In this document: one piece after another, positions 1 to 64,000 of the stretch
Numbering within the stretch: position 1 is the first letter of the stretch
How the letters are laid out: each line of letters begins with the position of its first letter
From: Mustelus asterias
Taxonomy: Eukaryota
Direction of reading: 5' to 3'
Assembly (NCBI RefSeq): GCF_964213995.1
Contig: NC_135817.1
Coordinates: 53,072,001-53,136,000, forward strand
DNA: 64,000 nucleotides
Program-made: the position numbers and the translations under genes
Notes under the pieces: model-generated
The model's input: the letters and a program-made list of their open reading frames with translations, nothing else
What the model was told of the DNA's origin: nothing
The model's database searches: none

Positions 1-43
1 CAGATGGCTGCTGCCATTGCAAAAAAGGAATCTGAAAAACAGT

Positions 44-181
44 AGTCGGAATTCTCCGGCAATTCATGCCCTGCCACCGCTGCTGGCAAGAATAGAGAAT
101 TTGGTGCTCAGCCAAATCTCCAACTCATAGCAGCGAGACAGGAGAATCCCGGCTGTGAGCGAGATCGGAGAATCCGGTCCT
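44..181. mobile_element. Short MITE copy
   Basis: Same family as 46840-46977. Confidence 0.7.
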
Positions 182-1741
182 ATTACTTTAGCAACATGTG
201 AAGCGGGGAGGAGCAGGAGTTTGAAGAGCACTGACTGCCTTTTAGTCAGCACTCTCCCAAACACCTCCCACCTCTGACAAAGGACCGCCCACCCAGTAAA
301 AGATACTCTTTTGTGGACCTGAAACTTGCTGGTCTTCCAGTGCAGAGTTATCTATGACCGAGTGTTGTGCGCGGACTGGCACATACCAAGGTCCAGGACT
401 ATGTGCTGTGGAATACGCTAAAGCTTGTACCACCATCACAAGGGTACAATAAGGATAAGCTGCTGTCTAAAGCTTTTCAGACGTAGTGCACAGAAGTGCT
501 GGAGACTGGATAAAACCTCTTGGGTTGTATCTTTGACATGTTATGAATCTTGTAAATTTTAAATGCAATAGTAAATATAGTGAGTAACATACAGTTGAAC
601 GTTGTGTAATGCCAACTTGAAACAGTCATGTCATGTACCTTTATAAATTTTATGAACAATGCATATTTTTCCAAAATAAAAGATGCTCATGGTATGCCCA
701 AAACCCATTGGTCTTCTGTGTAAACAGTTGTTCACGACTGAGTATTGCAGACTGCATATTCCAAGGACCAGCACTAGGTGCTGAGTATTGCACTAAAGCT
801 TGGCACAGCCATCACAATGGGAAAAGGCCCCAATCCAATATCCGCCTGCCATACTACACTGAGATACAGGAAACTTTGCAAAGCACAGTCATGGGATGTA
901 TCTTGTAAATATCATGTGTAATTGCAGTTCTGCTGAGGCACCTCAGGATGCCACATGCTGTATGGAAACAGCTTTATTGCACTTTCAGTGAAGTTCAATT
1001 CAAATTGGTATGGTATGTAATTTTATAATTTTTTAATGAATGAAGTAGGTTTTTGGGAAAAAGAATTGTTTTGATTGACCTCATCAGCCATTGCACACCA
1101 AAGGACTAGAACCCCTATAAAACACCTCAGATCTCACACACCAGAGAATGTTTGAAATGAAATGTCAGCGCAACTTGCAATTGTAAATGTGATGAAGCAC
1201 CTCAGAGCGCCATGTATCGCGAGAAATTATCCTGCACTGCACTTTATGTAAAGTCATATTTGAACTGTTTTGTGCTGTGCTTCACAACATTTATGAATAA
1301 AATATATTTTAAAAGCAAAAAATATTGTTTAAAGGCATTTTACCAGCAGTTACCTCAGGAAACAGAGCAGGTATCTGTAGTTCACTCGTCCAATTTGAGT
1401 GCCTTGGGCCTACCCATTCTGGCACAGGACTCATTTCCTATGCCCATTCACGCTGGTAATATCCATGATATTATCCAATTGTAACTCCATTGTGTTCTCA
1501 AGCAAGCCAAAAGAACAGCAAACTTTATTTTTAAAGAGAATTTAACACAGAAAATGTTCCTTAGTGCATAAAGAGGAACAAGAGAACAATGCGATTGACC
1601 CAGGGTGGGAACTTCCAGTCCCGCCAGCTGTGGGAATTGTTACAGGTGGAACGGAAAAGTTGACAGACCCGCAAAAGGTTCTTTGACTTTGGGTGGAAGT
1701 TTCTGGTCTCATGGTGGGAAAATTCTAGTGAATTAGCTGAT

Positions 1742-2030
1742 GGCATGGTGGCACAATGGTTAGCACTGCTGCCTCACAGTGCCAAGGACCTGGCTTCGAT
1801 TCTGTGTGGAATCTACACTTTCTCCCCGTGTCTACATGGGTTTCCTCCAGGTGCTCCGGTTTCCTCCCGCAGTCCGAAAGACGTGCTGGTTAGGTGCATT
1901 GGCCATGCTAAATTCTCCCTCTGTGTACCTAAACAGGCGCCCAAGTGTGGCAACTAGGGGATTTTCACAGTAACCTATTTGCAGTGTTAACGTAAGCCTA
2001 CTTTTCACTAATAAATAAACATTTAAAAAA
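1742..2030 (+). mobile_element. tRNA-derived V-SINE, alternative-tail variant
   Basis: A-box tggcacaatgg and V domain gggtttcctcc...ccggtttcctccc. Tail ...gcagtgttaacgtaagcctac...taataaataaac. Confidence 0.85.
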
Positions 2031-3498
2031 ATCTTAGCAGGGGCGGAGGAGTGGGGGGGCGTGGGGGGTGCGCAATGGAAATCCTAGTCGGGGATGGGGC
2101 ACGGCTCATTTCCAACCTCGTGAAGAATCATGATTGAAGCACTCTTGGTTACAATGCACTACTGTTGTAATGTGCAGGACCGCATCAGGCTCCACTTTGA
2201 TGTCCATAATCTCTGTTGTCCAAAGAATCTTCACATGTGTGCGACACTGCAGTCCTGTGAATAACTTGGAACTAGATCTCTCCCATTGCATGAAACAAGG
2301 GGGAGACAAGTTCAGGAAAAATCAATATCAATTGGAAGGAAACTTTTTGCTAATCGAGAGAGCTCAGTAGGTGAGAACCATTTTGCTCAATATTTTAACT
2401 CTTGGGGGGCACAAACCAGGAATATTTAATTCTTGCTGGCTGAGTTATCTGTTTATTTCAACAGTAATTTCAAACAGTGAGCTTGATATGTTTCTCAGAT
2501 CACTCTGAAAAAAGATTGTTTTGTTCTGTCTTGCTTGTGAAATTGTCGGATGAATCATGATTTCAGTGTTTATTAAAGCAATAACAAGTCAGCAAGGATT
2601 GACTCCAGATGCCAATAAATGTTTACATGCAGTGAAAGGATTCTCCATGCATTCTTCGGTATTGTGCTTTGTTATGGTCAAGCAGCAGCTTAGAAAAAGA
2701 GGGAATCAACAGAGTGATACATCAGTGAGCTGTATGGAAATATATGGGTTTCTGACAATCTTTTCATTTAAGATTTCTGCATGTAGTTCTTGTAGAATAA
2801 AATGTGAATTTGATCACAATTAATTCTTTCATGCAAGCATATATATGTACAAAGAACAAAAATAGGCCATTCGGCCCCTCAAGTCTGTTCTGCCATTTCA
2901 TAAGATCATAACTGATTTGATATTGATCTCATATCCGAACCTACCTCCCCCCCCCCCCCCCGATAACCTCTCACCCTCTTGTTTGCCAAGAATCTATCTG
3001 CCTCTGCCTTATTGGATCAATGTCAAATCAATGATGATCTTATGAAATGGCAGAACAGACTTGAGGGGCCGAATGGCCTATTTTTGTTCTTTGTTCATAT
3101 ATATGCTTGTATGAAAGACTTAATTGTAACCAAATGCACATTTTATTCTACAAGGACTACATGCAGAAATCGTAAATGAAAAAATTGTCAGAAACCCATG
3201 TATTTCCATGCCCATGCAGGTCATTCTCCGGTCTCGCTGCTGTTAATGGAGATTTGGCTGAGCATCAAATTCCCCACCCTCGCTGGCAGCGGTAGCAGGG
3301 CAAACGAGACCAGAGAATTATAGCCAGAGTCTTTGAATATTTTTAAGGTGGGATTCCAGCTGGAAGGGTCAGTGCAATTCAATTTGTAATGCACCCACAC
3401 TTGGAAATCCTTTTCGAGCCTGGGGAGATTCTCATTGAATTCTCCCACACTTAGAATTTTTTTTTGGAACGGGGACCTAAAGGTGACCATTAACAACC

Positions 3499-3803
3499 CA
3501 GCACAGTGGTTAGCACTGCTGCCTCACAGCGCCAGGGACCCGGGTTCAATTCTGGCCTCGAGTGACTGTGGGGGGTTTGCACGATCTCCCCATGTCTGCA
3601 TGGTTTTCCTCCAGGTTTCCTCCTACAGTCCGAAGATGTGCGGGTTAGGTTGATTGGCCATGGTAAATTGCCCCATAGTGTTGGGGGAATAGCAGGGTAT
3701 ATACGTGGAGTTAAGGGGATAGGGCCTGGGTGGGATTGTGGTCAGTGCAGACTTGATGGGCCGAATGGCCCCCTTCTATACTGCAGGGATTCTATGGTTC
3801 TAT
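3499..3803 (+). mobile_element. HE1-like V-SINE
   Basis: tRNA head, V domain, CR1-type tail gatgggccgaatggcc...ttctatg. Confidence 0.85.
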
Positions 3804-4515
3804 GCCAGCAAGGGCGGCTGGATCTCCAAAAACCCTATATCCCAACCTCCCCATCAATCACAAGCTAAGACCAACCCCTCTCTCCACCTCCTAACAGTGG
3901 GCAGTTTCAGGGCTCTACCTAGCCATTTCCCCAAAATCCCGAGACCGTCAATGGCAGAATGTATTTAAATGAGATGTGAACCAGATTATGTCGGGATGCA
4001 GGGGTGAGGAGAGTCTTAAAGGTGATGCTCCCCAGCACTAAATATGCTTTGCTGTCACCCCATGATTCTCTGGCCCCACCCATGCTGCCCAGTGCATGAG
4101 CACAGATATCTGAGTGCCGGAGAATTGCAGTGCGGATCACGCCGAAGAGACTGGCACGGATCACTCTATTATTCCTCTTTTTGGGAAAATTCCGCCCATT
4201 TTCTCCCCCTACAGATGCTGCCGGACCTGCTGAGTTTTTTCAGCGTCCTGCTCATTTTCAGATTCAAGCATCCGCAGTATTTTGCTTATGATATATTTTT
4301 GTGACCTCCTTGTGTCCATTCTACAACTTACTTTCCTACCTATCTTTGCGCCATCAGCAAATTTGGCAACCACCCCATCCATCCTTCATCCAAGACAATA
4401 ATATCAATTGTGAACAGTTGAGGTTCCAGTTAAGGTTTCCTTTTGAAATCCATATACAGAAAATGACCAAAATCTCTGACAAAAATTTAACCTAGAAATG
4501 TGAGTGTACATAGTG

Positions 4516-4640
4516 TGTTCGAACTGACCCTGACTGATTCACATCAGCTCAGTGCCAGACTGTTCGAACTGATTCTGACTGATTCACATCAGTTCGGTGC
4601 CAGACTGTTCGAACTGATTCTGACTGATTCACATCAGCTG
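4516..4640 (+). repeat. 45-bp tandem repeat, ~2.8 copies
   Basis: tgttcgaactgattctgactgattcacatcagttcggtgccagac starting at 4516, 4561, 4606. Confidence 0.92.
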
Positions 4641-6271
4641 AACAATTTTTATTTTTCATTTTACTCTGTTTCTATGGGATCTCCACATGGTCCATGTTAT
4701 CAACAGGGAATCAGTGAGCTCTCAGGAATTGTAAACAACTGGAATTTCAATGTTATGTAAAAGGAATGTTAAATTTATATTCCGAGAATGAGTGTTGAGA
4801 TGAGTGGTTCTCTTTATTCCTCTAACTTTGTAAGTTTGAGCTGTACTAATGTTATCTTCTAATATTTAAGTATCCAATGTATAAAGTTGTTTCTGTTTAC
4901 ATCTGAACAATTGCAGGGCGATTTCTAGCAGTTATTTCTATCTCATGCACACACGCAGTTTCTGAAATCACTCTTTAATTGCTATCTGTTCATAGTCCCT
5001 GTCCTTTGGAAAAATCCAGTCGTGAATTTGATAGTGACTGAGAAAGTGGGCAGTGTCAGACATTTATGATGCTATCAGACATTCCTCCACTAAGCTCCTG
5101 CGTTTGCTCAGCGAGTTTGACCAAGAATAGCAGGCCAATTTTCTCCTCATCTGAACTCATTTATGTTGCATTTATACCACATGTTTTCTCATTGGCACGA
5201 AGTCTCTGCAGTGTAAATTAGTTTGCAAGGCCCAAATTGCAATTTCCTTCTGCAGAGTCTCAATCTGCTCAGCCCTGACTCTGGATTCAACCTACATTCT
5301 TAAATACAATGCCACGGAATTCAGACCGTGGCAGTGTTAACGCATCCGTGGACTTTCTCAACCATGGTTGGTGTTAGGATGTCGCAACTGGGTCTAACAC
5401 CCCTTGTTTTCAAATGGGAGGTCAGCAATTGCTTATCTGTAGACCCTTCCTGTGAAATGCGTGCATGTGCTTAGGTGTGCATGAGAGAGAAAAGGGTTGG
5501 GTTTGGAAAAATGGAACTTGGCTGCAATCGTGCGCACAGTCAAGTGTCTAGCAATATTCGCAGTGAGGGTTCACAGATTAATAATGACTTACTCATGGGT
5601 ACCAGCAGCCGGTTCCAAAGTACCAGAACTGTCCTCCAGCAAGGTGTAAACATCTTCAGGGAAAGAGAGACGGGAACACTGGCTGGAGGGAAAAAATGTA
5701 CTCCTCATAACTTTTAAGTCAACTGCTTGTGAGCAGAATCTGTACACTGCCTACAAAATTTGAATGATCTGTATTTGGCATCTACTTTATTTTTTTAAGA
5801 AAAAGCCAGTATCAAACTTCATATTTCTATAGGTTGTATTTCTGTAAGGATTTTCCCAATCATCTGCCATAACTTTGAGAAAGGTGCATGTAAACTCCAA
5901 AGGAATGAGCATAATTTCTGCCAGAGATTCGGCAGCATCACAAAGTTGATCCTCATTCTATCAGGTACCCTTCCTTCCCTTAGCAAAATAACTGCCGGTC
6001 ATGTCCCATCACCACTGCCAGAGAAAGCGGAGAATTTGGCACTCAGTCAAATCTCCATTCACAGCAGCAGGACTGGAGAATTCCAGCCACAGACGAGGTC
6101 GGAGAATTCTGGCCAACATGTGCCACAATCCGGTTGCCAGGAAGCTCATATCCATGACACACCGTGCAACAGCAGTAATCAACCAATTGAAATTCTGCCT
6201 TTTATAACAGCACTTTGTATATTTCTATTAATTTGTCTGTTGTTGGAATAAAATAGTTTTAATTCCTCAAT

Positions 6272-6372
6272 TAGGGATATGGGGGTAGGGCCTGGATGGG
6301 ATTGTGGTCGGTGCAGACTCGATGGGCCAGATGGCCTCTTTCTGCACTGTAGGGTTTCTATGATTTCTATGA
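6272..6372 (+). mobile_element. HE1-like V-SINE 3' fragment
   Basis: CR1-type tail with ctatga repeats. Confidence 0.75.
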
Positions 6373-6912
6373 ATTATGCCAGCTGACTTCCAGTTATGAT
6401 CTATCTCGTGTGCTTGTTAAAAATCATAATTCCATCTCTTTACTGGCTTGATAGTAAGTGTACTCTGGCTAAGGCATCAAGCTGTTAAGTGCAAAACATC
6501 CCATGTTTTTGGCCTGTGCAGTTAGATGACTTCAGCCAGGACACCGTACAGAGCATGACAGTTTGTGTTATGCCTGTGCGATGAAGAAAAAAATTGAACC
6601 AGTATTCTCACTCCTAATTGCTGCATAGTGACTGCTGGAAACCAGGATCTGGCTGTGCGGTAATAGCCCCTCATGGTTGAAAATTGCATGAACACTTGCT
6701 ACCGCAACTGACATATGAAGAATGCTGCGTTGGATGAGATCTTTGATTGCGGTTGTTGCTAATGGAATCTCTTCCCAATGAGAGTTTGTGCAATCAGGAG
6801 AGAAAATTGGGGAAGGCAGAAGTGGGAAGAGGGAGGGAGTGTTCTTCATGTGTAGATCTTTTAAGGAATATCCTAACTTCTAACCCTATACATATATCAA
6901 TTTATCTTTCAG

Positions 6913-7290
6913 GCATGTGTGCTGCCCAAAGACATGTCCAGGTACAGGACGGCCCCCTGGTCAGAGCAGAAGGATACCATATAACCATTTGGTGTAATGT
7001 GTCCGGATACTCAGGTTCCACACAGCAGAACTTTGAGTGGTCCATCTATCTGCCTTCTGCACCTGAAAGACAAATCCAGATAGTCAGCACGAATGATCCC
7101 GACTACCCTTATGCTGTGTATGGAAGCAGAGTACGGAATAAGGAGGTCTACGTTGAGAGGATTGATGGAGACTCAGCGCTGTTACACATTACCAACCTGC
7201 AACTGGCAGATACAGGGGAATATGAATGCCACACTCCTAACACAGAGTCAACCTACTGGGGATCCTACAACGCCAAGGGGAATCTGACCG
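6913..7290 (+). CDS. IGSF3: Internal coding exon (first V-set Ig domain) of an IGSF3-like / EWI-family Ig superfamily gene
   Basis: Translation (G)MCAAQRHVQVQDGPLVRAEGYHITIWCNVSGYSG...NFEWSIYLPSAPERQIQIVST...LLHITNLQLADTGEYECHTP...GSYNAKGNLT resembles IGSF3 domain 1 (C...W...DxGxYxC). Acceptor tttatctttcAG at 6911-6912, donor GTAAGT at 7291. Length 378 nt, phase 1 at both ends. IGSF8/CD101 paralogy not formally excluded. Confidence 0.88.
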
Positions 7291-8185
7291 GTAAGTAAGT
7301 GTTCCTTGCCTATGCACCGATTGTCTTTGCTAATGTGGATGTTTAGCAGGTAATAACAGAGCAACATCAAATGTGCAACATCCCTTTGAAGAAGCAGCAG
7401 GATTTTAATAACATTGTGAGGCTGTAATTATTTTGCAGAAGTTTCAGGTTTATATAGATGCATGTTGCTTATGATGACGATAGTTTAAAATGGTACTTGG
7501 TAGACTAGCAACCTTGAAATATAAAGTGACTGTGAATGTTTTCATTCGGTCTATGGTTACAGTTTTCTCGAAGTTCTCATTAATGGAATTTTAACTGAAT
7601 ATTAAAGTAAGTTTCTTTTTATTTACGGTGTCTATAATCAAGCTTCACTAAAATATAAATTATGGGCAGGTCTTCCTTTAAAATTGATCCCAGGTGTCTT
7701 GCATTATTTAAAACAGTTGGCTACAGTAGTATTTCACATGCCAAAGCTCTGAATAATGTGTTTCATCTGGGAGCATTTTCACAGGAGAAGGTGTCTCTAA
7801 TGTGAAAAACATGTCAAAATGCAAGAAAGATGCCACCACTTTCAGTGAAGAAAATGTAATATTCAAAAAATATGCATCAGTATCACACACATGCACATGC
7901 GAGAACCCTCCATTTGCGCAATATTAGCAAAGAGTTTAATTTAGTATGAATAATGTTAGATTGCTTCTGGGTTGAATGCATTTCCATTTCCATTCTACGC
8001 CAGTTGGTTTCTTTCTAGTTTGAGAGTTTGGTGCTTCACATATTTGGATAATTCTATTCCCTTTATCCCTCGAGTTCAGGTTTCACCCTGGGAGGGAAAT
8101 CTGGTTTTAGAAATATGGGAAATTTTCAGGCACAGAAGGAAACTATTCAGCCCATTATGGCCATGTCTATCTTGGATCAGGCTTC

Positions 8186-8507
8186 ATAGAATCACAGAAA
8201 TCCTACAGTGCAGAAGGAGGCCATTCGGCCCATTCAGTCTGCACCAATAACAATCTCACCCAGGCCCTATCCTTGTAATCCCACATATTTACCCCTCCTA
8301 ATCCCTCCAGACTACTCATCCCGGGACACTAAGGGGCAATTTAGCATGGCCAATGCAGCTAACCCGCACATCTTTGGATTGTGGGAGGAAATCCACACAG
8401 ACACGGGGAGAACGTGCATACACCACACAGACAGTGACCCAAGCCGAGAATCGAACCCAGGTCCCTGGAGCTGTGAGGCAGCAATGCTAACCACTGTGCC
8501 ACCGTGC
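8186..8507 (-). mobile_element. HE1-like V-SINE
   Basis: Reverse complement of the same consensus. Confidence 0.88.
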
Positions 8508-9165
8508 CTCTTCCCTAAGGTACCAAGAACTATGATGCCTAAGCAGCTGCAAATGCCTTTGCAATTCCAGCTGGTATGGTGGAACCAGGGGGAGAACCAA
8601 ATGAACTGTGACTTTGGGGCCTGCCATTCCAGCAAAACCTCATGATAAAGGAAGAATTTCAGGAGGCCTAGGACTTTATACGCTTGTAGGATTAGTGCAA
8701 GCGGACTTATTCCCAACTTTGCTATTCCATCTCCTCGCATGTACACACTAAAACAAGATGGCGATTCCTGTGTGGTCTGCACAGCAAGGCATCACCCATA
8801 GATATCTGAATTTTGTATTTGGTATTGGACAATTGGCATAGTACTCTGGTTTATGAGGAACTTTAACATCCATTACAAGTGAATGCTCTGGATTACTAAA
8901 TCTCTCCTGAGCCACTGTGATGTTCAGCATGATTCGAGAAATGGTGGAGATGTAAAGATCACATCTGGTTGTTCAACAAACCTGTCCAAACAGTTATGAT
9001 GTCTTGTATATTACCATGTAAACACTTCTCACTCCACCCGAGAGGCATGCAATCCCCTGTGAGAGAGACCACAATGTGGAGATGCCGGCGTTGGACTGGG
9101 GTGAACACAGTAAGAGTTTTAACAACACCAGGTTAAAGTCCAACAGGTTTATTTGGTAGCAAATA

Positions 9166-9202
9166 CCATTAGCTTTCGGACCGCTGCTCCTTTGTCAGAT
9201 GG
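9166..9202 (-). ncRNA. Mirror copy of the minimal hammerhead motif (left arm)
   Basis: Reverse complement ccatCTGACAAaggagcagcggtccGAAAgcTAatgg. Same G8->A change, plus one helix II mismatch. Confidence 0.65.
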
Positions 9203-11875
9203 AGTGGAAATGTGCACTCAAACAGGGCACAGAGACACAAAAATCAAGTTACAGAATACTGATTAGAATGCGAATCCCTACAGCCAGCCAGATCTTAAAG
9301 ATACAGACAATGTGGGTGAAGGGAGCATTAAGCACAGGTTAAAAAGATGTGTATTGTCTCCAGACAGGACAGCCTGCAAGTCCAGGAGGCAAGCTGTGCG
9401 GGTTACTGATAATGTGACATAAATCCAACATCCCGGTTTAGGCCGTCCTCATGTGTGCGGAACTTGGCTATCAGTTTCGGCTCAGCAACTCTGTGCTGTT
9501 GTGTGTCGTGAAGGCCGCCTTGGAGAACACTTACCTGAAGATCAGAGGCTGAATGCCCGTGACTGCTGAAGTGCTCCCCCACAGGAAGAGAACAGTCTTG
9601 CCTGGTGATTGTCGAGCGGTGTTTATTCATCCGTTGTCATAGCGTCTGCATGGTTTCCCCAATGTACCATGCCTCGGGACATACTTTCCTGCAGCGTATC
9701 AGGTAGACAACGTTGGCCGAGTTGCAAGAGTAGGTACCGTGTACCTGGTAGATGGTGTTCTCACGTGAGATGATGGCATCCATGTCGATGATCCAGCACG
9801 TCTTGCAGAGGTTGCTGTGGCAGGGTTATGTGGTGTCGTGGTCACTGTTCTCCTGAAGGCTGGGTAGTTTGCTGCGGACAATGGTCTGTTTGAGGTTGCG
9901 CGGTTGTTTGAAGGCAAGAAGTGGGGGTGTGGCGATGGCCTTGGCGAGATGTTCGTCTTCATCAATGACATGTTGAAGGCTCCGGAGGAGATGCCGTAGC
10001 TTCTCCACTCCGGGGAAGTACTGGACGACGAAGGGTACTCTGTCCACCGTGTCCCGTGTTTGTCTTCTGAGGAGGTCGGTGCGGTTTTTCGCTGTGGTGC
10101 GTCGGAACTGCTGATCGATGAGTCGAGCGCCATATCCTGTTCTTATGAGGGCATCTTTCAGCGTCTGGAGGTGTCTGTTGCGATCCTCCTCATCCGAGCA
10201 GATCCTGTGTATTTGGAGGGCTTGTCCGTAGGGGATGGCTTCTTTAACATGTTTAGGGTGGAAGCTGGAGAAGTGGAGCATCATGAGGTTATCCGTAGGC
10301 TTGCGGTACAGTGAGGTGCTGAGGTGACCGTCCTTAATGGAGACGCGTGTGTCCAAGAATGCAACCGATTCTGGAGAGTAGTCTATGGTGAGTCTGATGG
10401 TGGGATGGAACTTGTTGATGTCATCATAGAGTTGTTTCAGTGATTGTTCACCATGAGTCCAAAGGAAGAAAATATCATCGATGTATCTAGTGTATAGCAT
10501 CGGTTGAAGGTCCTGTGCGGTGAAGAAGTCTTGTTCGAACAAGACTTCTTCACCGCACAGGACCTTCAACCAATGCTATACACTAGATACATCGATGATA
10601 TTTTCTTCCTTTGGACTCATGGTGAACAATCACTGAAACAACTATATGATGACATCAACAAGTTCCATCCCACCATCAGACTCACCATGGACGACTCTCC
10701 GGAATCGGTTGCATTCTTGGACACACGCATCTCCATTAAGGACGGTCACCTCAGCACCTCACTGTACCGCAAGCCCACGGATAACCTCACGATGCTCCAC
10801 TTCTCCAGCTTCCACCTTAAATACGTTAAAGAAGCCATCCCCTACGGACAAGCCCTCCGAATACACAGGATCTGCTCGGATGAGGAGGATCACAACAGAC
10901 ACCTCCAGACGCTGAAAGATGCCCTCATAAGAACAGGATATGGCGCTCGACTCATCGATCAACAGTTCCGACGCGCCACAGCGAAAAACCGCACCGACCT
11001 CCTCAGAAGACAAACACGGGACACGGTGGACAGAGTACCCTTCGTCGTCCAGTACTTCCCCGGAGCGGAGAAGCTACGGCATCTCCTCTGGAGCCTTCAA
11101 CATGTCATTGATGAAGACGAACATCTCGCCAAGGCCATTCCCACACCCCCACTTCTTGCCTTCAAACAACCGCGCAACCTCAAACAGACCATTGTCCGCA
11201 GCAAACTACCCAGCCTTCAGGAGAACAGTGACCACGACACCACATAACCCTGCTACAGCAACCTCTGCAAGACGTGCCGGATCATCGACACGGATGTCAT
11301 CATCTCACGTGAGAACACCATCTACCAGGTACCTACTCTTGCAACTCGGCCAATGTTGTCTACCTGATACGCTGCAGGAAAGGATGTCCCGAGGCATGGT
11401 ACACTGGGGAAACCATGCAGACGCTACGACAACGGATGAATGAACACCGCTCGACAATCACCAGGCAAGACTGTTCTCTTCCTGTGGGGGAGCACTTCAG
11501 CAGTCACGGGCATTCAGCCTCTGATCTTCAGGTAAGGTTTCTCCAAGGCGGCCTTCACGACACACGACAGCGCAAAGTCGCTGAGCAGAAACTGATAGCC
11601 AAGTTCCGCACACAACAAGTGTCACGTGAGGACGGCCTAAACCGGGATGTTGGATTTATGTCACATTATCAGTAACCCCCACAGCTTGCCTCCTGGACTT
11701 GCAGGCTGTCCTGTCTGGAGACAATACACATCTCTTTAACCTGTGCTTAATGCTCCCTCCACCCACATTGTCTGTATCTTTAAGATCTGGCTGGTTGTAG
11801 GGATTCTCATTCCAATCAGTATTCTGTAACTTGATTTTTGTGTCTCTGTGCCCTGTTTGAGAGCACATTTCCACT

Positions 11876-11912
11876 CCATCTGACAAAGGAGCAGCGCTCC
11901 GAAAGCTAATGG
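11876..11912 (+). ncRNA. Minimal type I hammerhead ribozyme motif of the PLE (G8->A variant)
   Basis: ccat-CTGACAA-a-ggagc(agc)gctcc-GAAA-gc-TA-atgg: helix I, core, helix II, palindromic AGCT in place of helix III. The core reads CUGACAA instead of CUGANGA. Confidence 0.7.
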
Positions 11913-11971
11913 TATTTGCTACCAAATAAACCTGTTGGTCTTTAACCTGGTGTTGTTAAAACTCTTAGAGA

Positions 11972-12160
11972 GACCATAAGACATAGGAGCAGAATTAGGC
12001 CACTCGGACCATTGAGTCTGCTCTGCCATTCAATCATGGCTGATATTTTTCTCATCCCCATTCTCCTGCCTTTTCCCCATAACCCCTGATCCCCTTATTA
12101 ATCAAGAACCTATCTATCTCTGTCTTAAAGACACTCAATGACCTGGCCTCCACAGCCTTC
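11972..12160 (-). mobile_element. CR1 3' UTR fragment abutting the Penelope palindrome
   Basis: cataagacataggagcagaattaggcc...ccattcaatcatggctga. Similar stubs at ~2850-2990, ~22731-22910, ~55850-56000. Confidence 0.78.
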
Positions 12161-13438
12161 TAAAGCTAGGTTTTTAAAAATCAGGTGAGTCAAAAGAATA
12201 AAATATTGAAGATACCTCTCCACCCCCCCCTCCTTCCCCACTTCGAGCAGATCAAAACTAGTCTGGCAGAGAACTCTGGCCAGATTATCGTGATAAAGTA
12301 CCTCCTCCCTGTCATTTCCACCCCAGCCATAAACAGACCCACCTCTTGCTGCAAGGAAGTTAGTGAATCAGCATTCACTGCACTAGCTGTTAGCCTGTTT
12401 CAGAGGTTATTATTCTCTGAGGAAAGAATCACCTTCTGACATTTAACATAGTTTGAGCCTCACTTAACTTGAAACTGCAATTCTTTTTTGGTCCTTCCTA
12501 ACCTATTTAGTTGAAACATACTGTCAATGCAAACGCAGTCTAGTTCTTTTATTGTCAAATAACCTTCAATTAGATCACCCCTCAGTCTGTGTCTCTCTCG
12601 AGTGTCGAGAAATCAAGCTTTTTCCAGCTTACTTCGGTAGCTAAGATACTTTAAAGTGGGAATTAATCACGTGACCTTCTTCTGCACCTTGTTTACAGCC
12701 TTATCATCACTCACCCTTTGAGGAGATCAATGGAGACCTAATCACTAGTATTTTAATGGAAACTTAATTAAAGTCTCACATAAGGATAAAATAGTATGTT
12801 TTGCAGCGTACTGTCCTGTAAATATACCATAGCATCCTGTTCTCCCCAGTTATTTCTTCATGGTTGCGTTCAAGAAACTTCAGTGATTTTTAAAATTTGT
12901 TTATGGGAATGGGCATCGCTGTCTGGGCAAGCATTTATTGCCCATCCCAGAGGGCATTTTAAGAGTCAACCACATTGCACTGGATCTGGAGTCGCATGCA
13001 AGTCAAACCAGGTAAGGATGGCACAGTAGACAATGTCCTTGCACCCAAAAGAACAGCCTCTAATGAAATAATGGAGGTAATTTTCCGACCTCACCGTGCC
13101 TGGTGCAGATCTGGAAAATAGTGTGCAGGCCTAAAACACGGCTTTGTGTCCGGTGCCAAACAGTTTGCAATTGTCCCAGTCCCTTTCTAATGGCACAAAC
13201 CGCAAAATAGCAATTAAACATGCAAAGCCCGTTCGACTCCGGATTCCCCCAGCTCCCAGGATCTTCCAACCTGCAGGCAAGATCAGTGAGAACCACTACC
13301 AGTCTCCATTAGCAGAGACCAGGCATGAAGGACATGCTGGGGGGCTCAGAGGCCACTGAAGCCCTCGGGTGGTTGGGGACATGGCTGGGAAGTGCTCACC
13401 TGGCACCCTGGCAGTGCCAGTTAAGCACTGTCTATGTG

Positions 13439-13667
13439 ATGATGTGGAGATGCCGGCGTTGGACTGGGGTGAACACAGTAAGAAGTTTAACAACACCAGG
13501 TTAAAGTCCAACAGGTTTATTTGGTAGCAAAAGCCACACAAGCTTTCGGAGCTCTAAGCCCCTTCTTCAGGTGAGACTGTAGAAGGGGCTTAGAGCTCCG
13601 AAAGCTTGTGTGGCTTTTGCTACCAAATAAACCTGTTGGACTTTAACCTGGTGTTGTTAAACTTCTT
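13439..13667. mobile_element. Miniature palindromic Penelope-like insertion (3' terminus/pLTR only)
   Basis: Same terminal sequence as 9074-9160. 92-bp perfect inverted arms 13475-13566 / 13581-13672. 12-bp TSD ACTGTCTATGTG at 13427-13438 and 13668-13679. Confidence 0.9.
13537..13573 (-). ncRNA. Minimal type I hammerhead ribozyme with intact core
   Basis: Reverse complement cac-CTGAAGA-a-ggggc(ttaga)gctcc-GAAA-gc-TT-gtg. Canonical CUGANGA and GAAA boxes. Confidence 0.75.
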
Positions 13668-14224
13668 ACTGTCTATGTGCCCAGGGCTGTGCCAAGGGGG
13701 TGGGGCCTGAATCGGGGTGGAGCCTGAGTGGGGGCTATGATGGAGGGGAGGGCTGTGATGTGGGGGGGTGGGGATGTGATTGGGGGGGGGGGGTGTGCAG
13801 GGAGGAGTCTGTGCAGAGAAGGGACTATGACAGGAGTCTGTGCAGAGGGGTGTTCCGTTTGGGGGGGGGGTCTGTGTGGGGGTGGGGGAGTGGGCTTTGT
13901 GCAAGGGGGATCGTGCAGGGTTGCAGCCTGAAGGGGGACATCCCAGGAGTCATGATGGGGGCATGTGTCCCGGGTCATGAGAGGGAACCCAATGGGGAAA
14001 AATGCCGCTTATGAGGGGGGGGTCCCCGATATCTGTGGAGGGACGGAGGAGTTCTTCCAGTGCACTGTGAGATCAGGGTGCCCTTCCAAAGTGGCACCTG
14101 ACCACTCTGCAGCCAGGTTCACCGGCATGTTTAGCACCCCCAACTCCCCCCAAACTCAGTGCTCTCCCAAAAAATGTCTTGAGTGTGGAACGATTGTGGT
14201 CCAAACCGCGCCCAATATCTTTCC

Positions 14225-14980
14225 TTAAATAAGGAACCAAAACTGCTCTCAGTACTCCAGAAGTAGTCTCACCAGTACCTTGTACAATTGCAGCAAGGCT
14301 TCCCTACTCTTATACTCCAACCTTCTTGAAATAACATTCCATTAGCTTTCCTAATTACCTTTGTGCTAGTTTTCTGTGCTGTGTGCACAAGTGCCCCTAA
14401 GTCCCTTTGTGTTACAACTTTCTGCACTTTTTCTCCATTTAAATAACACTCTTCTTTTATTCTCCCTTCCAGAATGAACAACTTCACATTTTCCCACATT
14501 ATACTCCATTTACCAACTTTTTGCCCACTTACTTAACCTATCAATATCTCTTTGTGAACAGTTTGTATCCTTCTCGCAATTTGTCTTTCCAGCTATTTTT
14601 GTGTTATCTGCAAATTTGGCTCCAATACATTCGCTTCCTTCCTCCAAGTCATTCATATATATTGTAAACAGTTGTGGTCCCACTGCTGATCCCTGTGGAA
14701 GCCACCGGTTACAGGTCACCAACTTACAAAAGAACCCCTTATCTCCACTCGTTTCCTGCCCATTGGTCAATTCTCTATCCATGCCAATATGCGACCTCCA
14801 ACACCATGGACTCTTATTGACTTAATCTTTTTTGAGGTATTTTGTTGAATGCCTTCTTGAATTCCAAATACATCACATCTACTTGTTCCCCTCTATCCAC
14901 GCTGGTTGAGTCTTCCTCTAAAAATTCTAATGAATTAATCAGACACAATTTCCCTTTCATGGAGCCATGCTGACTCTGTC
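14225..14980 (-). mobile_element. CR1 LINE RT fragment
   Basis: PQGSAVGPQLFTIYMNDL...KFADNTK, QRDLGALVH. Confidence 0.85.
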
Positions 14981-15016
14981 ATTTGCATTAACTGACCCAA
15001 AATTGATATAAGGAAA

Positions 15017-15211
15017 GTCCAAAGATGTGCAGGTTAGGTGCATTGGCCAAGCTAAATTGCCCCTTAGTTTCTCAGGATGTGTAGGTTAGAGGGATTAGCA
15101 GGGCAAATATGTGGGGTTACGGGGATAAGGCCTGGGTGAGATTGTTGTTGGTGCAGACTCGATGGGCCGAATGGCCTCCTTCTGCACTGTAGGGATTCTA
15201 TGATTCTATGA
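15017..15211 (+). mobile_element. HE1-like V-SINE, 5'-truncated
   Basis: agtccaaagatgtgcagg... to attctatgattctatga. Confidence 0.82.
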
Positions 15212-16877
15212 ATGTATAGCACTTCTTTTAAGTTACACTTTGTTTGTGGGCAGATAGCTTATCTTTCTGATTAGAAGTTATTCCCTAGTGTTGTTTCTGA
15301 TAAAGGGGGGGCTATCCTCCTTTTGTGTTCCAACGGAAATTAAGTGTTTTTAATTGTACAAGCACCAGAAGTCATATTAGTGCTGTGTTTTGACTGGTGC
15401 CCGAGGCAGCCTGGCTTTACTTGCAGTGATGTGATATAAATGAAGCAACTCAAACACTTCAAGCAAGAAGGAGATGTTTTTTCCCCCTGTGTATTGCTGT
15501 CGGAAAGCACTCCCCGTCAACACCCAATGGTGCCACGGGCTGCAATTTTCTTCTGCTTCCACTCAGCCTCTCATGGAGGCCATTAGTGTGCTCTTGTTTT
15601 AAATTGCTAGCCTGGGGAAGATGCGTCACCAGCAAAGTTAAAGACATGGCCCAAAATTAGTCAAGACAGCTCAAAATATCGAATCCTTTCAAAAGGTTGG
15701 AGAAATTGAAGTGCAAATTCCACCTAGCATTATACTCAGGTCTAGATGAGAAAAAAGTGCTTGAAACCGGCCCAGATTGAATTAATTATGACTGGGAGTT
15801 TCGACTAATTGCCCCCATTTGCAGGGCTTTGAAGATGTTCTTTAAAATGAAGCTGGTTCTTTTGGGTGCAAGAACATTGACTACTGTACAATATAACTGG
15901 AAATTGGTACCATATTGTGATTGCAAATTCATTTTCAGTTGTTTAGAATCAAGTTCCTCGTGGGCAGTGGGCTCAACACATTGAAAAAAAAATGGTTTCT
16001 TATTTCAACAGTATTAATTTATCAGTGTGCTCAAACACATCAAGGAACGTTTTTCAGTGCAATTCTTTTCTTCTAATATTATGTTCCAAATCACTACTTG
16101 ATTGCATGGGTTCATGGCAGCTGTACACTCGGGAAGTGGATTAATCAGAAAGGAAAATGGAGGAGGAACAAAAGGACACTTCTCAAAACTGGCGCATTTT
16201 TTGCATGTGTCGTTTTCCCATTACCTTTTGATGCACTGAAATGTACTCCACTGTGTAATTGTGATGTATTTCAACGCATTAGCAGAGTCGACATATTGCA
16301 CAACCACTTCTGTGATATAAGTGGAGAGGGAAGACTAACAGTACAGATTGACGTTGTTGCCTTTTTATAAAGGAGGTCTATAAAACGACAGACTAATCAT
16401 TTCCTGCAGATTGCACTCGGAGACAGTGGTCTGCTCTCTGTTGTCTGTGCAATCGCACGCGCTGTAGTGATGAGTTTTTTTTTATTAGATTGGTGCCTTG
16501 ACTGTCAGTAGAAGCCTGTTGTATTGTTCATAAAAGATCATACTCCTCCACCTTTTGCAAGATTAAAATGAAAAATGTAGTCACAGAGAATTCTATCTAA
16601 TTTTAACAATTTGTCAGCGAAATCTGCCAAACGCTGCCCAAGGCAGGCTACATCCCACACAGTATAACAAGTATCAAATGTTAGCTGTAGAGCATACTTT
16701 GTGTTTGTGTAATCACTAACAAGAATCTATGCCAGGGTGTGCAGTGCTAACACTGTAGAATCCTGCCAGCTCTATTATCTGTAATGTGAATCCTACAACC
16801 CATTCTATTAGGAACTTATTTTCTCAATTTTCTCCTCGTCTGTCCTATTTGATTCTTACCACAGGTTTAAAGGCAAT

Positions 16878-17690
16878 GGGGGGGTGATTCGCCCAAAATT
16901 AATTCTAAGTGCCGAATTCGCGTGAAAACTGGAGTAACTCCCATTGGTTTTTTTTAGCATGAATTGCAGATTGAATCCCTCACACTCTGAGCATTGCAGA
17001 GTGAGATTCATGTTGAAAATCAATGGGCAGGGCCTATTCCCGCTGGAGAGGCCGGCAGCATCGCGTTGTGCTGGCCACTGAGCATGTGCCGATCTGTCAG
17101 AGCGGAGATTGGTGCAGGCGCAGTAGCCCTGTCAGAGCGGAGATCGGTATATACATAGTAGCCCCGCACTGCCGGCTTCCCGATCGCTGGCCAGCCCCGC
17201 TACCCCCCATCGCTGTCCTCTCCGGGCCAGTCCTGATGACTCCCTACACCCCCATCCCCCCCCCACAGTGGGCAGTGCCAAGATGTCCCTTCGCCATTGG
17301 AAGTTTGCCCCTTGAGCACTGCCAGGGGGCCAAGCTGGCACTGTTTGGGGGTAACCAACCTCCTGGGGGGGCCTCCATGGTCTCTCTTCGCTCCAGCGGT
17401 GTTGGGCGGTCTTTTCCGCGTTAGTGAAGAGTAGTTGTAAACCCCGCTGGAGTGAACCACTCCTGGTGGGGAGAGACGCTAGCGGGCCTGGAGACTTCTG
17501 GGCCTGTGAATGAAATTTAAATTAAAATATTTAAATCAGCTCCACACCAATTTCCGGTGCAGAGCTGATTACTCCAAAAAATGCGGAGCAGGTTGACACA
17601 CGGAGACTGTGGCGCCCAGCGGGGAGCCCACTAAACGGCCTCTTCTGATGTCTCCCAAGCTCAGAGCAGCGGGCTGAGAGAGTCATCCCC
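16878..17690. mobile_element. GC-rich Harbinger-like non-autonomous element
   Basis: Degenerate TIRs ggggtgattcgccc / gagagagtcatcccc. Shares subterminal ATTCTAAGTGC with 52868-53941. Confidence 0.6.
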
Positions 17691-19282
17691 AATATGGCAA
17701 TTCTGCATGAAGTGGAGTGTCAGTAGGCTAGTCAACTGCAGTTGACATCACAACTAAGCTCAGTCTTGTTCTTAGCTAATTCAACATACACAGACTTTTC
17801 AGCAGTAGAATTTGCATGGAAATTGGGAGGAAAATTCCCATTTTAAAATGATTCCCCTCCTCACCGTAGACAGGCGAGATCATACCTCTATGCATCGGAA
17901 CAGGTTCTGATCAACTAACAGTTCACAGCAGAGTTAGAACCCGAGCCCAAAGGCCCTCGATGGCTGGGTGGGTTTTCACTGTGATAAACTGAGTCACAAA
18001 GAGCAGGAGAAATGTGTGTTTGATCTCCAGTTTGTGCTGAGCTGGATTTGTTTGATGGGGCAGCAGCCAGTGTGCCTTTGTGACCCTGAGCTATAGAGGA
18101 GCCTGGGTACCTGACTGTGCGCTAGTGATACCTGCGGGGGTGCATGTTTATCAATATCATATGAGGACAGAATCAAGCTCAGCTGTGATACCTTCAAATC
18201 TAATCGCCTGTTGACTTTCATTATCAAGTATCATCCATGAAGTATAAAAAAGCAACCAACAGTTTTTTAACTGGCCCATAACTGGCCTTATGAAGCGAAG
18301 CATTAACAGAGAAGGAAGATCTGAAACTTTCTTGTCTATTTACCCACAGAGGCATCGGATTCATGGCTCCGACAGTAATAACACAATCTTTTCGAATAGT
18401 CAAAGTATCTGCCCATCAATCAATGTAAACAGCTCTGTCTGGAAGACCGCATTCCTCTCTTTCCTAGTCCCTCTTTCTCCTTTTTTAACTGTTATGTTGG
18501 CCGTTCAAAGGTCATTCCTCCGCCAGTACAACAAACTGCAGGGGCAGCACGTTTAAATCAACATTTCAACCTCTGTATGGCGGCAAACAATTCTGCAAAT
18601 AAATCTCTGCTTGGTGCTGCAAATTTCTGAATTTTACCATTGGAGCCGACACGGAATTGAAGTCAAATCTTGCCCTTGGGAGTGGAAGCAGAGTACAGCA
18701 GGGAAATCCAATCCTTATGACTGGAATTGAAAGCTGGGCTCAGTTTTAATTCAAACCCCATCTGTCCTTAAAGGCAGCAGAGGTCTAACATTTCCAGTTA
18801 GATTATTTCAATACCAGCAGTGCTCCATTTAAAATAAATGGGGAATCAGTTCCAATGAAGGAAACACACTGGAGATATTAACTTGTCCCTCTGCCGACTG
18901 AGGGCTATGCATTTCCAGGGATTCCTGGTTTTATCTCAGATTTGCAGTTTTTCTTCTTTTTATCTAAAATAATTCAAATCTTGGAATTGTCTCAATTTCA
19001 GTGCATCTTCAGCGATAAAACCTGATCATCCTTTTGTTTTTCTTTATCTTCCTATTGATCTTAAAGCAAAGACTTTAGCCTGATTGTGTGAGGGAGCAGT
19101 GCGAATATGTACAGTTCAACAGATCTGATCCCTAAAGCACCCTAGATATGGGAATGCAGGAAAAGGAGTAGGCCATTCGGCCCCTCAAACCCCGGGAGCC
19201 ATTCTGTTAGATCTTGGCCGTTGTGTACTTCAACACCATTTACTTGTCTTTGAACCATCCAGGCGGGACTTTCCAAATGATA

Positions 19283-22200
19283 ACATAATAAGAAATAGGA
19301 GCAGGAGTTGGCCATCTAGCCCCTTAAGCCTGCTCCGCCATTCAATAAGATCATGGCTGATCTGATAGGGGGTTCAGTTCCACTTACCCGCCCGCTCCCC
19401 ATAACCCTTAATTCCCTTAATGGTTAAAAATCTATCTATCTGTGACTTAAACACATTTAACGAGGTAGCCTCTACTGCTTCATTGGGCAGAGAATTCCAA
19501 AGATTCACTACCCTCTGGGAGAAGAAGTTCCTCCTCAACTCTGTTCTAAATTGACTCCCCCGTATTTTGAGGCTATGCCCCCTAGTTCTTGTTTCCATTG
19601 TAAGTGGAAATAACCTCGCTGCTTCTACCCTGTCTAGCCCCTTCGTTATCTTATATGTCTCTATAAGATCTCCCCTCAACCTTCTAAACTCCAATGAGTA
19701 CAGGCCCAGTCTACTCAATCTCTCCTCATAAGTTAACCCCCTCATCTCCGGAATCAACCTGGTGAACCTTCTCTGTACCCTCTCCAAAGCTAATATATCC
19801 TTTCTTAAATAAGGGGACCAAAATTGTACACAGTACTCTAGGTGCGGCTTCACCAGTACCCTGTACAGTTGCAGCATGACCTCCCTGCTTTTATACTCCA
19901 TCCCTCTCGTGATAAAGGCCAACATTCCATTTGCCTTCTTGATTACCTGCTGCACCTGCAAACTGAGTTTTTGTGATTCATGCACAAGGACCCCCAGGTC
20001 CCTCTGCACAGTAGCATGTTGTAATTTTTCACTGTTTAAATAATAGTCCATTTTACTATTATTCCTTCCAAAGTGGATAACCTCACACTTACCAACGTTA
20101 TACTCCATCTGCCAGATCCTTGCACACTCACTTAGCCTATCCAAATCTCTCTGCAGACTCTGTGTCCTCCACGCAATTTGCTTTCCCACTCATCTTTGTG
20201 TCATCCGCAAACTTTGTTACCCTACACTCGGTCCCCTCCTCCAGATCGTCTGTGTATATGGTAAATAGTTGAGGCCCCAGCACTGATCCCTGCAGCACAC
20301 CACTAGTCACTGATTGCCAACCGGAAAAGCACCCATTTATTCCGACTCTCTGCTTTCTGTTAGATAGCCAATCCTCAATCCACGCTAACACTTTACCCCT
20401 AACTCCGTGTACCTTTATCTTATGCAGCAACCATTTGTGAGGCACCTTATCGAATGCCTTCTGGAAATCTATATATACCACATCCACCGATTCCCCTCTG
20501 TCAACCGCACTCGTTATATCCTCAAAAAATTCCAGTAAATTAATCAAACATGACTTTCCCTTCATGAATCCATGCTGCGTCTGCTTGATTGAACCATTCT
20601 TTTCAAGGTGTCCTGCTATTTCTTCCTTAATGATAGATTCCAGCATTTTCCCAACTACGGATGTTAAGCTAACCGGCCTGTAGTTCCTGCCTTTTGTCTA
20701 TCTCCTTTTTTAAACAGTGGCATTACATTAGCTGTTTTCCAATCAGCTGGCACCTCCCCAGAGTCCAGTGAATTTTGATAAATTACAACTAATGCATTTG
20801 CTATTACTTCTGCCGTTCCTTTTAGTACCCTGGGATGCATTCCATCCGGACCAGGGGGCATGTCTACCTTTAGTCCCATTAGCCTACCCAGCACTACCTC
20901 TTTAGTAATAGTGATCGTTTTGAGGTCCTCACCCCCTACAGTCCCATGACTGTCACTTATTGATAAGCTATTTGTGTCCTCCACTGTGAAGGCCGACACA
21001 AAAAACTTGTTTAAGGCCTCGGCCATTTCCTCGTTTCCTATTATTAAATCCCCCTTCTCGTCTCCTAAGGGACCAACATTTACTTTAGCCAGTCTTTTCC
21101 GTTTTATATATTTGTAAAAACTTTTACTATCAGTTTTTATATTTTGTGCTAGTTTACATTCATAATCTATCTTTCCTTTCTTTATTGCTTCCTTAGTAGT
21201 TCTTTGTTTTTTAAAGCCTTCCCAATCTTCTAGTTCCCCACTAATTTTGGCCATTAGTATGCATTGGTTTTTAATTTGATACTCTCCTTTATTTCCTTAG
21301 TTATCCATGGCTGGTTATCCCTTTTCTTACATTCCTTCTTTTTCACTGGAATATATTTTTGCTGAGTACTGAGAAAAATCTCCTTAAAAATCCTCCACTG
21401 TTCCTCAACTGTCCCACCAATTAGTCTGTGTTCCCAGTCTACATTAGCCAACTCCGCCCTCATCCTATTGTAATCCCCCTTGTTCAAGCAGAGGACACTG
21501 GTTTGGGACCCTACTTTCTCACCCTCCATCTGTATTAGAAATTCAACCATATTGTGATCACTGATTCCAGAGGATCCGTCACAAGGAGATCATTAATTTT
21601 ACCTATCTCATTACATAGGACCAGATCCAAGATAGCTTGCTCCCTCGTAGGTTCTGTAACATACTGTTCGAGGAAACTATCGCGACAGCATTCTAAGAAC
21701 TCTTCCTCAAGTCCACCGTGTCCGACTTGAGTTGACCAATCAATATGCAGGTTAAAATCCCCCATGATTATTGCTGTTCCATTTTTACATGCATCTGTTA
21801 TTTGTTTGTTTATAGCCCGCCCCACCTTGAAGTTATTATTTGGGGGGCTATAGACTACGACCACCAGTGACTTTTTCCCCATAATATTCCTTATCTCCAC
21901 CCACATTGATTCCACATTTTACTCCTTCGAGCCTATATCGTCTCTCACTACCACCCTGATGTTATCCTTAATTAACAGAGCTACCCCACCTCCTTTTCCT
22001 TCCTATCTATCCTTCCGAATTGTCTAATACCCCATGATATTTAGTTCCCAGTCCTGGTCACCCTTCAACCACGTTTCTGTAATGGCCTGCTAGATCATAC
22101 CCATTTGTTCTGATTTGTGCCGTCAACTCATTCACTTTGTTTCGAATGCTACGTGCATTCAGGTAAAGTGTCTTTATGTTAGTCTTTCTTACCTGGACCC

Positions 22201-22660
22201 GATTTGTTAGTGCATTCCTTTGTTTGCATGCTCTGTCCCTTCCTGTCACAGACCAGTTATTCTTCCCCAGACCATCTCCTTGCACTGTGTTGACCACCTC
22301 CCTTCTCATGCTTGTCACCTTTTTTGCTCTGCCTGAGGTTAGATTCCTGCCACCTTCTATACTCTCTTCTATTATGTGGTCTGGAAACTTTACTAACCTC
22401 TCCTGAGCCCTCAGCTCCTTTAACTAGTTGAAAGTCCTCATCATTAACCTGCACTCCTACCCTCTCCTTTACCTTTGATTTTCTAATTCTCCATACGACT
22501 GAACCCTCCCCCCCACTATTTAGTTTAAAGCCCTATCTACAGCCCTGGTTATACGATTCGCCAGGGCTCTGGTCCCAGCACGATTCAGATGAAGACCATC
22601 CCATCGGAACAGGTCCCCTCTTCCCCAATACTGGTGCCAATGTCCCATGAATTCAAGTAA
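19283..22660 (-). mobile_element. CR1 (HER1-like) LINE: end of ORF1 esterase, frameshifted ORF2 (APE+RT), 3' UTR
   Basis: ORF pieces WDGLHLNRAG (SGNH esterase), YLNARSIRNK, MGDFN, LDLVL, DFQKAFDKV, QGSVLGP, FADDTK, HLEYCVQFWSP. Confidence 0.92.
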
Positions 22661-23257
22661 AATGTTCCTACGTCTGTAAAATAAGTTATTGTAACTGCCG
22701 GAGCTGATTTCCTTGGCAAATATTTTGAAACATAGAAACAAAGGAAATAGAAGCAGGAGTAGGACATTTGGCCCTTCAAGCCTGCTCCACCATTCATTTT
22801 GATCATGGCTGATCATCAAATTCAATATCCTGACCCCCCCCTCCCCCGCCACATATCCCTTAACCCTTAGTCCCAAGAACTGTATCTAATTTCTTCTTAA
22901 AATCAACATATTTCTGAATTTGCCTCAGGGAAATACGAGGTGTATTAATCACCTGAAGTGTTTGCTGGATATCACTGACTGTTAGGGATATGTGGGACTG
23001 TGGAAAAGTTCAGAAAAGAGGTCAAAGTTTATCTCCCCAACGTCCATGGTTTCAAATTTAAAACATGCCTCTGGAAAAGCCATTGAGGCGTTATCTCAGC
23101 AATGTGAAAACCCCATTTATCTCCAGTTGCTAATTGACTTTGTTCAGACGATTCTATCACGTCTGAAAAACTGCTAATGATGAAATTATAAGGCCAGTGA
23201 GCATGCAGCATTTATTTTCTCTGTAGGGTCAGCATGCAGTATTGTAGAGAAGAGGTG

Positions 23258-24327
23258 GGGAGACTGTTATTGCTGAACAGGATCTATGTTCTTGTAGCAC
23301 TCTCAATTCTATTATGCACTTTCAAACTCTGGCTGGATGGAAAGTTTCATGACACTATTTCAAGAAGAGCAGGGCACTTTCCTAGTGCCTTGGCCAACAA
23401 ATTTCTGTAATCAAAATGTTTAATTCGATACTCACTCATTTGATGAACTTACAGGCCATGCAGTTACATCCTCTGGTACCTCACCCAATTAATTGTTTCT
23501 TATCGATGACCCTGGGCAGTAAGACTTTGAAATTTACATGGAGGTGGAAGGGTGCATATGAACCCAATAAAAGTCATAGAACCTGGCAAGGCCATGGAGA
23601 CCTCGCTGATCCTTGCAGCTGTTCTTCATTCATTAAAGATGTACAGATCCCTGCCTCCGGATACTATCACGTGGGTTTGGGGATGCGTACATGGAGAATC
23701 CACTTGGCATGTTGGATGGGGAGAGGTAAGGAAGGAATGGAGAGGAAGGTTCAGAGTATGATGTTTGTGAGGGTGGGGGTGCAGAATGTCCAGACACCAC
23801 TGACTAATGATCAGGACTAGAAAGGACAAAGGCTTTCTTGTCAGGGCTGGAAGAGACCATTCCTGCTTCTCCTGGCTTACAAGAAGTTAAAAATAGGCAA
23901 TGTTATAAAAATTAACTGGGTCTCTTCTCGTTGGTTCCTCCAGCCATGACTCTGCTGCCAGGCAACAGACAGTGCCAGACCTCCCCTCTGGTAAGCTTAA
24001 AATGTATTGAGGATCAGATCTTGACCTTAGAGTCCTAGTAAACCCTATCTACTTTGGTTCAGGGCCTGAATTGGTGCCATAAATAACACGGTGGGTTAGG
24101 CTTTGGGGGAGTTGAGGCTTAGGTCATTAATTGGGAGAGACTGTTATTGCTGAACGGGTTCCGATTCTTGTAGCATGCGTAATTCTATTGGGCACTTTTA
24201 CATTCAGGGTGCATGTAAAGTTTCATGACACTATTTGAAGAAGAGTAGGGCACTTTCCTAGAGCCTAAGCCAACAAGCTTCTTAAATCAAAATGTCCATT
24301 TCAATACTCACTCAGTTGATGAACTTC
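23258..24327 (+). repeat. Diverged ~190-bp direct repeat pair (~23258-23450 and ~24133-24327) containing a DeuSINE-like core
   Basis: Both read gagactgttattgctgaac...aaagtttcatgacactattt(c/g)aagaagag(c/t)agggcactttcctag...ccaacaa...atactcactca...gatgaactt. Confidence 0.78.
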
Positions 24328-24524
24328 TGCCTGAGAGATCCATTCCTGGTGGCATCACAACCCTTCACACTGCGTCAGCTGAAGCTGTTGGATGGATTGT
24401 GTCAGCCTCAACATCAAACTATAACTACTTCGCCACCCAAAAACAATTCTCATTTACTCTTTGTGGGACCTTATTTTGTATAATATTCGTTGCTGTGCTT
24501 ACATATGTGACAGTGCATCCACTT

Positions 24525-24859
24525 AGAATCATAGAAACCCTACAGTGCAGAAACAGCCCATTTGGCCCATCGAGTCTGCACCGACCACAATCCCACTCAG
24601 GCCCCAGCCCCATATCCCTACACATTTACCCGCTAATCCCACTAATTTACGCATCTCAGGACTCTAAGGGACAATTTTTAGCATGGCCAATCAACCTAAC
24701 CCGCACATCTTTGGACTGTGGGAGGAAACCGGAACACCCGGAGGAAACCCACGCAGACACGAGGAGAATGTGCAAACTCCACACAGTGACCTAAGCCGGG
24801 AATCGAACCCAGGTCCCTGGAGCTGTGAAGCAGCAGTGCTAACCACTGCTACCGTGCCG
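24525..24859 (-). mobile_element. HE1-like V-SINE, full length
   Basis: A/B boxes, V domain, CR1-type tail. Confidence 0.9.
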
Positions 24860-25197
24860 TCTCAAAAAATTACTCATTGATTGTGACTACATTAATGAAA
24901 GTCCCTTCTCTTTTCACATGAGGACATTTGCTTACAAGTTAAAATGTACACCTCCCACCCACCCACACAACACACCCAACACCCCCGACTCTCACACGTG
25001 GTAAAAGCACCTGTTTGTGTGGAAATGAATTGTATCAAGTTTCGGTTCTGATCCTTGTCCTGTCTTGAGCTAGCTGATCTCGGTTGATAGGATGTGTACT
25101 TAGTCCCAGTGCCCACTTACAATAAGCTATGCTTCTCAATTCGGTGAGCCTGACTTGATAGTGGGCAACAAAGTACAAGGGCATGTACAGGCTAGGA

Positions 25198-25626
25198 TTT
25201 AGAGTCATAGAGATATACAGCACCGAGACAGGCCCTTTGGCCCAACTCATCCATGCCAACCAAGTTTCCTAAACTGAACGAGTCCCATTTGCCTGCATTT
25301 GGCCCATATCCCTTGAAACCTTTCCTATCCATGTACCTGTCCAAATATCTTTTAAATGTTGTAATTGTTCCCGCCCCTACCACCAGCTCTGGCAGCTCAT
25401 TCCATATACACACCACCCTCTGTGTGAAAACGTTGCCCTTCAGTTCCCTTTTAAATCTTTCCCCTCTCACCTTAAACCTATGCTCTCTAGTTTTGGACTC
25501 CCCTACACTGAGGAAAAGACCTTGGCTCTTCACTTTATCTATGCCCCCCATGATTTTATAAACTTCATCCTCCTGAGCTCCAGAGAAAAAAAGTCCCAGC
25601 CTAACCAGCCTGTCCTTATAATTCAA
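25198..25626 (-). mobile_element. Older CR1 3' fragment
   Basis: ORF 25192-25632 ...VYKIMGGIDKV...FTQRVVCIWNELP. The element appears to resume briefly after 26994. Confidence 0.82.
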
Positions 25627-26986
25627 GAACAAAGAAAATTACAGTGCAGGAACAGGCCCCTCGGCCCTCCAAGCCTGCACCGACCATGCTACCTGACTTA
25701 ACGAAAACCCCCTACCTTTCTGCGGACCATATCCCTCTATTCCCATCCTATTCATGTATTTGTTAAGACGCCCCTTAAAAGTCACTATTATATCTGCTTC
25801 CACTACCTCCCCCGGTAACGAGTTCCAGGCACCCACCACTCTCTGTGTAAAAGATCTGCCTCGTACATCTCCTTTAAACCTTGTCCCTCGCACCTTAAAC
25901 CTGTGCCCCCTAGTAATTGACTCTTCCACCCTGGGAAAAAGCTTCTGACTATCCACTCTGTCTATGCCTCTCATAATCTTGTAGACTTCTATCAGATCAC
26001 CCCTCAACATCCGTCGCTCCAGAGAGAACAAACCAAGTTTCTCCAACCTCTCCTCATAGCTAATGTCCTCCATACCAGGCAACATCCTGGTAAATCTTTT
26101 CTGTACCCTCTCTAAAGCCTCCACATCCTTCTGGTAGTGTGGCGACCAGAATTGAACACTATATTCCAAGTGCGGCCTCACTAAGGTTCTATAAATCTGC
26201 AACATGACTTGCCAATTTTTAAACTCAATGCCCCGGCCGATGAAGGCAAGCATGCCGTATGCCTTCTTGGCTACCTTCTCCACCAGCGTTGCCACTTTCA
26301 GTGACCTGTGTACCTATACCCCCAGATCGCTTTGCTTATCAATACTCTTAAGGGTTCTACCATTTACGGTATATTTCCTATTTGTATTAGACCTTCCAAA
26401 ATGCGTTACTCACATTTGTCCGGATTAAACTCCATCTGCCATCTCTCCACCCAAATCTCCAACCGATCTATGTCCTGCTGCATCCTCTGATGGCCCTCAT
26501 CGCGATCCGCAAATCCACCAACCTTTGTGTCGTCCCCAAATTTACTAATCAAGCCAGTTACATTTTCCTCCAAATCATTTATGTATATTACAAACAGCAA
26601 AGGTCCCAGCACTGATCTCTGAGGAACGCCACTTGTCACAGCCATCAATTCAGAAACGCACCTTTCTATTGCTACCCTCTGTCTTCTTTGACCAAGTTGG
26701 TTTTGTATCCAGAGCTCACCTCTGATCCCATGCGACTTCACCTTCTGCATTAGTCTGCCATGAGGGTCCTTGTCAAAGGCCTTACTGAAGTCCATGTAGA
26801 CAACATCCACTGCCCTACCCTCATCAATCATCTTCGTCACTTCCTCAAAAAACTTGATCAAGTTAATGAGACACGACCTCCCCTTCACAAAACCATGTTG
26901 CCTCTCATTAATATGTCCACCCATTTTCAAGTGGGAATAAATCCTGTCTCGAAGAATCCTCTCCAATAATTTCCCTATCACTGATG
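25627..26986 (-). mobile_element. 5'-truncated CR1 LINE nested in an older CR1 3' end
   Basis: ORFs 26406-26981 and 25639-26295 (RT and C-terminus). Flanked by TAATTCAA at 25619-25626 and 26987-26994. Confidence 0.9.
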
Positions 26987-27929
26987 TAATTCAAACCTTT
27001 CAGTCCCATTTAGTCAAACAGCCAGCATTCATACTTGATAAGAGAGTGTGACATGCAGGGTAGTAGGTGCAGGTAGATCCTTTACTCCCACATGAAGTTC
27101 ATGGGGAGGGGGAGCATTACTAGATTAGTGCAGAGAGGAAAGATCTCAGGAACTGGGATAAAGACTTTGTGGTTGCTTATCAACATCACCTCGACAGATA
27201 CACAGATGGATTGCACATTTTAGAGCCGTATGAAACCGCTGTTTATCTCCACTTGACTAAATTGATTTGAAAATCCACTGAAATTTGTAACCAGCTGGAA
27301 TGTATACAACAGAATAAAGCCTCTGTAGACACTTTACAATTATTTTGAAATCCTGTTTTTTCTAAGCTTATTAAAGCTGTTTTCAGGTTTGAACTCGAAC
27401 TAGACATCAGCCCAATGTTGTTTCACAGGATGATCTGAAACCTTTTTAATTTATCAGTTGTTGGGATTGCTAAGTATATAGGTCAAGGAATCAGTGCCAT
27501 TGTCAGTGTATGCAGAGATTAACAGTAATGTATGAGAATTTGTTTAATATGATCAACCCAGTTGGTAACATTTCCTGTGGTGATTTGTACAATACCTGAT
27601 GAGGACAGGAAAGACTCTGCTGCCTGAGTGCCAATTCTAATCTCACTGCATGAGATAAAACATTGAAATATAGAGATAAACAGAGTTAATGTTACGAAAG
27701 TGAAAATAAATAGTAAAGAGGTATTAGAGGCGCATGTTCTTTGTAGCCTTATCTTCAAACCCCTCCAATTCTACCCCACCACAGGAATTGAAATTGCCTT
27801 TATCAAAGACACGTTACATCCAATGTAGACCCTTTCTCCTGATTTTTCTCCAACTTTCTGCAGCCTTTTACTAGGCTGTCAAACCATCCTCCTTTGTTGA
27901 TTGCACAGTGTTTGGTACCATTTGTAACT

Positions 27930-28440
27930 CCTCAGATACTGAAACAGTCTGTGCCAGCATGCAGCAAGACCTGCGCAACATTCAGGCTTGGACTGATAAT
28001 TGGCAAGCAACATCTGTGCTACAAGTGCCAGGCAATGACCATCTCCAACAAGAGAGAATCTAATCATCTCTCCTTCACGTTGAATGACTTCAATTTTGCA
28101 TGTCGCCCTTTGACATTCAGCAGCATTACAATCACTGAATGCCCCACTAACTGTATCCTGGGGAATTGATCAGATACTTAACTGGACCAGCCACATTAAT
28201 AGTGTGACTACAAGAGCAGGTCAGAGGCTCGGAATTCTAAAGAGAAAAACTCACATCCTGACCTCCCAAAGCTCTTCCCCCATCTACAAGTCATGATTGT
28301 GCTGAAATAGTCCCCACTTTCCAGAATGAGTGCAGCTCTAACAAGGAAACTTGACATCAGCCAGGCCAAAGCAGCCCACTTGATCAGAAACTCCATCCAC
28401 CATCTTAAATATTCATTCCGTCCATCACTGATGCATTGGC
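27930..28440 (+). mobile_element. Old LINE RT fragment (family of 41085-44780)
   Basis: atgcagcaagacctg...attcaggcttggactgataa...aagtgccaggcaatgaccatctccaacaagagag matches the reverse complement of ~42100-42220. Confidence 0.7.
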
Positions 28441-31206
28441 CGCCTTGTCATCTGCCTGTCCTTTTGTCTGCCTCAGACCTGTTATGGCAGGCAGCAACCT
28501 GACTCCAGCCCATTCCCGTTGGGTAGCCACGAAAATAGCGTGAGTGATCACTGCCGGCCAGGAGGTGGATTGCAATATCAGGAAACCTTCCTGACTCCCA
28601 ATTTCCCCTCCCAAGATAAAATTCGGCTCTTGGTTTTTTTAAATTACAAATATGACTTGATTCTTTGCTGGGCTCTTGATGCACATTCTCCAAATTAGTT
28701 ACTTAATTCATTTACGGAAATCATGCTGTCAAAAGTATTCTCGCGATTGGGTGTTTTGAATGGAACAACCTGAAGGCCAATTTCATTATGATCTACATTC
28801 TTTACAGTTGCAGGGTACAATTTAGAATGAGGAGCAATAATGCATTGTGCCGAGTGCAGGTTGTCTCAGTCTGGCAGATCCAGGATCTGGCATTCACACT
28901 TGGGAATCATCCAAGATGTGAAGCTTCTGGACTTGAGCCCATCGGAAGCAGCAGTGTAATGTGACTGATGGGGTAAATCAGCAGGAATTCTATCTTGATT
29001 TGTTCCATAGCACCCCCTTGTGTCTGTTCACACAGTGATCACAAGGATGCATGATCCTTGCCTTGGTGATAATGCATACTTCAAACATTTGACCATTTGG
29101 AAGTGAGCTGGAAGGGCATTCCAATTGCAGCACACACATTGTGTTGTCGCCACTTCCAGGTTCACACAAGTGGATGTAAAAACAGGAGATGATGTAGATG
29201 AATGCCTGGCTGGAAAGGTGGTGCAGGGAGTGAGGGGTTTAAATTCCTGGGGCTCTGGGGGAGATGGGCCCTACAAAGGTCGACAGGTCAGGTGGGTGGC
29301 ACCTAAACAGATTTCCTTGCTGGGCATTTTGTTAGTCCTATTGAGGAGAGGATTTAAGCTAACTTGACCAGGATGTGACCCCAGAGAGGATTACCAATGT
29401 GCACAGATTACTGGGAGAGACAGATAGCATTAGAGCAGGAAATCATAAGTTCAGAGTAAGGGAGAATGTGATACACCCTAAATTAAGGCTGGCTCGGTTG
29501 TTTCAGAGGGCCACTGAGAGTCAATCACATTGCTGAGGATCTGGAGTCACCTGTAGGCCAGACCAAGCAGATAGCAGATTTCCTTCCCAAAAGAGCATTA
29601 GTGAACCAGATGGGTTTTTGCAACAATGGTTATGGAAACCACACCTACCCCCCCTCCCCCTGCCCCAATAGAAACCACTTGGCAGTGCCCGGGCATTGAT
29701 CCATGGCAATAGGTCATGACCCTCTTCCCTCTTTGGGCTGTACTTACCTGTGCACCCTTAGCAGGGATCATTCGCCAGGTTCCTGTTTCACAAAACCTGT
29801 CACAAACCCTGTCAACGTGACGTCATGCCAGCGGTGGAAGGAGAGTTTGCGGGAGATCCCTACACGGGGGATTGATACACTGTATATTGTAATGTATGCT
29901 AATGAGGTTCCCGACCTTTCATGTACTTGTAATACAATGGCATGCCGTGAATGCTCATTAGTGTAAAATATTATTTTAACACAGTCTTACCTTCAGTTAA
30001 CAGTGCATGAGAATCTCATTGACCTGGTTCACATGTGTTCAGAAGTGGCATGCAGCATTCTCGAAATCTGCAGCAGAAGTGGGGGGAGAAGGAGAATAGC
30101 AGCTTGCATGGAGCTTTAGGACCGACAAGGGGGAGTCATGCTGAGAAAGGTTGTGAAGTGGGGTCAGGGGCACGGAGGTGAGAATGAGGGATTGGGGGAG
30201 GGCAGAGGTTGAGATTGGGGACATAGAGTGAGAAGAGCCTGGCATCCTGGGTGTGGTGGGGTGCGAAAGTCAGCTAACGTGAGAAAATGAGGGATCTCAA
30301 AGATGGTGTCAGTGCTGTCCATCTTGGGGTTGGCTGCCAGCGCCCTTTCGGTTCCGGTTACGACTTCAGGAACAACACACCATTAACAAAGTCCTGGCCA
30401 TGACATTGTGGCTTTAACAGAAACTTGACTGGGTATTAAATATTCCTGGGTACAAGGAGTTCAGGAAAGGGGAGGGGCGGTAGTCTTGATTAAGAACAAC
30501 CTTGCCCTTCCGGCCGAGAGAGGAGGTCCATTTTGCCATTTAAGATGTGGTACATTTCTCATTGTAGTCTGTAGGCCCCCAACCAGTGGGAAGGATGTAG
30601 AGGAACAAATTTGCAAGGAAATTACAGATGGGTGCAAGCATTATATAGTAGATATAATGGTGGATTTTGAATATCCAAATATAGACTGGGTTAGTAGTAC
30701 TGTGAAGGGCAGTGAGGGATAGGATTTATTAGAGTGTGTTCAGGAAAATTTCCTGCGGCAGTATGTTTTCAGTCCATCGAGAAAGAAGCTTGACTGGGTT
30801 CTTGGGAATGAGGTGAACCAAGTGGATCAAGTAAATGTCAGCGGAGGAACATTTGGGGGACAATGATCGTTGCATCATAAGGTTTAGATTGGTTATGGGC
30901 AAGGAACAATGCAGAGTACAAACAATCAACTGGGGGAAAGCCAATTTCAAAGGTTAAGAATGGATCTTACCGGATACGTTGGAAACAAAGGACAGCAGGC
31001 AAAACCCGAACTGAATAATGAGCTACCTTTAAAGAGACGGTTCAGGTACAATCAAGGTGTATTCCCATGAAGGGGAAAGGTAGGGCAAACAAATCCACAG
31101 CCCTCGGATGATGAAAGAGATAGAGATTAAGATGACGCAGAGGAAGTGCGTTTATGATGGAGGTCAGGTGCATAATACAACCGAGAACCAGGCTGGATGT
31201 AAAAGG

Positions 31207-31514
31207 TGATGCGCGATTAAATCACTCGGGAGGCTGGATCGTACCCGGGAAATAAAGGCTTTTATTAGTAACAAGAATGGAGCATACTATATAACAATAC
31301 AATCCCAGACTAAAGGGTCACCAGGCAGTGCAGTGACCTTTATACTCCTACAGGTAGGCGGAGCCAACCGGAGTGTACCACAGAACAATACCAACAGGTA
31401 GACCACCCCAACCCTAACCCCAACAGTGACAACAGTAACATATGTACAAGTACCCATAGTGCTAACCATCTATGGTTCAGTACCCATAGTGGTAACCATC
31501 TATGGTTCACCACA
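31207..31514 (-). repeat. 3' LTR of element A (308 bp)
   Basis: Matches the 5' LTR except for 3 substitutions that I counted and one fewer 30-bp unit. Confidence 0.95.
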
Positions 31515-31528
31515 TTCACCCCTCCTTT
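31515..31528 (-). promoter_or_regulatory. Polypurine tract of element A
   Basis: Sense AAAGGAGGGGTGAA directly before the 3' LTR. Identical tract at 60492-60505 in element B. Confidence 0.85.
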
Positions 31529-31577
31529 AAAAACAAAGGCCAGTGGGGCAAAAAAACAGTACGAACTGTCCATATAT

Positions 31578-34500
31578 TCACAAGTTCAGTCGTATCGGAG
31601 GGCCGCACCGTCTCTGCGACCTCCTCAACACTGGCGGTAGCGCCGGTTCTGGTGACCGTGATGACCCTCTCTCCAAGGCGGTGTCCAGTGACTCCTCCAG
31701 TTCCTCACGGACAGGTGGACCACGAGGTGGCGACAATCTCCTGGACTCGAGCACGCCCCGAGGTGGCGACAATCTCCTGGACTCAGGCAAGCTGTACATG
31801 GGAGTAAGAAGATTAAGTGGTGGTCCCGATACTGCCCGCGCCGTGTCAGGAGGAGAGATAAAGGTCAAGGGGTCCCTAACCAGGGGTGCGGGAGCGACAG
31901 GGGTTTCCAAGTCCCCTGCAGGCGCCAGATCTCGAATAGAGACCGTGTCCTCTGGCCCGTCAGGATATGCCACATAGGCATATTGAGGGTTGACGTGGAG
32001 GAGATGGACCTGTTCAACCAAAGGGTCGGACTTGCGGGTCCTAACATGCCGCCGCAGGAGGACAGGTCCTGAGTACATCAACCAAGACGGCAGTGAGGTC
32101 CCAGAGGAAGACTTCCTAGGGAAGGTAAACATCCGCTCATGTGGGGTAGCGTTGGTTGCCGTACACAGGAGGGACCGGATTGAATGGAGCGCATCAGAAA
32201 GTACCTCTAGCCAACGGGAGACTGGAAGACCCTTAGACCTCAACGCCAGTAAGACAGCCTTCCAGACTGTAGCATTTTCTCTTTCAACCTGCCCGTTACC
32301 CCTGGGGTTGTAACTCGTAGCTCTACTTGAGGCAATCCCTTTTGAGAGCAGGTATTGCCTCAAGTCGTCACTCATAAACGATGAGCCCCTATCACTGTGG
32401 ATATAGCTGGGGTAACCAAACAGGGTGAAAAGATCCCGCAATGCTTTGATAACCGTGGCAGTAGTCATGTCTGAACAGGGAATGGCAAAAGGGAATCGGG
32501 AGTACTCGTCAATCATGTTGAGGAAGTACACATCCCGATCTGTCGAAGGAAGGGGGCCCTTGAAATCCACACTGTCTTTCAAAAGGGCGAGTGGCCTTAA
32601 TGAGGTGTGCCCTGTCATTTCGGTAGAAGTGCGGCTTGCATTCAGCACATACTGGCAGCTTCGGGTTATTGACCTGACATCCTCTACTGCGTAGGGTAGA
32701 TTCCGGGCCTTTACAAAATGGAAGAGCCGAGTGATCCCCGGATGGCAGAGATCATGGCAGAGATCATCAGAGGGCCTATAACCGATCCTCCTGCACCCTG
32801 GCACATGTTCCATGCGACAGGGCGTCTGAGGGCTCATTGAGCTTCCCCGGACGGTACATGATATCATAGTTGTAGGTGGAGAGTTCGATTCTCCACCTCA
32901 AGATTTTATCATTTTTGATCTTACCCCGTAACGTGTTGTTGAACATGAACGCCACGGACCGCTGGTCCGTGAGCAGGGTGAATCGTTTTACAGCCAAGTA
33001 ATGGCGCCAATGCCGGACAGCCTCCACAATGGCCTGAGCCTCTTTTTCCACCGCGGAGTGCCGAATTTCAGGGCCTTGGAGGGTGCAAGAGAAAAAGGCG
33101 TCGGGCCTGCCCACCTGGTTAAGTGTGGCGGCCAGGGCAAAATCAGATGCATCACTCTCCACCTGAAAGGGGATGGACTCATCGACAGCGTGCATCGTGG
33201 CTTTCGCGATGTCAGCTTTTATCCCTTCAAAGGCTAAGCGAGCCTCTGCTGCCAGGGGAAAAGAGGTAGACTTTATGAGCGGACGGGCTTTGTCCGCATA
33301 ATTGGGAACCCACTGTGCGTAATACGAAAAGAAGCCTAAGCATCTTCTCAGTGCTTTGATGCTAGTGGGTAGGGGAAGTTGAAGGAGGGGACGCATACGG
33401 TCTGGATCAGGGCCAAGGACCCCGTTTTCCACCACGTATCCGAGAATTGCTAGGCGGCGCTTGCTAAATACATACTTCTCCCTGTTATAGGTCAGATTCA
33501 GGCGAGACGCAGTGCGTAAAAACTTTAGGAGGTTGGCATCGTGGTCCTGCTGGTCATGGCCGCAGATAGTGACGTTGTCCAGGTACGGGAAGGTAGCCCG
33601 TAGCCCGTTTTGGTCCACCATTCGGTCCATTGCACGCTGGAAGACCGAGACCCCATTCGTGACGCTAAAGGGGACCCTTAAGAAGTGGTAGAGACGACCA
33701 TCCGCCTCAAAGGCCATATATTTTCGGTCCTCTGGGCGAATGGGGAGCTGGTGGTAAGCTGACTTCAAGTCAATGGTGGAGAACACCCGGTACTGCGCAA
33801 TCTGGTTGACCATGTCAGATATGCGTGGGAGAGGATACGCGTCCAGCTGCGTGTATCTATTAATGGTCTGACTATAGTCTATGACCATCCGGGGTTTGTC
33901 TCCAGTTTTAACCACCACGACTTGTGCTCTCCATGGGCTAGTGCTAGGTTGAATGATCCCTTCCCTGAGGAGCCGCTGAACCTCAGATCGAATAAAGATC
34001 CGATCCTCAGCGCTGTAACGCCTGCTCTTAGTTGCAATGGGCTTGCAGCCTGGCACGAGATTCTCGAATAAAGATGGCGGGGTGATTCTGAGTGTCGAGA
34101 GACTGCACGTGGAGCGCGGTGGGCAATTTGGAGGCTGCTGTTCTCCCACTGAAAGTGGAGGGAGTGGCCCATCGTACTGCAGGGTCACACTCCTCAGGTG
34201 GACCATAAAGTCTAGTCCCAGGAGTAGCGGAGCACAAAGGTGCGGTAACACGAGGAGCCTGAAGTTCTCATAAACTGTGCCCCGCACCGTTAGGTTGACC
34301 ACGCAGCTCCCAAGAACGGTAACAGATCGAGACCTCGACGCCATAGAAATTGTCTGTCTGACAGTCTGTACTCGGAGACCGCACCGTTTCACAGTGTCAG
34401 GATGAATGAAACTCTCTGTGCTCCCGCTGTCAAACAGACAATGTATTAGGTGTCCATTTACCTCTATGCCCATCATGGACTTGTCGAATCTGTGAGGCTT

Positions 34501-34713
34501 GGCCTGGTCCAGGATGATTGATGCCACCGTTGGGTCTCGAGTGCAACTGCAGGCAGCTGAGATGGTTGATGATGATGACCCCTGCTGGTCGTCTGCGGTC
34601 GGTGCCGACCAAAATGGCTGCACCCATGGATCGCACGTGGTCGGTGGCGCTGAAAGTGGTGGCACCCGCAGGTCGCACGTGTCTTGCGTCGTCGTCGTCA
34701 GGAATGGCGGTGC
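31578..34713 (-). pseudogene. pol: Pol of element A (PR-RT-RNaseH-IN), disrupted by frameshifts
   Basis: LFDSGS protease, IDLKSAYHQ / YLDN RT, SDASD RNase H, VDFKGP / HSDRG / VERENA integrase. Same frame as gag. Frameshifts near 32750-32780 (with a 12-bp duplication TGGCAGAGATCA) and near 32575-32650. Confidence 0.9.
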
Positions 34714-35583
34714 TCATGAATCGCACGTGGTGGAAGACCTCGATGAAGCTGGAGACAAGGTGACAGATTCTGGAGAATCACACGCCGCACTGCGAGGCTT
34801 CGAGGGTGGTTTAGCTCTGCACACTTTGGCATAGTGCCCTTTCTTCCCACACACGGAGCAAAATCCCGTTCTGGCTGGACATCGCTGCCGAGGGTGTTTC
34901 GCCAATCCACAGAAATAGCACCGCGGGCCTCCTGGAGCTGCCGCCGTCGTCAGGTCCGAGGTTGAAAGCACGATCGCGCAGTTTCTCGGAGCCGCTGGGT
35001 AGAGTTGAGTCGGTGGCTGTACTTGCCACGATGTTCCCACGTGGTCGGTGGGGTAAGTTTCCAGACTTCTGGAGGCCGTTTCCATCGTGTCAGCCAATTC
35101 CACCGTCTTAGCTAGGTCTAAGTTACCTTGCTCTAGCAGCCGCAGGCGAATATAGGATGAGCCGATTCCCGCCACGAACGCATCTCGAATCAAATCGTTA
35201 GTATACTGGGTCGCCGACACTGGCTTGCAATTGCAGGCTCTGGCTAGCTGCTGAAGTTCGCGCAGGTACTGTCCCGTCGTTTCACCAGGCTGCCGCCGTC
35301 GAGTGGCTAGAAGGTGTCGAGCATGAATCTCGTTTGGCGGTTTGTTGTACAGTTTCTTAAGTAGTTCGATGGCCCCTTTGTAGTCTTGGGCATCATGGAT
35401 TGATGAATATACAGTGTCGCTTACCCTTGCGTGGAGGACCCGCAGTCTATCGGCATCATTTTGAATGGCTGTTGAGGCATCGATATAGTCTTGAAAACAC
35501 TTCAACCAATGGTCGAAAGTGTTCGACGCTCCAGCTGCACGCGGATCTAAGGTAAGCCGATCGGGTTTTAACATTTGCTCCAT
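34714..35583 (-). CDS. gag: Gag of element A (two zinc knuckles)
   Basis: CYFCGLAKHPRQRC and CSVCGKKGHYAKVC knuckles. Ends at an in-frame TGA where element B has W (TCDSW). Confidence 0.9.
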   Translation of the reverse strand: MEQMLKPDRLTLDPRAAGASNTFDHWLKCFQDYIDASTAIQNDADRLRVLHARVSDTVYSSIHDAQDYKGAIELLKKLYNKPPNEIHARHLLATRRRQPGETTGQYLRELQQLARACNCKPVSATQYTNDLIRDAFVAGIGSSYIRLRLLEQGNLDLAKTVELADTMETASRSLETYPTDHVGTSWQVQPPTQLYPAAPRNCAIVLSTSDLTTAAAPGGPRCYFCGLAKHPRQRCPARTGFCSVCGKKGHYAKVCRAKPPSKPRSAACDSPESVTLSPASSRSSTTCDS

Positions 35584-35602
35584 GGTTTTTTTTTAACCAA
35601 AA

Positions 35603-35617
35603 TTGTTACTAATAAAA
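35603..35617 (-). promoter_or_regulatory. Non-tRNA primer-binding-site position, complementary to the element's own LTR
   Basis: Sense TTTTATTAGTAACAA begins 1 nt after the 5' LTR end. It is the exact reverse complement of LTR 35672-35686. No TGG start. Confidence 0.75.
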
Positions 35618-35618
35618 T

Positions 35619-35956
35619 TGATGCGCGATTAAATCACTCGGGAGGCTGGATCGTACCCGGGAAATAAAGGCTTTTATTAGTAACAAGAATGGAGCATACT
35701 ATATAACAATACAATCCCAGACTAAAGGGTCACCAGGCAGTGCAGTGACCTTTATACTCCTACAGGTAGGCAGAGCCAACCGGAGTGTACCACAGAACAA
35801 TACCAACAGGTAGAACACCCCAACCCTAACCCCAACAGTAACAACAGTAACATATGTACAAGTACCCATAGTGCTAACCATCTATGGTTCAGTACCCATA
35901 GTGGTAACCATCTATGGTTCAGTACCCATAGTGGTAACCATCTATGGTTCACCACA
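35619..35956 (-). repeat. 5' LTR of element A (338 bp)
   Basis: Minus strand TGTGGTGAAC...GCGCATCA. TATAAA at 35751-35756(-), AATAAA at 35673-35678(-). Three copies of a 30-bp unit. Confidence 0.95.
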
Positions 35957-37642
35957 AAAGGTTTGGAGGGAAAGTGAAAAAGCCAATAAGATGAGACTGG
36001 CAGCCAACATAAATTGAAATCCAAGTCATCTCAAGGCATATCGATAGTAAAATGGTGGGAAAGGAGGAATGGGGTCAATTAAAGACCAAAAAGGGAATTG
36101 ACAAATGGAGGCAGGGGCATAGCTGAGGTATTAAATGAATACTTAGCATCTCTCTTTGCCAAGAAAGAAGCTGCTGCAAAGCTCATGGTGAAAGAGGAGG
36201 TAACTCAGCCCCTGGAAGGGTTTAAATGGATAAAGAGGAATAGATAGGCTGTCTGTACTTTGATTGTTGATGAGGCACCAGGACTGGTTGAAATGCATCC
36301 AAGGATAATGAGGGAAGTAAGAGTGGAAATTGCCATAATCTTTCAACTTTAGTTCAACTCCAGTGTGGTGCCAAATGACTGGCGAATTGTCGATGTTACA
36401 TTCTTGTTCAAACAAGGGTTTAAAGATAAGCCCAGCAACTACAGGCCAGTGAGTTTCACTGCCAATCAGTGGGGAAGCTTCTAGAAATGATAATTTGAGA
36501 TAAAATTAATAACCACATAGATGTATGCAGGTTAATTAAAGAAAGCCAACATGGATTTGTTCATGGCAAATCATGTTGAACAAACTTGCTGGAGTTTTTG
36601 ATGAGGTAAGAGAGAGGATTGATGAGGGTGATGCTGTTAATGTGATGTACTGGGACTTCCAAAAGGTATTTGATAAGGTCCCACACAACAGATTTTTGAG
36701 CAAAGTTATAACTCGTGAGATAAAGAATCAAATAGTGACGTGGACACAGAATTGTTGAGAGACTAGAGTTAGTGGATACTTTTCAGACTGGAGGAAAGTT
36801 TGTAGTGAAATTCCAGCGGTCAGAGTTAGGATCCTTGCTCTTCCTGATATATAATAATGACCTAGACCTCGATGTATAGGGTACAATTTCAAAGTTTGTG
36901 GATGATATGAAACTTGAAAGCATTGTGAGCTATGAATGTAGAACTTCAAAAGGACATGGACAAATTGATGGAATGGGCAGACAAGTAGCAGATAAAATTT
37001 AATGCAGAGAACTGTAAAGTGATTCAGTTTGGTAAGAAGAATAGAGAGATAATACAAAGTAAAGGGTCCGATTCTAAAGGGAGTACAGGAGCAGAGGGAT
37101 CTGGCTGTTTATGTGCCTAAATTATTGAAGGTAGCAGGACATGTCAAGAGCCCTGTTAGTAAATCACATGGCATCCTCAGCTTTATCAATAGAGGAATAG
37201 AGAACAAAAGCAGGGACGTTATCTTAAACTTGTACACAACATTGGTTCAGCCTCAACTGAAGTATTGTGTCTAGTTCTGGATGCCAGACTTTAAGAGAAG
37301 TGAAGGTTTTAGAGACAGTACAGAAAAGATTCACAAAATAACCATTCTAGGGATGAGGAACTTCAATTATGAAGATAGAGTGGAAAGGTTGAGACTGTTT
37401 GACACTGCTTCCTTGGAGAGGCGAAGATTGAGAGGAGATTATATAGCGGTATTCAAAATCATGGGTGGTCTGGACAGAGTGGATAGGGAAAGAATGTTCC
37501 CCTTGATGGAAGGATCAAGAAGATGAGGGTACAGACTTGAGGCAAGTGAAGCAACAGAGACATGAGGAGAAACTTTTTCACACAGCGAGTAATTAAGATC
37601 TGGAATACACTGCCTGAGAGTATAGTGGTGGCATGTTCAGTT

Positions 37643-37943
37643 TTAAAGTTTATTTATTAGTATCACAAGTAGGTTTACATTAACACTGCAATGAAGTTAC
37701 TGTGAAAATCCCCTAGTCGCCACACTCTGGCGCCTGTTTGGGTGCACTGAGGGAGAATTTAGCATGGGCAATGCACCTAACCAGCACGTCTTTCGGATTG
37801 TGGGAGGAAACCGGAGCACCCGGAGGAAACCCATGCAGACATGGAGAGAACGTGCAGACTCTGCACAGACAGTGACCCAAGCTGGGAATCAAACCCGGAT
37901 CCCTGGCGCTGTGAGGCAGCAGTGCTAACCACCGTACCACCAC
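37643..37943 (-). mobile_element. V-SINE, alternative-tail variant
   Basis: Same tail as 1742-2030 (taataaataaactttaaa). Confidence 0.88.
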
Positions 37944-40900
37944 GTGGGAATTGGATTGTTATCTGGAAAGGAAGAATGTGCAGGGCTACGGGAAGAAGGC
38001 CAGGAAGTGGCACTAGGTAATTAGATCCTTCAGAGAGCCAGAGCAGACACGATGGGCCAAATGGCCTCCTTCTGGGCAGTAACCATTGTGCAATTCTGTG
38101 ACACAGTTTGTGCAGAAATAGCACGATTATGATGAGAGATTTTCTGCATCAGATAGTGTGAATCTATCTCTCCTGGGATCTAACATTGGTTTGTCGAGGG
38201 TACAGTATGCCTCCTTTCATCATCATAAGCATTAAAAATACTATCAGTTCTTTGTTAAATGTTGACGTCTTTGGCAAAAATTGTAAATTCTTAGAAAAAA
38301 TAGAAATTTTAAGTTGAATTACACTTTCGATTAATTAACCTTTTGATTATTAAATCATACCTTCTGATATAAAAATGCCAAAAATTGTGTGTGAATCCAC
38401 TTTTAAATTATTTGGCTCTCTCACAGGAAATGACTTTCCACAGTTTCATCTCACAGCTCCCCCCCCCCCCCCGCCCCCTCCCCAACACACACTTAAAGCA
38501 GTTCCAGTCATCAGCCATGTAATTGACAGTTAATTATTCATCTCTCTTGCTGGTCTGAAGCAAACACTCACACACACACACCCTGGGGCTCATGAAACAG
38601 ACACAAATCACAACTCCCACAAAGCCAGCTCCCAAGTAAAAGATTCACAATGAGACTAATCCTTAAATTGTGCTGAAAATGTAAAGGTTGGGTAGATTCC
38701 TACCCAACCTTCCCCCATTCGAGACACGGCTGTGTGGTTACAGGAGTAAAAATATTTTTTAATAAACCACAGCAAACAATATTTAATTAATGACTGAATT
38801 GCCGTCTTCTCAACTGGACTGTTTTCCAAAGGTATTCAAATTTTATGCAGAGATTGTGCTAATCTGCAGCTCAGGGTCTGAAGATTCGTGCCTTATTATT
38901 TAACGAGAGGAAGCATTGATTCTACCAGCACAGCGTCCTTTGAAGTAAGACCGCCCCAGTTTACTTCAGAGAAATCGTCCTGTGAGTTCTCAACCATGCA
39001 GACTGTTGGAATGCTCAAGGTGGTGATGCTTGAGAATTTGGGACAGGGGTTTCAAAACTCTTGTAAATTTACAACTACCGACAAACCTTGTTGTGAAAGG
39101 TTTGATATGCAGGAACAAGCCCAAACAAAGAGCAGGAACGAAAAATACAACACAGGGCCAATTTGCTACATTTATTGCTGGGATAAAAGTAGGCTTTTCC
39201 ACGTCATAGCCTCAAGTTATACATGTAAGCAGCACAGATGCTTGTTTTCAGTAAAATGTCTTTTCCAGGAAAAGAAAAGCTGAAAGGGATCTGATTGATA
39301 AACCGTTTGTCTTTTAGTCCTGCTGTTTTACCAATTTCAAGGAATGTTCTATGACCGAGCTCCAAAGTGGGATTACCAGACATTTGTTTCACAGTCATAA
39401 TACTTTGGGGAAAGAGAACATCTTTGGCAGGAGGGGCGAAGGGGGGGTTGATTTTATGTAGCCTGTAAGAGTGGGAAATGTGGTGTGCAGGGTGATTTAA
39501 TTAAGCAGGATGAGATTTCTTGATTTCCCAATGAGGGGGTAAGAAATATAGACAGTGTTGTTTTGGCAGCGCATTGAGCCTCATGCTGGTCTGTGGTGGT
39601 CTTGTACTTGAATATTCATTGCATGCAAATATATTACATCAGCAGAAGACATTTTTAAAAAGTTATGCTGTACCTTCAAGATAAAGTCAGTGATCACGAG
39701 GACCTCACGGCACGCAGTTGACGCTGGTTTAAAGTTGGGTGTGCGCCACATGGTTTAGTGCAGTTATATGGTCAGCGGCTTTCTTTGTTTATCCTGAGGG
39801 TACAAGAGAGGGGAGCAGGAAAATGGCAGCTTGCAATGGGGCTCAGAACTGGCAAGCGTGAGTCAGCAGTGGTGGTGGAGAGGGTGTGGAGTGGGGTTGG
39901 GAGCATGGAGGAGTCGAAGAGGGATACAGGAGAGGACAGAGGGTAGAGTCACTGAGGATTGATGTGGGAAGGGCCTGGCATTCTGGATGTGGTGGGGGAA
40001 ACAATCTGTCTACGTTTAACAAGCGATGAGTGTAAAGTACTGTCAACCTGCGGGTCCATCTCGAGTTATTAGCCTGACAGGGCTTGGAGTTCATGTTTTA
40101 ATTAACCGATGACAGTGCTTTTGGACAATGTCCTTTACAATGCAGGGAAGGGAGGACCAGCTGATCCTGCAAGTTGGGCCGTGTCCCACAGAGTGCCAAG
40201 TGCAACATTGAACACTGACATGAACAGTCAATAAAGAATGAACAAAAACACACAGGATTGGCCTAAATATTCCATTCCTCTGGCTGCCCCGGGAATTGTC
40301 ACTGGAGGGACGGATAATTTGACGGACCAGCGACAGATCCGCTGACTTTGTTCGGGAATTTCTGGTCTGATAGTGGGCGGGACTGGACAACCCCACCCAT
40401 TGCTTCTTGCACAATGATGGAAATTTCCCTAACTGCCCTGTAAGCATCAATGTGTGCCAACAATGAGGTGGGCCAATACATTTAGATCTTTGCCTCAGCC
40501 AGTCTCAACAAGTAGCAATGGTACACATGTGAAACCAATATAGTATAAAATATTTACGAGTGAAATTTAATTTTGAAAAATCTGTCTCCCCTGCATGCCT
40601 CCAGAAGTTTAAATTTTAATTGTACTTGTGTGGAAAGTGGGAAAAATCAATAGAGTTGTTACATCATTCGAATGGCTCGCTGTTGACATAATCCCCCAGC
40701 AGCCTCCTGTTTGATTGTTTGGGTATGAAGAGGAAATTCTGGTCATCAAAATTCATTGGAAATCATTGCTTTATAATTCAATAATTTCCTCCACAGTTGA
40801 GTCTCTCCTTATCATAACATTCTGGAAAATATCTGTTGTTATTTCCATCGAGGTTATTTCCCTCAAATTTAACCCAAATGTTCTTTCCTTACTGTGGATG

Positions 40901-41358
40901 TTTGAGGGCCCTAGTCTGGGTATGCAAAGTGCTTCAAACAGCTACTTTTGAAAAGATGAGTGGTTTTATTATGATGACAATATGCCCTGAGTGAGGTAAA
41001 TCATTCCGTTACCTTCAACAGCTTCCAACTAATGGCTTCAATTAATCTCTCTGAATATCAGGAAAGTGATGCTTTTAAAAAAAATTCATTTATGGAATGT
41101 GGGCATCACTGGCCAGGCCAGCATTTATTGCTCATCCCTAACTGTCCTTGAGAAGGTGGTGGTGAGCTGCCTTCTTGAACTGCTGCAGTCCCTGGGGTGT
41201 AGGTACATCCACAGTGCTGATAGGGAGTGAGTTCCAGGATTTTGACACAGTGTCAGTGAAGGAACAGCGATTTATTTCCAAGTCAGGATGGTGACTGACT
41301 TGGAGGGGAAACTCCAGGTGGTAGTATCCATGTATCTGCTGATCTTGTCCTTCTAGAC

Positions 41359-41687
41359 TAGAGGTCTCCAAACTACGTCCCGCGGGCCACATCCGGCGCG
41401 CAGCGGGCCACATCCGGCCCGCAGTTTGGAGACCGCTCCAACATCTTTTGTTAAACAACAGTAATCGTTAGTGCAGATTGTTACTTGTCTCTATCCGTGT
41501 TGGTCATTTACGTTAGCTATATGTATCCCAACAAAGTATTCCTGCTCAGTGAGAATCCCGGCATCTTTATGATAAATGTCGTCCAACAGTAATTGTGGGT
41601 TGGAATTCAGAACACGGTAAACGTAATTCAGCAGTCTCCAAACTGCAGGCCGGATGTGGCCCGCAGGCCGTAGTTTGGGGACCCCTG
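41359..41687. mobile_element. hAT/Charlie-type MITE
   Basis: TIRs tagaggtctccaaactacg / cgtagtttggggacccctg. Degenerate 8-bp TSD TTCTAGAC / TTCTGGAT resembling the Charlie NTCTAGAN target. Confidence 0.8.
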
Positions 41688-44133
41688 TTCTGGATGGTAG
41701 TGGCTGTGGGTTTGGAAGGAACCATGGTGAGTTCCTGCAGTACATTATGTAGATGGTATACACACGACTGCCACAGTGGAGGGATTGAATGTTTGTGGAA
41801 GGGATAACAGTCAGGTGGGCCGCTTTTTCCTGGATGGTGTCAAGCTTCTCAAGTGTTGTTGGAGCTGCACTCATCCAGGCAAATGGAGAGTATTCCACTA
41901 CACTCCTGAATTGTCCCTTATGATGGTGAACAGGCTTTGGGAAGTCACGAGTTGAGTTACTCACTATAGGATTCCTAGTCTTTGACCTGCACTTGTCGCC
42001 ACAGTATTTATATGGCTCATCCAGTTTAGTTTCTGGTCAATGTTAACACCCAGGCTGTTGATAGTGGGGGACTCAGTGATGATAATGCCATTGAATGTCA
42101 AGGGGTGATGGTTAGATCCTCTCTTGTTGGAGGTAGTCATTACCGGATATTTGTGTGGCATGAATATTACTTGTCAGCCCAAGCCTGGATATTGTCCATG
42201 TCTTGCTGCATTTGTACATGAGTGGCTTCAGTATCTGAGGAGTCTCGAATAATATTGAACATTATGGAATCATCAGCGAACATCTCACAATCTGACCTTA
42301 TGAAGGAAGGAAGGTCATTGATGGAGCAACGGAAGATGGTTGGGCCTAGGACACCCACCCTGAGGAGCTCCTACAATGATGTCCTAGAACTGAGATGGTT
42401 GACCTCCGATCACCACAACCATCTTCCTTTGTGCCCTCCAACCAGCGGAGGGTTCCCCCCTGAATCCCATTGACTCCACTTTTGCTAAGGCTCCTTAATG
42501 CCATATTCAGTCAAATGCTGCCTAAATGCCAAGGGAAGCCACTCTCACCTCACTCTGGCATTCTTTTCTTTTGTCCATGTTTAAACCAAGGCTGTAATGA
42601 GGCCGGTAGCTGAGTGCCCATGGCAGAACCAAAACTGAGCGTCCACGCGGAAGTTATTGCTGAGTAAATGCCACTTGAAAGCACTGTTGAGGACCCTTTC
42701 CATCACTTTACTGGTGATCAAGACTGGACTGATGAGGGGTAATTGACTGGGTTGGATTTGTCCTGCTTCTTATGTACAGGACATACCTGGACAATTTTCC
42801 ACATTTACTGGGCAGATGCCAGTGTTGTAGCTGCACTAGAATAGTTTTGCTTGGGCGCAGCAAATTCTGGAGCACACATCTTCAGGACTAGTGCTGTCAG
42901 GGCCCATTGTCTTTGCAGTATCCATTGCCTTCAGTCATTTCTTGATATCACATGGAGTGAATTGAATTGGTCAAAGAAAAACATCTGTGATGCTAGGAAC
43001 GTCCAGAGGAGGCTGAGATGGATCATCCAATCAACACTTGTGGCTGAAGATTGTTGCTTCAACCTTATCTTTTGCTCTGATGTGCGGGGCTCCTCTATCG
43101 TTGAGGATGGGACTGGAAAACCTTCACGAGCCGATGGAGCCTCCTCCTCCAGTGTTCTTTAATTGGCCATCACCATTCACAACTGGATGTGGCAGGACTG
43201 CAGAGGTTAGATTAGACCCGATGGTTGTGGGATCGCTTAGCTCTGTCTATTACTTGCTGCTTATGCTGTTTGGCACACAAGTAATCCTGTGTTGTAGCTT
43301 CATTCGGTTGACACCTCATTTTTAGGTATGTCTGGTGCTGCATGTTCTCCTGCACTCTTCATTAAACCAGGGTTGATCCCCTGGCTGGTGGTAATGGTAG
43401 AGTGGTGACATGCCAGGCCATGAGGTTACAGATTGTAGTCGAGTACAATCCTGCTGCTGCTGATGGCCCACAGAGCACCATGGAAACCCGGTTTTGAGTT
43501 GTTAGATCTGTTCAAAATCTATTCCATTTAGCATGATGGTAGTGCCACACAACACAACAGTACTTCATCTCCACAAGGATTGAGGTGTGGTGGTCACTCC
43601 TACCTTATATTCTCATGGACAGATGCATCTGCAACTGACAGGTCAGTGAGGATGAGATCAAGTATGTTTTTCCCTCTTGGATCCTTCACCATTCTCGCAG
43701 CTATGTCTTTTCGGACCCGGCCAGCTTGATCTATGGTGGTACTACCGAGCCACTCTTGGTGATGGACATTGAAGACCTCCACTCAGAGTACATTCTGTGT
43801 CCTTGCCACTCTCAGTGCTTCCTCCAAGTGGTGTACATCATGAAGGAGTAATGATTCATTAACTGAGAAGGGACGGTATGTGGTTATCAGCAGGAGCTTT
43901 TCTTGCCCCTGTTTGACCTGGTGCCACGAGACTTCATGGGGTTCAGGATCAAAGTTCAGAACTCTCAGGCCAACTCCCTCATGACTGCATACCACTGTGC
44001 CACCACCTCTGCTGGGTCTGTCCTGCCAATGACATAAAACATATCCAGGAATGGTGATGGTGATGTCTGGGACATTATCTGTTAGGTATGATTCTGTGAG
44101 TATGACTATGTCAGACTGTTGCTTGACTAGTGT

Positions 44134-44667
44134 CAAAAAACAAAGAACAAAGAAAATTACAGAACAGGCCCTTCGGCCCTCCAAGCCTGCACCGACCATG
44201 CTGCCCAACTTAACTAAAACCCCCTACCCTTCTGGGGACCATTTCCCTCTATTCCCATCCTATTCATGTACTTGTCAAGACGCCCCTTAAAAGTCATTAC
44301 CTCCCCTGGCAACGAATTCCAGGCACCCACTACTCTCTGTGTAAAAAATCTGCCTCGTACATCTCCTTTAAACCTTGCCCCTCGCACCTTAAACCTATGC
44401 CCCCTAGTAATTGACTCTTCCATCCTGGGAAAAAGCTTCTGACTATCCACTCTGTCCATGCCTCTCATAATCTTGTAGACTTCTATCAGGTCTCCCCTCA
44501 ACCTCCATCGCTCCAGTGAGAACAAACCAAGTTTCTCCAACCTCTCTTCATAGCTAATGCCCTCCATACCAGGCAACATCTTGGTAAATCTTTTTTGTAC
44601 CCTCTCCAAAACCTCCACATCCTTCTGGTAGTGTGGCGACCAGAATTGAACACTATATTCCAAGTGC
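44134..44667 (-). mobile_element. CR1 3' fragment (same family as 25627-26986)
   Basis: HLEYSVQFWSPHYQKDVE...GAWNSLP, near-identical 3' UTR and (TTCTTTG)n tail. Confidence 0.9.
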
Positions 44668-45769
44668 CTGAAACAGTTCTCCCAATTTTGGTACAAGCCC
44701 CCAGACGTTGCTAAGGAGGACATTGCAGGATTGACAGGGCTGGGTTTGCCATTGTCATTTCTGGTGCCTAGGTCAATGACGAGTGGTCTGTCCAGCTTGA
44801 TTCCTTTTTGTTCCATTTGTATTTCTATGTCATTTTATTATCTGTGCATCGCGAGATCTGGCCGCTCGGAGAGATTTGGCAAGTTTGCAATAAGAGCGGT
44901 ATCCAAGAAAGTTTGCAGGAATATGTGCAAAGTTACCAACAATTAACAATTACACAGACACACATTTTTAAAAATCTTCTACGGAATATATAAATGGAAT
45001 CTGCAGTGTTGAAAGGGATGTAGAGAGGCTGAGTGTCTCTACTCTACTCATGGATATGCCCAGAGGCCAATATAGTAATCTGTACATGCTCTGAAGCTTT
45101 ATAACAACACAAGAAATAGACATTGCTACTGGCAAAAGACTCAGGGGCCTTTTTGGTTAAGACATCCAGATATTCGCCAATATAAATTGCACCATTTAGT
45201 CTTGGTGTGTGGCCTTGGTCTTGGTTTTCATTGAAGTGAAATAGAAGGCATGTGAAATGTTTTATTGTATATCCTTTACATTGCAAAAAACCTCCAGAAA
45301 TACAGTTATAAATTTTTTTCCTTTTCGAAATTGGTTGTGTCCCAAGAGAGTACCTTGAACTATATAACATCAGAGTGAAGTAGTGATGATTACAGTATTA
45401 CACTGGAAACATTGGCACAATTGTAAATTGTATTGGCTTGAAAGCAATCTTCATATAGGGTATCAATATCACAATGTTAAATTAATCTACTGACAAGACT
45501 GGTATGACAACTCCAGAGGAGTTAACCCTTTGTCTGAGCTTGTAAGGAATGTTGTGGTAGATAATCCCTTTGGAGAGCAGGATGTCTCTAGTTTCTGCTT
45601 ACAGTAGTCTGAAAAAAGGACCCTACAGTAAAGGTCCCTACATTTTAAAAAAAGTCTCTTGCACTAATTCAAAGAGCTATCAATTGAAGTATTTGGTTCA
45701 GTGCCAATATTTGTCTGATTACACTCCCGGGAAGCACGTTTGGGACCTTTTGCTATGTTAAAAGTTTTG

Positions 45770-45993
45770 GACGGGATTTTCCACCCCACTTCACAGTGTG
45801 TTTCGCGGCAGTGGAGGTGGCCTGCCATTGGCTTGTGAGGGTTTTCCAGTCCCGCTGCTGTCAATGGGGTTTCCCGTTGTTCGGCTCCTTTGCCACCAGG
45901 GAACCTGTGGCAAGGGCGGGGGAGGGGGGGGGGGTGGTCACCGTTGACAGGACCGGAAGATCCTGCGGGCTAGAATGGCAGGAAAATCTCACC
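45770..45993. mobile_element. Related ~220-bp MITE
   Basis: TIR-like ggacgggattttcc / ggaaaatctcaccc. Similar pieces at ~1600-1730 and ~40258-40395. Confidence 0.55.
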
Positions 45994-46839
45994 CACTACA
46001 TCATTGCAAGCTGTTGTTGTAACATTTATAATCTAGACTGTGTTTATCTATAAATTCATAATTATATTGCAACCCTGTCATTTACTTCATGTAAATAAGA
46101 TCTTTGGTCAACTTAATACCATGTAATTATTGACACTTAAACGTATAAGTAATTGTAAAAATATATTTACATATATAATTGCATGGATTTATATATAATT
46201 ACATACATGTCATCTGACTTAATGTTAGCAAAGGCACTGAAAATCCATTAGTATTGATAAAGTTGATTGATAGATCTCCTAACATGTGGATGGGAAGTCT
46301 GGCTTGCTTCCACCTATGCTGCTCACCACTATGCAGAATGAAGACAAGCCACTGGAGAAATAAGGCAGAACTTTCATACACTCAGATAAATCAACAAAAC
46401 TGAAATAACTCCTCAGAGGCCGGTGTCCCTTCACCAGATTCCCTTTGTTTACAATCTTATCTCCACTCCTCAGAGTGCTTCAGGTACAAAGTCAGAATCC
46501 AAAGTGTCAAAAGACCTGACACTCTTCAATATATGTACAAATGGGACTCCCTGACTGAGGTAATGATTCCCTGCCCAATCAGAGAGCTCAGAGGCCAACC
46601 TCATGAGCCTCATTGAGGTCCTTACAGAAACATTATGATGATTGGATTTTTCTTAGTTACAACAGAGATTCATACATTACGTTGTTGACTAGAATTTACA
46701 AGGTACAGCATTGTAGGGAGGTTTCCCTGGCTTGTGAATGGGCCTAGGGATTCACACTTGGGAGCACTGTCACTGTTTGATTACAATTCCACATTTCTGT
46801 GCAGAGTCAACACACATTGGAATGTGATTGTGACACCAA

Positions 46840-46977
46840 GGCTGGAATTCTCCGGTCATGCACGCCCCATCACCACTGCCAGCGAGAATGGAGAATTTGG
46901 CACTCAGCCAAATCTCCATTCACTGCAGCAGGGCCGGAGAATCCTAGCTGAGGGTGAGATTGGAGAATTCCGACCCA
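46840..46977. mobile_element. Short ~135-bp MITE (other copies ~44-181, ~3218-3326, ~5990-6115)
   Basis: TIRs ggctggaattctcc / ggagaattccgacc. Shared internal hairpin gagaatttggcactcagccaaatctc. Confidence 0.75.
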
Positions 46978-49198
46978 AAGCTTTATAAGGTAGGCTAGTC
47001 AGGTAGGATAAGGTATGTCTTCCTACATGGTGCCAATATTATGTGAGGAATAATGTTAACCATGTTGACTAATTGTTGGCAGTCGGCTAGAAATGTGGGC
47101 CAGATTTTTTTAAAATTCAACTGATTTTCCAAGACCAGACTGATTTCCATAATGCATTAAACTGTGTTGACTGCATGGGGATCGGATACGCGTGATGTTA
47201 CTTCCATGCCTTGCACTGGCTGATACAGAAAGTTTCTTTGATTTAAATCAGCCCCTTTGAAATGGTACACGTTACAAATGGTTCGTGCCATGGGAATTAG
47301 AATCAGTTAAATGTTCACTGCATGAGATCGATTTTTACTGGCTGTTCTGATGTGCAACATCTGGCTGTAACTGTGAAGCAGACCAGAGATTCATGGGAAT
47401 ATGAGGGGGTGGGGTAGGGACAGGGCAGGGGGACATTGGTAAATGGGGTGGCAGGAGGGTTTGTACCATTCTAGGCAGGCAGCGTGTTGGCTCTGATTTA
47501 GCTTTGTACCTGATGATCTTTTTGACGTTTTGCAGCCTCTTTCAGCCAGGAGTTTTGAACGTGGCCATAAAATACGAGAAGGTTGGAGTTCTCCACCCTA
47601 CTGTCAAACATTCCTGCATTCCCCTGGGCTCAATTTTAAAAGGCAGAAATGTCACTTTCACAAGTGCTGGCTCACTCCAAGTATTGTTAACATCAGAATG
47701 TTAGGTAGTTTCTCTTGCCATTAGACTTAATTAAACTTTTTTTTTTGAGGGGGGTCCTCTGATTAAGTCAGAAAACTTAATGGTTAAATTACTGTTGTGC
47801 TGGGACGATATTATTTTAGCTATTTTCCATCTTCACGTTTCTCGTATCACATAGTTGTCAATATAATTAGAGAGATCTGTGACTCCAGCAAGTACAGAAA
47901 TCAAGTTTAAATTTATCAGCTTGGGTAGATAAGGTTGAGCAAGGTTTCTCCCTTGCCACATATTTTAAAATCCGCCTTGCACTAGAAGTTGGAAGTAAGA
48001 TATATGAGTTTAATAAAAAAAACAATATAAGAATCTTTCACTTTATTGACAATGAACCATATGAAGCATATCTGGACTTAATCACTAACAGAAAAAAAAC
48101 TGATTAGTGTTATTAATCTTGCCAAAGACTGCAGTTCTGTGCTGAAATAATTATTTGTATACAGTATGCATTGTTTTTCTATTCCTTTTCTCTTGGTCCC
48201 CTGCTATGGGAAAGTGTTACTAACAGTGTCGGGAAATATTGTATGTCTAGTTATTGTATACAGTCCTCCTTCCTCACGAGCCATCATTTAAATTGTGCCA
48301 GTAATTCCTAGTTTCTCAGTGTGACATATTGATCTTCAACTAAAGAAAGCAAGAAGAATTTATGGAACTACCCAATTAAAGATTAATGCTGTACTAAACC
48401 GTCTAGTAAAAGTCTTTCACTCACACTATGGATATTAGAATAGCTCTTATTTCCAAATAGATTTTTGGAAGGGAATACACATCTGCAAATTCCAAAGTCA
48501 GATGGATATTGAAGGAAAAAAATAGAGGGAAAAAGAGAATAGGGCAGATCCAGAGGAAAATTAAGACTATAATGTAATGTCATACTGCACTAAAGGACAC
48601 TGTGTTGTCTCCTGTAAGTAGATGCAGTTCACTGCCTGTCAGAGGAATCCTGAACCATAAGGGAATCAACACTTGTCCCAAGTCATCGACCAAAGCAAAG
48701 CTGCCATTCAAACTGAGATCAGGAGGCATGCTGACTGCATCACTCAAGGGGTCGTGGGAGTGCACAAGCCTCACCATCAGGCCAATCACGGCAATCCACA
48801 AGATGACCTAGAGATTTGAATATTGGAGAGTAGCAGCTATACAAAGCCCTGGTTAGAGTACACACCTCTAGTGATATCATGCTACTATCCTTGAAGGCTT
48901 TTACAACATTCAACTTCCTTTTTAATGGTTCTACCGCCACCCCCCCACCGCACCCCATCATCTACTTCCAAAGATGTACAACAATTTACAACACATGTTC
49001 ACATTTAGTTATCATTACATAAGTGGACAGAATTGATGAAGCCACGAGTCTCTAAACTGTAGAGATAATCTGCTCAAATGCCCAGATCTTGTAGTAATAA
49101 TCTTGTCTGGAGGTTTCTTTGATTGCTCAGAGTGATCCGTGGGATTGTCATTCTTGGATGTTGTTCCTGGTTGCATTTAGTAGGTTACCTTGGATGCA

Positions 49199-49514
49199 AT
49201 AGAATCATAGAATCTCTACAGTGCAGAAGGAGGCCATTTGGCCCATCGGGCCTGCACCGACAACAATCCCACCCAAGCCCTATTCCAGTAACCCCATGTA
49301 TTTACACTACTAGTCCCCTAAGAGACAATTTAGAATGGCCAATCAACCTAACCCGTACATATTTGGAGTGTGGGAGGAAACCAGAGTACACGGAGGAAAC
49401 TCGCGCAGATACGGGGAGAATGTGCAAACACCACACAGACAATGACCCGAGGCAGGAATTGAACCTGGATCACTGACTCTGTGAGGCAGCAGTGCTAACT
49501 GCTGTGCCACCGTG
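49199..49514 (-). mobile_element. HE1-like V-SINE
   Basis: Same consensus. Confidence 0.88.
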
Positions 49515-51011
49515 TTTCCTACATGGTGGTTAAGGAGCTGGACTGGATCTGATTTGTTATGCCTCACCATTGTACCTTTGTGTGTAATGACTTCATAGGA
49601 CCTTGGTTCCAAACAAATCCTTGTCACCTCAGCTGGTTGCTTCATGTCTTCTGTGGAATCCTGGTTGGGAACTTACTGTCCCAACTCTAAACTTGGCAGT
49701 TCTGTGCCTAGATCTTTGTCGTGCATGTTGGTCATCTTCTCTCTAGTTTATGAGAGGGTAGAATGGGTAAGAGCACTGGTATGTCAAACATGAGCTCTGT
49801 CATGATGGAATTGTTGCAGTTAAAGGTATCGCTCTCAGATGTAATAATGTAATGCATGGGTCTTTCTTGATATTTCTACATTTGAGAATTGGGGAGTGAA
49901 CCCTGTGAATGTTTGTTCAGCTAGGCTTCTGGATTTAGAGTCATGAGAAGTAGTCTGATTGATATTCCACTTCTTACACACATCCTGAAAGGACGTACCA
50001 ATAAATCGCAGACCGTTATTTTTGGTGATCTCTCTCGACACATCAAATAAACTGGAACTAGCACCTGTGCATGCCAGTTGTGCTTGATGTATCGTGCAAG
50101 TGTTGAATGATGGATTACTTGGTAAAGCAGTCAGCAGCGACGCTGCAGTCAGTGCCGTGGACATGAAAGAGATGTAATTTTGGACCAAGGATGTGGAGGA
50201 ACGTAATGTGGAATTAGTGATTCTTTGTGCTTTGAGCTCTTGACATGCCTTGCAGTTCTTGACAAGGACTTCAATGACATTGTTCATACCCAGTCACTGT
50301 CCCTTTTCTGATCCATGTGAGTGATCCATGTGAGTGATCCATGTGAGTGTGAGTGATGAAGTTGTTGAAGGGCATCAGGTTACAAAGATTCCATTATGAT
50401 GACCTCCCTGCCTTTAAAAAATAACTCCTTGGGAGATGGCTAGCTTGTCCTAATCAGGTCAAAATGGTCTCATGTGTTTGTGGACGTCCTGAATTGAATC
50501 AGGCATTCCTTCAATTTCCACAGTTTTTATGGCATAGAATCTTTTGCTGTTTCTTCTTGTAGCTGCTGGCATTTGCATTGTGCTAAATGTACCAGATCAG
50601 TTGATGGACTTGCATTCTCCTGCAAGCATAGTGTTGTAACTCCCTTGAAACTGCCAATTTCAGAGAAACATTCTGGGTATTTTGATCTTAGGTCATGAAC
50701 TGACATGGAAGGAGTAGCTTTTGAGGTTGATCTGTCTTTCAACATCCGTCTAATTCTATGAATTGTTTCTAGTGTGAGGTCACAATGTGCCGGTAGACCA
50801 TGATCGCTGGGCCTTTAGTTTCAATGATGTAGAATACTTGTGACACCCAGGAAGATTGATTGTACTTGCACTCCAGGGCTAGGAAACCTGAATATGGAAT
50901 CAGTGATCCAATGTAAGCTGAAAATGTCACAGTGGGAGCTTTCACCATGGCACTCCATGTCTGTAGACACATACATGTCTTTTAGAATTCATTGAGGTAG
51001 TATGTTGACAG

Positions 51012-52375
51012 TGTAGCCTGATGGGTATTCATAAATACCCCAGCAAAGTCTGACGGTTAAAAGGGCTAACTCTGTATCAGGCTAAGGACAGTGGGAGCAG
51101 CAAAGAACAGGATGTGCAGCTATGGCACAAATATGGGAATTGATTGGACAGTGGCTTTTGCTATGCCTTGAAGAGACAGTGTGTGGCATGTTCCTGAGAG
51201 AATTACAACCCTCTGACAGAGGCACAACTCTCTGTATTCAAGACCAAAATGACAGTGACTGATTAGTGCCTGTCCTTGGCTATGTGACTAGAAGCATGAC
51301 CAGTATCAGCAGGATCACTTTAAGAAGGACAGACAAGGAGACATCGACAGCGGTAACCCGAGATCAACCACTGTAGAAGCAAAGCCCCCGAGTCTGAGAT
51401 TCGGAGATATCAAAGCAAAACCCATCTGCGGGGAATCTGAGCAGTTCACCTCAACATGGGTATGTCTTTAAGTCGTGAGTTTGGATATTTTGTGATGTTT
51501 TGATATCTTTTGAATACTACTGTGTAGAACGGAGTAGGTCAAAGGTTAGTTACTTTGTGTGTAACAAAGTCAGTCAGAGGTTAAATACTTTGTGTATGAC
51601 GAAGTTTGTTGACTGGTGTAATTGTGGTAACGTGGTACAGTACAATAAAGACCATAAGACCATAAGACCATAAGACATAGGAGCGGAAGTAAGGCCATTC
51701 GGCCCATCGAGTCCACTCCACCATTCAATCATGGTTGATTTCAACTCCATTTACCCGCTCTCTCCCCATAGCCCTTAATTCCTCGAGAAATCAAGAATTT
51801 ATCAATTTCTGTCTTGAAGACGCTCAACGTCTCGGCCTCCACAGCCCTCTGTGGCAATGAATTCCACAGACCCACCACTCTCTGGCTGAAGAAATTTCTC
51901 CTCATCTCTGTTCTAAAGTGACTCCCTTTTATTCTAAGGCTGTGCCCCCGCGTCCTAGTCTCCCCTGTTAATGGAAACAACTTCCCTACGTCCATCCTAT
52001 CTAAGCCGTTCATTATCTTGTAAGTTTCTATCAGATCTCCCCTCAACCTCCTAAGCTCCAATGAATATAATCCCACGATCCTCAGACGTTCATCGTATGT
52101 CAGGCCTACCATTCCTGGGATCATCCGTGTGAATCTCCGCTGGACCCGCTCCAGTGCCAGTATGTCCTTCCTGAGGTGTGGGGCCCAAAATTGCTCACAG
52201 TACTCCAAATGGGGCCTAACCAGTGCTTTATAAAGCCTCAGAAGTACATCCCTGCTTTTGTATTCCAAGCCTCTTGAGATAAATGACAACATTACATTTG
52301 CTTTAAAGGAGATTTGTTGCACAAGAATTCAAGAGTTGAGCCTTTGTCCAGTTAACCCGAGTTTGAGAGCAACAC
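51012..52375 (+). mobile_element. Probable solo LTR, interrupted by the CR1 fragment at its AATAAA
   Basis: Inverted termini TGTAGC...GCAACA. AATAAA at the CR1 junction. It splits the protease motif (DTRASVNIL, minus strand) of an older Gypsy. TSD unclear. Confidence 0.5.
51647..52305 (-). mobile_element. CR1 3' fragment with (GTCTTATG)n tail
   Basis: ORF 51741-52322 HLEYCEQFWAP...GLWNSLP. (cataagac)n at ~51647-51677. Confidence 0.9.
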
Positions 52376-52746
52376 ACTTGCCCTTGTGTCAATCTTAGCC
52401 AATAACAAACAGTTAACAACTTTCTAGTAACATATAATTTGAATCTTGGCAAACAGTTCAGAAGATGAGATGGCATCTACTTTCCACAAGATTAACCATG
52501 TGAAACACATGTCCACTGTCCTTTATCTCATTGTGCATATTATTGTCACTTTCTGATTTGTCACTCATCTCGAGTATATATATATCTAACAGGAAACCAG
52601 ATGGCCATTCTTATTGCTTGAAGGTACCCGTTGTTTACAGTCTGTCTGGATCAGTGGATGGCTCTTTGTAGCTGCATTAGCCATTGCTCTAGTGCACTGC
52701 ATCTGCCAATGTCCCTTTCTCCTGCATGCTTTGTATTTGCAGAATT

Positions 52747-54138
52747 CATAGAATCATAGAATCCCTCCAGTGCAGAAGGAGGCCATTTGGTCCATTGAGC
52801 CTGCACCGACCACAGTCCCATCCAGGTCCTATCCCTGTAACCCTATTTGCCCTGCTTGTCCCCCTAAGGGCCCGATTTTACCATTGTGTCGTGCCCGTTT
52901 TCAAGCGCGAAAACGTGGTAAAGTCAAGCGTGAGGCCATTAACGCGATCTGCGCCCTTGTCTGCGCAGATGGCCACTTTACCGAGGCCCGGGAATGGCCA
53001 CGATCCGATTTGCACCCAAAACGGGCGCAACGGCGATTTAAATGCATTTGCATGCATTTAAATTGAATTAATGAACTGCCCACCCAACTTTATCAGCATG
53101 TCCCCTTTACCATCGCGTTCGCCAATCCGGGATCGTGCCGAAATGGACATGCTAAATAAAAGTCTGTTTTGGGCGCTCCAGCTGCTGAAGAGGTGAGTTC
53201 AGTACTTCCAGTGGCTCTCTGACTCAGATTGGTGGTGGGGGGAGGCGGGTCAGATCATTCTCTGGTGAGTGGGGTGAGGGAGGAGGGAGGCCAGATCGTT
53301 ATCTGGTTGGGGGGGCAGGTCAGATGTATCTCTGGGGGGGGGGGGGGAGGGGAGGGAGGCCAGGTCATTTTCTGGGGGGGAGGGAGGCCAGATTATTCTC
53401 TGGGGAATGGGGGGGAGTGAGGCCAGATCGTTCTCTGGGGGAGAGGGGAGGGGGGGGGGAGTGAGGCCAGATCATTCTCTGGGGTTCGTGGGGGGGTGAG
53501 GGAGGCGGGTAAGATGTATCTCTGGTGGGGGGGGGGGAACAGGGGGGTCCGCTGCCACTCTGCGGGTGATTGGTGGAGGGGAAGGAGGCAGGGGGTCGCG
53601 ATCGATCTGAGTAGCTGGGGTGTGAGTGGATAAGGGGGACAGTTATGCCTGTGGGAGCCATCGCTCTTGCTTTTCGCTCCCAGGCCGCTTTTTCCGCTTT
53701 CTGCGGCCCAGGAGCGACCTGACACGGGTGTGCTTTTTCAAAATTTTTTCTAACTGCGCATGCACAATTCAGAACCCTGATCATTTCGGGCATGCTAAGC
53801 CCCGCCCACAGCGCGATTCAGACCCGTGATTTTTTTTTTTCAAGCTAAGTGCTAATGGGGGCGCCTGAACGCAGATTTTCAAGTCAGATCTGAATTGCGC
53901 CGAGATTCAGCACTTAGAATGAAAATGGTAAAATCAGGCCCTAAGGGTCAATTTAGCATGGCCAATCAATCTAATGTGCACATCTTTGGACTGTGGGAGG
54001 AAACCAGAGCACCCAGAGGAAACCCACGCAGACACGGGGAGAATGTGCAAACTCCACACAGACAGTGACCCGAGCCGGGAATTGAGCCCGGGTCCCTGGC
54101 ACTGCGAGGCAGCAATGCTAACCATTGTGCCACCATGC
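52747..54138 (-). mobile_element. HE1-like V-SINE split by the Harbinger element
   Basis: Tail at 52747-52867, head at 53942-54138. Confidence 0.88.
52868..53941. mobile_element. PIF/Harbinger-type non-autonomous transposon inserted in a V-SINE
   Basis: TIRs GGGCCCGATTTTACCATT / AATGGTAAAATCAGGCCC. TAA TSD (52865-52867, 53942-53944). The SINE is continuous across it. Confidence 0.9.
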
Positions 54139-55383
54139 CTCCCCATGCCTCCCATTGACTAAAAGCTGGACGTTTCCTCAGTGCATGCAAAACATTAGAC
54201 CATTCTCATGTCTTGTTAGGTTTGGGTGTCCTACTGAGTGCACCAACAATTGTGGTCATTCTTCAGACCTGTAAGTTTGGTCGACATGCAAGGATTATTT
54301 CATACTTAGCCCATACTTAAGTAGCTCTTCGGTGCTATACGTCTTGGCTTGTTAAGCGGATTTTGCTGCAACCTTTCCATGGGAGTGGATGTGATCGCCA
54401 ACTCAACAATTCTGCCTGCCGCCTCTGCATTTGGAAAAATCACAGTACCTACCCTTTTCTCTGCAGCAGCTGGAAAAGTAATCTATGGATTCTTTAGGCT
54501 GTTGCTCAACTAACATGAATTCTAATCGATGAATACGGAAGTTCAACTTGATATTGAGCCAGTCTTCCAATGTAGTCCGTATCTTTTGGAGATACTTCAA
54601 CTCTTCTGCTGTTAATCGTAATGTGTTCAGCTTGTATAGGCCCTAATCCTCAATTGCTCGATGAATTTTTATGACTTGCTTGTCTGCTTTAGACAGACCT
54701 GAATCAAGAAACCACACCTTTGTACGCTATTTAAACATTTTGAATTCAGATAGCAGGACAGTTGCACCTCATTTCAAAGCGGGGAATTTGTGGACATTCT
54801 GACAATATCCCTTTGACCTTCCTTCTCCTGTAATATCTGGGATGAATGTCTCCGAAGCCACTTTCATTTGCTTTTCTGAACGTCTGCCCATTATTATTGC
54901 AACCTTCTCCGGCCCTGCTTCTATTACTTTGTTTTTGTTGAACTCTTCCTTGCTTGCAATCAATTCAGCCCAAACCCTGGTCACTCACCTTCCCTGACTG
55001 TGCTAATATGGTGCTGGTCATCTCCCCTCCATGCTGCCCACTGACAGGCTATCTGCTGCAATTGAGCCACAATGGATCCATCTGCTTACCAGCTCCCTTT
55101 ATCTGAGCATTACCCAGCACTGTCTTCAAAGATTTTCTGCCCAGTCACCATGCTGCAATTTCAACACTCTCTGACACCGCAATGTCGTAGCAGTCTGACC
55201 AGAATGTTGAGAGGCTTTTCATGCTATGTAGCATGATCTAAGGCTGTTCACCATGCCAGATCTGTACTTAATCTTGTTGCCAGACTGTTTGACCACCACT
55301 GAACACGATATTGTGTTGTGATACTGGTATAACATCAGTCACTCAAAAGCATTGTGTAAACATGATATGGATTCATTTATTTG

Positions 55384-55668
55384 GGGTGGCACAATGGTTA
55401 GCGCCAGGGACCCGGGTTCAGTTCCCGCCTCGGGTGATTGTCTGTGTAGAGTTTGCATGCTCTCCCCGGTTTCCTCCGGGTGCTCTGGTTTCCTCCCAAA
55501 GTCTAAAGATGTGTGGGTTAGGCTGATTGGCCATGCCAAATTGGCCCTTAATGTCAGGGGGATTAGCAGGGTAAATACATGGAGTTATGGGGATAGTGAT
55601 TGTTGCCAGTGCAGGCTTGATAGGCCGAATGGCCTCCTTCTGCATTGTTGGGATGCTATGATTCTAGA
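55384..55668 (+). mobile_element. HE1-like V-SINE
   Basis: Same consensus with small deletions. Confidence 0.85.
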
Positions 55669-56339
55669 ATAGGCACATGAGAATATTTATGCATAGGTAG
55701 AAAGCTTGTAGCAACAGAGATTTGTGTGTGTGTGCTGTGTTCAAAGACAAAAAGTAAAACCAAGACTGGATCACATGACACACTTCCTTTCTAATGATGT
55801 CATGTTGTTATTCCTTAAAGGTGTACTGTGTGCAGTTAGAAGTGTAGGAACATAGGACTTCGGAGTAGGAGTCAGCCATTTGGTTCTTCGAGCCTGCTGA
55901 ACCATTCAATGATGTGATGGCTGATCTGTTTGTGGCCTCAAATCCACTTTGCCACCCATCCCCCATAACCCTTGACTTCCTTGTCTATCAAAAATCTGTC
56001 AAGAGAAAAGATAAATTGGCCTTGATATGAGTGCAGTGTAGGTTTACCAGAATGATACATGGACTCCGTAGGTTAAATTGCTTGGGGAAATTACACAAAC
56101 TTAAGGTAATATTCCTTGGAATTTAGAAGGTTAAGAAGTGATTTGATTGAAATTTCAAGATATTAAGGAAAACAGAGTTTTTTTTTTATTCTTTCAGAAC
56201 ACTTGGCTATCTCTGGCAAGACCAGCATTTATTGCCCATCCATAATTCCTGTTGAGAAGGTGGTGTGGAGTTGCTTCATTGAATCGCTGCAGTCAGTCCC
56301 TGTATTGTCGGTACACCCACAGTACTGTTATGGAGGCAA

Positions 56340-56727
56340 TCAGCCGGGGCAGCAATTGGAGGGGGGATGGCAATCATCTGGGGGGCATGATGGGGGGGCG
56401 TGGGGAGAGCGATGTTCAGGGGGGTTGTCAGTGGGGGAGGGCGATGTGCGAGGGGTTGAAGGGGTTGAGTGACAGTGCACTATGTACAGACTGTACGCAG
56501 TGCACTAGGAGGTCGGGGCGCCTGTGCAAAAGCGCCTCTCAAGCTCAGCTGCCGGCTTCCTGGCGTGACATTGCTCCGCCCACTCCTCCTGCTGTCAAGA
56601 ATCATATTTGGGCTCTTTTTTTAAGTGCCATATGATTGAGTCTGGGCGCTTGCCGCAAAAATGGGCGCGATTTTCTCCTGTTTTCACGCTCATTCAGTGC
56701 TTACAATTGTTTTGGTAAGATCACCCC
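56340..56727. mobile_element. Harbinger-like element end fragment
   Basis: Ends ...ggtaagatcacccc-tta, similar to the TIRs above. Confidence 0.45.
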
Positions 56728-57299
56728 TTAAACCTTTGATCATGTTTTTGGCATTTTGCCCTAATATATGTCTAATTTTGCTTTATAATGCTGCTATGAT
56801 GCACCTTGAGGTTTTTTATTATGTTAGAAGTGCGAAATAAATGTAAGTTGATGTTGTAAGTGAGCATGTTAGGCTTCATTGTTCTGTCAATTGCTTTTCT
56901 GAAATGACATTGACCAAATAACACAAAATCAGCAGAATAAAGGTCTTAATGTTGTATTCCATATGTTGAAATGTACATTGCTGTTTAAAAAGCTAAGAGT
57001 TGACCTTGAGTGTGACATTTTTGTGATTGGATCAATAGCCTAAAATGATGTAATTTTTGGAAGTTGACTGAGAACATGAAAGGTTTTTGTAAAAATGAAA
57101 TGCTGCTGACAGGTGATGACCTTGCTCAAAGCCAGCAGTGTGCAGCCTTTAGCTGCATATACAATACATTATATAACCACATTGTCCTCAATAGAATAAA
57201 TGTTTTCCCTAAAGGACCTCTGAGGCCATAAAGTTGTTGAAGTTCTAGAGGCCTTCATGCGGTTTGATTCATTTCTTGAAAGCCATTTGTTTAAAGGAT

Positions 57300-57845
57300 T
57301 TTTTTTGCAAAAAATATACTTTTTATTCATATATAGTCTGAAAGACACATTACAAAACATTTCAAACTGTTATAACAGCAAAGTGCAATGATATTCACAT
57401 TTCCTCCATTGATCAAGATGCATTCAGACGTGCTTCAGTTCAATATTAAAAACATTACAAACATTTCAATATTTTCATTACAGAAGTTAAAATTCTTTGC
57501 AAACTATCTACATTGGTTATGTTGCACTCATGAGGTGCTTCAACACAATTACAGTTAGGATTAAGCACACAGTCCAAGGGTTTTTATCCGGTTACTAACC
57601 CTTCGGCTGAAAGGCCTTATATTGTGGCCTTTCCCCATTGTGCCTTGCTGGCGGCTGCCTCAAGCTTGAGTGCGTCCCTCAGTACGTAGTCCTGGACCTT
57701 GGAATGTGCCAGTCTGCAACACCCGGTTGAGAACAATTCTTCAAACTGGAAGATCAACGGGTTTCGGGAAGACCAAAGAGCGTCTTGATTGGTGATGCTC
57801 CAGAGCAGTTGATATTTGTCTCGGTGTGTGACCCTGGGAACAGCC
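57300..57845 (-). mobile_element. Tx1/L1-group LINE 3' end
   Basis: ORF2 C-terminus-like ...RLAHSKVQDYVLRDALKL...QWGKAT, AT-rich 3' UTR, atgAATAAAagtatattt plus A-tail. A similar 3' end lies at ~1130-1322(+). Confidence 0.65.
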
Positions 57846-60173
57846 ATTGAGCCCAGAGTTCAGAGGTATGGCCTTCCTAAAAGCATTAAGCTCTCCAGTA
57901 CCAGAGTCCATTCTTAGTGTTGTGAAGGTGTCCATGGCAACTTCCCACCCCAAAATTGTGTTGACTGTTTTATGGACATTGTTATACTGTCCGAATACAC
58001 AGTATAATTGTGTAAGAATCTGGATACAATTTGCTGAACTCTAGTGAGACTCCCGAGAAAGTGCTTGCTTCTGTTGGGTGAGCAGAATTATTCATGTCAT
58101 TGTGTGAAATGGGACATTTTGATGAATGATATCATAACTAATGTGTCACAACATGTATATTGCTCCCATTTCATTTGTTTTTCGCTGTGGTTCGCCTTTG
58201 CCCAGATACAAAGGCCAGCTCATTGTGGCAACCTTCATCCTACATGAATCTTACGGTATTTACAAGTAAAGCATCAAGGAATTCTGAATTATGATTTTCA
58301 TTATGCCCCACTGTCTAATATTCTGTTATGTACAATAACAACTCTGATACACAATGTTTATGACTTCTTGATTAAAAGAAAGGTCATGCTCTTCTGTACA
58401 CCTCTTAAAAAACTTCTACATTGAATCTAACTCAACTTGGATCTTACAGGTCTTTGAGTTTACTTTTTTTAAACTGGCTTCCTTATCCTACCAACAAAAT
58501 GATAAGTCTGCTTTTTGCGGGGGGCCAGAGAAAGGTAATAATTAGAATACGTTATACGTTATATCAGAGTAAACAAGGGGAATGCCAGTCGGGGAGGCCA
58601 TGCATGAATATCAGTTTCCCTTAAACCAACCCTGCAACTAAATGGCTATGGGGTTACACTGTGCAGCAACACTAGGTCAGGCAAGAGCATCCTGACAGGC
58701 TACACAGCCCCCTGGAGTGTGCACAAGAAACTTATGGGAAATGGAGACCAGCTCTGGTTACAGGCTGCAACTTGCTCACCAGAATCATGGAACTGAGTCT
58801 GGTCGGTGAAGATTTTGTCCGACCCAGCCCGTTTCCCATGGGTGTGACAAGGCTGCGAAGCGTAGGATCTGGATCTTTACCTTCAACTTCAGCTCTTCAA
58901 ATCTTCAACTTCATCAATTAAATATTCTCTGCCTTTTAATTTCCCTCCCACATTCTCCAATGTTCTTCTGCAACTGCTTCTTAGGAGGTTGTGAATGTGA
59001 TGTGGGTTAACTCTCGAATTATCCACCTTCTCTCTCCCTCTGAGTAAAAGCCTCACCCTCTACGTGTTGCAACTCTCCCAGTGATGAGGTCTGAAGCCAC
59101 ATCCGAGTGCTTCATGTTGCAGCATGTGCGTGCAACAGGGTGATGCTGCATTTGGACACTTGCTGTTACATCTCTTTCCCAACAATGAGTTTTACTCTAG
59201 TTATTACCAGCTTGTTCTAATGTGTTGGTGTCTGTTGAGGAAAGTAATCATTCTATTTTATTTAATAATGAATTGAGATCTGTGTAGGTATGGCACATGC
59301 CATTGTAAGTTCAGATATTTTCAAAACTCTTTTGATTTGCAGTGGCATTGCTCACGGCCTGTTTGGCCCCGACAGCGCTGTACTTTCTTTCCCTTTAATT
59401 CTTCTCTGGTTCGACAGTTTTGTCTTGGAGCGAAAATGTTGTGGGTTCAAGCCTCTCACTTCATGTAGCACTCCCAAAGAACTGTACTAGTCAGAGCTGC
59501 AGTTAACTTTAGCTGTGTCGTGAGAAAGAGAGGCGGTTGAATAAGCCGTTGATTTTACACAGCAGCAAATGTTACGTTCCATGGATTTTGGGCAAGGTGT
59601 AATTATGAGTGGTCGACCTGACCACGTGGGTTGGGTTCAAATGATCGCTGCTTTCTTTCGTACGAGAGTTTAAATTAAGGCACAGAGTTTAAAACAAGGC
59701 ACATTCTGCCTGTTCTGGTAGGCGTTTTAAGAAATCCAATGACGTGATTTGAAAAAAAAATTGAGTGGCCTGACTAACGTTCCTCCTTGAACGGATGCCA
59801 TGGAAACAAGTTAACTAGTCATTCATCTCCCTTTCTTTGGAATTTTGCTATGAGTAAGATGACTTCCTCCTTTTATCTACATAAAAGCAATGACTGCACT
59901 TCGAGCCAAGGGCACATCGCAGAGTGAACTTGTTTTTGACAGGGTTTCACAAACCTTTCCAACCACACAACACTTTTGACCTCCCAAGTGTACTGTCGGA
60001 ACCCATGAGAAACATTCTAATTGTGTTGAAGAGTTAAAGCACAAAAAATGGGTTGTTTTTGTGCGATGAGTACCAACATACGAAAAAGACAAATTTATAT
60101 ATCAAAGTATATTCTATTTCTTATATGTGTCTATTTATTATAATTGAAAAGTTCCCTTATTCAACAAAGTACT

Positions 60174-60491
60174 TGATGCGTGACAATCAAGCACGAGGTA
60201 CAAGGCTTCAGCGATTGAAGGCTTTTATTGACAAACAATGGAACTATCTAAACACGAGTACACCAATCCAGACTGGAGGGGTCCCGCCTGAGCAGAGGGT
60301 CTTATACCTCTCCCAGGAGGCGGGGCCTGACCGGAATGTGCCATAACAGCATCCACCACAGGTATATTAATCCCACAGTGTAAACACCCTAGCCCAACAA
60401 CAACATTATAACAACCCCACAGTGTCAACACCCTAACCCAACAGCAACATTGGAATAACCCCACAGTGGTAACCAACGATGGTTCACCACA
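60174..60491 (-). repeat. 3' LTR of element B (318 bp)
   Basis: Shares termini (TGTGGTGAACCATC... / ...GCATCA) and AATAAAAGCC with element A LTRs, with a diverged interior. Internal repeats ccacagtgt(a/c)aacaccctaa/g. Confidence 0.9.
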
Positions 60492-60555
60492 TTCACCCCT
60501 CCTTTGAAAACAAAGGCCGGCGGGGTGCGAAAACAGACTACATATATACAAAAAT

Positions 60556-63500
60556 CTACAAGTCCAGACGGTCTGGAGGACCGCACCGTCGCTGTGACCT
60601 CCTCAACACCGGTTGTGACACCGGAGCAGGTGCTTGCGGTGGCGTTCTCTCCAAAACAACGTCCGGCTGTCCCCTCGAGGACTCACGGGCCGGTTGACCC
60701 TGGTGAAGTGGTGGTGCAGGGGATCCCGGTACCTTCTGTGGTGGCGCCGATCTCCGAGTCTCAGGCAAGCTGTACATGGGAGTATAACTGTTATGCACTG
60801 GTCCCGGTGCTGACCGCGCCACGTCCGGGGAAGAAATAAGTGATAGGGGATTCGTGACAGGGGGTATGGGAGCGACAGGAGTTGCTACGTCCCCTGCGGG
60901 CGCCAGGTCTCGGATCGAGACTGTGTCCTCTCGCCCGTCAGGATATGCCACATAGGCATACTGAGGGTTGGCGTGGAGGAGGTGGACCGGTTCGACCAAG
61001 GGGTCGGACTTGCGGGCCCTTACATGTCGCCGCAGAAGGACGGGTCCTGGGTACGTCAACCAGGCTGGTAAAGATATCCCCGAGGACGACTTCCGAGGGA
61101 ATGAGAACATCCTCTCGTGGGGAGTAGCATTGGTTGCCGTACACAGGAGGGAGCGAATGGAGTGGAGCGCATTTGGAAGGACCTCCTGCCAATGGGAGAC
61201 TGGAAGGCCTTTGGACTTCAGCGCCAGTAGGACAGCCTTCCAGACTGTAGCATTCTCTCTCTCCACCTGTCCGTTGCCCCTAGGGTTGTAACTCGTGGTT
61301 CTACTAGAGGCAATCCCGTATGAGAGCAGGAATTGCCTCAAGTCGTTACTCATGAACGACGAGCCCCTGTCGCTATGTATATAGCAGGGATACCCGAACA
61401 GGGTAAAAAGATCACGGAATGCCTTGATCACCGTGGCAGTCGACGTGTCCGCACAGGGGACAACAAACGGGAACCGGGAGTACTCATCTATGATGTTAAG
61501 AAAGTACACGTTCCGGTCTGTTGAGGGAAGGGGGCCCTTAAAATCCACACTCAGCCTCTCGAAGGGGCGAGTGGCCTTGACCAATTGTGCCCGGTCAGGT
61601 CGGTAAAAGTGCGGTTTGCATTCCGCGCAAATCCGACAGCTTCTTGTTACTGACCTGACATCCTCCACCGAGTAGGGCAGGTTGCGGGCTTTGATGAAGT
61701 GGTAGAGCCGAGTGACCCCTGGATGGCACAGATCATTATGGAGGGCGTTCAAGCGGTCCTCCTGCATGGTAGCGCATGTTCCGCGCGAGAGGGCATCCGA
61801 GGGCTCATTGAGTTTCCCTGGACGATACATAATATCGTAATTATAGGTGGAGAGCTCAATTCTCCACCGCAAGATCTTGTCATTCTTGATCTTGCCCCTC
61901 TGCGTATTATTGAACATAAACGCCACGGATCGCTGATCCGTGATCAGGGTGAACCGCTTTCCCACCAGGTAATGGCGCCAGTGTCTGACGGCCTCCACAA
62001 TGGCCTGGGCCTCCTTCTCCACCGCTGAATGCCGAATTTCGGGACCTTGAAGGGTGCAGGAAAAAAACGCGACGGGCCTGCTTGCCTGGTTCAGTGTGGC
62101 GGCCAGGGCGAAATCAGATGCATCACTTTCCACCTGAAAAGGGATGGATTCATCCACCGCGTGCATCGTGGCTTTCGCAATGTCGCTTTTCAAAGCCTTG
62201 AAGGCCAATTGGGCCTCTGGCGTGAGCGGAAAAGTTGTGGACTTGATGAGCGGACGGGCTTTGTCCGCGTAGTTGGGGACCCACTGCGCATAATAAGAGA
62301 AGAAGCCGAGGCATCTCCTTAGTGCTTTTGCGCTAGCGGGCAAGGGAAGTTCAGTAAGGGGGCGCATACGGTCTGGATCAGGGCCAATGACCCCGTTTTC
62401 CACCACGTATTCCAGGATAGCTAACCTGCGCGTACGGAATACACACTTCTCCCTGTTATAGGTCAGATTCAGGCGAGACGCAGTGCGCAAAAGGTTCTGG
62501 AGGTTTGTGTCATGGTCCTGCTGGTCATGGCCGCAGATGGTGACATTATCCAGGTACGGGAAGGTAGCCCGCAACCCGTTCTGGTCCACCATTCGGTCCA
62601 TAGCACGCTGGAAGACCGAGACCCCATTGGTGACACCAAATGGAACCCTAAGAAACTGATACAGACGACCATCCGCCTCAAAAGCCGTGTATTGTCGGTC
62701 CTCTGGGCGGATGGGGAGTTGGTGGTAGGCGGACTTAAGGTCTATGGTGGAGAACACCCGGTACTGCGCAATCTGATTGACCATATCAGATATGCGCGGG
62801 AGAGGATACGCATCCAGCTGCGTATAACGATTAATGGTCTGACTGTAGTCGATGACCATCCGGGGTTTGTTCCCGCTTTTAACCACCACGACCTGTGCTC
62901 TCCACGGACTAACGCTGGACTGTATGATCCCTTCTTTGAGGAGCCGCTGAACCTCAGATCTGATGAAGATCCGGTCTTCAGCCCTGTAACGCCTACTTTT
63001 AGTAGCGATGGGCTTGCAGCCTGGTACCAGATTCTTAAATAGAGAGGGTGTGGTGATCTTTAGTGTGGAAAGATTGCATGCGGGGCGCTTTGGACGATTT
63101 GGAGGCTGCGGCTGATTCCCTACTGCCAGCGAAGGGAGTGGCCCACCGTACTGTAGGATCACACTCTTCATGTGGACCATAAAGTTTAGTCCGAGGAGAA
63201 TTGGCGCGCAAAGATGCGGCAACACAAGGAGCCTGTATCGCTCGTAAATTGTGCCCTGCACCTCCAGAGTTACCACACAATGTCCTTGGATCGGTACAGA
63301 CCGGGACCGTGATGCCATAGAAATTGTCTGTTTGGCAGGTAGAACCCGGAGTCCACACCTCTTTGCAGTGTCAGGGTGAATAAAACTCTCGGTGCTCCCA
63401 CTGTCAAACAGACAATACACAGTACGACCATTTACCTTGATGGTCATCATTGAACAGTCAAGTCTGTGATGCTTAGCCTGGTCCAGGGTGATCGACGCCA

Positions 63501-63987
63501 CCGTTGGCCCTTGGACGTCACTGCAGGCAGCCGAGGTTGATGCTGAGGACCCCTGCTGGTCGCTCCTGGTCGTCGTCGACCAAGATGGCCGCCCCCATGA
63601 ATCGCACGTGGGTGAGGGCGCCAAGCGTAGCGACTCCTGGTGGTCATCCTCCTCCTCCGCCAGCCACAATGGCGTCGTCCTGGGCTCGCACGTGGTCGGA
63701 CCTCGTGGGTACTGCAACGCCGATGGAGATTGTCTCCGTTCTGGAGGGTCACAGGCTGCACTGCCGTTCTTGGGCTTCGATCTGCAGACTTTCGCGTAGT
63801 GCCCCTTTTTACCGCACTGACTGCAGATCACCGTTTTAGCTGGACACTGTTGCCGTGGATGCTTGGCTCCTCCGCAAAAATAGCACCGCGGGCCGCCTGG
63901 GGCTGCCGCCGTCGTCGGGTCGATATGGGAGCGCGAGCCCGTGGGGCGAGGAGGGATTTGTGACTGCTCCTGCCACGTTGTCTCCAC
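60556..63987 (-). CDS. pol: Intact single-frame Gag-Pol (C-terminal 1143 aa; start outside window)
   Basis: Two CCHC knuckles, LFDSGS, IDLKSAYHQ, PFG, YLDN, SDASD...EKE...TDQ...DALSR, HHCC (HNDLCH...CRIC) and D-D-E integrase, with no stops. Confidence 0.93.
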   Translation of the reverse strand: METTWQEQSQIPPRPTGSRSHIDPTTAAAPGGPRCYFCGGAKHPRQQCPAKTVICSQCGKKGHYAKVCRSKPKNGSAACDPPERRQSPSALQYPRGPTTCEPRTTPLWLAEEEDDHQESLRLAPSPTCDSWGRPSWSTTTRSDQQGSSASTSAACSDVQGPTVASITLDQAKHHRLDCSMMTIKVNGRTVYCLFDSGSTESFIHPDTAKRCGLRVLPAKQTISMASRSRSVPIQGHCVVTLEVQGTIYERYRLLVLPHLCAPILLGLNFMVHMKSVILQYGGPLPSLAVGNQPQPPNRPKRPACNLSTLKITTPSLFKNLVPGCKPIATKSRRYRAEDRIFIRSEVQRLLKEGIIQSSVSPWRAQVVVVKSGNKPRMVIDYSQTINRYTQLDAYPLPRISDMVNQIAQYRVFSTIDLKSAYHQLPIRPEDRQYTAFEADGRLYQFLRVPFGVTNGVSVFQRAMDRMVDQNGLRATFPYLDNVTICGHDQQDHDTNLQNLLRTASRLNLTYNREKCVFRTRRLAILEYVVENGVIGPDPDRMRPLTELPLPASAKALRRCLGFFSYYAQWVPNYADKARPLIKSTTFPLTPEAQLAFKALKSDIAKATMHAVDESIPFQVESDASDFALAATLNQASRPVAFFSCTLQGPEIRHSAVEKEAQAIVEAVRHWRHYLVGKRFTLITDQRSVAFMFNNTQRGKIKNDKILRWRIELSTYNYDIMYRPGKLNEPSDALSRGTCATMQEDRLNALHNDLCHPGVTRLYHFIKARNLPYSVEDVRSVTRSCRICAECKPHFYRPDRAQLVKATRPFERLSVDFKGPLPSTDRNVYFLNIIDEYSRFPFVVPCADTSTATVIKAFRDLFTLFGYPCYIHSDRGSSFMSNDLRQFLLSYGIASSRTTSYNPRGNGQVERENATVWKAVLLALKSKGLPVSHWQEVLPNALHSIRSLLCTATNATPHERMFSFPRKSSSGISLPAWLTYPGPVLLRRHVRARKSDPLVEPVHLLHANPQYAYVAYPDGREDTVSIRDLAPAGDVATPVAPIPPVTNPLSLISSPDVARSAPGPVHNSYTPMYSLPETRRSAPPQKVPGSPAPPLHQGQPARESSRGQPDVVLERTPPQAPAPVSQPVLRRSQRRCGPPDRLDL

Positions 63988-64000
63988 GTGGTCTTCTGGA

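What the first reader, a model, noticed from the sequence alone, without database searches (positions are those of the whole stretch)
9062..11976. 2.86-kb zero-spacer palindrome made from a Penelope-like retroelement
Seen: arms 9111-10536 (1426 bp) and 10537-11967 (1431 bp) meet at ...TTGTTC|GAACAA with no loop. The length difference equals a 12-nt insertion minus a 7-nt deletion in the right arm. Only the left arm carries the final ~37-nt 3' tail. A candidate 10-bp TSD surrounds the whole unit, so it looks like a single insertion. Known: PLEs often carry inverted partial copies and a short 3' tail, and long perfect palindromes are usually unstable. Inference: two cDNAs (or one fold-back cDNA) were joined at a native self-complementary GTTCGAAC site in the RT coding sequence.
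Basis: partly seen in the sequence, partly recalled or inferred. Interest (0 to 1): 0.75.

Follow-up and report, generated by a model that had tools for sequence, protein, structure and literature searches.

The report
Two-armed Penelope insertion joined at micro-palindrome
This 2.9-kb mirror-image sequence is a real, single insertion of a very abundant Penelope-like jumping gene that normally lands as two head-to-head copies; its missing central gap likely arose because two new DNA copies were joined at an 8-letter self-complementary word of the element, an outcome seen at least 16 more times in this genome at two other such words.

Summary
Confirmed. Arms 9111-10536 and 10537-11967 meet with no spacer and are 96.9% identical (44 substitutions, 2 indels). 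Only the left arm has the 37-nt tail. Contigs of three runs from other organisms hold the empty site with one copy of the 10-bp duplication, so this is one insertion. GTTCGAAC is native to linear copies. Head-to-head pairs are the family's normal product: 107 of 115 pairs have the tail on one arm only. Either arm can be the longer (32 vs 36 of 85), which argues for two cDNAs. Zero-spacer palindromes recur at two other native micro-palindromes (13 of 22 and 3 of 34 hits are full palindromes, five of them 100% identical over 0.6-0.74 kb). A non-palindromic control site gave 0 gap-free hits of 11. Best reading: two target-primed cDNAs joined by annealing or snap-back end joining. A single fold-back is not excluded for this copy, because both arms share a near-private stop codon. 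The layout, including palindromes at the junction, is published (PMC3846280), and this scan met it before on other DNA. What is added is the hotspot count and the junction-level evidence.

The parts
9062..9071 (+). Left copy of the target-site duplication (AGAGAGACCA)
   Evidence: single copy at the empty site in runs X1, X9, X14
9072..9073 (.). Two bases that match neither the usual continuation of the family tail nor the duplication
9074..9110 (-). 37-nt PLE 3' tail, on this arm only
   Evidence: one-sided tail in 107 of 115 pairs
9111..10536 (-). Left arm: 5'-truncated copy (end of RT with the YIDD motif, thumb, Cys linker, GIY-YIG nuclease, 3' terminal repeat)
10533..10540 (.). Native self-complementary octamer GTTCGAAC, shared by both arms: the junction
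10537..11967 (+). Right arm: 5'-truncated copy ending at the family's tail-less end; 7-nt deletion at 11327/11328 and 12-nt insertion at 11615-11626
11245..11247 (+). Premature TAA in the RT-nuclease linker, also present in the left arm (9826-9828, minus strand)
   Evidence: TAA in 2 of 107 other arms that match the motif
11313..11675 (+). Frame holding the GIY-YIG nuclease remnant
   Evidence: Pfam PF01541 E=0.00029, 21.5 bits, below the 22.6 cut-off
11880..11904 (+). Hammerhead-like core (CTGA.GA ... GAAA pattern, recalled) with a G>A change shared by both arms; mirror copy ends at 9198
   Evidence: Motif scan; no Rfam hammerhead match, so motif only
11967..11976 (+). Right copy of the target-site duplication

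Best explanation
It is one insertion of a Penelope-like retroelement made of two front-truncated copies joined head to head at the element's own GTTCGAAC; the two copies were likely reverse-transcribed separately from the two cut target strands and likely joined by annealing or brief snap-back of their free ends at that self-complementary word. SHOWN: one event (empty site, duplication); native octamer; one-sided tail; both arms from the same source lineage; recurrence of the same outcome at other native palindromes. INFERRED: the nuclease nicks both strands about 10 nt apart; each 3'-OH primes a cDNA, one at the tail end and one 37 nt inside it; the two cDNA ends are joined by a microhomology and templated-insertion type of end joining. 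At most sites this leaves unequal arms and a short spacer. At a native palindrome the two ends are complementary to each other, so the product has equal arms and no spacer. The cDNAs need not stop at the same base, because a longer partner could be trimmed. The shared stop codon suggests a defective source RNA moved in trans. Since birth the arms have drifted 3% apart, which would lower cruciform risk.
For: Empty site with one copy of the duplication in 3 of 4 runs laid. Tail on exactly one arm in 107 of 115 pairs; duplication of 9 bp or more in 69 of 92, mode 12-13. The tail-less arm starts further 5' in 36 of 85 units, the tailed arm in 32, and 17 are within 5 nt; for differences over 50 nt it is 24 vs 16. 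A tail-less arm longer than the tailed arm cannot be copied from it, and a tail cannot be copied from a tail-less arm. L252, L259 and L290 show a few bases of snap-back at the 12-bp palindrome followed by a partner arm that begins upstream of the fold point. L259 and L287 share one such junction with the tail on opposite arms and different flanks. Spacers of 8-60 nt match nearby element sequence over 8 nt or more in 20 of 37 cases, against 2.4 in shuffles. Full zero-spacer palindromes: 13 of 22 hits at CAACGTTG and 3 of 34 at TCTCACGTGAGA, each with one tail, its own 9-13-bp duplication and unshared flanks. Control site: 0 of 11 gap-free; 6 of the 11 are centred on the neighbouring native TGCA. 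The cDNA end at GTTCGAAC folds to no hairpin but forms a self-duplex of about -10 kcal/mol. In vitro, an anole PLE nicks and extends both strands and starts at two sites that bound the tail (PMC11167929).
Against: For this symmetric copy the two models give the same product. Both arms share a near-private TAA (2 of 107 other arms) and a rarer CpG allele, which a fold-back copy or later gene conversion would also explain. No unit with arms of clearly different subfamilies was found among 8 candidates checked, and terminal type agrees in 108 of 117 pairs, so two different RNAs are not shown. Microhomology is not the family rule: 59 of 85 junctions have a spacer and only 5 have 3 bp or more of overlap. 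The single gap-free control is weak on its own: one register against nine for an 8-bp palindrome. Two other native palindromes in the long-arm range gave 0 hits. The in vitro paper concerns a Poseidon element, while this one has Neptune/Nematis-type linker cysteines. The joining enzyme is not identified.
Confidence: 0.65

Rival explanations
1. One cDNA (or an antisense RNA, as proposed in 2013) folded back on GTTCGAAC and was copied along its whole length, and the second end was resolved at the tail boundary.
For: Snap-back at native palindromes is visible: 26 of 34 hits at the 12-bp site and 6 of 22 at the 8-bp site show fold-backs under 30 nt, some on solo arms. L013, L012 and L004 show a few folded-back bases at GTTCGAAC itself. 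The arms share a near-private stop. Five young palindromes are 100% identical. PMC3846280 (Discussion) reads junction palindromes as self-priming.
Against: It cannot give the 36 of 85 units whose tail-less arm is the longer, nor L252, L259 and L290. The tail-less end here is the same fixed end as in asymmetric units. An 8-bp palindrome gives no stable intramolecular hairpin. At the site where hairpins form best, snap-backs mostly stop within 30 nt.
Confidence: 0.22
2. The unit was born with longer or unequal arms and a spacer; later a deletion between the two copies of GTTCGAAC (direct repeats of each other across an inverted junction) removed the centre.
For: Geometrically possible for any unit whose arms both passed this site, such as L056 or L058. 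Arms of other units show internal deletions (L028, L029).
Against: Palindromes with 100% identical arms already have no spacer (L275, L278, L283, L285, L289, L299), so the state exists at or just after birth. Such a deletion would move towards a less stable structure (PMC7999016 passages).
Confidence: 0.08
3. Assembly or chimeric-read fold-back artefact, or two separate insertions that met by chance.
For: No read or contig across the centre was shown.
Against: 44 substitutions and 2 indels split between the arms with CpG decay; one duplication around the whole unit and an empty site without either arm; the family's standard one-tail layout.
Confidence: 0.03

Closest known systems
Inverted insertion units of endonuclease-bearing PLEs, e.g. 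Pen2a_Av of Adineta vaga (PMC3846280; passages and whole Discussion read)
   Same: Head-to-head inverted 5'-truncated copy, a tail of about 30-40 bp on one end, 8-10-bp duplication, palindromes at the inverted junction described as abundant.
   Different: There the junction palindromes named are 18-38 bp in the terminal repeat and are read as self-priming on an antisense template. Here both arms are 1.4 kb and meet inside the RT coding sequence, and family counts favour two cDNAs.
General PLE architecture and clades (PMC8557442; passages read)
   Same: 5' truncation, adjacent inverted copy, one-sided tail; C-terminal GIY-YIG with cysteines inside the motif; CX2-5CxxC linker of the Neptune and Nematis clades.
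   Different: The passages seen hold no count of symmetric junctions; 'palindrom' and 'hairpin' have 0 occurrences in its main text.
Poseidon element PAc of the green anole in vitro (PMC11167929; parts 1-2 of 4 read)
   Same: Both strands nicked and extended; two RT start sites that bound the tail; predicted dimer. This is the geometry needed for two arms with one tail.
   Different: Different clade; in the parts read, the joining of two cDNAs and inverted products are not studied.
Synthesis-dependent MMEJ / polymerase theta end joining (PMC9303309; passages read)
   Same: Snap-back on short inverted repeats, nascent microhomology, insertions templated from within about 50 bp.
   Different: Described for nuclease-cut chromosome ends; here applied by inference to two cDNA ends. 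The enzyme was not tested.
L1 twin priming (recalled, not retrieved)
   Same: Both target strands prime a cDNA, giving a head-to-head inversion joined at microhomology.
   Different: In L1 the second primer lands far inside the RNA, so the two parts do not overlap. Here both start 37 nt apart at the 3' end, so the parts are inverted duplicates.

Membership tests
EN+ Penelope-like element | RT domain followed by a C-terminal GIY-YIG nuclease in one ORF | tested here: met
   Longer natural copy L057: RVT_1 E=9.3e-10 above cut-off, then GIY-YIG E=0.045 in a second frame. Window arm GIY-YIG E=0.00029, just under cut-off. No intact single ORF was seen.
EN+ Penelope-like element | [quoted passage not shown] | tested here: met
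   VYLIRCRKGCPEAWY.GET followed by NEH and GEHF in the translations; definition from PMC8557442. The histidine assignment is by eye.
EN+ Penelope-like element | 30-40-bp tail on one end of the insertion | tested here: met
   37 nt at 9074-9110; one-sided in 107 of 115 pairs
EN+ Penelope-like element | Adjacent inverted 5'-truncated copy and target-site duplication | tested here: met
EN+ Penelope-like element | Hammerhead ribozyme in the terminal repeat | tested here: inconclusive
   Core-like motif in 257 of 346 arm ends, changed in both window arms; Rfam gave no hammerhead match; cleavage untested
EN+ Penelope-like element | Direct pseudo-LTR upstream of a full-length ORF | tested here: inconclusive
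   No full-length copy among the loci fetched; the longest pair reaches about 1200 nt upstream of the centre
Neptune (or Nematis) clade | CX2-5CxxC motif in the RT-nuclease linker | tested here: met
   CHSNLCKTC (CX4CxxC) in the left arm and L057; the right arm has CYSNLCKTC by its sequence
Neptune (or Nematis) clade | Placement in the RT phylogeny | not tested
   No reference PLE proteins were fetched
MITE / fold-back DNA transposon that spreads as a hairpin | Copies share the same centre and ends as one amplified unit; terminal inverted repeats reach both ends | tested here: not met
   The centre is unique in the assembly; junctions differ from unit to unit; the tail breaks terminal symmetry

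The most novel reading that the evidence does not exclude
Penelope-like elements integrate by two-ended priming in which the two nascent cDNAs are joined to each other rather than to the target. Native 4-12-bp palindromes of the element are then hotspots that seed zero-spacer palindromes of 1.2-2.9 kb in a vertebrate germ line, and these persist for long periods. This would replace the antisense self-priming reading of PLE junction palindromes and give a natural dated series for testing palindrome instability.
Probability: 0.5. Interest if true: 0.6.

Novelty: new member of a known kind. Interest (0 to 1): 0.38.

Why it matters
How PLEs make their inverted units is still open: PMC8557442 calls these features of the cycle undefined, and PMC11167929 leaves the later steps unvalidated. 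This family supplies roughly 10^5 two-armed units (extrapolated from 19 pairs in 600 kb). Their junctions separate two-cDNA joining from self-priming and point to a testable step: cDNA-to-cDNA end joining with hotspots at native micro-palindromes. The set of zero-spacer palindromes from 100% down to 95% identity also shows that kilobase palindromes without a spacer are born and kept in this genome. The single locus itself is an unusually long but ordinary example.

Tried and rejected
Laying contigs over 8500-12900 was swamped by other family copies and showed no piece across the centre; this is neither support nor refutation. Rfam gave only hairpin-driven miRNA matches below their thresholds and no hammerhead. 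PDB sequence search gave only E about 0.45 matches to group II intron-like RTs. A search for units with arms of different subfamilies failed: 8 candidates flagged proved concordant once aligned properly. The bit-score ranking 'mate is best hit' (17 of 54) is confounded by deletions and age and was not used. The second hit for the GTTYRAAC centre (L246) is not a family copy, and the reversed-pattern control also gave 1. Searches at two other long-arm palindromes gave 0; with only 3 arms per 600 kb reaching those sites this does not show purging. The arm-length correlation (Spearman 0.80) is inflated by 3-kb loci and by query choice, so only the stratified permutation tests were used. Rows dropped before counts: 117 anchor pairs, 2 not resolved, 115 scored; 92 with one tail and a junction gap of at most 60 nt; 85 after removing the window unit and 6 units found by the centre query. 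Five of the 34 hits at the 12-bp site share flanks (one locus duplicated), so there are 30 independent loci. Literature searches found no paper counting PLE junctions at native palindromes or treating this in sharks; most subscription papers are not covered and no supplements were opened.

Full report
OBSERVATION. The repeat finder and a base-level alignment confirm an inverted repeat from 9111 to 11967 centred at 10536|10537 with no spacer: 1426 and 1431 bp, 44 substitutions, a 7-nt deletion and a 12-nt insertion in the right arm. The left arm alone continues for 37 nt (9074-9110) with the family tail. AGAGAGACCA flanks the unit at 9062-9071 and 11967-11976. The arms are 96.9% identical, so the palindrome is gap-free but not perfect. 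Against 89 other long arms, 26 differences are left-derived, 17 right-derived and 1 both; 19 of 44 fall at CpG sites, which are 138 of 1430 positions. That is independent ageing of two real copies, not a folded read. A contig of run X15 matches 8500-9095 exactly and bridges the left junction; no contig across the centre was shown.

ONE INSERTION. Laying contigs on the left flank, runs X1, X9 and X14 (other organisms, three studies, 19-39 differences over 461-472 nt) match to 9071 and continue with the letters found at window 11977 onward. Run X7 ends at 9021. The empty site therefore holds one copy of the decamer and neither arm. The insertion lies downstream of an exon encoding an Ig V-set domain (6913-7290, splice donor at 7291), probably in an intron. 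The host looks like a cartilaginous fish; this is recalled from genome size and repeat content and was not tested.

THE ELEMENT. Each arm encodes the end of an RT (YIDD), a CX4CxxC linker and a GIY-YIG nuclease with internal cysteines. A longer natural copy gives RVT_1 at E=9e-10. By the definitions in PMC8557442 (passages) this is an endonuclease-bearing Penelope-like element of Neptune or Nematis type; no tree was built. Linear copies read through GTTCGAAC, so the octamer is native. Sixty evenly spaced 10-kb stretches held 55 arm ends (19 pairs, 17 unpaired) and 20,330 of 600,000 bp of family sequence, which extrapolates to roughly 10^5 pairs.

THE FAMILY'S NORMAL PRODUCT. Among 117 head-to-head pairs from searched and evenly spaced loci plus the window, 115 were resolved. 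The tail is on exactly one arm in 107, on none in 7 and on both in 1. Among 92 clean units the duplication is 9 bp or longer in 69, with a mode of 12-13. After removing 7 units selected by the centre query, 85 remain: 59 have a spacer, 9 are blunt, 12 overlap by 1-2 bp and 5 by 3-6 bp. The tailed arm reaches further 5' in 32, the tail-less arm in 36, and 17 are within 5 nt (3.4 expected by permutation). The excess holds among short units (15 of 36 vs 6.9) and is weaker among longer ones (within 20 nt: 5 of 43 vs 1.5, p=0.013). Spacers of 8-60 nt match nearby element sequence over at least 8 nt in 20 of 37 cases against 2.4 in shuffles; a few of these may be mis-set arm ends. The two arms have the same terminal type in 108 of 117 pairs, and no clearly mixed unit was found.

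MICRO-PALINDROME HOTSPOTS. Exact pattern searches for gap-free symmetric junctions gave 1 family hit at GTTCGAAC (this locus), 22 at CAACGTTG, 34 at TCTCACGTGAGA, and 0 at CATCGATG and TTGTACAA. All 56 hits were fetched and classified. At CAACGTTG 13 are full palindromes with 597-689-bp arms, 95-100% identical, each with one tail, its own duplication and unshared flanks; 3 are partial and 6 are short fold-backs. At TCTCACGTGAGA 3 are full (all 100%, 661-742-bp arms), 5 partial and 26 short fold-backs, five of which are one duplicated locus. A non-palindromic control about 25 nt away, allowing 0-8 nt of gap, gave 11 hits: none gap-free, 6 centred on the neighbouring native TGCA, 4 on a CC(A/T)GG word and 1 asymmetric. 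Exact matching undercounts old copies, so all counts are lower bounds. The window's unit is the longest gap-free one found at the five sites tested.

MECHANISM. The fixed tail-less end and one-sided tail fit the two RT start sites, and the nicking and extension of both strands, reported in vitro for an anole PLE (PMC11167929, parts 1-2 of 4). If one arm were copied from the other, the tailed arm would always be the longer; it is not. L252, L259 and L290 show a snap-back of a few bases at the 12-bp palindrome and then a partner arm that starts upstream of the fold point, which the first cDNA never contained. L259 and L287 repeat one junction with the tail on opposite arms, and L288, L292 and L293 repeat another. 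These resemble snap-back synthesis-dependent end joining (PMC9303309, passages). At an 8-bp palindrome a cDNA end forms no stable hairpin but pairs with a second copy of itself. I therefore infer two target-primed cDNAs joined to each other, with native palindromes giving symmetric, gap-free products (0.65). Against this, both window arms share a TAA in the linker found in 2 of 107 other arms. That shows one source, either a defective RNA moved in trans or a first-strand error copied by fold-back (0.22) or later conversion. Late loss of a centre between the two octamers is possible (0.08), but 100%-identical young palindromes already lack a spacer.

WHAT IS KNOWN. PMC3846280 (passages and whole Discussion) describes inverted PLE units with a one-sided tail and duplication, notes abundant palindromes at the inverted junction, and reads them as self-priming on an antisense template. 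PMC8557442 (passages) gives the same layout as typical. PMC7999016 (passages) states that long, similar, spacer-less arms are the most unstable. Searches found no count of junctions at native palindromes; the library lacks most subscription papers and no supplements were read. Earlier notes of this scan (consulted after my reading was formed) report similar units in other genomes, including one of 2.5 kb.

VERDICT. Real, single, correctly described, and a long example of a known kind. The added value is the family evidence that native micro-palindromes are junction hotspots and that two cDNAs are joined. Interest 0.38.

Noticed in passing
window 13430-13680: A second, short unit of the same family: 96-nt arms with a 5-6-nt spacer, tail on the left arm and a 12-bp duplication (ACTGTCTATGTG).
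   Followed up: yes
family positions just upstream of the hammerhead-like core (window about 11860-11880 and mirror): 5' ends of short arms pile up in a 20-nt zone at the front edge of the hammerhead-like core: 40 arm ends, against 1-9 per 10 nt nearby. This may be an RNA 5' end or an RT stop shared by both cDNAs.
   Followed up: partly
window 2734-3209: Inverted repeat with 200-nt arms (93%) and a 76-nt spacer, not of this family. It seems to duplicate host flank together with a LINE/SINE-like 3' end (the class is recalled, not tested).
   Followed up: no
window 11968-12161: The target site is the very end of an older, abundant repeat fragment (CR1-like 3' end, recalled), already present at the empty site in other organisms.
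   Followed up: partly
L275, L278, L283, L285, L289, L299: Zero-spacer palindromes with 100% identical arms of 613-742 bp, i.e. very young insertions; good candidates for polymorphism and instability tests.
   Followed up: partly
L272, L278, L283, L259, L287, L289, L300: A young subfamily whose arms are about 76 nt longer because of an extra segment near the end of the ORF.
   Followed up: no
L296, L297, L298, L301, L302: One insertion with identical flanks on five small contigs: a tandem or segmental duplication, or unmerged haplotypes.
   Followed up: no
L111 (junction), L051, L082, L277: Junction spacers made of repeated short copies of nearby sequence (up to five rounds), a sign of iterative templated synthesis.
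   Followed up: partly
L181:1188-1870: Two two-armed units side by side bounded by the same 12-bp duplication.
   Followed up: no
window 31200-35990 and 60740-64000: Two diverged copies (76-82%) of a GC-rich element of at least 3 kb, the first flanked by 98% identical direct repeats (31202 and 35614), LTR- or DIRS-like; not examined.
   Followed up: no

What the first reader, a model, noticed from the sequence alone, without database searches (positions are those of the whole stretch)
13427..13679. Second, miniature Penelope palindrome with the same architecture and a 12-bp TSD
Seen: a different subfamily (different hammerhead helix II) but the same design. The left arm has the full 3' tail, and the right arm stops at essentially the same nucleotide (...aaacttctt|actgt vs ...aaactctt|a). 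Arms are 92 bp perfect, extendable to 96 bp with one mismatch and a 6-nt loop. The right junction has 5-nt microhomology (ACTGT) between element and target. Inference: a rule-based two-ended priming mechanism, with one target strand priming at the RNA 3' end and the other at a fixed internal site ~35 nt upstream. This yields MITE-like hairpins from a retroelement.
Basis: partly seen in the sequence, partly recalled or inferred. Interest (0 to 1): 0.7.

Follow-up and report, generated by a model that had tools for sequence, protein, structure and literature searches.

The report
Twin-primed Penelope stub, symmetric target
This 253-base mirror-image insert is a one-off stub of a very abundant Penelope-type jumping gene; sampled copies nearly always have one long and one short end and sit in a two-sided DNA signal (CTG, 16-17 bases, CAG), likely because a paired enzyme cuts both strands and each cut end likely starts its own copy of the element's RNA.

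Summary
Observation confirmed: 12-bp TSD, 92/96-bp arms, 6-nt loop, 36-nt tail on the left arm only, 5-nt overlap at the right junction. It is a 5'-truncated head-to-head insertion of a Neptune/Nematis-type Penelope-like element. This layout and the two RT start sites are published (PMC3846280, PMC8557442, PMC11167929). It is not a MITE family: its centre occurs once in the genome. Inverted-arm ends are not random: 102 of 104 TSD-flanked pairs end within 12 nt of one site, and 24 of 25 pairs found without selecting for the tail are tail/no-tail. Not found in print in my searches: a dyad target CTG-N16/17-CAG around a 12-13-bp TSD, microhomology at both ends, same-source arms of correlated length, and either arm longer equally often. 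Best model: symmetric nicking, two primings, then end-joining at the centre (0.55). Fold-back is not excluded. 'RNA 3' end' is unsupported: the tail runs on into the ORF's ATG. The scan had already noted the target motif elsewhere in this genome and twin priming in other genomes; I reached both before looking.

The parts
13427..13438 (.). Left copy of the 12-bp target-site duplication
   Evidence: Exact repeat; 66 of 104 sampled TSDs are 12-13 bp
13439..13474 (-). 36-nt tail, on this arm only; ends in the AT of the element's ORF start codon
   Evidence: in L257 the same tail runs on into an open frame MTTIDTANY...; 56,060 exact genome hits to a tail 29-mer
13475..13575 (-). Tailed arm: 5'-truncated pseudo-LTR, ending 5 nt upstream of the hammerhead core, inside a recurrent truncation zone
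13535..13575 (-). Minimal type I hammerhead motif (CUGAAGA core, 5-bp helix II, GAAA, palindromic AGCU, short helix I); predicted cut between 13540 and 13539
   Evidence: Read by eye against the min-HHR description in PMC4209133 (core numbering recalled); helix II folds; no Rfam hammerhead match; activity untested
13576..13580 (.). Centre junction, ACTGT: either a 5-nt filler (same letters as the TSD start and the element's internal site) or one extra base plus a core A-to-T change
   Evidence: a 30-mer across the centre occurs once in the genome
13577..13672 (+). Tail-less inverted arm; hammerhead incomplete; last 5 nt shared with the right TSD
13668..13679 (.). Right copy of the TSD; first 5 nt are the microhomology
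13680..13684 (+). Target half-site NN-CAG; the mirror half-site on the left is absent here (TAA at 13422-13424)
   Evidence: family-wide motif

Best explanation
This is a one-off, 5'-truncated head-to-head insertion of a Neptune/Nematis-type Penelope-like retrotransposon, likely built on landing when a paired RT-endonuclease nicked both target strands 12 bp apart and each 3' end likely primed its own cDNA on RNA from one source element. Shown: TSD, tail asymmetry, dyad target motif, end clustering, same-source arms, unique centre. Inferred steps: (1) each protomer nicks 2 nt 5' of CAG, so a dyad CTG-N16/17-CAG leaves 12-13-nt 3' overhangs; (2) one overhang pairs by 0-5 nt with RNA at the ORF start (tail site), the other about 36-41 nt upstream (internal site), one protomer per site, which gives the tail/no-tail rule; (3) both RTs move 5'-ward, the trailing one displacing the first cDNA, and tend to stop at the same block, here just 5' of the hammerhead; (4) the two cDNA ends are joined by microhomology or filler-type end joining. 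The hairpin is a by-product, not a mobile unit.
For: Target: CAG 2-4 nt outside the TSD on the tail side in 62 of 94 distinct targets, on the internal side in 55 of 94, background 5.9% further out; spacing 16 (29 cases) or 17 (14) of 50 CTG/CAG pairs; holds in all three end variants. Pairing: 24 tail/no-tail, 1 no-tail/no-tail, 0 tail/tail of 25 distinct TSD-flanked pairs from 60 loci anchored inside the arm (binomial about 8e-7 at p=0.5, by hand). Overlap with the target: mean 1.92 nt (tail) and 1.33 nt (internal) against null 0.66 and 0.68, above all 5,000 shuffles, n=61. Same source: end variant concordant in 40 of 40 classifiable pairs, null 14.6; 74 of 2,502 diagnostic cells discordant against 31% for random pairs. 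Lengths: within 5 nt in 35 of 104 (null 5.6), rho 0.83; tailed arm longer in 34, tail-less longer in 35. Centres: 40 of 104 with 1-8-nt overlap, 47 of 104 with inserted bases, several copied from nearby sequence (by eye). In vitro, the anole Poseidon protein cleaves and extends both strands, starts RT at two internal sites that bound the tail, and is predicted to be a dimer (PMC11167929, parts 1-2 of 4 read).
Against: No genomic signature separates two RNA-templated primings from fold-back plus second-end capture; equal arm length is also the natural fold-back outcome. Palindromes can be deleted or filled at the centre after insertion, which could erase a first-strand-longer bias and add fillers. 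[quoted passage not shown] This site has only one half-site; only 34 of 94 targets have both. Many copies have no TSD-linked inverted partner within the DNA fetched (39 of 100 and 46 of 89 lacked an exact TSD of 10 bp or more; 19 of these 85 were scored as inverted insertions once one TSD mismatch was allowed, some are simple truncated insertions, 38 stayed unresolved). 11 of 89 pairs are discordant at 3 or more diagnostic sites, which needs a second RNA or gene conversion. Samples are the first hits listed, not random.
Confidence: 0.55

Rival explanations
1. Fold-back: both strands are nicked, but only one primes on RNA. Its cDNA snaps back at a short inverted microhomology and copies itself, and the second target end is captured on that copied strand (or through a short tail cDNA).
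For: Explains same-source arms and equal lengths directly; 40 of 104 centres have 1-8-nt overlap and about 10 fall at an internal quasi-palindrome; overlap at the internal junction is expected as well.
Against: If the tailed strand is first it should never be shorter, yet the tail-less arm is longer in 35 of 104; if the tail-less strand is first, copy-back cannot supply the tail. 47 of 104 centres carry inserted bases, and several equal-armed copies hold 47-656 nt of unrelated DNA exactly at the centre (L051, L097, L148, L163, L178, L182). Both need later rearrangement under this model.
Confidence: 0.27
2. Miniatures such as this one are remnants: a long inverted insertion contracted later by repeated breakage and deletion at the hairpin centre.
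For: Centres look end-joined; sizes run from 103 to 3,478 bp; long palindromes are unstable (established knowledge, recalled).
Against: Arm ends pile up 2-8 nt upstream of the hammerhead core (44 against 12.7 expected, window chosen after seeing the data), which points to an RNA feature; near-perfect palindromes with 600-800-nt arms persist (L003, L063, window 9741-11332). It does not explain the outer-end rule.
Confidence: 0.1
3. Self-priming on an antisense transcript makes the inverted unit before integration (proposal in PMC3846280, Discussion).
For: Gives head-to-head orientation; the antisense strand has a splice-donor-like CAG/GTGAGT near this centre (by eye).
Against: Overlap above chance at both target junctions, at the two sense-RNA sites that match in vitro RT starts (PMC11167929); centres are diverse and mostly not element palindromes; no recurrent spliced partner upstream of the truncation zone.
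Confidence: 0.06
4. A non-autonomous MITE-like hairpin family that is itself copied around the genome.
For: 53 of 104 sampled insertions are 300 bp or shorter.
Against: The centre 30-mer has 1 hit in 3.68 Gb, itself; 105 of 105 centres are distinct.
Confidence: 0.02

Closest known systems
Typical EN+ Penelope-like insertion with inverted pLTR, tail and TSD (Pen2a_Av, PMC3846280, passages and Discussion read; fig. 2 legend of PMC8557442, passages read)
   Same: Head-to-head inverted 5'-truncated copy, 30-40-bp tail at one end, TSD, pLTR overlapping the ORF start.
   Different: Here reduced to the pLTR alone; TSD 12-13 bp rather than the 8-10 bp cited; tail/no-tail pairing nearly obligatory and countable; sequence-specific dyad target.
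Anolis Poseidon PAc in vitro (PMC11167929, parts 1-2 of 4 read; supplements not read)
   Same: Two internal RT start sites bounding the tail; both strands cleaved and extended; predicted dimer; hammerhead in the pLTR.
   Different: PAc prefers AT-rich ATT sites, starts 111-118 nt into the ORF, belongs to Penelope/Poseidon (no CX2-5CxxC linker); the parts read give no model for inverted arms.
Neptune/Nematis clades (PMC8557442, passages)
   Same: C-terminal GIY-YIG with two internal cysteines and an upstream CX4CxxC motif.
   Different: The paper links that linker to microsatellite bias; these copies show a CTG/CAG dyad instead. No tree was built.
L1 twin priming (recalled, not read here)
   Same: Both nicked strands prime on one RNA; cDNAs joined by microhomology.
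   Different: L1 gives an inversion without duplication and a variable internal site; here the same region is present twice and the second site is fixed.
MITEs (recalled)
   Same: Short, non-coding, inverted repeats, TSD.
   Different: Asymmetric ends, unique centres, made by an RT element, no sign of moving as a unit.

Membership tests
EN+ Penelope-like elements | Parent encodes RT followed by a GIY-YIG endonuclease | tested here: met
   L098, same terminus: RVT_1 E 2.5e-11, GIY-YIG E 4.7e-5; the stub itself is non-coding
EN+ Penelope-like elements | pLTR with inverted 5'-truncated copy and 30-40-bp tail at one end | tested here: met
EN+ Penelope-like elements | pLTR and tail overlap the ORF start; partial tandems | tested here: met
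   L257, one example
EN+ Penelope-like elements | Minimal hammerhead motif in the pLTR | tested here: inconclusive
   Motif read by eye on the left arm; Rfam gave no hammerhead match at E up to 1; only helix II folds, z 0.13; cleavage untested
EN+ Penelope-like elements | Target-site duplication | tested here: met
   empty copies of a recurrent target carry the 13-mer once (14 distinct empty copies among 17 hits)
Neptune/Nematis-type PLE | [quoted passage not shown] | tested here: met
   PCHSNLCKTC ... VVYLIRCKKGCPEAWYIG in L077 and L095; linker motif also in L031, L065, L066, L176 and the window neighbour
Neptune clade proper | RT phylogenetic placement | not tested
Neptune clade proper | Microsatellite insertion bias (a described tendency) | tested here: not met
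   Targets are varied sequence with a CTG/CAG dyad; a few simple-repeat TSDs seen (L123, L146)
MITE / non-autonomous mobile hairpin | Many copies of one unit with the same internal structure | tested here: not met

The most novel reading that the evidence does not exclude
This Penelope family is a retroelement that cuts like a dimeric restriction enzyme (nick 2 nt 5' of CAG on each strand, 12-13 bp apart) and integrates by obligatory asymmetric twin priming, copying one RNA twice from two fixed starts, so the long-unexplained inverted pLTR and one-sided tail of Penelope elements are the direct footprint of an RT-endonuclease dimer.
Probability: 0.45. Interest if true: 0.72.

Novelty: new variant of a known kind. 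Interest (0 to 1): 0.5.

Why it matters
How Penelope-like elements make inverted pLTRs and a one-sided tail is stated as unresolved (PMC8557442; PMC11167929). This family supplies tens of thousands of footprints and three testable rules: a defined two-sided target, one tailed and one tail-less end, and same-source arms of correlated length. These give an exact DNA substrate and barcoded-RNA experiment for deciding between twin priming and fold-back. A sequence-specific dyad cutter fused to an RT would also be of interest for insertion tools. The single stub at 13427-13679 is itself ordinary: one copy among very many.

Tried and rejected
DNA similarity search of the genome returned nothing because common words are skipped; patterns were used instead. 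A genome-wide count of all small hairpins was not obtained. Rfam: only miRNA-hairpin and psbA look-alikes below their gathering scores, no hammerhead. Hammerhead-cut RNA as template (suggested in earlier notes e1-8622537, e1-9820663, e1-9583676): no excess of arm ends at the predicted cut in my sample (16 against 16.5 expected; no peak); the background there is inflated by peaks at +5, +10 and +15 that may be alignment artefacts, and 8 ends fall exactly on the cut, so this is inconclusive. Spliced leader at the truncation zone: upstream sequences of the 33 arms listed are not recurrent (mostly one subfamily). Two different RNAs as the rule: rejected; five mosaic pairs in set 1 (L004, L045, L060, L065, L069) differ only near the internal site, but the search pattern selected for that haplotype, so they were not used as support. 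Expression and RNA ends: no RNA holder listed; the runs laid were contigs and show no ends. Earlier findings by sequence: none. Dropped rows: L223 (fetched on the wrong side); 10 of the 100 places listed were not fetched; L005, L009, L014, L026, L029 were replaced by longer fetches of the same sites; 10 targets collapsed as near-duplicates, some too strictly.

Full report
OBSERVATION. The sequence is as described. A 12-bp direct repeat, ACTGTCTATGTG, lies at 13427-13438 and 13668-13679. Between the copies is an inverted repeat, 13475-13570 / 13577-13672, 96 nt with one mismatch and a 6-nt loop; 92 bp are perfect. The left arm has 36 further nt (13439-13474). The last 5 nt of the right arm are also the first 5 of the right TSD. 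The large neighbour (9062-11979) is a related subfamily, 83-89% identical over the shared end, with the same layout and a 13-bp TSD with one mismatch. The left arm holds a complete minimal hammerhead motif on the minus strand (read by eye; description in PMC4209133, passages read); the right arm's copy lacks helix I and has T at a core A. Rfam found no hammerhead.

IDENTITY. Longer copies with this terminus encode RT (RVT_1, E 2.5e-11) and GIY-YIG (E 4.7e-5) (L098) with a CX4CxxC linker, the Neptune/Nematis-type layout of PMC8557442 (passages). The family is very large: 172,902 exact hits to an internal 29-mer, 56,060 to a tail 29-mer, 4,723 to this subfamily's hammerhead 40-mer, 422 to this copy's exact end, in 3.68 Gb. 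In L257 the tail runs on into an open frame beginning MTTIDTANY, so the tail ends at the ORF start codon and is not shown to be an RNA 3' end. A 30-mer across this hairpin's centre has one hit, itself.

SAMPLES. Set 1: the first 100 of 422 hits; 85 had an inverted arm and 61 an exact TSD of 10 bp or more. Set 2: 89 of the first 100 of 56,060 tail hits, all from the start of contig C1; 60 had an inverted arm and 43 such a TSD. Set 3: 60 loci anchored inside the arm, blind to the tail, partly overlapping sets 1-2. None is a random sample. Of the 85 copies in sets 1-2 without an exact TSD, allowing one mismatch gave 19 scored as inverted insertions, 28 candidates without an inverted end (some clear simple truncations, some doubtful, one, L037, tailed at both ends) and 38 unresolved.

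THE END RULE. In the 104 TSD-flanked pairs the tail-less arm ends within 12 nt of one site in 102; tails end within about 10 nt around the ATG. In set 3, 24 of 25 distinct pairs are tail/no-tail, 1 is no-tail/no-tail and none is tail/tail. The end is a window of about 8 nt, not one base. TSDs are 12-13 bp in 66 of 104 and 11-14 bp in 92. Overlap between element and target exceeds chance at both junctions: 1.92 and 1.33 nt against 0.66 and 0.68 (n=61). The 5 nt seen here are high (9 of 104 reach 5).

THE TARGET. Rebuilt empty sites show CAG 2-4 nt outside the TSD on the tail side in 62 of 94 distinct targets and on the internal side in 55 of 94 (both 34, either 83), against 5.9% further out; CTG-to-CAG spacing is 16 or 17 in 43 of 50 pairs; all three end variants show it (first seen). 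With 2 nt outside each cut this equals a 12-13-bp stagger. The site studied here has only the right half-site (13680-13684); the neighbour has CTG-N17-CAT. Five sampled insertions share one site in another repeat, whose empty copies carry the 13-mer once. Four paper searches on target preference, twin priming, dimers and sharks (listings only) showed no such motif for Penelope-like elements; the papers read report AT-rich or microsatellite targets. The library lacks most subscription papers and Repbase.

THE ARMS. Both arms come from one source: 40 of 40 classifiable pairs share the end variant (null 14.6), and 3.0% of diagnostic cells differ against 31% for random pairs; 11 of 89 pairs differ at 3 or more such sites. 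Lengths are coupled (35 of 104 within 5 nt, null 5.6; rho 0.83) and neither arm is favoured (34 against 35). All 105 centres, this one included, are distinct; 40 of 104 have 1-8-nt overlap, 6 are blunt, 47 carry inserted bases and 11 show longer overlap, mostly at an internal quasi-palindrome. Arm ends are enriched 2-8 nt upstream of the hammerhead core (44 against 12.7; window chosen post hoc), where this stub turns; there is no clear excess at the predicted ribozyme cut (16 against 16.5) and no recurrent spliced partner.

MECHANISM. Best model (0.55): a dimer nicks both strands at the dyad; each overhang primes on RNA of one source, one at the tail site and one at the internal site; both cDNAs run towards the same stop; their ends are joined. 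The dyad, the pairing rule, overlap at both ends, the lack of a longer-arm bias and filled centres all fit, as does the in vitro behaviour of anole PAc (both strands extended, two internal starts bounding the tail, predicted dimer; PMC11167929, parts 1-2 of 4). All catalytic steps are inferred. Fold-back with second-end capture (0.27) fits same-source, equal arms equally well and survives if centres are often remodelled later. Later contraction of long palindromes (0.10), antisense self-priming (0.06; PMC3846280 Discussion) and a MITE family (0.02) fit less well.

KNOWN AND NEW. The layout is the 'typical Penelope structure' (PMC3846280: inverted pLTR, 31-bp tail on one end, 9-bp TSD; PMC8557442 fig. 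2), and the tail is already tied to two RT starts. What I did not find in print is the dyad target and the counted pairing, source and length rules. After my analysis I found that this scan's earlier unchecked notes report the same target motif in this genome and twin priming in other genomes; they are not independent support, and my data did not confirm their ribozyme-cut claim. Those notes call the host a likely shark; I did not test that.

VERDICT. Real, not an artefact, one of very many copies of a known element class. Interest 0.5, carried by the family-wide rules rather than by this stub; new variant of a known kind.

Noticed in passing
window 9062-11979: The large Penelope palindrome follows the same rules: tail on the left arm, 13-bp TSD with one mismatch, target CTG-N17-CAT; both arms hold RT and GIY-YIG remnants with stops or frameshifts.
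   Followed up: partly
L257:760-1430: Partial tandem: tail-less inverted pLTR, direct pLTR whose tail runs into the ORF start (76 codons), internal deletion, second tailed pLTR, inside a CTG-N16-CAG target.
   Followed up: partly
L027, L040, L136, L157, L220 (also L073, L160): Independent insertions at the same site of another abundant repeat; 14 distinct empty copies seen. Earlier notes identify it as CR1; not tested here.
   Followed up: partly
L051, L097, L148, L163, L178, L182: Arms equal within 4 nt with 47-656 nt of unrelated DNA exactly at the centre, suggesting capture during end joining or repair of a broken hairpin tip.
   Followed up: no
L001, L018, L027, L056, L082, L100, L152, L166, L199, L218: Centres fall at an internal quasi-palindrome (TGTCT-GG-AGACA) in the element's 3' region, a junction hotspot.
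   Followed up: no
hammerhead helix II of sampled copies: The helix II loop region is highly polymorphic and works as a barcode of source elements; a few insertions have arms with different barcodes (L018, L084, L089, L091, L176, L204).
   Followed up: partly
L037; L117: Exceptions to the pairing rule: one insertion tailed at both ends and one tail-less at both ends.
   Followed up: no
window 2734-3209: Unrelated inverted repeat, 200-nt arms, 93% complementary, 76 nt apart.
   Followed up: no

Follow-up and report, generated by a model that had tools for sequence, protein, structure and literature searches.

A Ty3/Gypsy retrotransposon family in the genome of Mustelus asterias encodes a reverse transcriptase (RT) whose catalytic residues read Asp-Asp-Asn, and this enzyme, acting in cis, likely still copies its own RNA, a reading based on sequence comparison to which we assign a probability of roughly 0.83. 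The lineage-level natural change from Asp to Asn in Ty3/Gypsy is real, and a precedent has been published in another superfamily. The window (the whole 64,000-nt stretch of DNA analysed) carries two members of the family, elements A and B. A reading of the sequence alone had placed a YLDN motif in the RT of element A, and minus-strand positions 33585-33574 do read TAC CTG GAC AAC. The motif sits within ATFPYLDNVTICG, inside the Pfam RVT_1 domain, which is flanked by protease, RNase H and integrase. The features are as follows.

31207..35956, minus strand: element A, a 4.75-kb Ty3/Gypsy LTR retrotransposon; this copy is broken
35619..35956, minus strand: 5' LTR of element A, 338 bp, TG...CA
31207..31514, minus strand: 3' LTR of element A, 308 bp
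31202..31206, plus strand: left copy of the 5-bp target-site duplication (TSD) of element A, AAAGG
35957..35961, plus strand: right copy of the 5-bp TSD of element A, AAAGG
35751..35758, minus strand: TATA-like box in the 5' LTR of element A, recognised by eye
35672..35686, minus strand: LTR segment ending AATAAAA, predicted self-primer of element A, which pairs with the primer site
35603..35617, minus strand: primer-binding-site position of element A, one base past the LTR, with no TGG tRNA complement
34717..35592, minus strand: gag frame of element A with two CCHC zinc knuckles (Pfam and open reading frames)
34170..34470, minus strand: aspartic protease of element A, FDSGS at 34434
33349..34026, minus strand: RT polymerase domain of element A (Pfam RVT_1)
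33769..33771, minus strand: RT motif A aspartate of element A (IDLKS), equivalent to Ty3 D151, intact
33574..33585, minus strand: RT motif C of element A, YLDN; the Asn codon is AAC at 33576-33574
32815..33180, minus strand: RNase H of element A, D-E-D-D residues present
31578..32897, minus strand: integrase frame of element A, D,D(35)E, without a chromodomain match
31515..31528, minus strand: polypurine tract of element A
60174..64000 and beyond the window (locus L078), minus strand: element B, a sister subfamily of A
62545..62556, minus strand: RT motif C of element B, YLDN, ending GAT AAT, in an open frame

The description of element A as having near-identical LTRs and a clean TSD held up: the LTRs differ by 3 mismatches in 308 aligned bases and by one extra 30-bp tandem unit, and AAAGG stands on both sides. 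The copy itself is damaged by a TGA stop at 34714-34716 and by a frame change near 32776-32897, between RNase H and integrase; since its frame is broken, the RT of this particular copy cannot be argued to be functional. The 30-bp tandem unit lies at the U3 end of the LTRs (35861-35956 and 31449-31514), and its copy number is unequal between the two. Element B has an open gag-pol frame at 60556-63999, a 3' LTR at 60174-60491 and a 5' LTR beyond the window, and its LTRs are 97.8% alike. The catalytic residues of both its RNase H and its D,D(35)E integrase are intact, D877 and E913 of the latter among them, and the AlphaFold model of its RT (pLDDT 95.4) has Ty3 RT as its top-ranked match. Two contig sets presumed to be RNA-derived, when compared with element B, yielded short divergent pieces that were uninformative on start sites, strand and expression.

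Alignment of element A to Ty3 RT (4OL8, E 5.5e-47) placed YLDN on YLDD, with the Asn at D214. The family has the pol order of Ty3/Gypsy elements (Metaviridae), protease-RT-RNase H-integrase, together with TG...CA LTRs, a short TSD, a polypurine tract, a D,D(35)E integrase and, among solved RTs, Ty3 as the closest; the canonical YxDD, which is usual in the group but does not classify it, is replaced by YLDN. Laboratory mutants at these positions have been described. In Ty3, D151N and D213N are polymerase-dead and D214N is active in vitro with lower processivity, and no mutant transposes (PMC5371799). In Ty1, D211N reduces kpol 223-fold, prefers Mn and retains polymerase activity in vitro without transposition, and RNase H suppressors bring about a partial rescue of the mutant (PMC2148107); the earlier statement that the second Asp-to-Asn change in Ty1 keeps some in vitro activity and is transposition-defective is correct according to that source. 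It follows from these mutants that the third Asp acts as an accessory ligand and that its absence can be made good. Ty3 D214N and Ty1 D211N thus share both position and swap with the present family, but they are non-transposing laboratory mutants, whereas here the Asn is natural and present in at least 10,499 copies.

This count comes from a search of the 3.68-Gb genome with patterns for sites coding FPYLDNVT, for the YLDD version and for a YLDS control that represents the other A-to-G change. FPYLDNVT was encoded at 10,499 sites, and the pattern read backwards had 1 match. The YLDD version had 17 sites and the YLDS control 31, so that D sites were not enriched above the control. When the pattern was relaxed for sister families, 21 YLDD sites were found genome-wide. 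Four of the 17 YLDD copies were examined, and their nearest neighbours carried N in 29/29, 28/29 (the other being S), 14/14 and 14/14 cases; these four are lone mutants amid N copies. N is therefore the state of the family and not a quirk of single copies, and the possibility, raised with the first observation, that the family consensus is YLDD and that N appears only in dead copies does not fit a count of 10,499 N against 17 D. Two of the YLDD copies (L070 and L071 on G000:C11) lie 55 kb apart with RTs 99.7% alike, and this pair more likely reflects a local duplication than a YLDD lineage. The RT-bearing copies number at least 10,499, in six or more subfamilies; with some 4.7 kb per copy, the family would exceed 1% of the genome if most copies are full length.

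The same counts bear on whether a gene that encodes Asn might still give a working enzyme with Asp, either because AAY undergoes A-to-I editing or by deamidation, which we consider exceedingly improbable. A-to-I editing of AAY gives Asp by established chemistry, and an edited codon would indeed read as Asp; edited RNA would, however, seed GAY insertions, and GAY copies amount to 0.16% of N copies, below the 0.30% of the AGY control. Deamidation is disfavoured in that Asn-Val is a slow deamidation context.

Selection on the RT was assessed across six N subfamilies (146 copies read), which carry N in all but one copy, an S, and are separated by pairwise dS of 0.22-2.4. Between these subfamilies RT dN/dS, a measure that the sequence-only reading had proposed, is 0.044-0.094 (0.089 for A versus B), and the RT is under strong purifying selection across all six. 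We also collected 20 copies, sampled for long frames and not at random, of which all 20 encode YLDN in a single frame of 1342-1349 codons; their LTRs have a median identity of 98.7% (range 95.7-99.7), and a 5-bp TSD was seen in 17. No identical LTR pair was present among the 20. The family was mobile recently, and given the LTR divergence in all 20 long-frame copies this activity may not be current. The earlier claim of recent mobilisation is thus supported at the level of the family, as the lineage is naturally YLDN and includes young whole-frame copies. A test for preference of N over D was not significant (the probability of no neutral A-to-G change is 0.14-0.37 over about 3 synonymous substitutions per site), and N may be neutral rather than preferred.

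These copies also address decay, that is, a G-to-A change by CpG deamination or an APOBEC-type process in dead copies. The D-to-N change is a single G-to-A, it falls in a CpG where GAC comes directly before it, as it does in element A, and copy A is broken. However, both AAC and AAT occur as the Asn codon among the subfamilies, and in 5 of the 6 the codon before it is GAT, which leaves no CpG; moreover, young whole-frame copies carry N, as does the whole of a 17-row clade, described below, in which the named shark and ray proteins fall. Decay is virtually excluded as a general account, and for this family it is refuted by the 10,499 N sites, the 20 of 20 long-frame copies and the six N subfamilies.

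The alignment and phylogeny that had likewise been proposed show N to be family-wide within a clade in which the site switches between D and N. The closest named homologues belong to catsharks and rays (78-82%). Among the best 120 homologues, 98 have xxDN, 20 have xxDD and 2 have another motif, and all 120 have Asp at motif A. Tree rows were drawn from these best 120 and from the best 150 representatives, of which 262 RT rows were long enough, a sample that reflects ranking by an N-bearing query rather than a census. One long-stemmed clade holds 217 of the 262 rows, leaving 45 outside; its third site is N in 147, D in 68 and another residue in 2, and its first two Asp are each retained in 213. 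In the outgroup the third site is D in 45/45. A 105-row maximum-likelihood tree built with the column of the site removed requires at least 16 D/N changes, as compared with 33 for shuffled labels, a count in which single-row N or D tips may be mutations in dead copies; grouping of the N rows as one clade was rejected (p-AU 4.6e-5). As the deep rows are nearly all D with this outgroup, D is likely ancestral, and N likely arose within the clade and reverted several times. Every row is N in a 17-row clade to which the named shark and ray proteins belong.

Its RT sequence places the element in a broad clade of animal Ty3/Gypsy retrotransposons, with named members known from sharks, rays, a sea anemone, a damselfly, moths, a leafhopper, a nematode and Ciona. 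Two clade members, P0011 and P0031, were deposited under bacterial MAG names and are probably animal contamination. The single long ORF and short LTRs of the family fit what we take to be features of Cigr-1. A Ciona intestinalis protein (P0141, XP_026689427.2, YLDD), which may or may not be Cigr-1, falls in the clade. The Cigr-1 clade is present in molluscs (PMC6238403), and the portion of that paper's text on the clade that was available makes no mention of a DN motif or of self-priming; the available portions of PMC6238403, PMC3670739 and PMC2774666 do not settle the name of the clade.

With the clade defined, it is possible to weigh whether the N copies lack polymerase activity and depend on a YLDD RT in trans, a dependence that had been named as a threat to the original claim and that we judge to be very improbable. 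The failure of the Ty1 and Ty3 D-to-N mutants to transpose is what such a scheme would lead one to expect, and more distant RTs are present in the genome, such as the LINE RT fragments in the window. Nevertheless, no YLDD sister or partner family was found in the genome among the 17 sites, or 21 with the relaxed pattern, and the four copies checked are the lone mutants described above. RT dN/dS also stays below 0.1 between subfamilies, and a dead polymerase kept as a scaffold for RNase H would not need the other two Asp that 213 of the 217 clade RTs retain.

If the N enzyme copies its own RNA in cis, the Asp of motif A and the first Asp of motif C would hold the catalytic metals, in the manner of Ty3 D151 and D213, and the Asn would keep the carbonyl and side-chain shape of the third Asp while losing its charge. 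The third site is Asp or Asn in 215 of the 217 clade RTs, a restriction that would be explained if the carbonyl is needed and the charge is not. The side chain therefore still matters, and the claim that this lineage works with a two-aspartate RT stands in part: N is natural and family-wide and the RT is conserved, but ‘two-aspartate’ needs the qualifier that the site is still confined to Asp or Asn. An old, clade-wide background may render the charge dispensable and so permit repeated gain and loss of N. Fixed differences between the clade RTs and all outgroup rows, common to D and N members, include Q35, an inserted T54, A90, G125 and V126 (RT query numbering), and these are candidate permissive residues. 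No column within the clade tracks N versus D cleanly; even the strongest associations are incomplete, and kinship confounds them. By analogy with Ty1 and Ty3, in which the swap blocks transposition, compensation is required in this clade.

The sequence-only reading had suggested that the Asn might be tied to the unusual priming of the element. The primer-site 15-mer of element A is a perfect complement of its own LTR segment at 35672-35686, and the leader fold based on this pairing has z = -3.4. The two arms co-vary: across 17 loci, which were chosen for showing the arm, there are 16 distinct primer-site 12-mers, and these pair on average at 11.9 of 12 positions with their own LTR and at 7.6 with the LTRs of others. 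Of the 24 regions examined, 17 had arms of at least 11 bp; among the other seven, three (L120, L121 and L131) are 5'-truncated, L144 pairs at 11/12, and L148, L154 and L186 are unexplained. In the first comparison of LTR pairs, 2 of 11 elements had no usable pair. The primer-site frame is shared across the clade (L078, L082-L087, L110-L184) and consists of the LTR end CA, one base and TTT(T)A. The pairing extends over 11-17 bp, and the LTR segment that takes part ends in TAAA(A), with GCC/ACC-like bases after it. An AATAAA signal lies within this segment in this genome.

We think that minus-strand priming is probably from the element's own RNA, as a separate trait of the clade, and that N and D members alike would prime in this way. 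Primer sites complementary to the element's own LTR, with no tRNA, are described for Tf1, Tj1 and sushi (PMC4600332), and these chromoviruses resemble the present family in the predicted pairing. They differ from it in the chromodomain of Tf1 and sushi, for which neither integrase frame here gave a Pfam chromo match at E 0.01. The pairing arm in our family also lies about 65 nt past the TATA-like box and ends in TAAA(A), so it may not be the RNA 5' end as it is in Tf1, whose self-priming group uses a primer freed by RNase H cleavage. The clade-wide arrangement could be a self-priming mode distinct from that of Tf1.

The link between N and priming was not borne out. A YLDD family (five loci read CYPYLDD, of which L147 and L173 have both LTRs) carries the same 13-bp arm, so that priming and N appear to be separate traits, a separation resting on one D family, the sole one with a readable leader. 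That Asn is an adaptation to self-priming, needed or favoured by an RT that starts on its own RNA:RNA duplex, is thus improbable, although every N element with a locatable 5' LTR end and an intact leader has a self-complementary site and N occurs only in the clade with such a site; the repeated D/N switching inside the clade also speaks against it. A more ambitious reading, which we regard as rather unlikely, is that the clade rebuilt its RT active site so that Asn would be a fully competent and in places preferred third ligand, and that it also evolved a second, independent form of self-priming through a cut internal LTR segment ending TAAA(A), with a duplex that would mask the 5' poly(A) signal in this genome.

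Natural counterparts of the Asn exist among known systems. Nematode BEL/Pao elements (Cer7-Cer12, Atlas) have a natural YVDN in intact LTR elements (PMC554778, PMC9094657), the same change at the same site, and in 2005 their activity was left to be determined (PMC554778). The nematode YVDN group belongs to another superfamily, with a triple Cys-His Gag and D(45-53)E integrase spacing (PMC554778), whereas the element here has two zinc knuckles, D,D(35)E, no env and Ty3 as its best solved relative. BEL/Pao was rejected as the family on the zinc knuckles and integrase spacing. The N of the Gypsy clade and that of the BEL/Pao YVDN elements have independent origins, and the Gypsy site switches back and forth. 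Kuafuorterviruses, which have IADD, VADD or LADD and measure 5-6 kb (PMC11673190), were also rejected, given YLDN and 4.75 kb here. RNA-dependent RNA polymerases have natural variants of this palm motif, motif C, in which Asn replaces the third aspartate, GDN in negative-strand RNA viruses and ADN in birnaviruses, the latter lowering activity (PMC9752661); these are unrelated viral enzymes in which the state is fixed by family. Scans of viral contigs revealed no relatives, and an Atlas search with homologue P0003 returned generic Gypsy clusters only. The double zinc knuckle of our element resembles that of the Mag lineage. We found no report of YxDN in Gypsy elements in literature that covered neither most subscription journals nor Repbase.

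Elsewhere in the window, positions 9111-11967 hold a 796-nt near-perfect palindrome (9741-10536 and 10537-11332, 97%, no spacer) with nested inverted arms reaching to 9111 and 11967, and no Pfam family matches its 249-codon frames. The fragmented frames at 19374-21296 and 25639-26990, which match RVT_1, are probably decayed LINE copies, and related 3' repeats lie at 44295 and 51840.

The third RT aspartate is commonly treated as invariant, and arguments about its role draw on mutants that still polymerise but have lost transposition. The surprise of an exception is lessened by the nematode YVDN elements already described and by GDN/ADN RNA polymerases. A vertebrate family with Asn at more than 10,000 copies suggests that the in vivo block depends on background, and annotation that calls YxDN copies dead would misjudge a major repeat family of sharks and rays. 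The repeated D/N switches provide natural matched enzyme pairs for testing the role of the residue and its compensation.

What the first reader, a model, noticed from the sequence alone, without database searches (positions are those of the whole stretch)
62545..62556. Second family keeps YLDN with different codons in an intact ORF (element B)
Seen: TAC CTG GAT AAT here versus TAC CTG GAC AAC in element A. Both third positions have changed synonymously while Asn is kept, inside a stop-free 1143-aa Gag-Pol with diverged LTRs. Inference: Asn is under purifying selection rather than a decay mutation. Element B is the best candidate for a still-competent copy.
Basis: partly seen in the sequence, partly recalled or inferred. 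Interest (0 to 1): 0.75.

Follow-up and report, generated by a model that had tools for sequence, protein, structure and literature searches.

The report
Gypsy retrotransposon with two-aspartate reverse transcriptase
This is one of more than 10,000 copies of a jumping gene, in what is likely a shark or ray genome, whose copying enzyme has asparagine in place of a normally fixed catalytic aspartate; the enzyme likely works that way and likely primes on its own RNA.

Summary
Confirmed: 62545-62556 (-) reads TAC CTG GAT AAT (YLDN). It is RT motif C of a complete 4.7-kb Ty3/Gypsy element with a 1324-codon open Gag-Pol, 318-bp LTRs (7 mismatches) and the predicted 5-bp TSD. Asn is not decay. Genome-wide, 10,352 copies read Asn, 19 Asp and 31 Ser (mutation control). 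RT-RNase H dN/dS between A and B is 0.07. YxDN marks an animal-wide Gypsy clade (158 N, 73 D of 237 rows) that switched at least 10 times; no compensating site was found. The two-codon argument alone is weak. B is not special: 52 of 150 top copies have a full open frame, and B's LTRs differ more than those of 29 of 39 siblings. Extra finding: there is no tRNA-type primer site; the leader pairs over 15 nt with the LTR's AATAAA segment and covaries across families (self-priming likely, unproven). Precedent: YVDN in nematode BEL/Pao; in Ty1 and Ty3 the change keeps polymerase activity but blocks transposition. The scan noted this before in another genome (e1-9160346); its Cigr-1 label could not be tested.

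The parts
62545..62556 (-). RT motif C, YLDN (Asn codon AAT at 62545-62547) in place of YxDD
   Evidence: aligned to Ty3 YLDD
62740..62742 (-). RT motif A aspartate (FSTID), intact
   Evidence: sequence, position; D in 151 of 152 ungapped Asn-bearing homologs
60556..63999 (-). In-window part of a single Gag-Pol ORF. The whole ORF is 1324 aa from a Met 530 bases beyond the window end to the stop at 60556-60558. The 5' LTR (G000:C17:53136572-53136889) and the 15-nt leader in the primer-site position (53136556-53136570) also lie beyond the window, in locus L031
63784..63885 (-). Two CCHC zinc knuckles of Gag
   Evidence: motif positions
63178..63444 (-). Aspartic protease (FDSGS)
   Evidence: Pfam gag-asp_proteas E 1.2e-11
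62431..62880 (-). Reverse transcriptase polymerase core
   Evidence: Pfam RVT_1 E 3.5e-23; AlphaFold model pLDDT 90.5 matches CaMV and Ty3 RT structures
61843..62148 (-). RNase H, four acidic catalytic-type residues present
   Evidence: Pfam RT_RNaseH E 1.2e-24
61282..61767 (-). Integrase (HHCC zinc domain and DDE core)
   Evidence: Pfam Integrase_H2C2 (just below its curated cut-off) and rve; motifs
60492..60505 (-). Polypurine tract abutting the 3' LTR
   Evidence: sequence
60174..60491 (-). 3' LTR, 318 bp, TG...CA. TATAAG at 60301-60306, initiator-like CCAGTC around 60274, AATAAA at 60224-60229
   Evidence: promoter labels are inference from sequence
60223..60237 (-). 15-nt LTR segment containing AATAAA; its copy in the 5' LTR is perfectly complementary to the 15 nt in the primer-site position
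60169..60173 (+). Target-site duplication GTACT, repeated at the far flank beyond the window end
31207..35956 (-). Element A, second family of the same clade: LTRs 338 and 308 bp (3 mismatches in 308), TSD CCTTT, YLDN at 33574-33585, same leader pairing. Broken by an in-frame stop near 34715 and a frameshift near 32780

Best explanation
Element B is a complete Ty3/Gypsy LTR retrotransposon copy whose RT reads YLDN instead of YxDD, a trait shared by over 10,000 genomic copies and by a wide animal clade, and the enzyme likely copies the element using only two catalytic aspartates. Shown: anatomy, copy counts, purifying selection on RT-RNase H, invariance of the other two aspartates, repeated Asn/Asp switching, and a covarying 15-bp leader-LTR pairing. 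Inferred: the motif A Asp and the first motif C Asp hold the metals, as found for Ty1 and Ty3. Asn supplies the polar, pyrophosphate-release or processivity role well enough in a clade whose RT background is already remodelled (WRAQ for W-S-P, DYS for DYR, NGV for NAP), so either residue is tolerated. Also inferred: minus-strand synthesis starts from the element's own RNA, after a cut at the end of the AAUAAAA arm that pairs with the leader. The same hairpin would hide the 5' poly(A) signal.
For: Whole-genome pattern counts: Asn 10,352, Asp 19, Ser control 31; the reversed control pattern gave 0 each time. The 19 Asp copies are scattered over subfamilies, with only one pair above 97% identity. 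dN/dS A vs B is 0.067 over 426 codons: 0.087 polymerase core, 0.023 RNase H. Variants shared by 3 or more of 40 copies give pN/pS 0.07 against 0.35 for private ones, Fisher p 9e-7. Recent amplification: median LTR divergence 1.0% in 40 copies, 3 with no mismatch, 34 of 40 with an exact 5-bp TSD. Clade: 13 of 13 homologs at 70% identity or more are DN, 114 of 149 at 55-70%, 31 of 74 at 43-55%, 0 of 45 below 43%. The ingroup of 237 rows has SH support 100, 22 minimum changes, 10 forced by branches at 95 or more. Clade-wide RT signatures against 44 outgroup rows. Ty1 D211N and Ty3 D214N keep in vitro polymerase activity (PMC2148107, PMC5371799). Leader pairing: four arm variants in family B plus that of A keep full 15-bp pairing. 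In 30 junctions chosen by a pattern fixing only 7 bp, 225 of the 240 free pairs are complementary (shuffles: mean 160, maximum 182, 0 of 5000 reach it). Folding z -3.1 and -3.8 with the same architecture in B and A.
Against: No activity was measured. In Ty1 the substitution lowers kpol 223-fold and blocks transposition unless RNase H suppressors arise, and Ty3 D214N is lethal for transposition. No compensating residue was found: the best of 875 column tests reached about 5 of 13 independent pairs, and the best printed p was a median of 0.125. So 'permissive background' is an inference. The tree is FastTree with long-branch warnings. The pattern counts see only copies with an intact motif context. 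The 40 dated copies were chosen as top hits to B. For self-priming, the pairing arm starts about 37 nt downstream of the TATA/initiator-inferred start, not at the RNA 5' end as in Tf1, and the start site is unmapped.
Confidence: 0.8

Rival explanations
1. The YLDN polymerase is crippled, and the copies are mobilised in trans by a YxDD helper element.
For: The same substitution abolishes transposition in Ty1 and Ty3. Other Gypsy families of this genome were not surveyed.
Against: Polymerase-core dN/dS is 0.087. The other two aspartates are kept in 151 of 152 and 154 of 154 Asn-bearing homologs (the second by the way rows were selected). There is no Asp subfamily within the clade in this genome: 19 copies against a control of 31. 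All 17 rows of the subclade holding the named sharks and rays are Asn.
Confidence: 0.06
2. Asn is converted to Asp after the gene, by A-to-I editing of the codon's first base or by deamidation of the protein, so the working enzyme is ordinary YLDD.
For: AAY to GAY is exactly an A-to-I change (established knowledge). Repeated N/D switching on the tree is compatible.
Against: Edited genomic RNA would be copied into DNA as Asp copies, which are no more common than the Ser control. Asn before Val or Ile is a slow deamidation context (recalled, no call).
Confidence: 0.05
3. For the leader only: the 15-bp pairing is not a primer but a hairpin that masks the 5' LTR poly(A) signal and the Gag AUG, and priming uses an unrecognised tRNA or fragment.
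For: The paired arm always contains AATAAA, and the fold also pairs the Gag start codon. The arm is not at the inferred RNA 5' end.
Against: The pairing begins 1 nt after the LTR end with the arm's 3' end facing U5, which is primer geometry. No TGG-type site follows the LTR in any junction read (the 30 were selected on that leader). Rare variants carry both changes at once (L109, L150, L090), as expected if the primer is copied into the primer site. The two functions are not exclusive.
Confidence: 0.3
4. Asn is a decay mutation or an assembly error in dead copies.
For: None found.
Against: 10,352 copies, many species, both Asn codons in use.
Confidence: 0.01

Closest known systems
Ty3/Gypsy LTR retrotransposons (Metaviridae), Ty3 RT (PDB 4OL8)
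   Same: PR-RT-RH-IN order, TG...CA LTRs, PPT, 5-bp TSD, RT fold (TM 0.72-0.79), motif A Asp and first motif C Asp
   Different: Third catalytic Asp is Asn; clade-specific RT motifs; no tRNA-type primer site
Nematode BEL/Pao elements with YVDN (Cer7-Cer12; Atlas virus)
   Same: Natural Asp-to-Asn change at the same position in intact elements (PMC554778, PMC9094657; passages). PMC554778 says retention of activity remained to be determined
   Different: Different superfamily, Atlas-type ones carry Env; here a Gypsy clade at over 10,000 copies in a vertebrate, with reversions to Asp in relatives
Laboratory mutants Ty1 D211N and Ty3 D214N
   Same: Same substitution; polymerase activity kept in vitro
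   Different: There transposition is lost; here the substitution is carried by a recently amplified family
Self-priming Tf1/sushi, Tj1, Tcn1 elements
   Same: Primer-site position complementary to a segment of the element's own LTR (PMC7175516, PMC4600332, PMC6317226; passages)
   Different: 15 nt rather than 11; the arm contains the poly(A) signal and lies about 37 nt inside the inferred start; no chromodomain hit in Pfam
Cigr-1 clade of Gypsy (Ciona; molluscs, annelids)
   Same: Label proposed by earlier scan note e1-9160346; a tunicate (Styela clava) member with YLDN is in my clade
   Different: No Cigr-1 sequence was available, so the identity is untested

Membership tests
Ty3/Gypsy (Metaviridae) | Pol order PR-RT-RH-IN | tested here: met
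Ty3/Gypsy (Metaviridae) | Paired TG...CA LTRs, PPT, 4-6 bp TSD | tested here: met
Ty3/Gypsy (Metaviridae) | RT-RH closest to Ty3 among solved retroelement RTs | tested here: met
   Ty3 E 5e-53 against 7e-34 for the next entry (8r0s, CaMV) and retroviral RTs 5e-21 or weaker; by fold CaMV ranks first and Ty3 second
Ty3/Gypsy (Metaviridae) | Canonical YxDD (typical consensus, not the classifying feature) | tested here: not met
   YLDN
Endogenous retrovirus or env-bearing element | env ORF between integrase and 3' LTR | tested here: not met
   ORF stop at 60556 is 50 nt from the PPT
BEL/Pao with YVDN | BEL/Pao-type Gag with three Cys-His boxes and BEL/Pao RT | tested here: not met
   Two CCHC knuckles, Pfam RVT_1 and RT_RNaseH models, Ty3 the best sequence match; no BEL reference was placed in the tree
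Kuafuorterviruses | IADD/VADD/LADD motif | tested here: not met
   PMC11673190 against YLDN
Tf1/sushi self-priming group | Primer-site position complementary to own LTR, no tRNA site | tested here: met
Tf1/sushi self-priming group | Primer is the first nucleotides of the transcript, released by RNase H | tested here: inconclusive
   Inferred TATA/initiator puts the start about 37 nt upstream of the arm; no read data map it
Tf1/sushi self-priming group | Chromovirus lineage (chromodomain, RT phylogeny) | tested here: inconclusive
   No chromodomain hit; no named chromovirus in the tree
Cigr-1 clade | RT/RH groups with Ciona Cigr-1 | not testable with these tools
   Founding paper not held; FASTA supplements of PMC8556966 unreadable; PMC6238403 supplements list names only

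The most novel reading that the evidence does not exclude
An old, animal-wide Gypsy lineage has a reverse transcriptase for which the third 'invariant' aspartate is optional, switching Asn/Asp ten or more times. It starts reverse transcription from an internal piece of its own RNA that doubles as the poly(A) signal, so one hairpin suppresses premature polyadenylation, gates the Gag start codon and supplies the primer. This would be a self-priming mode distinct from Tf1's.
Probability: 0.4. Interest if true: 0.72.

Novelty: new variant of a known kind. Interest (0 to 1): 0.5.

Why it matters
The third RT aspartate is treated as invariant, and annotation rules would call YxDN copies dead. A family of 10,000 recently spread copies indicates that this is wrong for a whole Gypsy clade. 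Natural sister elements that differ as Asn or Asp (for example P0084/P0114 and P0089/P0284) give matched enzymes for the open question, raised by Ty1 D211N, Ty3 D214N and nematode YVDN, of what that residue does and why yeast elements cannot transpose without it. The covarying leader adds a likely new animal case of tRNA-independent priming.

Tried and rejected
Literature: ten full-text searches found no paper describing YLDN or YxDN in a Gypsy element. The library lacks most subscription journals, Repbase and GyDB, and motifs shown only in figures are invisible, so absence from print is not established. A recalled 'CN1 clade' lead was not found. PMC2774666 has no Cigr mention. Expression: no RNA holder listed; contigs of two guessed-RNA runs from other organisms held mostly diverged relatives; no conclusion. 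Insertion polymorphism: the flank was covered only by X5 and X6 (one sample), whose contigs appear to run into the LTR; X3 and X4 gave no laid contig at 97%; no conclusion. Compensatory sites: none significant. The tree of 19 Asp and 70 Asn genomic copies gave 3 changes, which looks like clustering. It is confounded because the Asn sample was 69 family-B copies plus A, so I rely on pairwise identities only. The metagenome contig scan returned 7 distant loci at 28-32% identity, not clade members, so the leader pairing was not tested outside this genome. ARAGORN found no tRNA gene in L031. The Gag N-terminal part has no Pfam hit. Look-ups of earlier findings by place and by sequence were empty.

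Full report
OBSERVATION. 62545-62556 on the minus strand reads TAC CTG GAT AAT (YLDN); element A at 33574-33585 reads TAC CTG GAC AAC. [quoted passage not shown] YLDN aligns with Ty3's YLDD. The window is G000:C17:53072001-53136000 of a 3.68-Gb genome. The closest named relatives are sharks and rays at about 80% identity, so the host is likely a cartilaginous fish (inference).

ANATOMY. The adjacent stretch (L031) completes B: a 5' LTR at window-extended 64572-64889, a Met at 64530 and a 1324-aa ORF with no stop or frameshift. The 3' LTR is 60174-60491, with 7 mismatches in 318 bp and AGTAC on both flanks. A polypurine tract abuts the 3' LTR and there is no room for env. Element A has its own LTR pair (3 mismatches in 308) and TSD CCTTT, but has an in-frame stop and a frameshift.

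IS ASN REAL? Whole-genome exact pattern counts are decisive. With the same degenerate context, 10,352 sites have Asn, 19 have Asp and 31 have Ser; Ser is a control that needs the same kind of single A-to-G change. Among the 19 Asp copies only one neighbouring pair exceeds 97% identity, and the copies range from 63% to 95% identity to B, so they look like scattered post-insertion changes. A tree of these copies is uninformative because of biased sampling. dN/dS for A vs B is 0.067: 0.087 in the polymerase core and 0.023 in RNase H. Among 40 family-B copies, shared variants have pN/pS 0.07 and private ones 0.35 (the copies were chosen as protein top hits, which depresses the private value).

IS B SPECIAL? 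No. Of 41 stretches examined, 40 had two LTRs. Median LTR divergence is 1.0%, three pairs have no mismatch, 34 of 40 have an exact TSD and 13 of 40 have an open frame of 1320 aa or more. 29 of the 39 others have fewer LTR mismatches than B; the remaining 10 have 16-34 with gaps and may be chimeric or mis-delimited. 52 of the 150 top protein hits have a full open frame. B has 5 private amino-acid positions; one in RT and one in RNase H fall at columns where 71% and 88% of homologs agree and at most 3% share B's residue. B is an ordinary, slightly older member of a recently amplified family. No substitution rate was applied, so no date in years is given.

THE CLADE. Of the 120 best homologs, 95 read Y[LMI]DN, 21 read xxDD, 1 other and 3 were unread. 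With representatives added, 281 of 284 proteins covered the motif: DN in 13 of 13 at 70% identity or more, 114 of 149 at 55-70%, 31 of 74 at 43-55% and 0 of 45 below. A FastTree tree of 279 homologs plus A and B was built with the motif columns dropped and 2 short rows left out. It separates an ingroup of 237 rows (158 N, 73 D, 6 other; support 100) from 44 other Gypsy-like rows. It needs 22 N/D changes, 10 forced by branches at 95 or more (shuffled mean 88). The basal lineages are mostly Asp, and Asp reappears inside Asn groups (long-branch warnings apply). Named Asn members are sharks, rays, cnidarians and the tunicate Styela; named Asp members are insects and Trichuris. The other two polymerase aspartates and the RNase H acidic residues are kept in both states. 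No site tracks Asn in independent pairs (875 tests). The whole clade differs from the outgroup at about 18 columns, including RAQ for -SP, Ser for Arg after DY, and GV for AP in motif B. The AlphaFold model (pLDDT 90.5) is a standard RT-RNase H fold, closest to CaMV and Ty3; I could not inspect side chains.

LEADER. No tRNA-type site follows the 5' LTR. The 15 nt from position +2 are complementary to an LTR segment containing AATAAA, 64 nt (B) or 68 nt (A) before the LTR end. Of 40 family-B copies plus A, 35 pair over the full 15 nt, 3 over 11-13 nt, 1 had no AATAAA and no pairing, and 2 were not parsed; five arm variants (four in family B, one in A) change on both sides. A pattern fixing only 7 bp has 4,639 genomic matches. 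In the first 30, 225 of the next 240 positions pair, 22 of 30 perfectly, against a shuffled mean of 160 and a maximum of 182 (related copies are not independent, but 16 distinct types give 113 against 76, 0 of 5000). A and B fold alike (z -3.8 and -3.1), with an outer helix on the Gag AUG. The geometry is that of self-priming as described for Tf1, Tj1 and Tcn1. However, the arm lies about 37 nt inside the start inferred from the TATA and initiator-like motifs, whereas Tf1 uses its first 11 bases. I put self-priming at about 0.6. Poly(A) masking may be a second function or the only one.

MECHANISM. Established: Ty1 D211N keeps polymerase activity with kpol down 223-fold, loses transposition, and is partly rescued by RNase H suppressors (PMC2148107, abstract and passages). 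Ty3 D214N keeps activity with reduced processivity and is lethal in vivo, D151 and D213 being the metal ligands (PMC5371799, passages). Inferred: this clade's RT uses the two essential aspartates, and its background makes the third position Asp-or-Asn neutral enough for mass transposition. The rivals (helper in trans, editing or deamidation, decay) are each contradicted by the counts above.

KNOWN OR NEW. Natural YVDN is reported for nematode BEL/Pao elements, with activity left open (PMC554778 and PMC9094657, passages). Ten searches found no report for Gypsy, within the library's limits. It is not a Kuafuortervirus (PMC11673190, parts 1-2 of 3). The Cigr-1 clade is named in PMC6238403 and PMC8556966 (passages and supplement searches), but no sequence was readable; their FASTA and picture supplements may bear on both the clade name and the motif. 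PMC2582038 and PMC3670739 were seen as passages and did not help. I had logged the clade-wide Asn and the leader pairing before seeing it, tested the switching and the pairing here, and could not test the label.

VERDICT. A real, clade-level variant of a known element type. The single copy is unremarkable, but the family is a strong natural case that an RT with Asn at the third catalytic position supports transposition. Interest 0.5.

Noticed in passing
window 9111-11967: Large near-perfect inverted repeat centred at 10536/10537 (796-nt arms at 97% with no spacer, further arms of 298 and 345 nt). Both arms encode a 249-aa RT C-terminal fragment with YIDD that looks Penelope-like (label recalled; no Pfam hit). 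Could be a head-to-head element pair or an assembly fold-back.
   Followed up: partly
window 19374-26313, 44214-44834, 51740-52139: Several decayed LINE 3' fragments (CR1/L2-like by recalled sequence features; no Pfam hit for two tested).
   Followed up: no
window 1801-55666 (families D2-D4, D9, D14-D17): Dispersed short repeats of 70-200 nt in both orientations, SINE-like.
   Followed up: no
window 31419-31514 and 35831-35956: Element A's LTRs start with a 30-bp tandem unit; the 5' LTR has one more unit than the 3' LTR (338 vs 308 bp). B's LTR has a 44-bp internal repeat instead.
   Followed up: partly
L081, L086, L098, L109, L117: Copies with matching TSDs but 16-34 LTR mismatches and gaps: possible recombinants between subfamilies or gene conversion.
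   Followed up: no
L121-L150: At least five distinct LTR families of the clade share the leader architecture, including a GCTCC/GCTCT run placed to pair with the Gag ATGGAGC start.
   Followed up: partly
L031:1154-1177 and 5898-5951: Contigs of run X5 join the two flanks of B with diverged letters, suggesting that B inserted into an older repeat whose other copies are empty; not evidence of polymorphism.
   Followed up: no
window 2734-3209 and 13475-13672: Two hairpin-type inverted repeats (200-nt arms at 93%; 96-nt arms at 99%), MITE-like.
   Followed up: no
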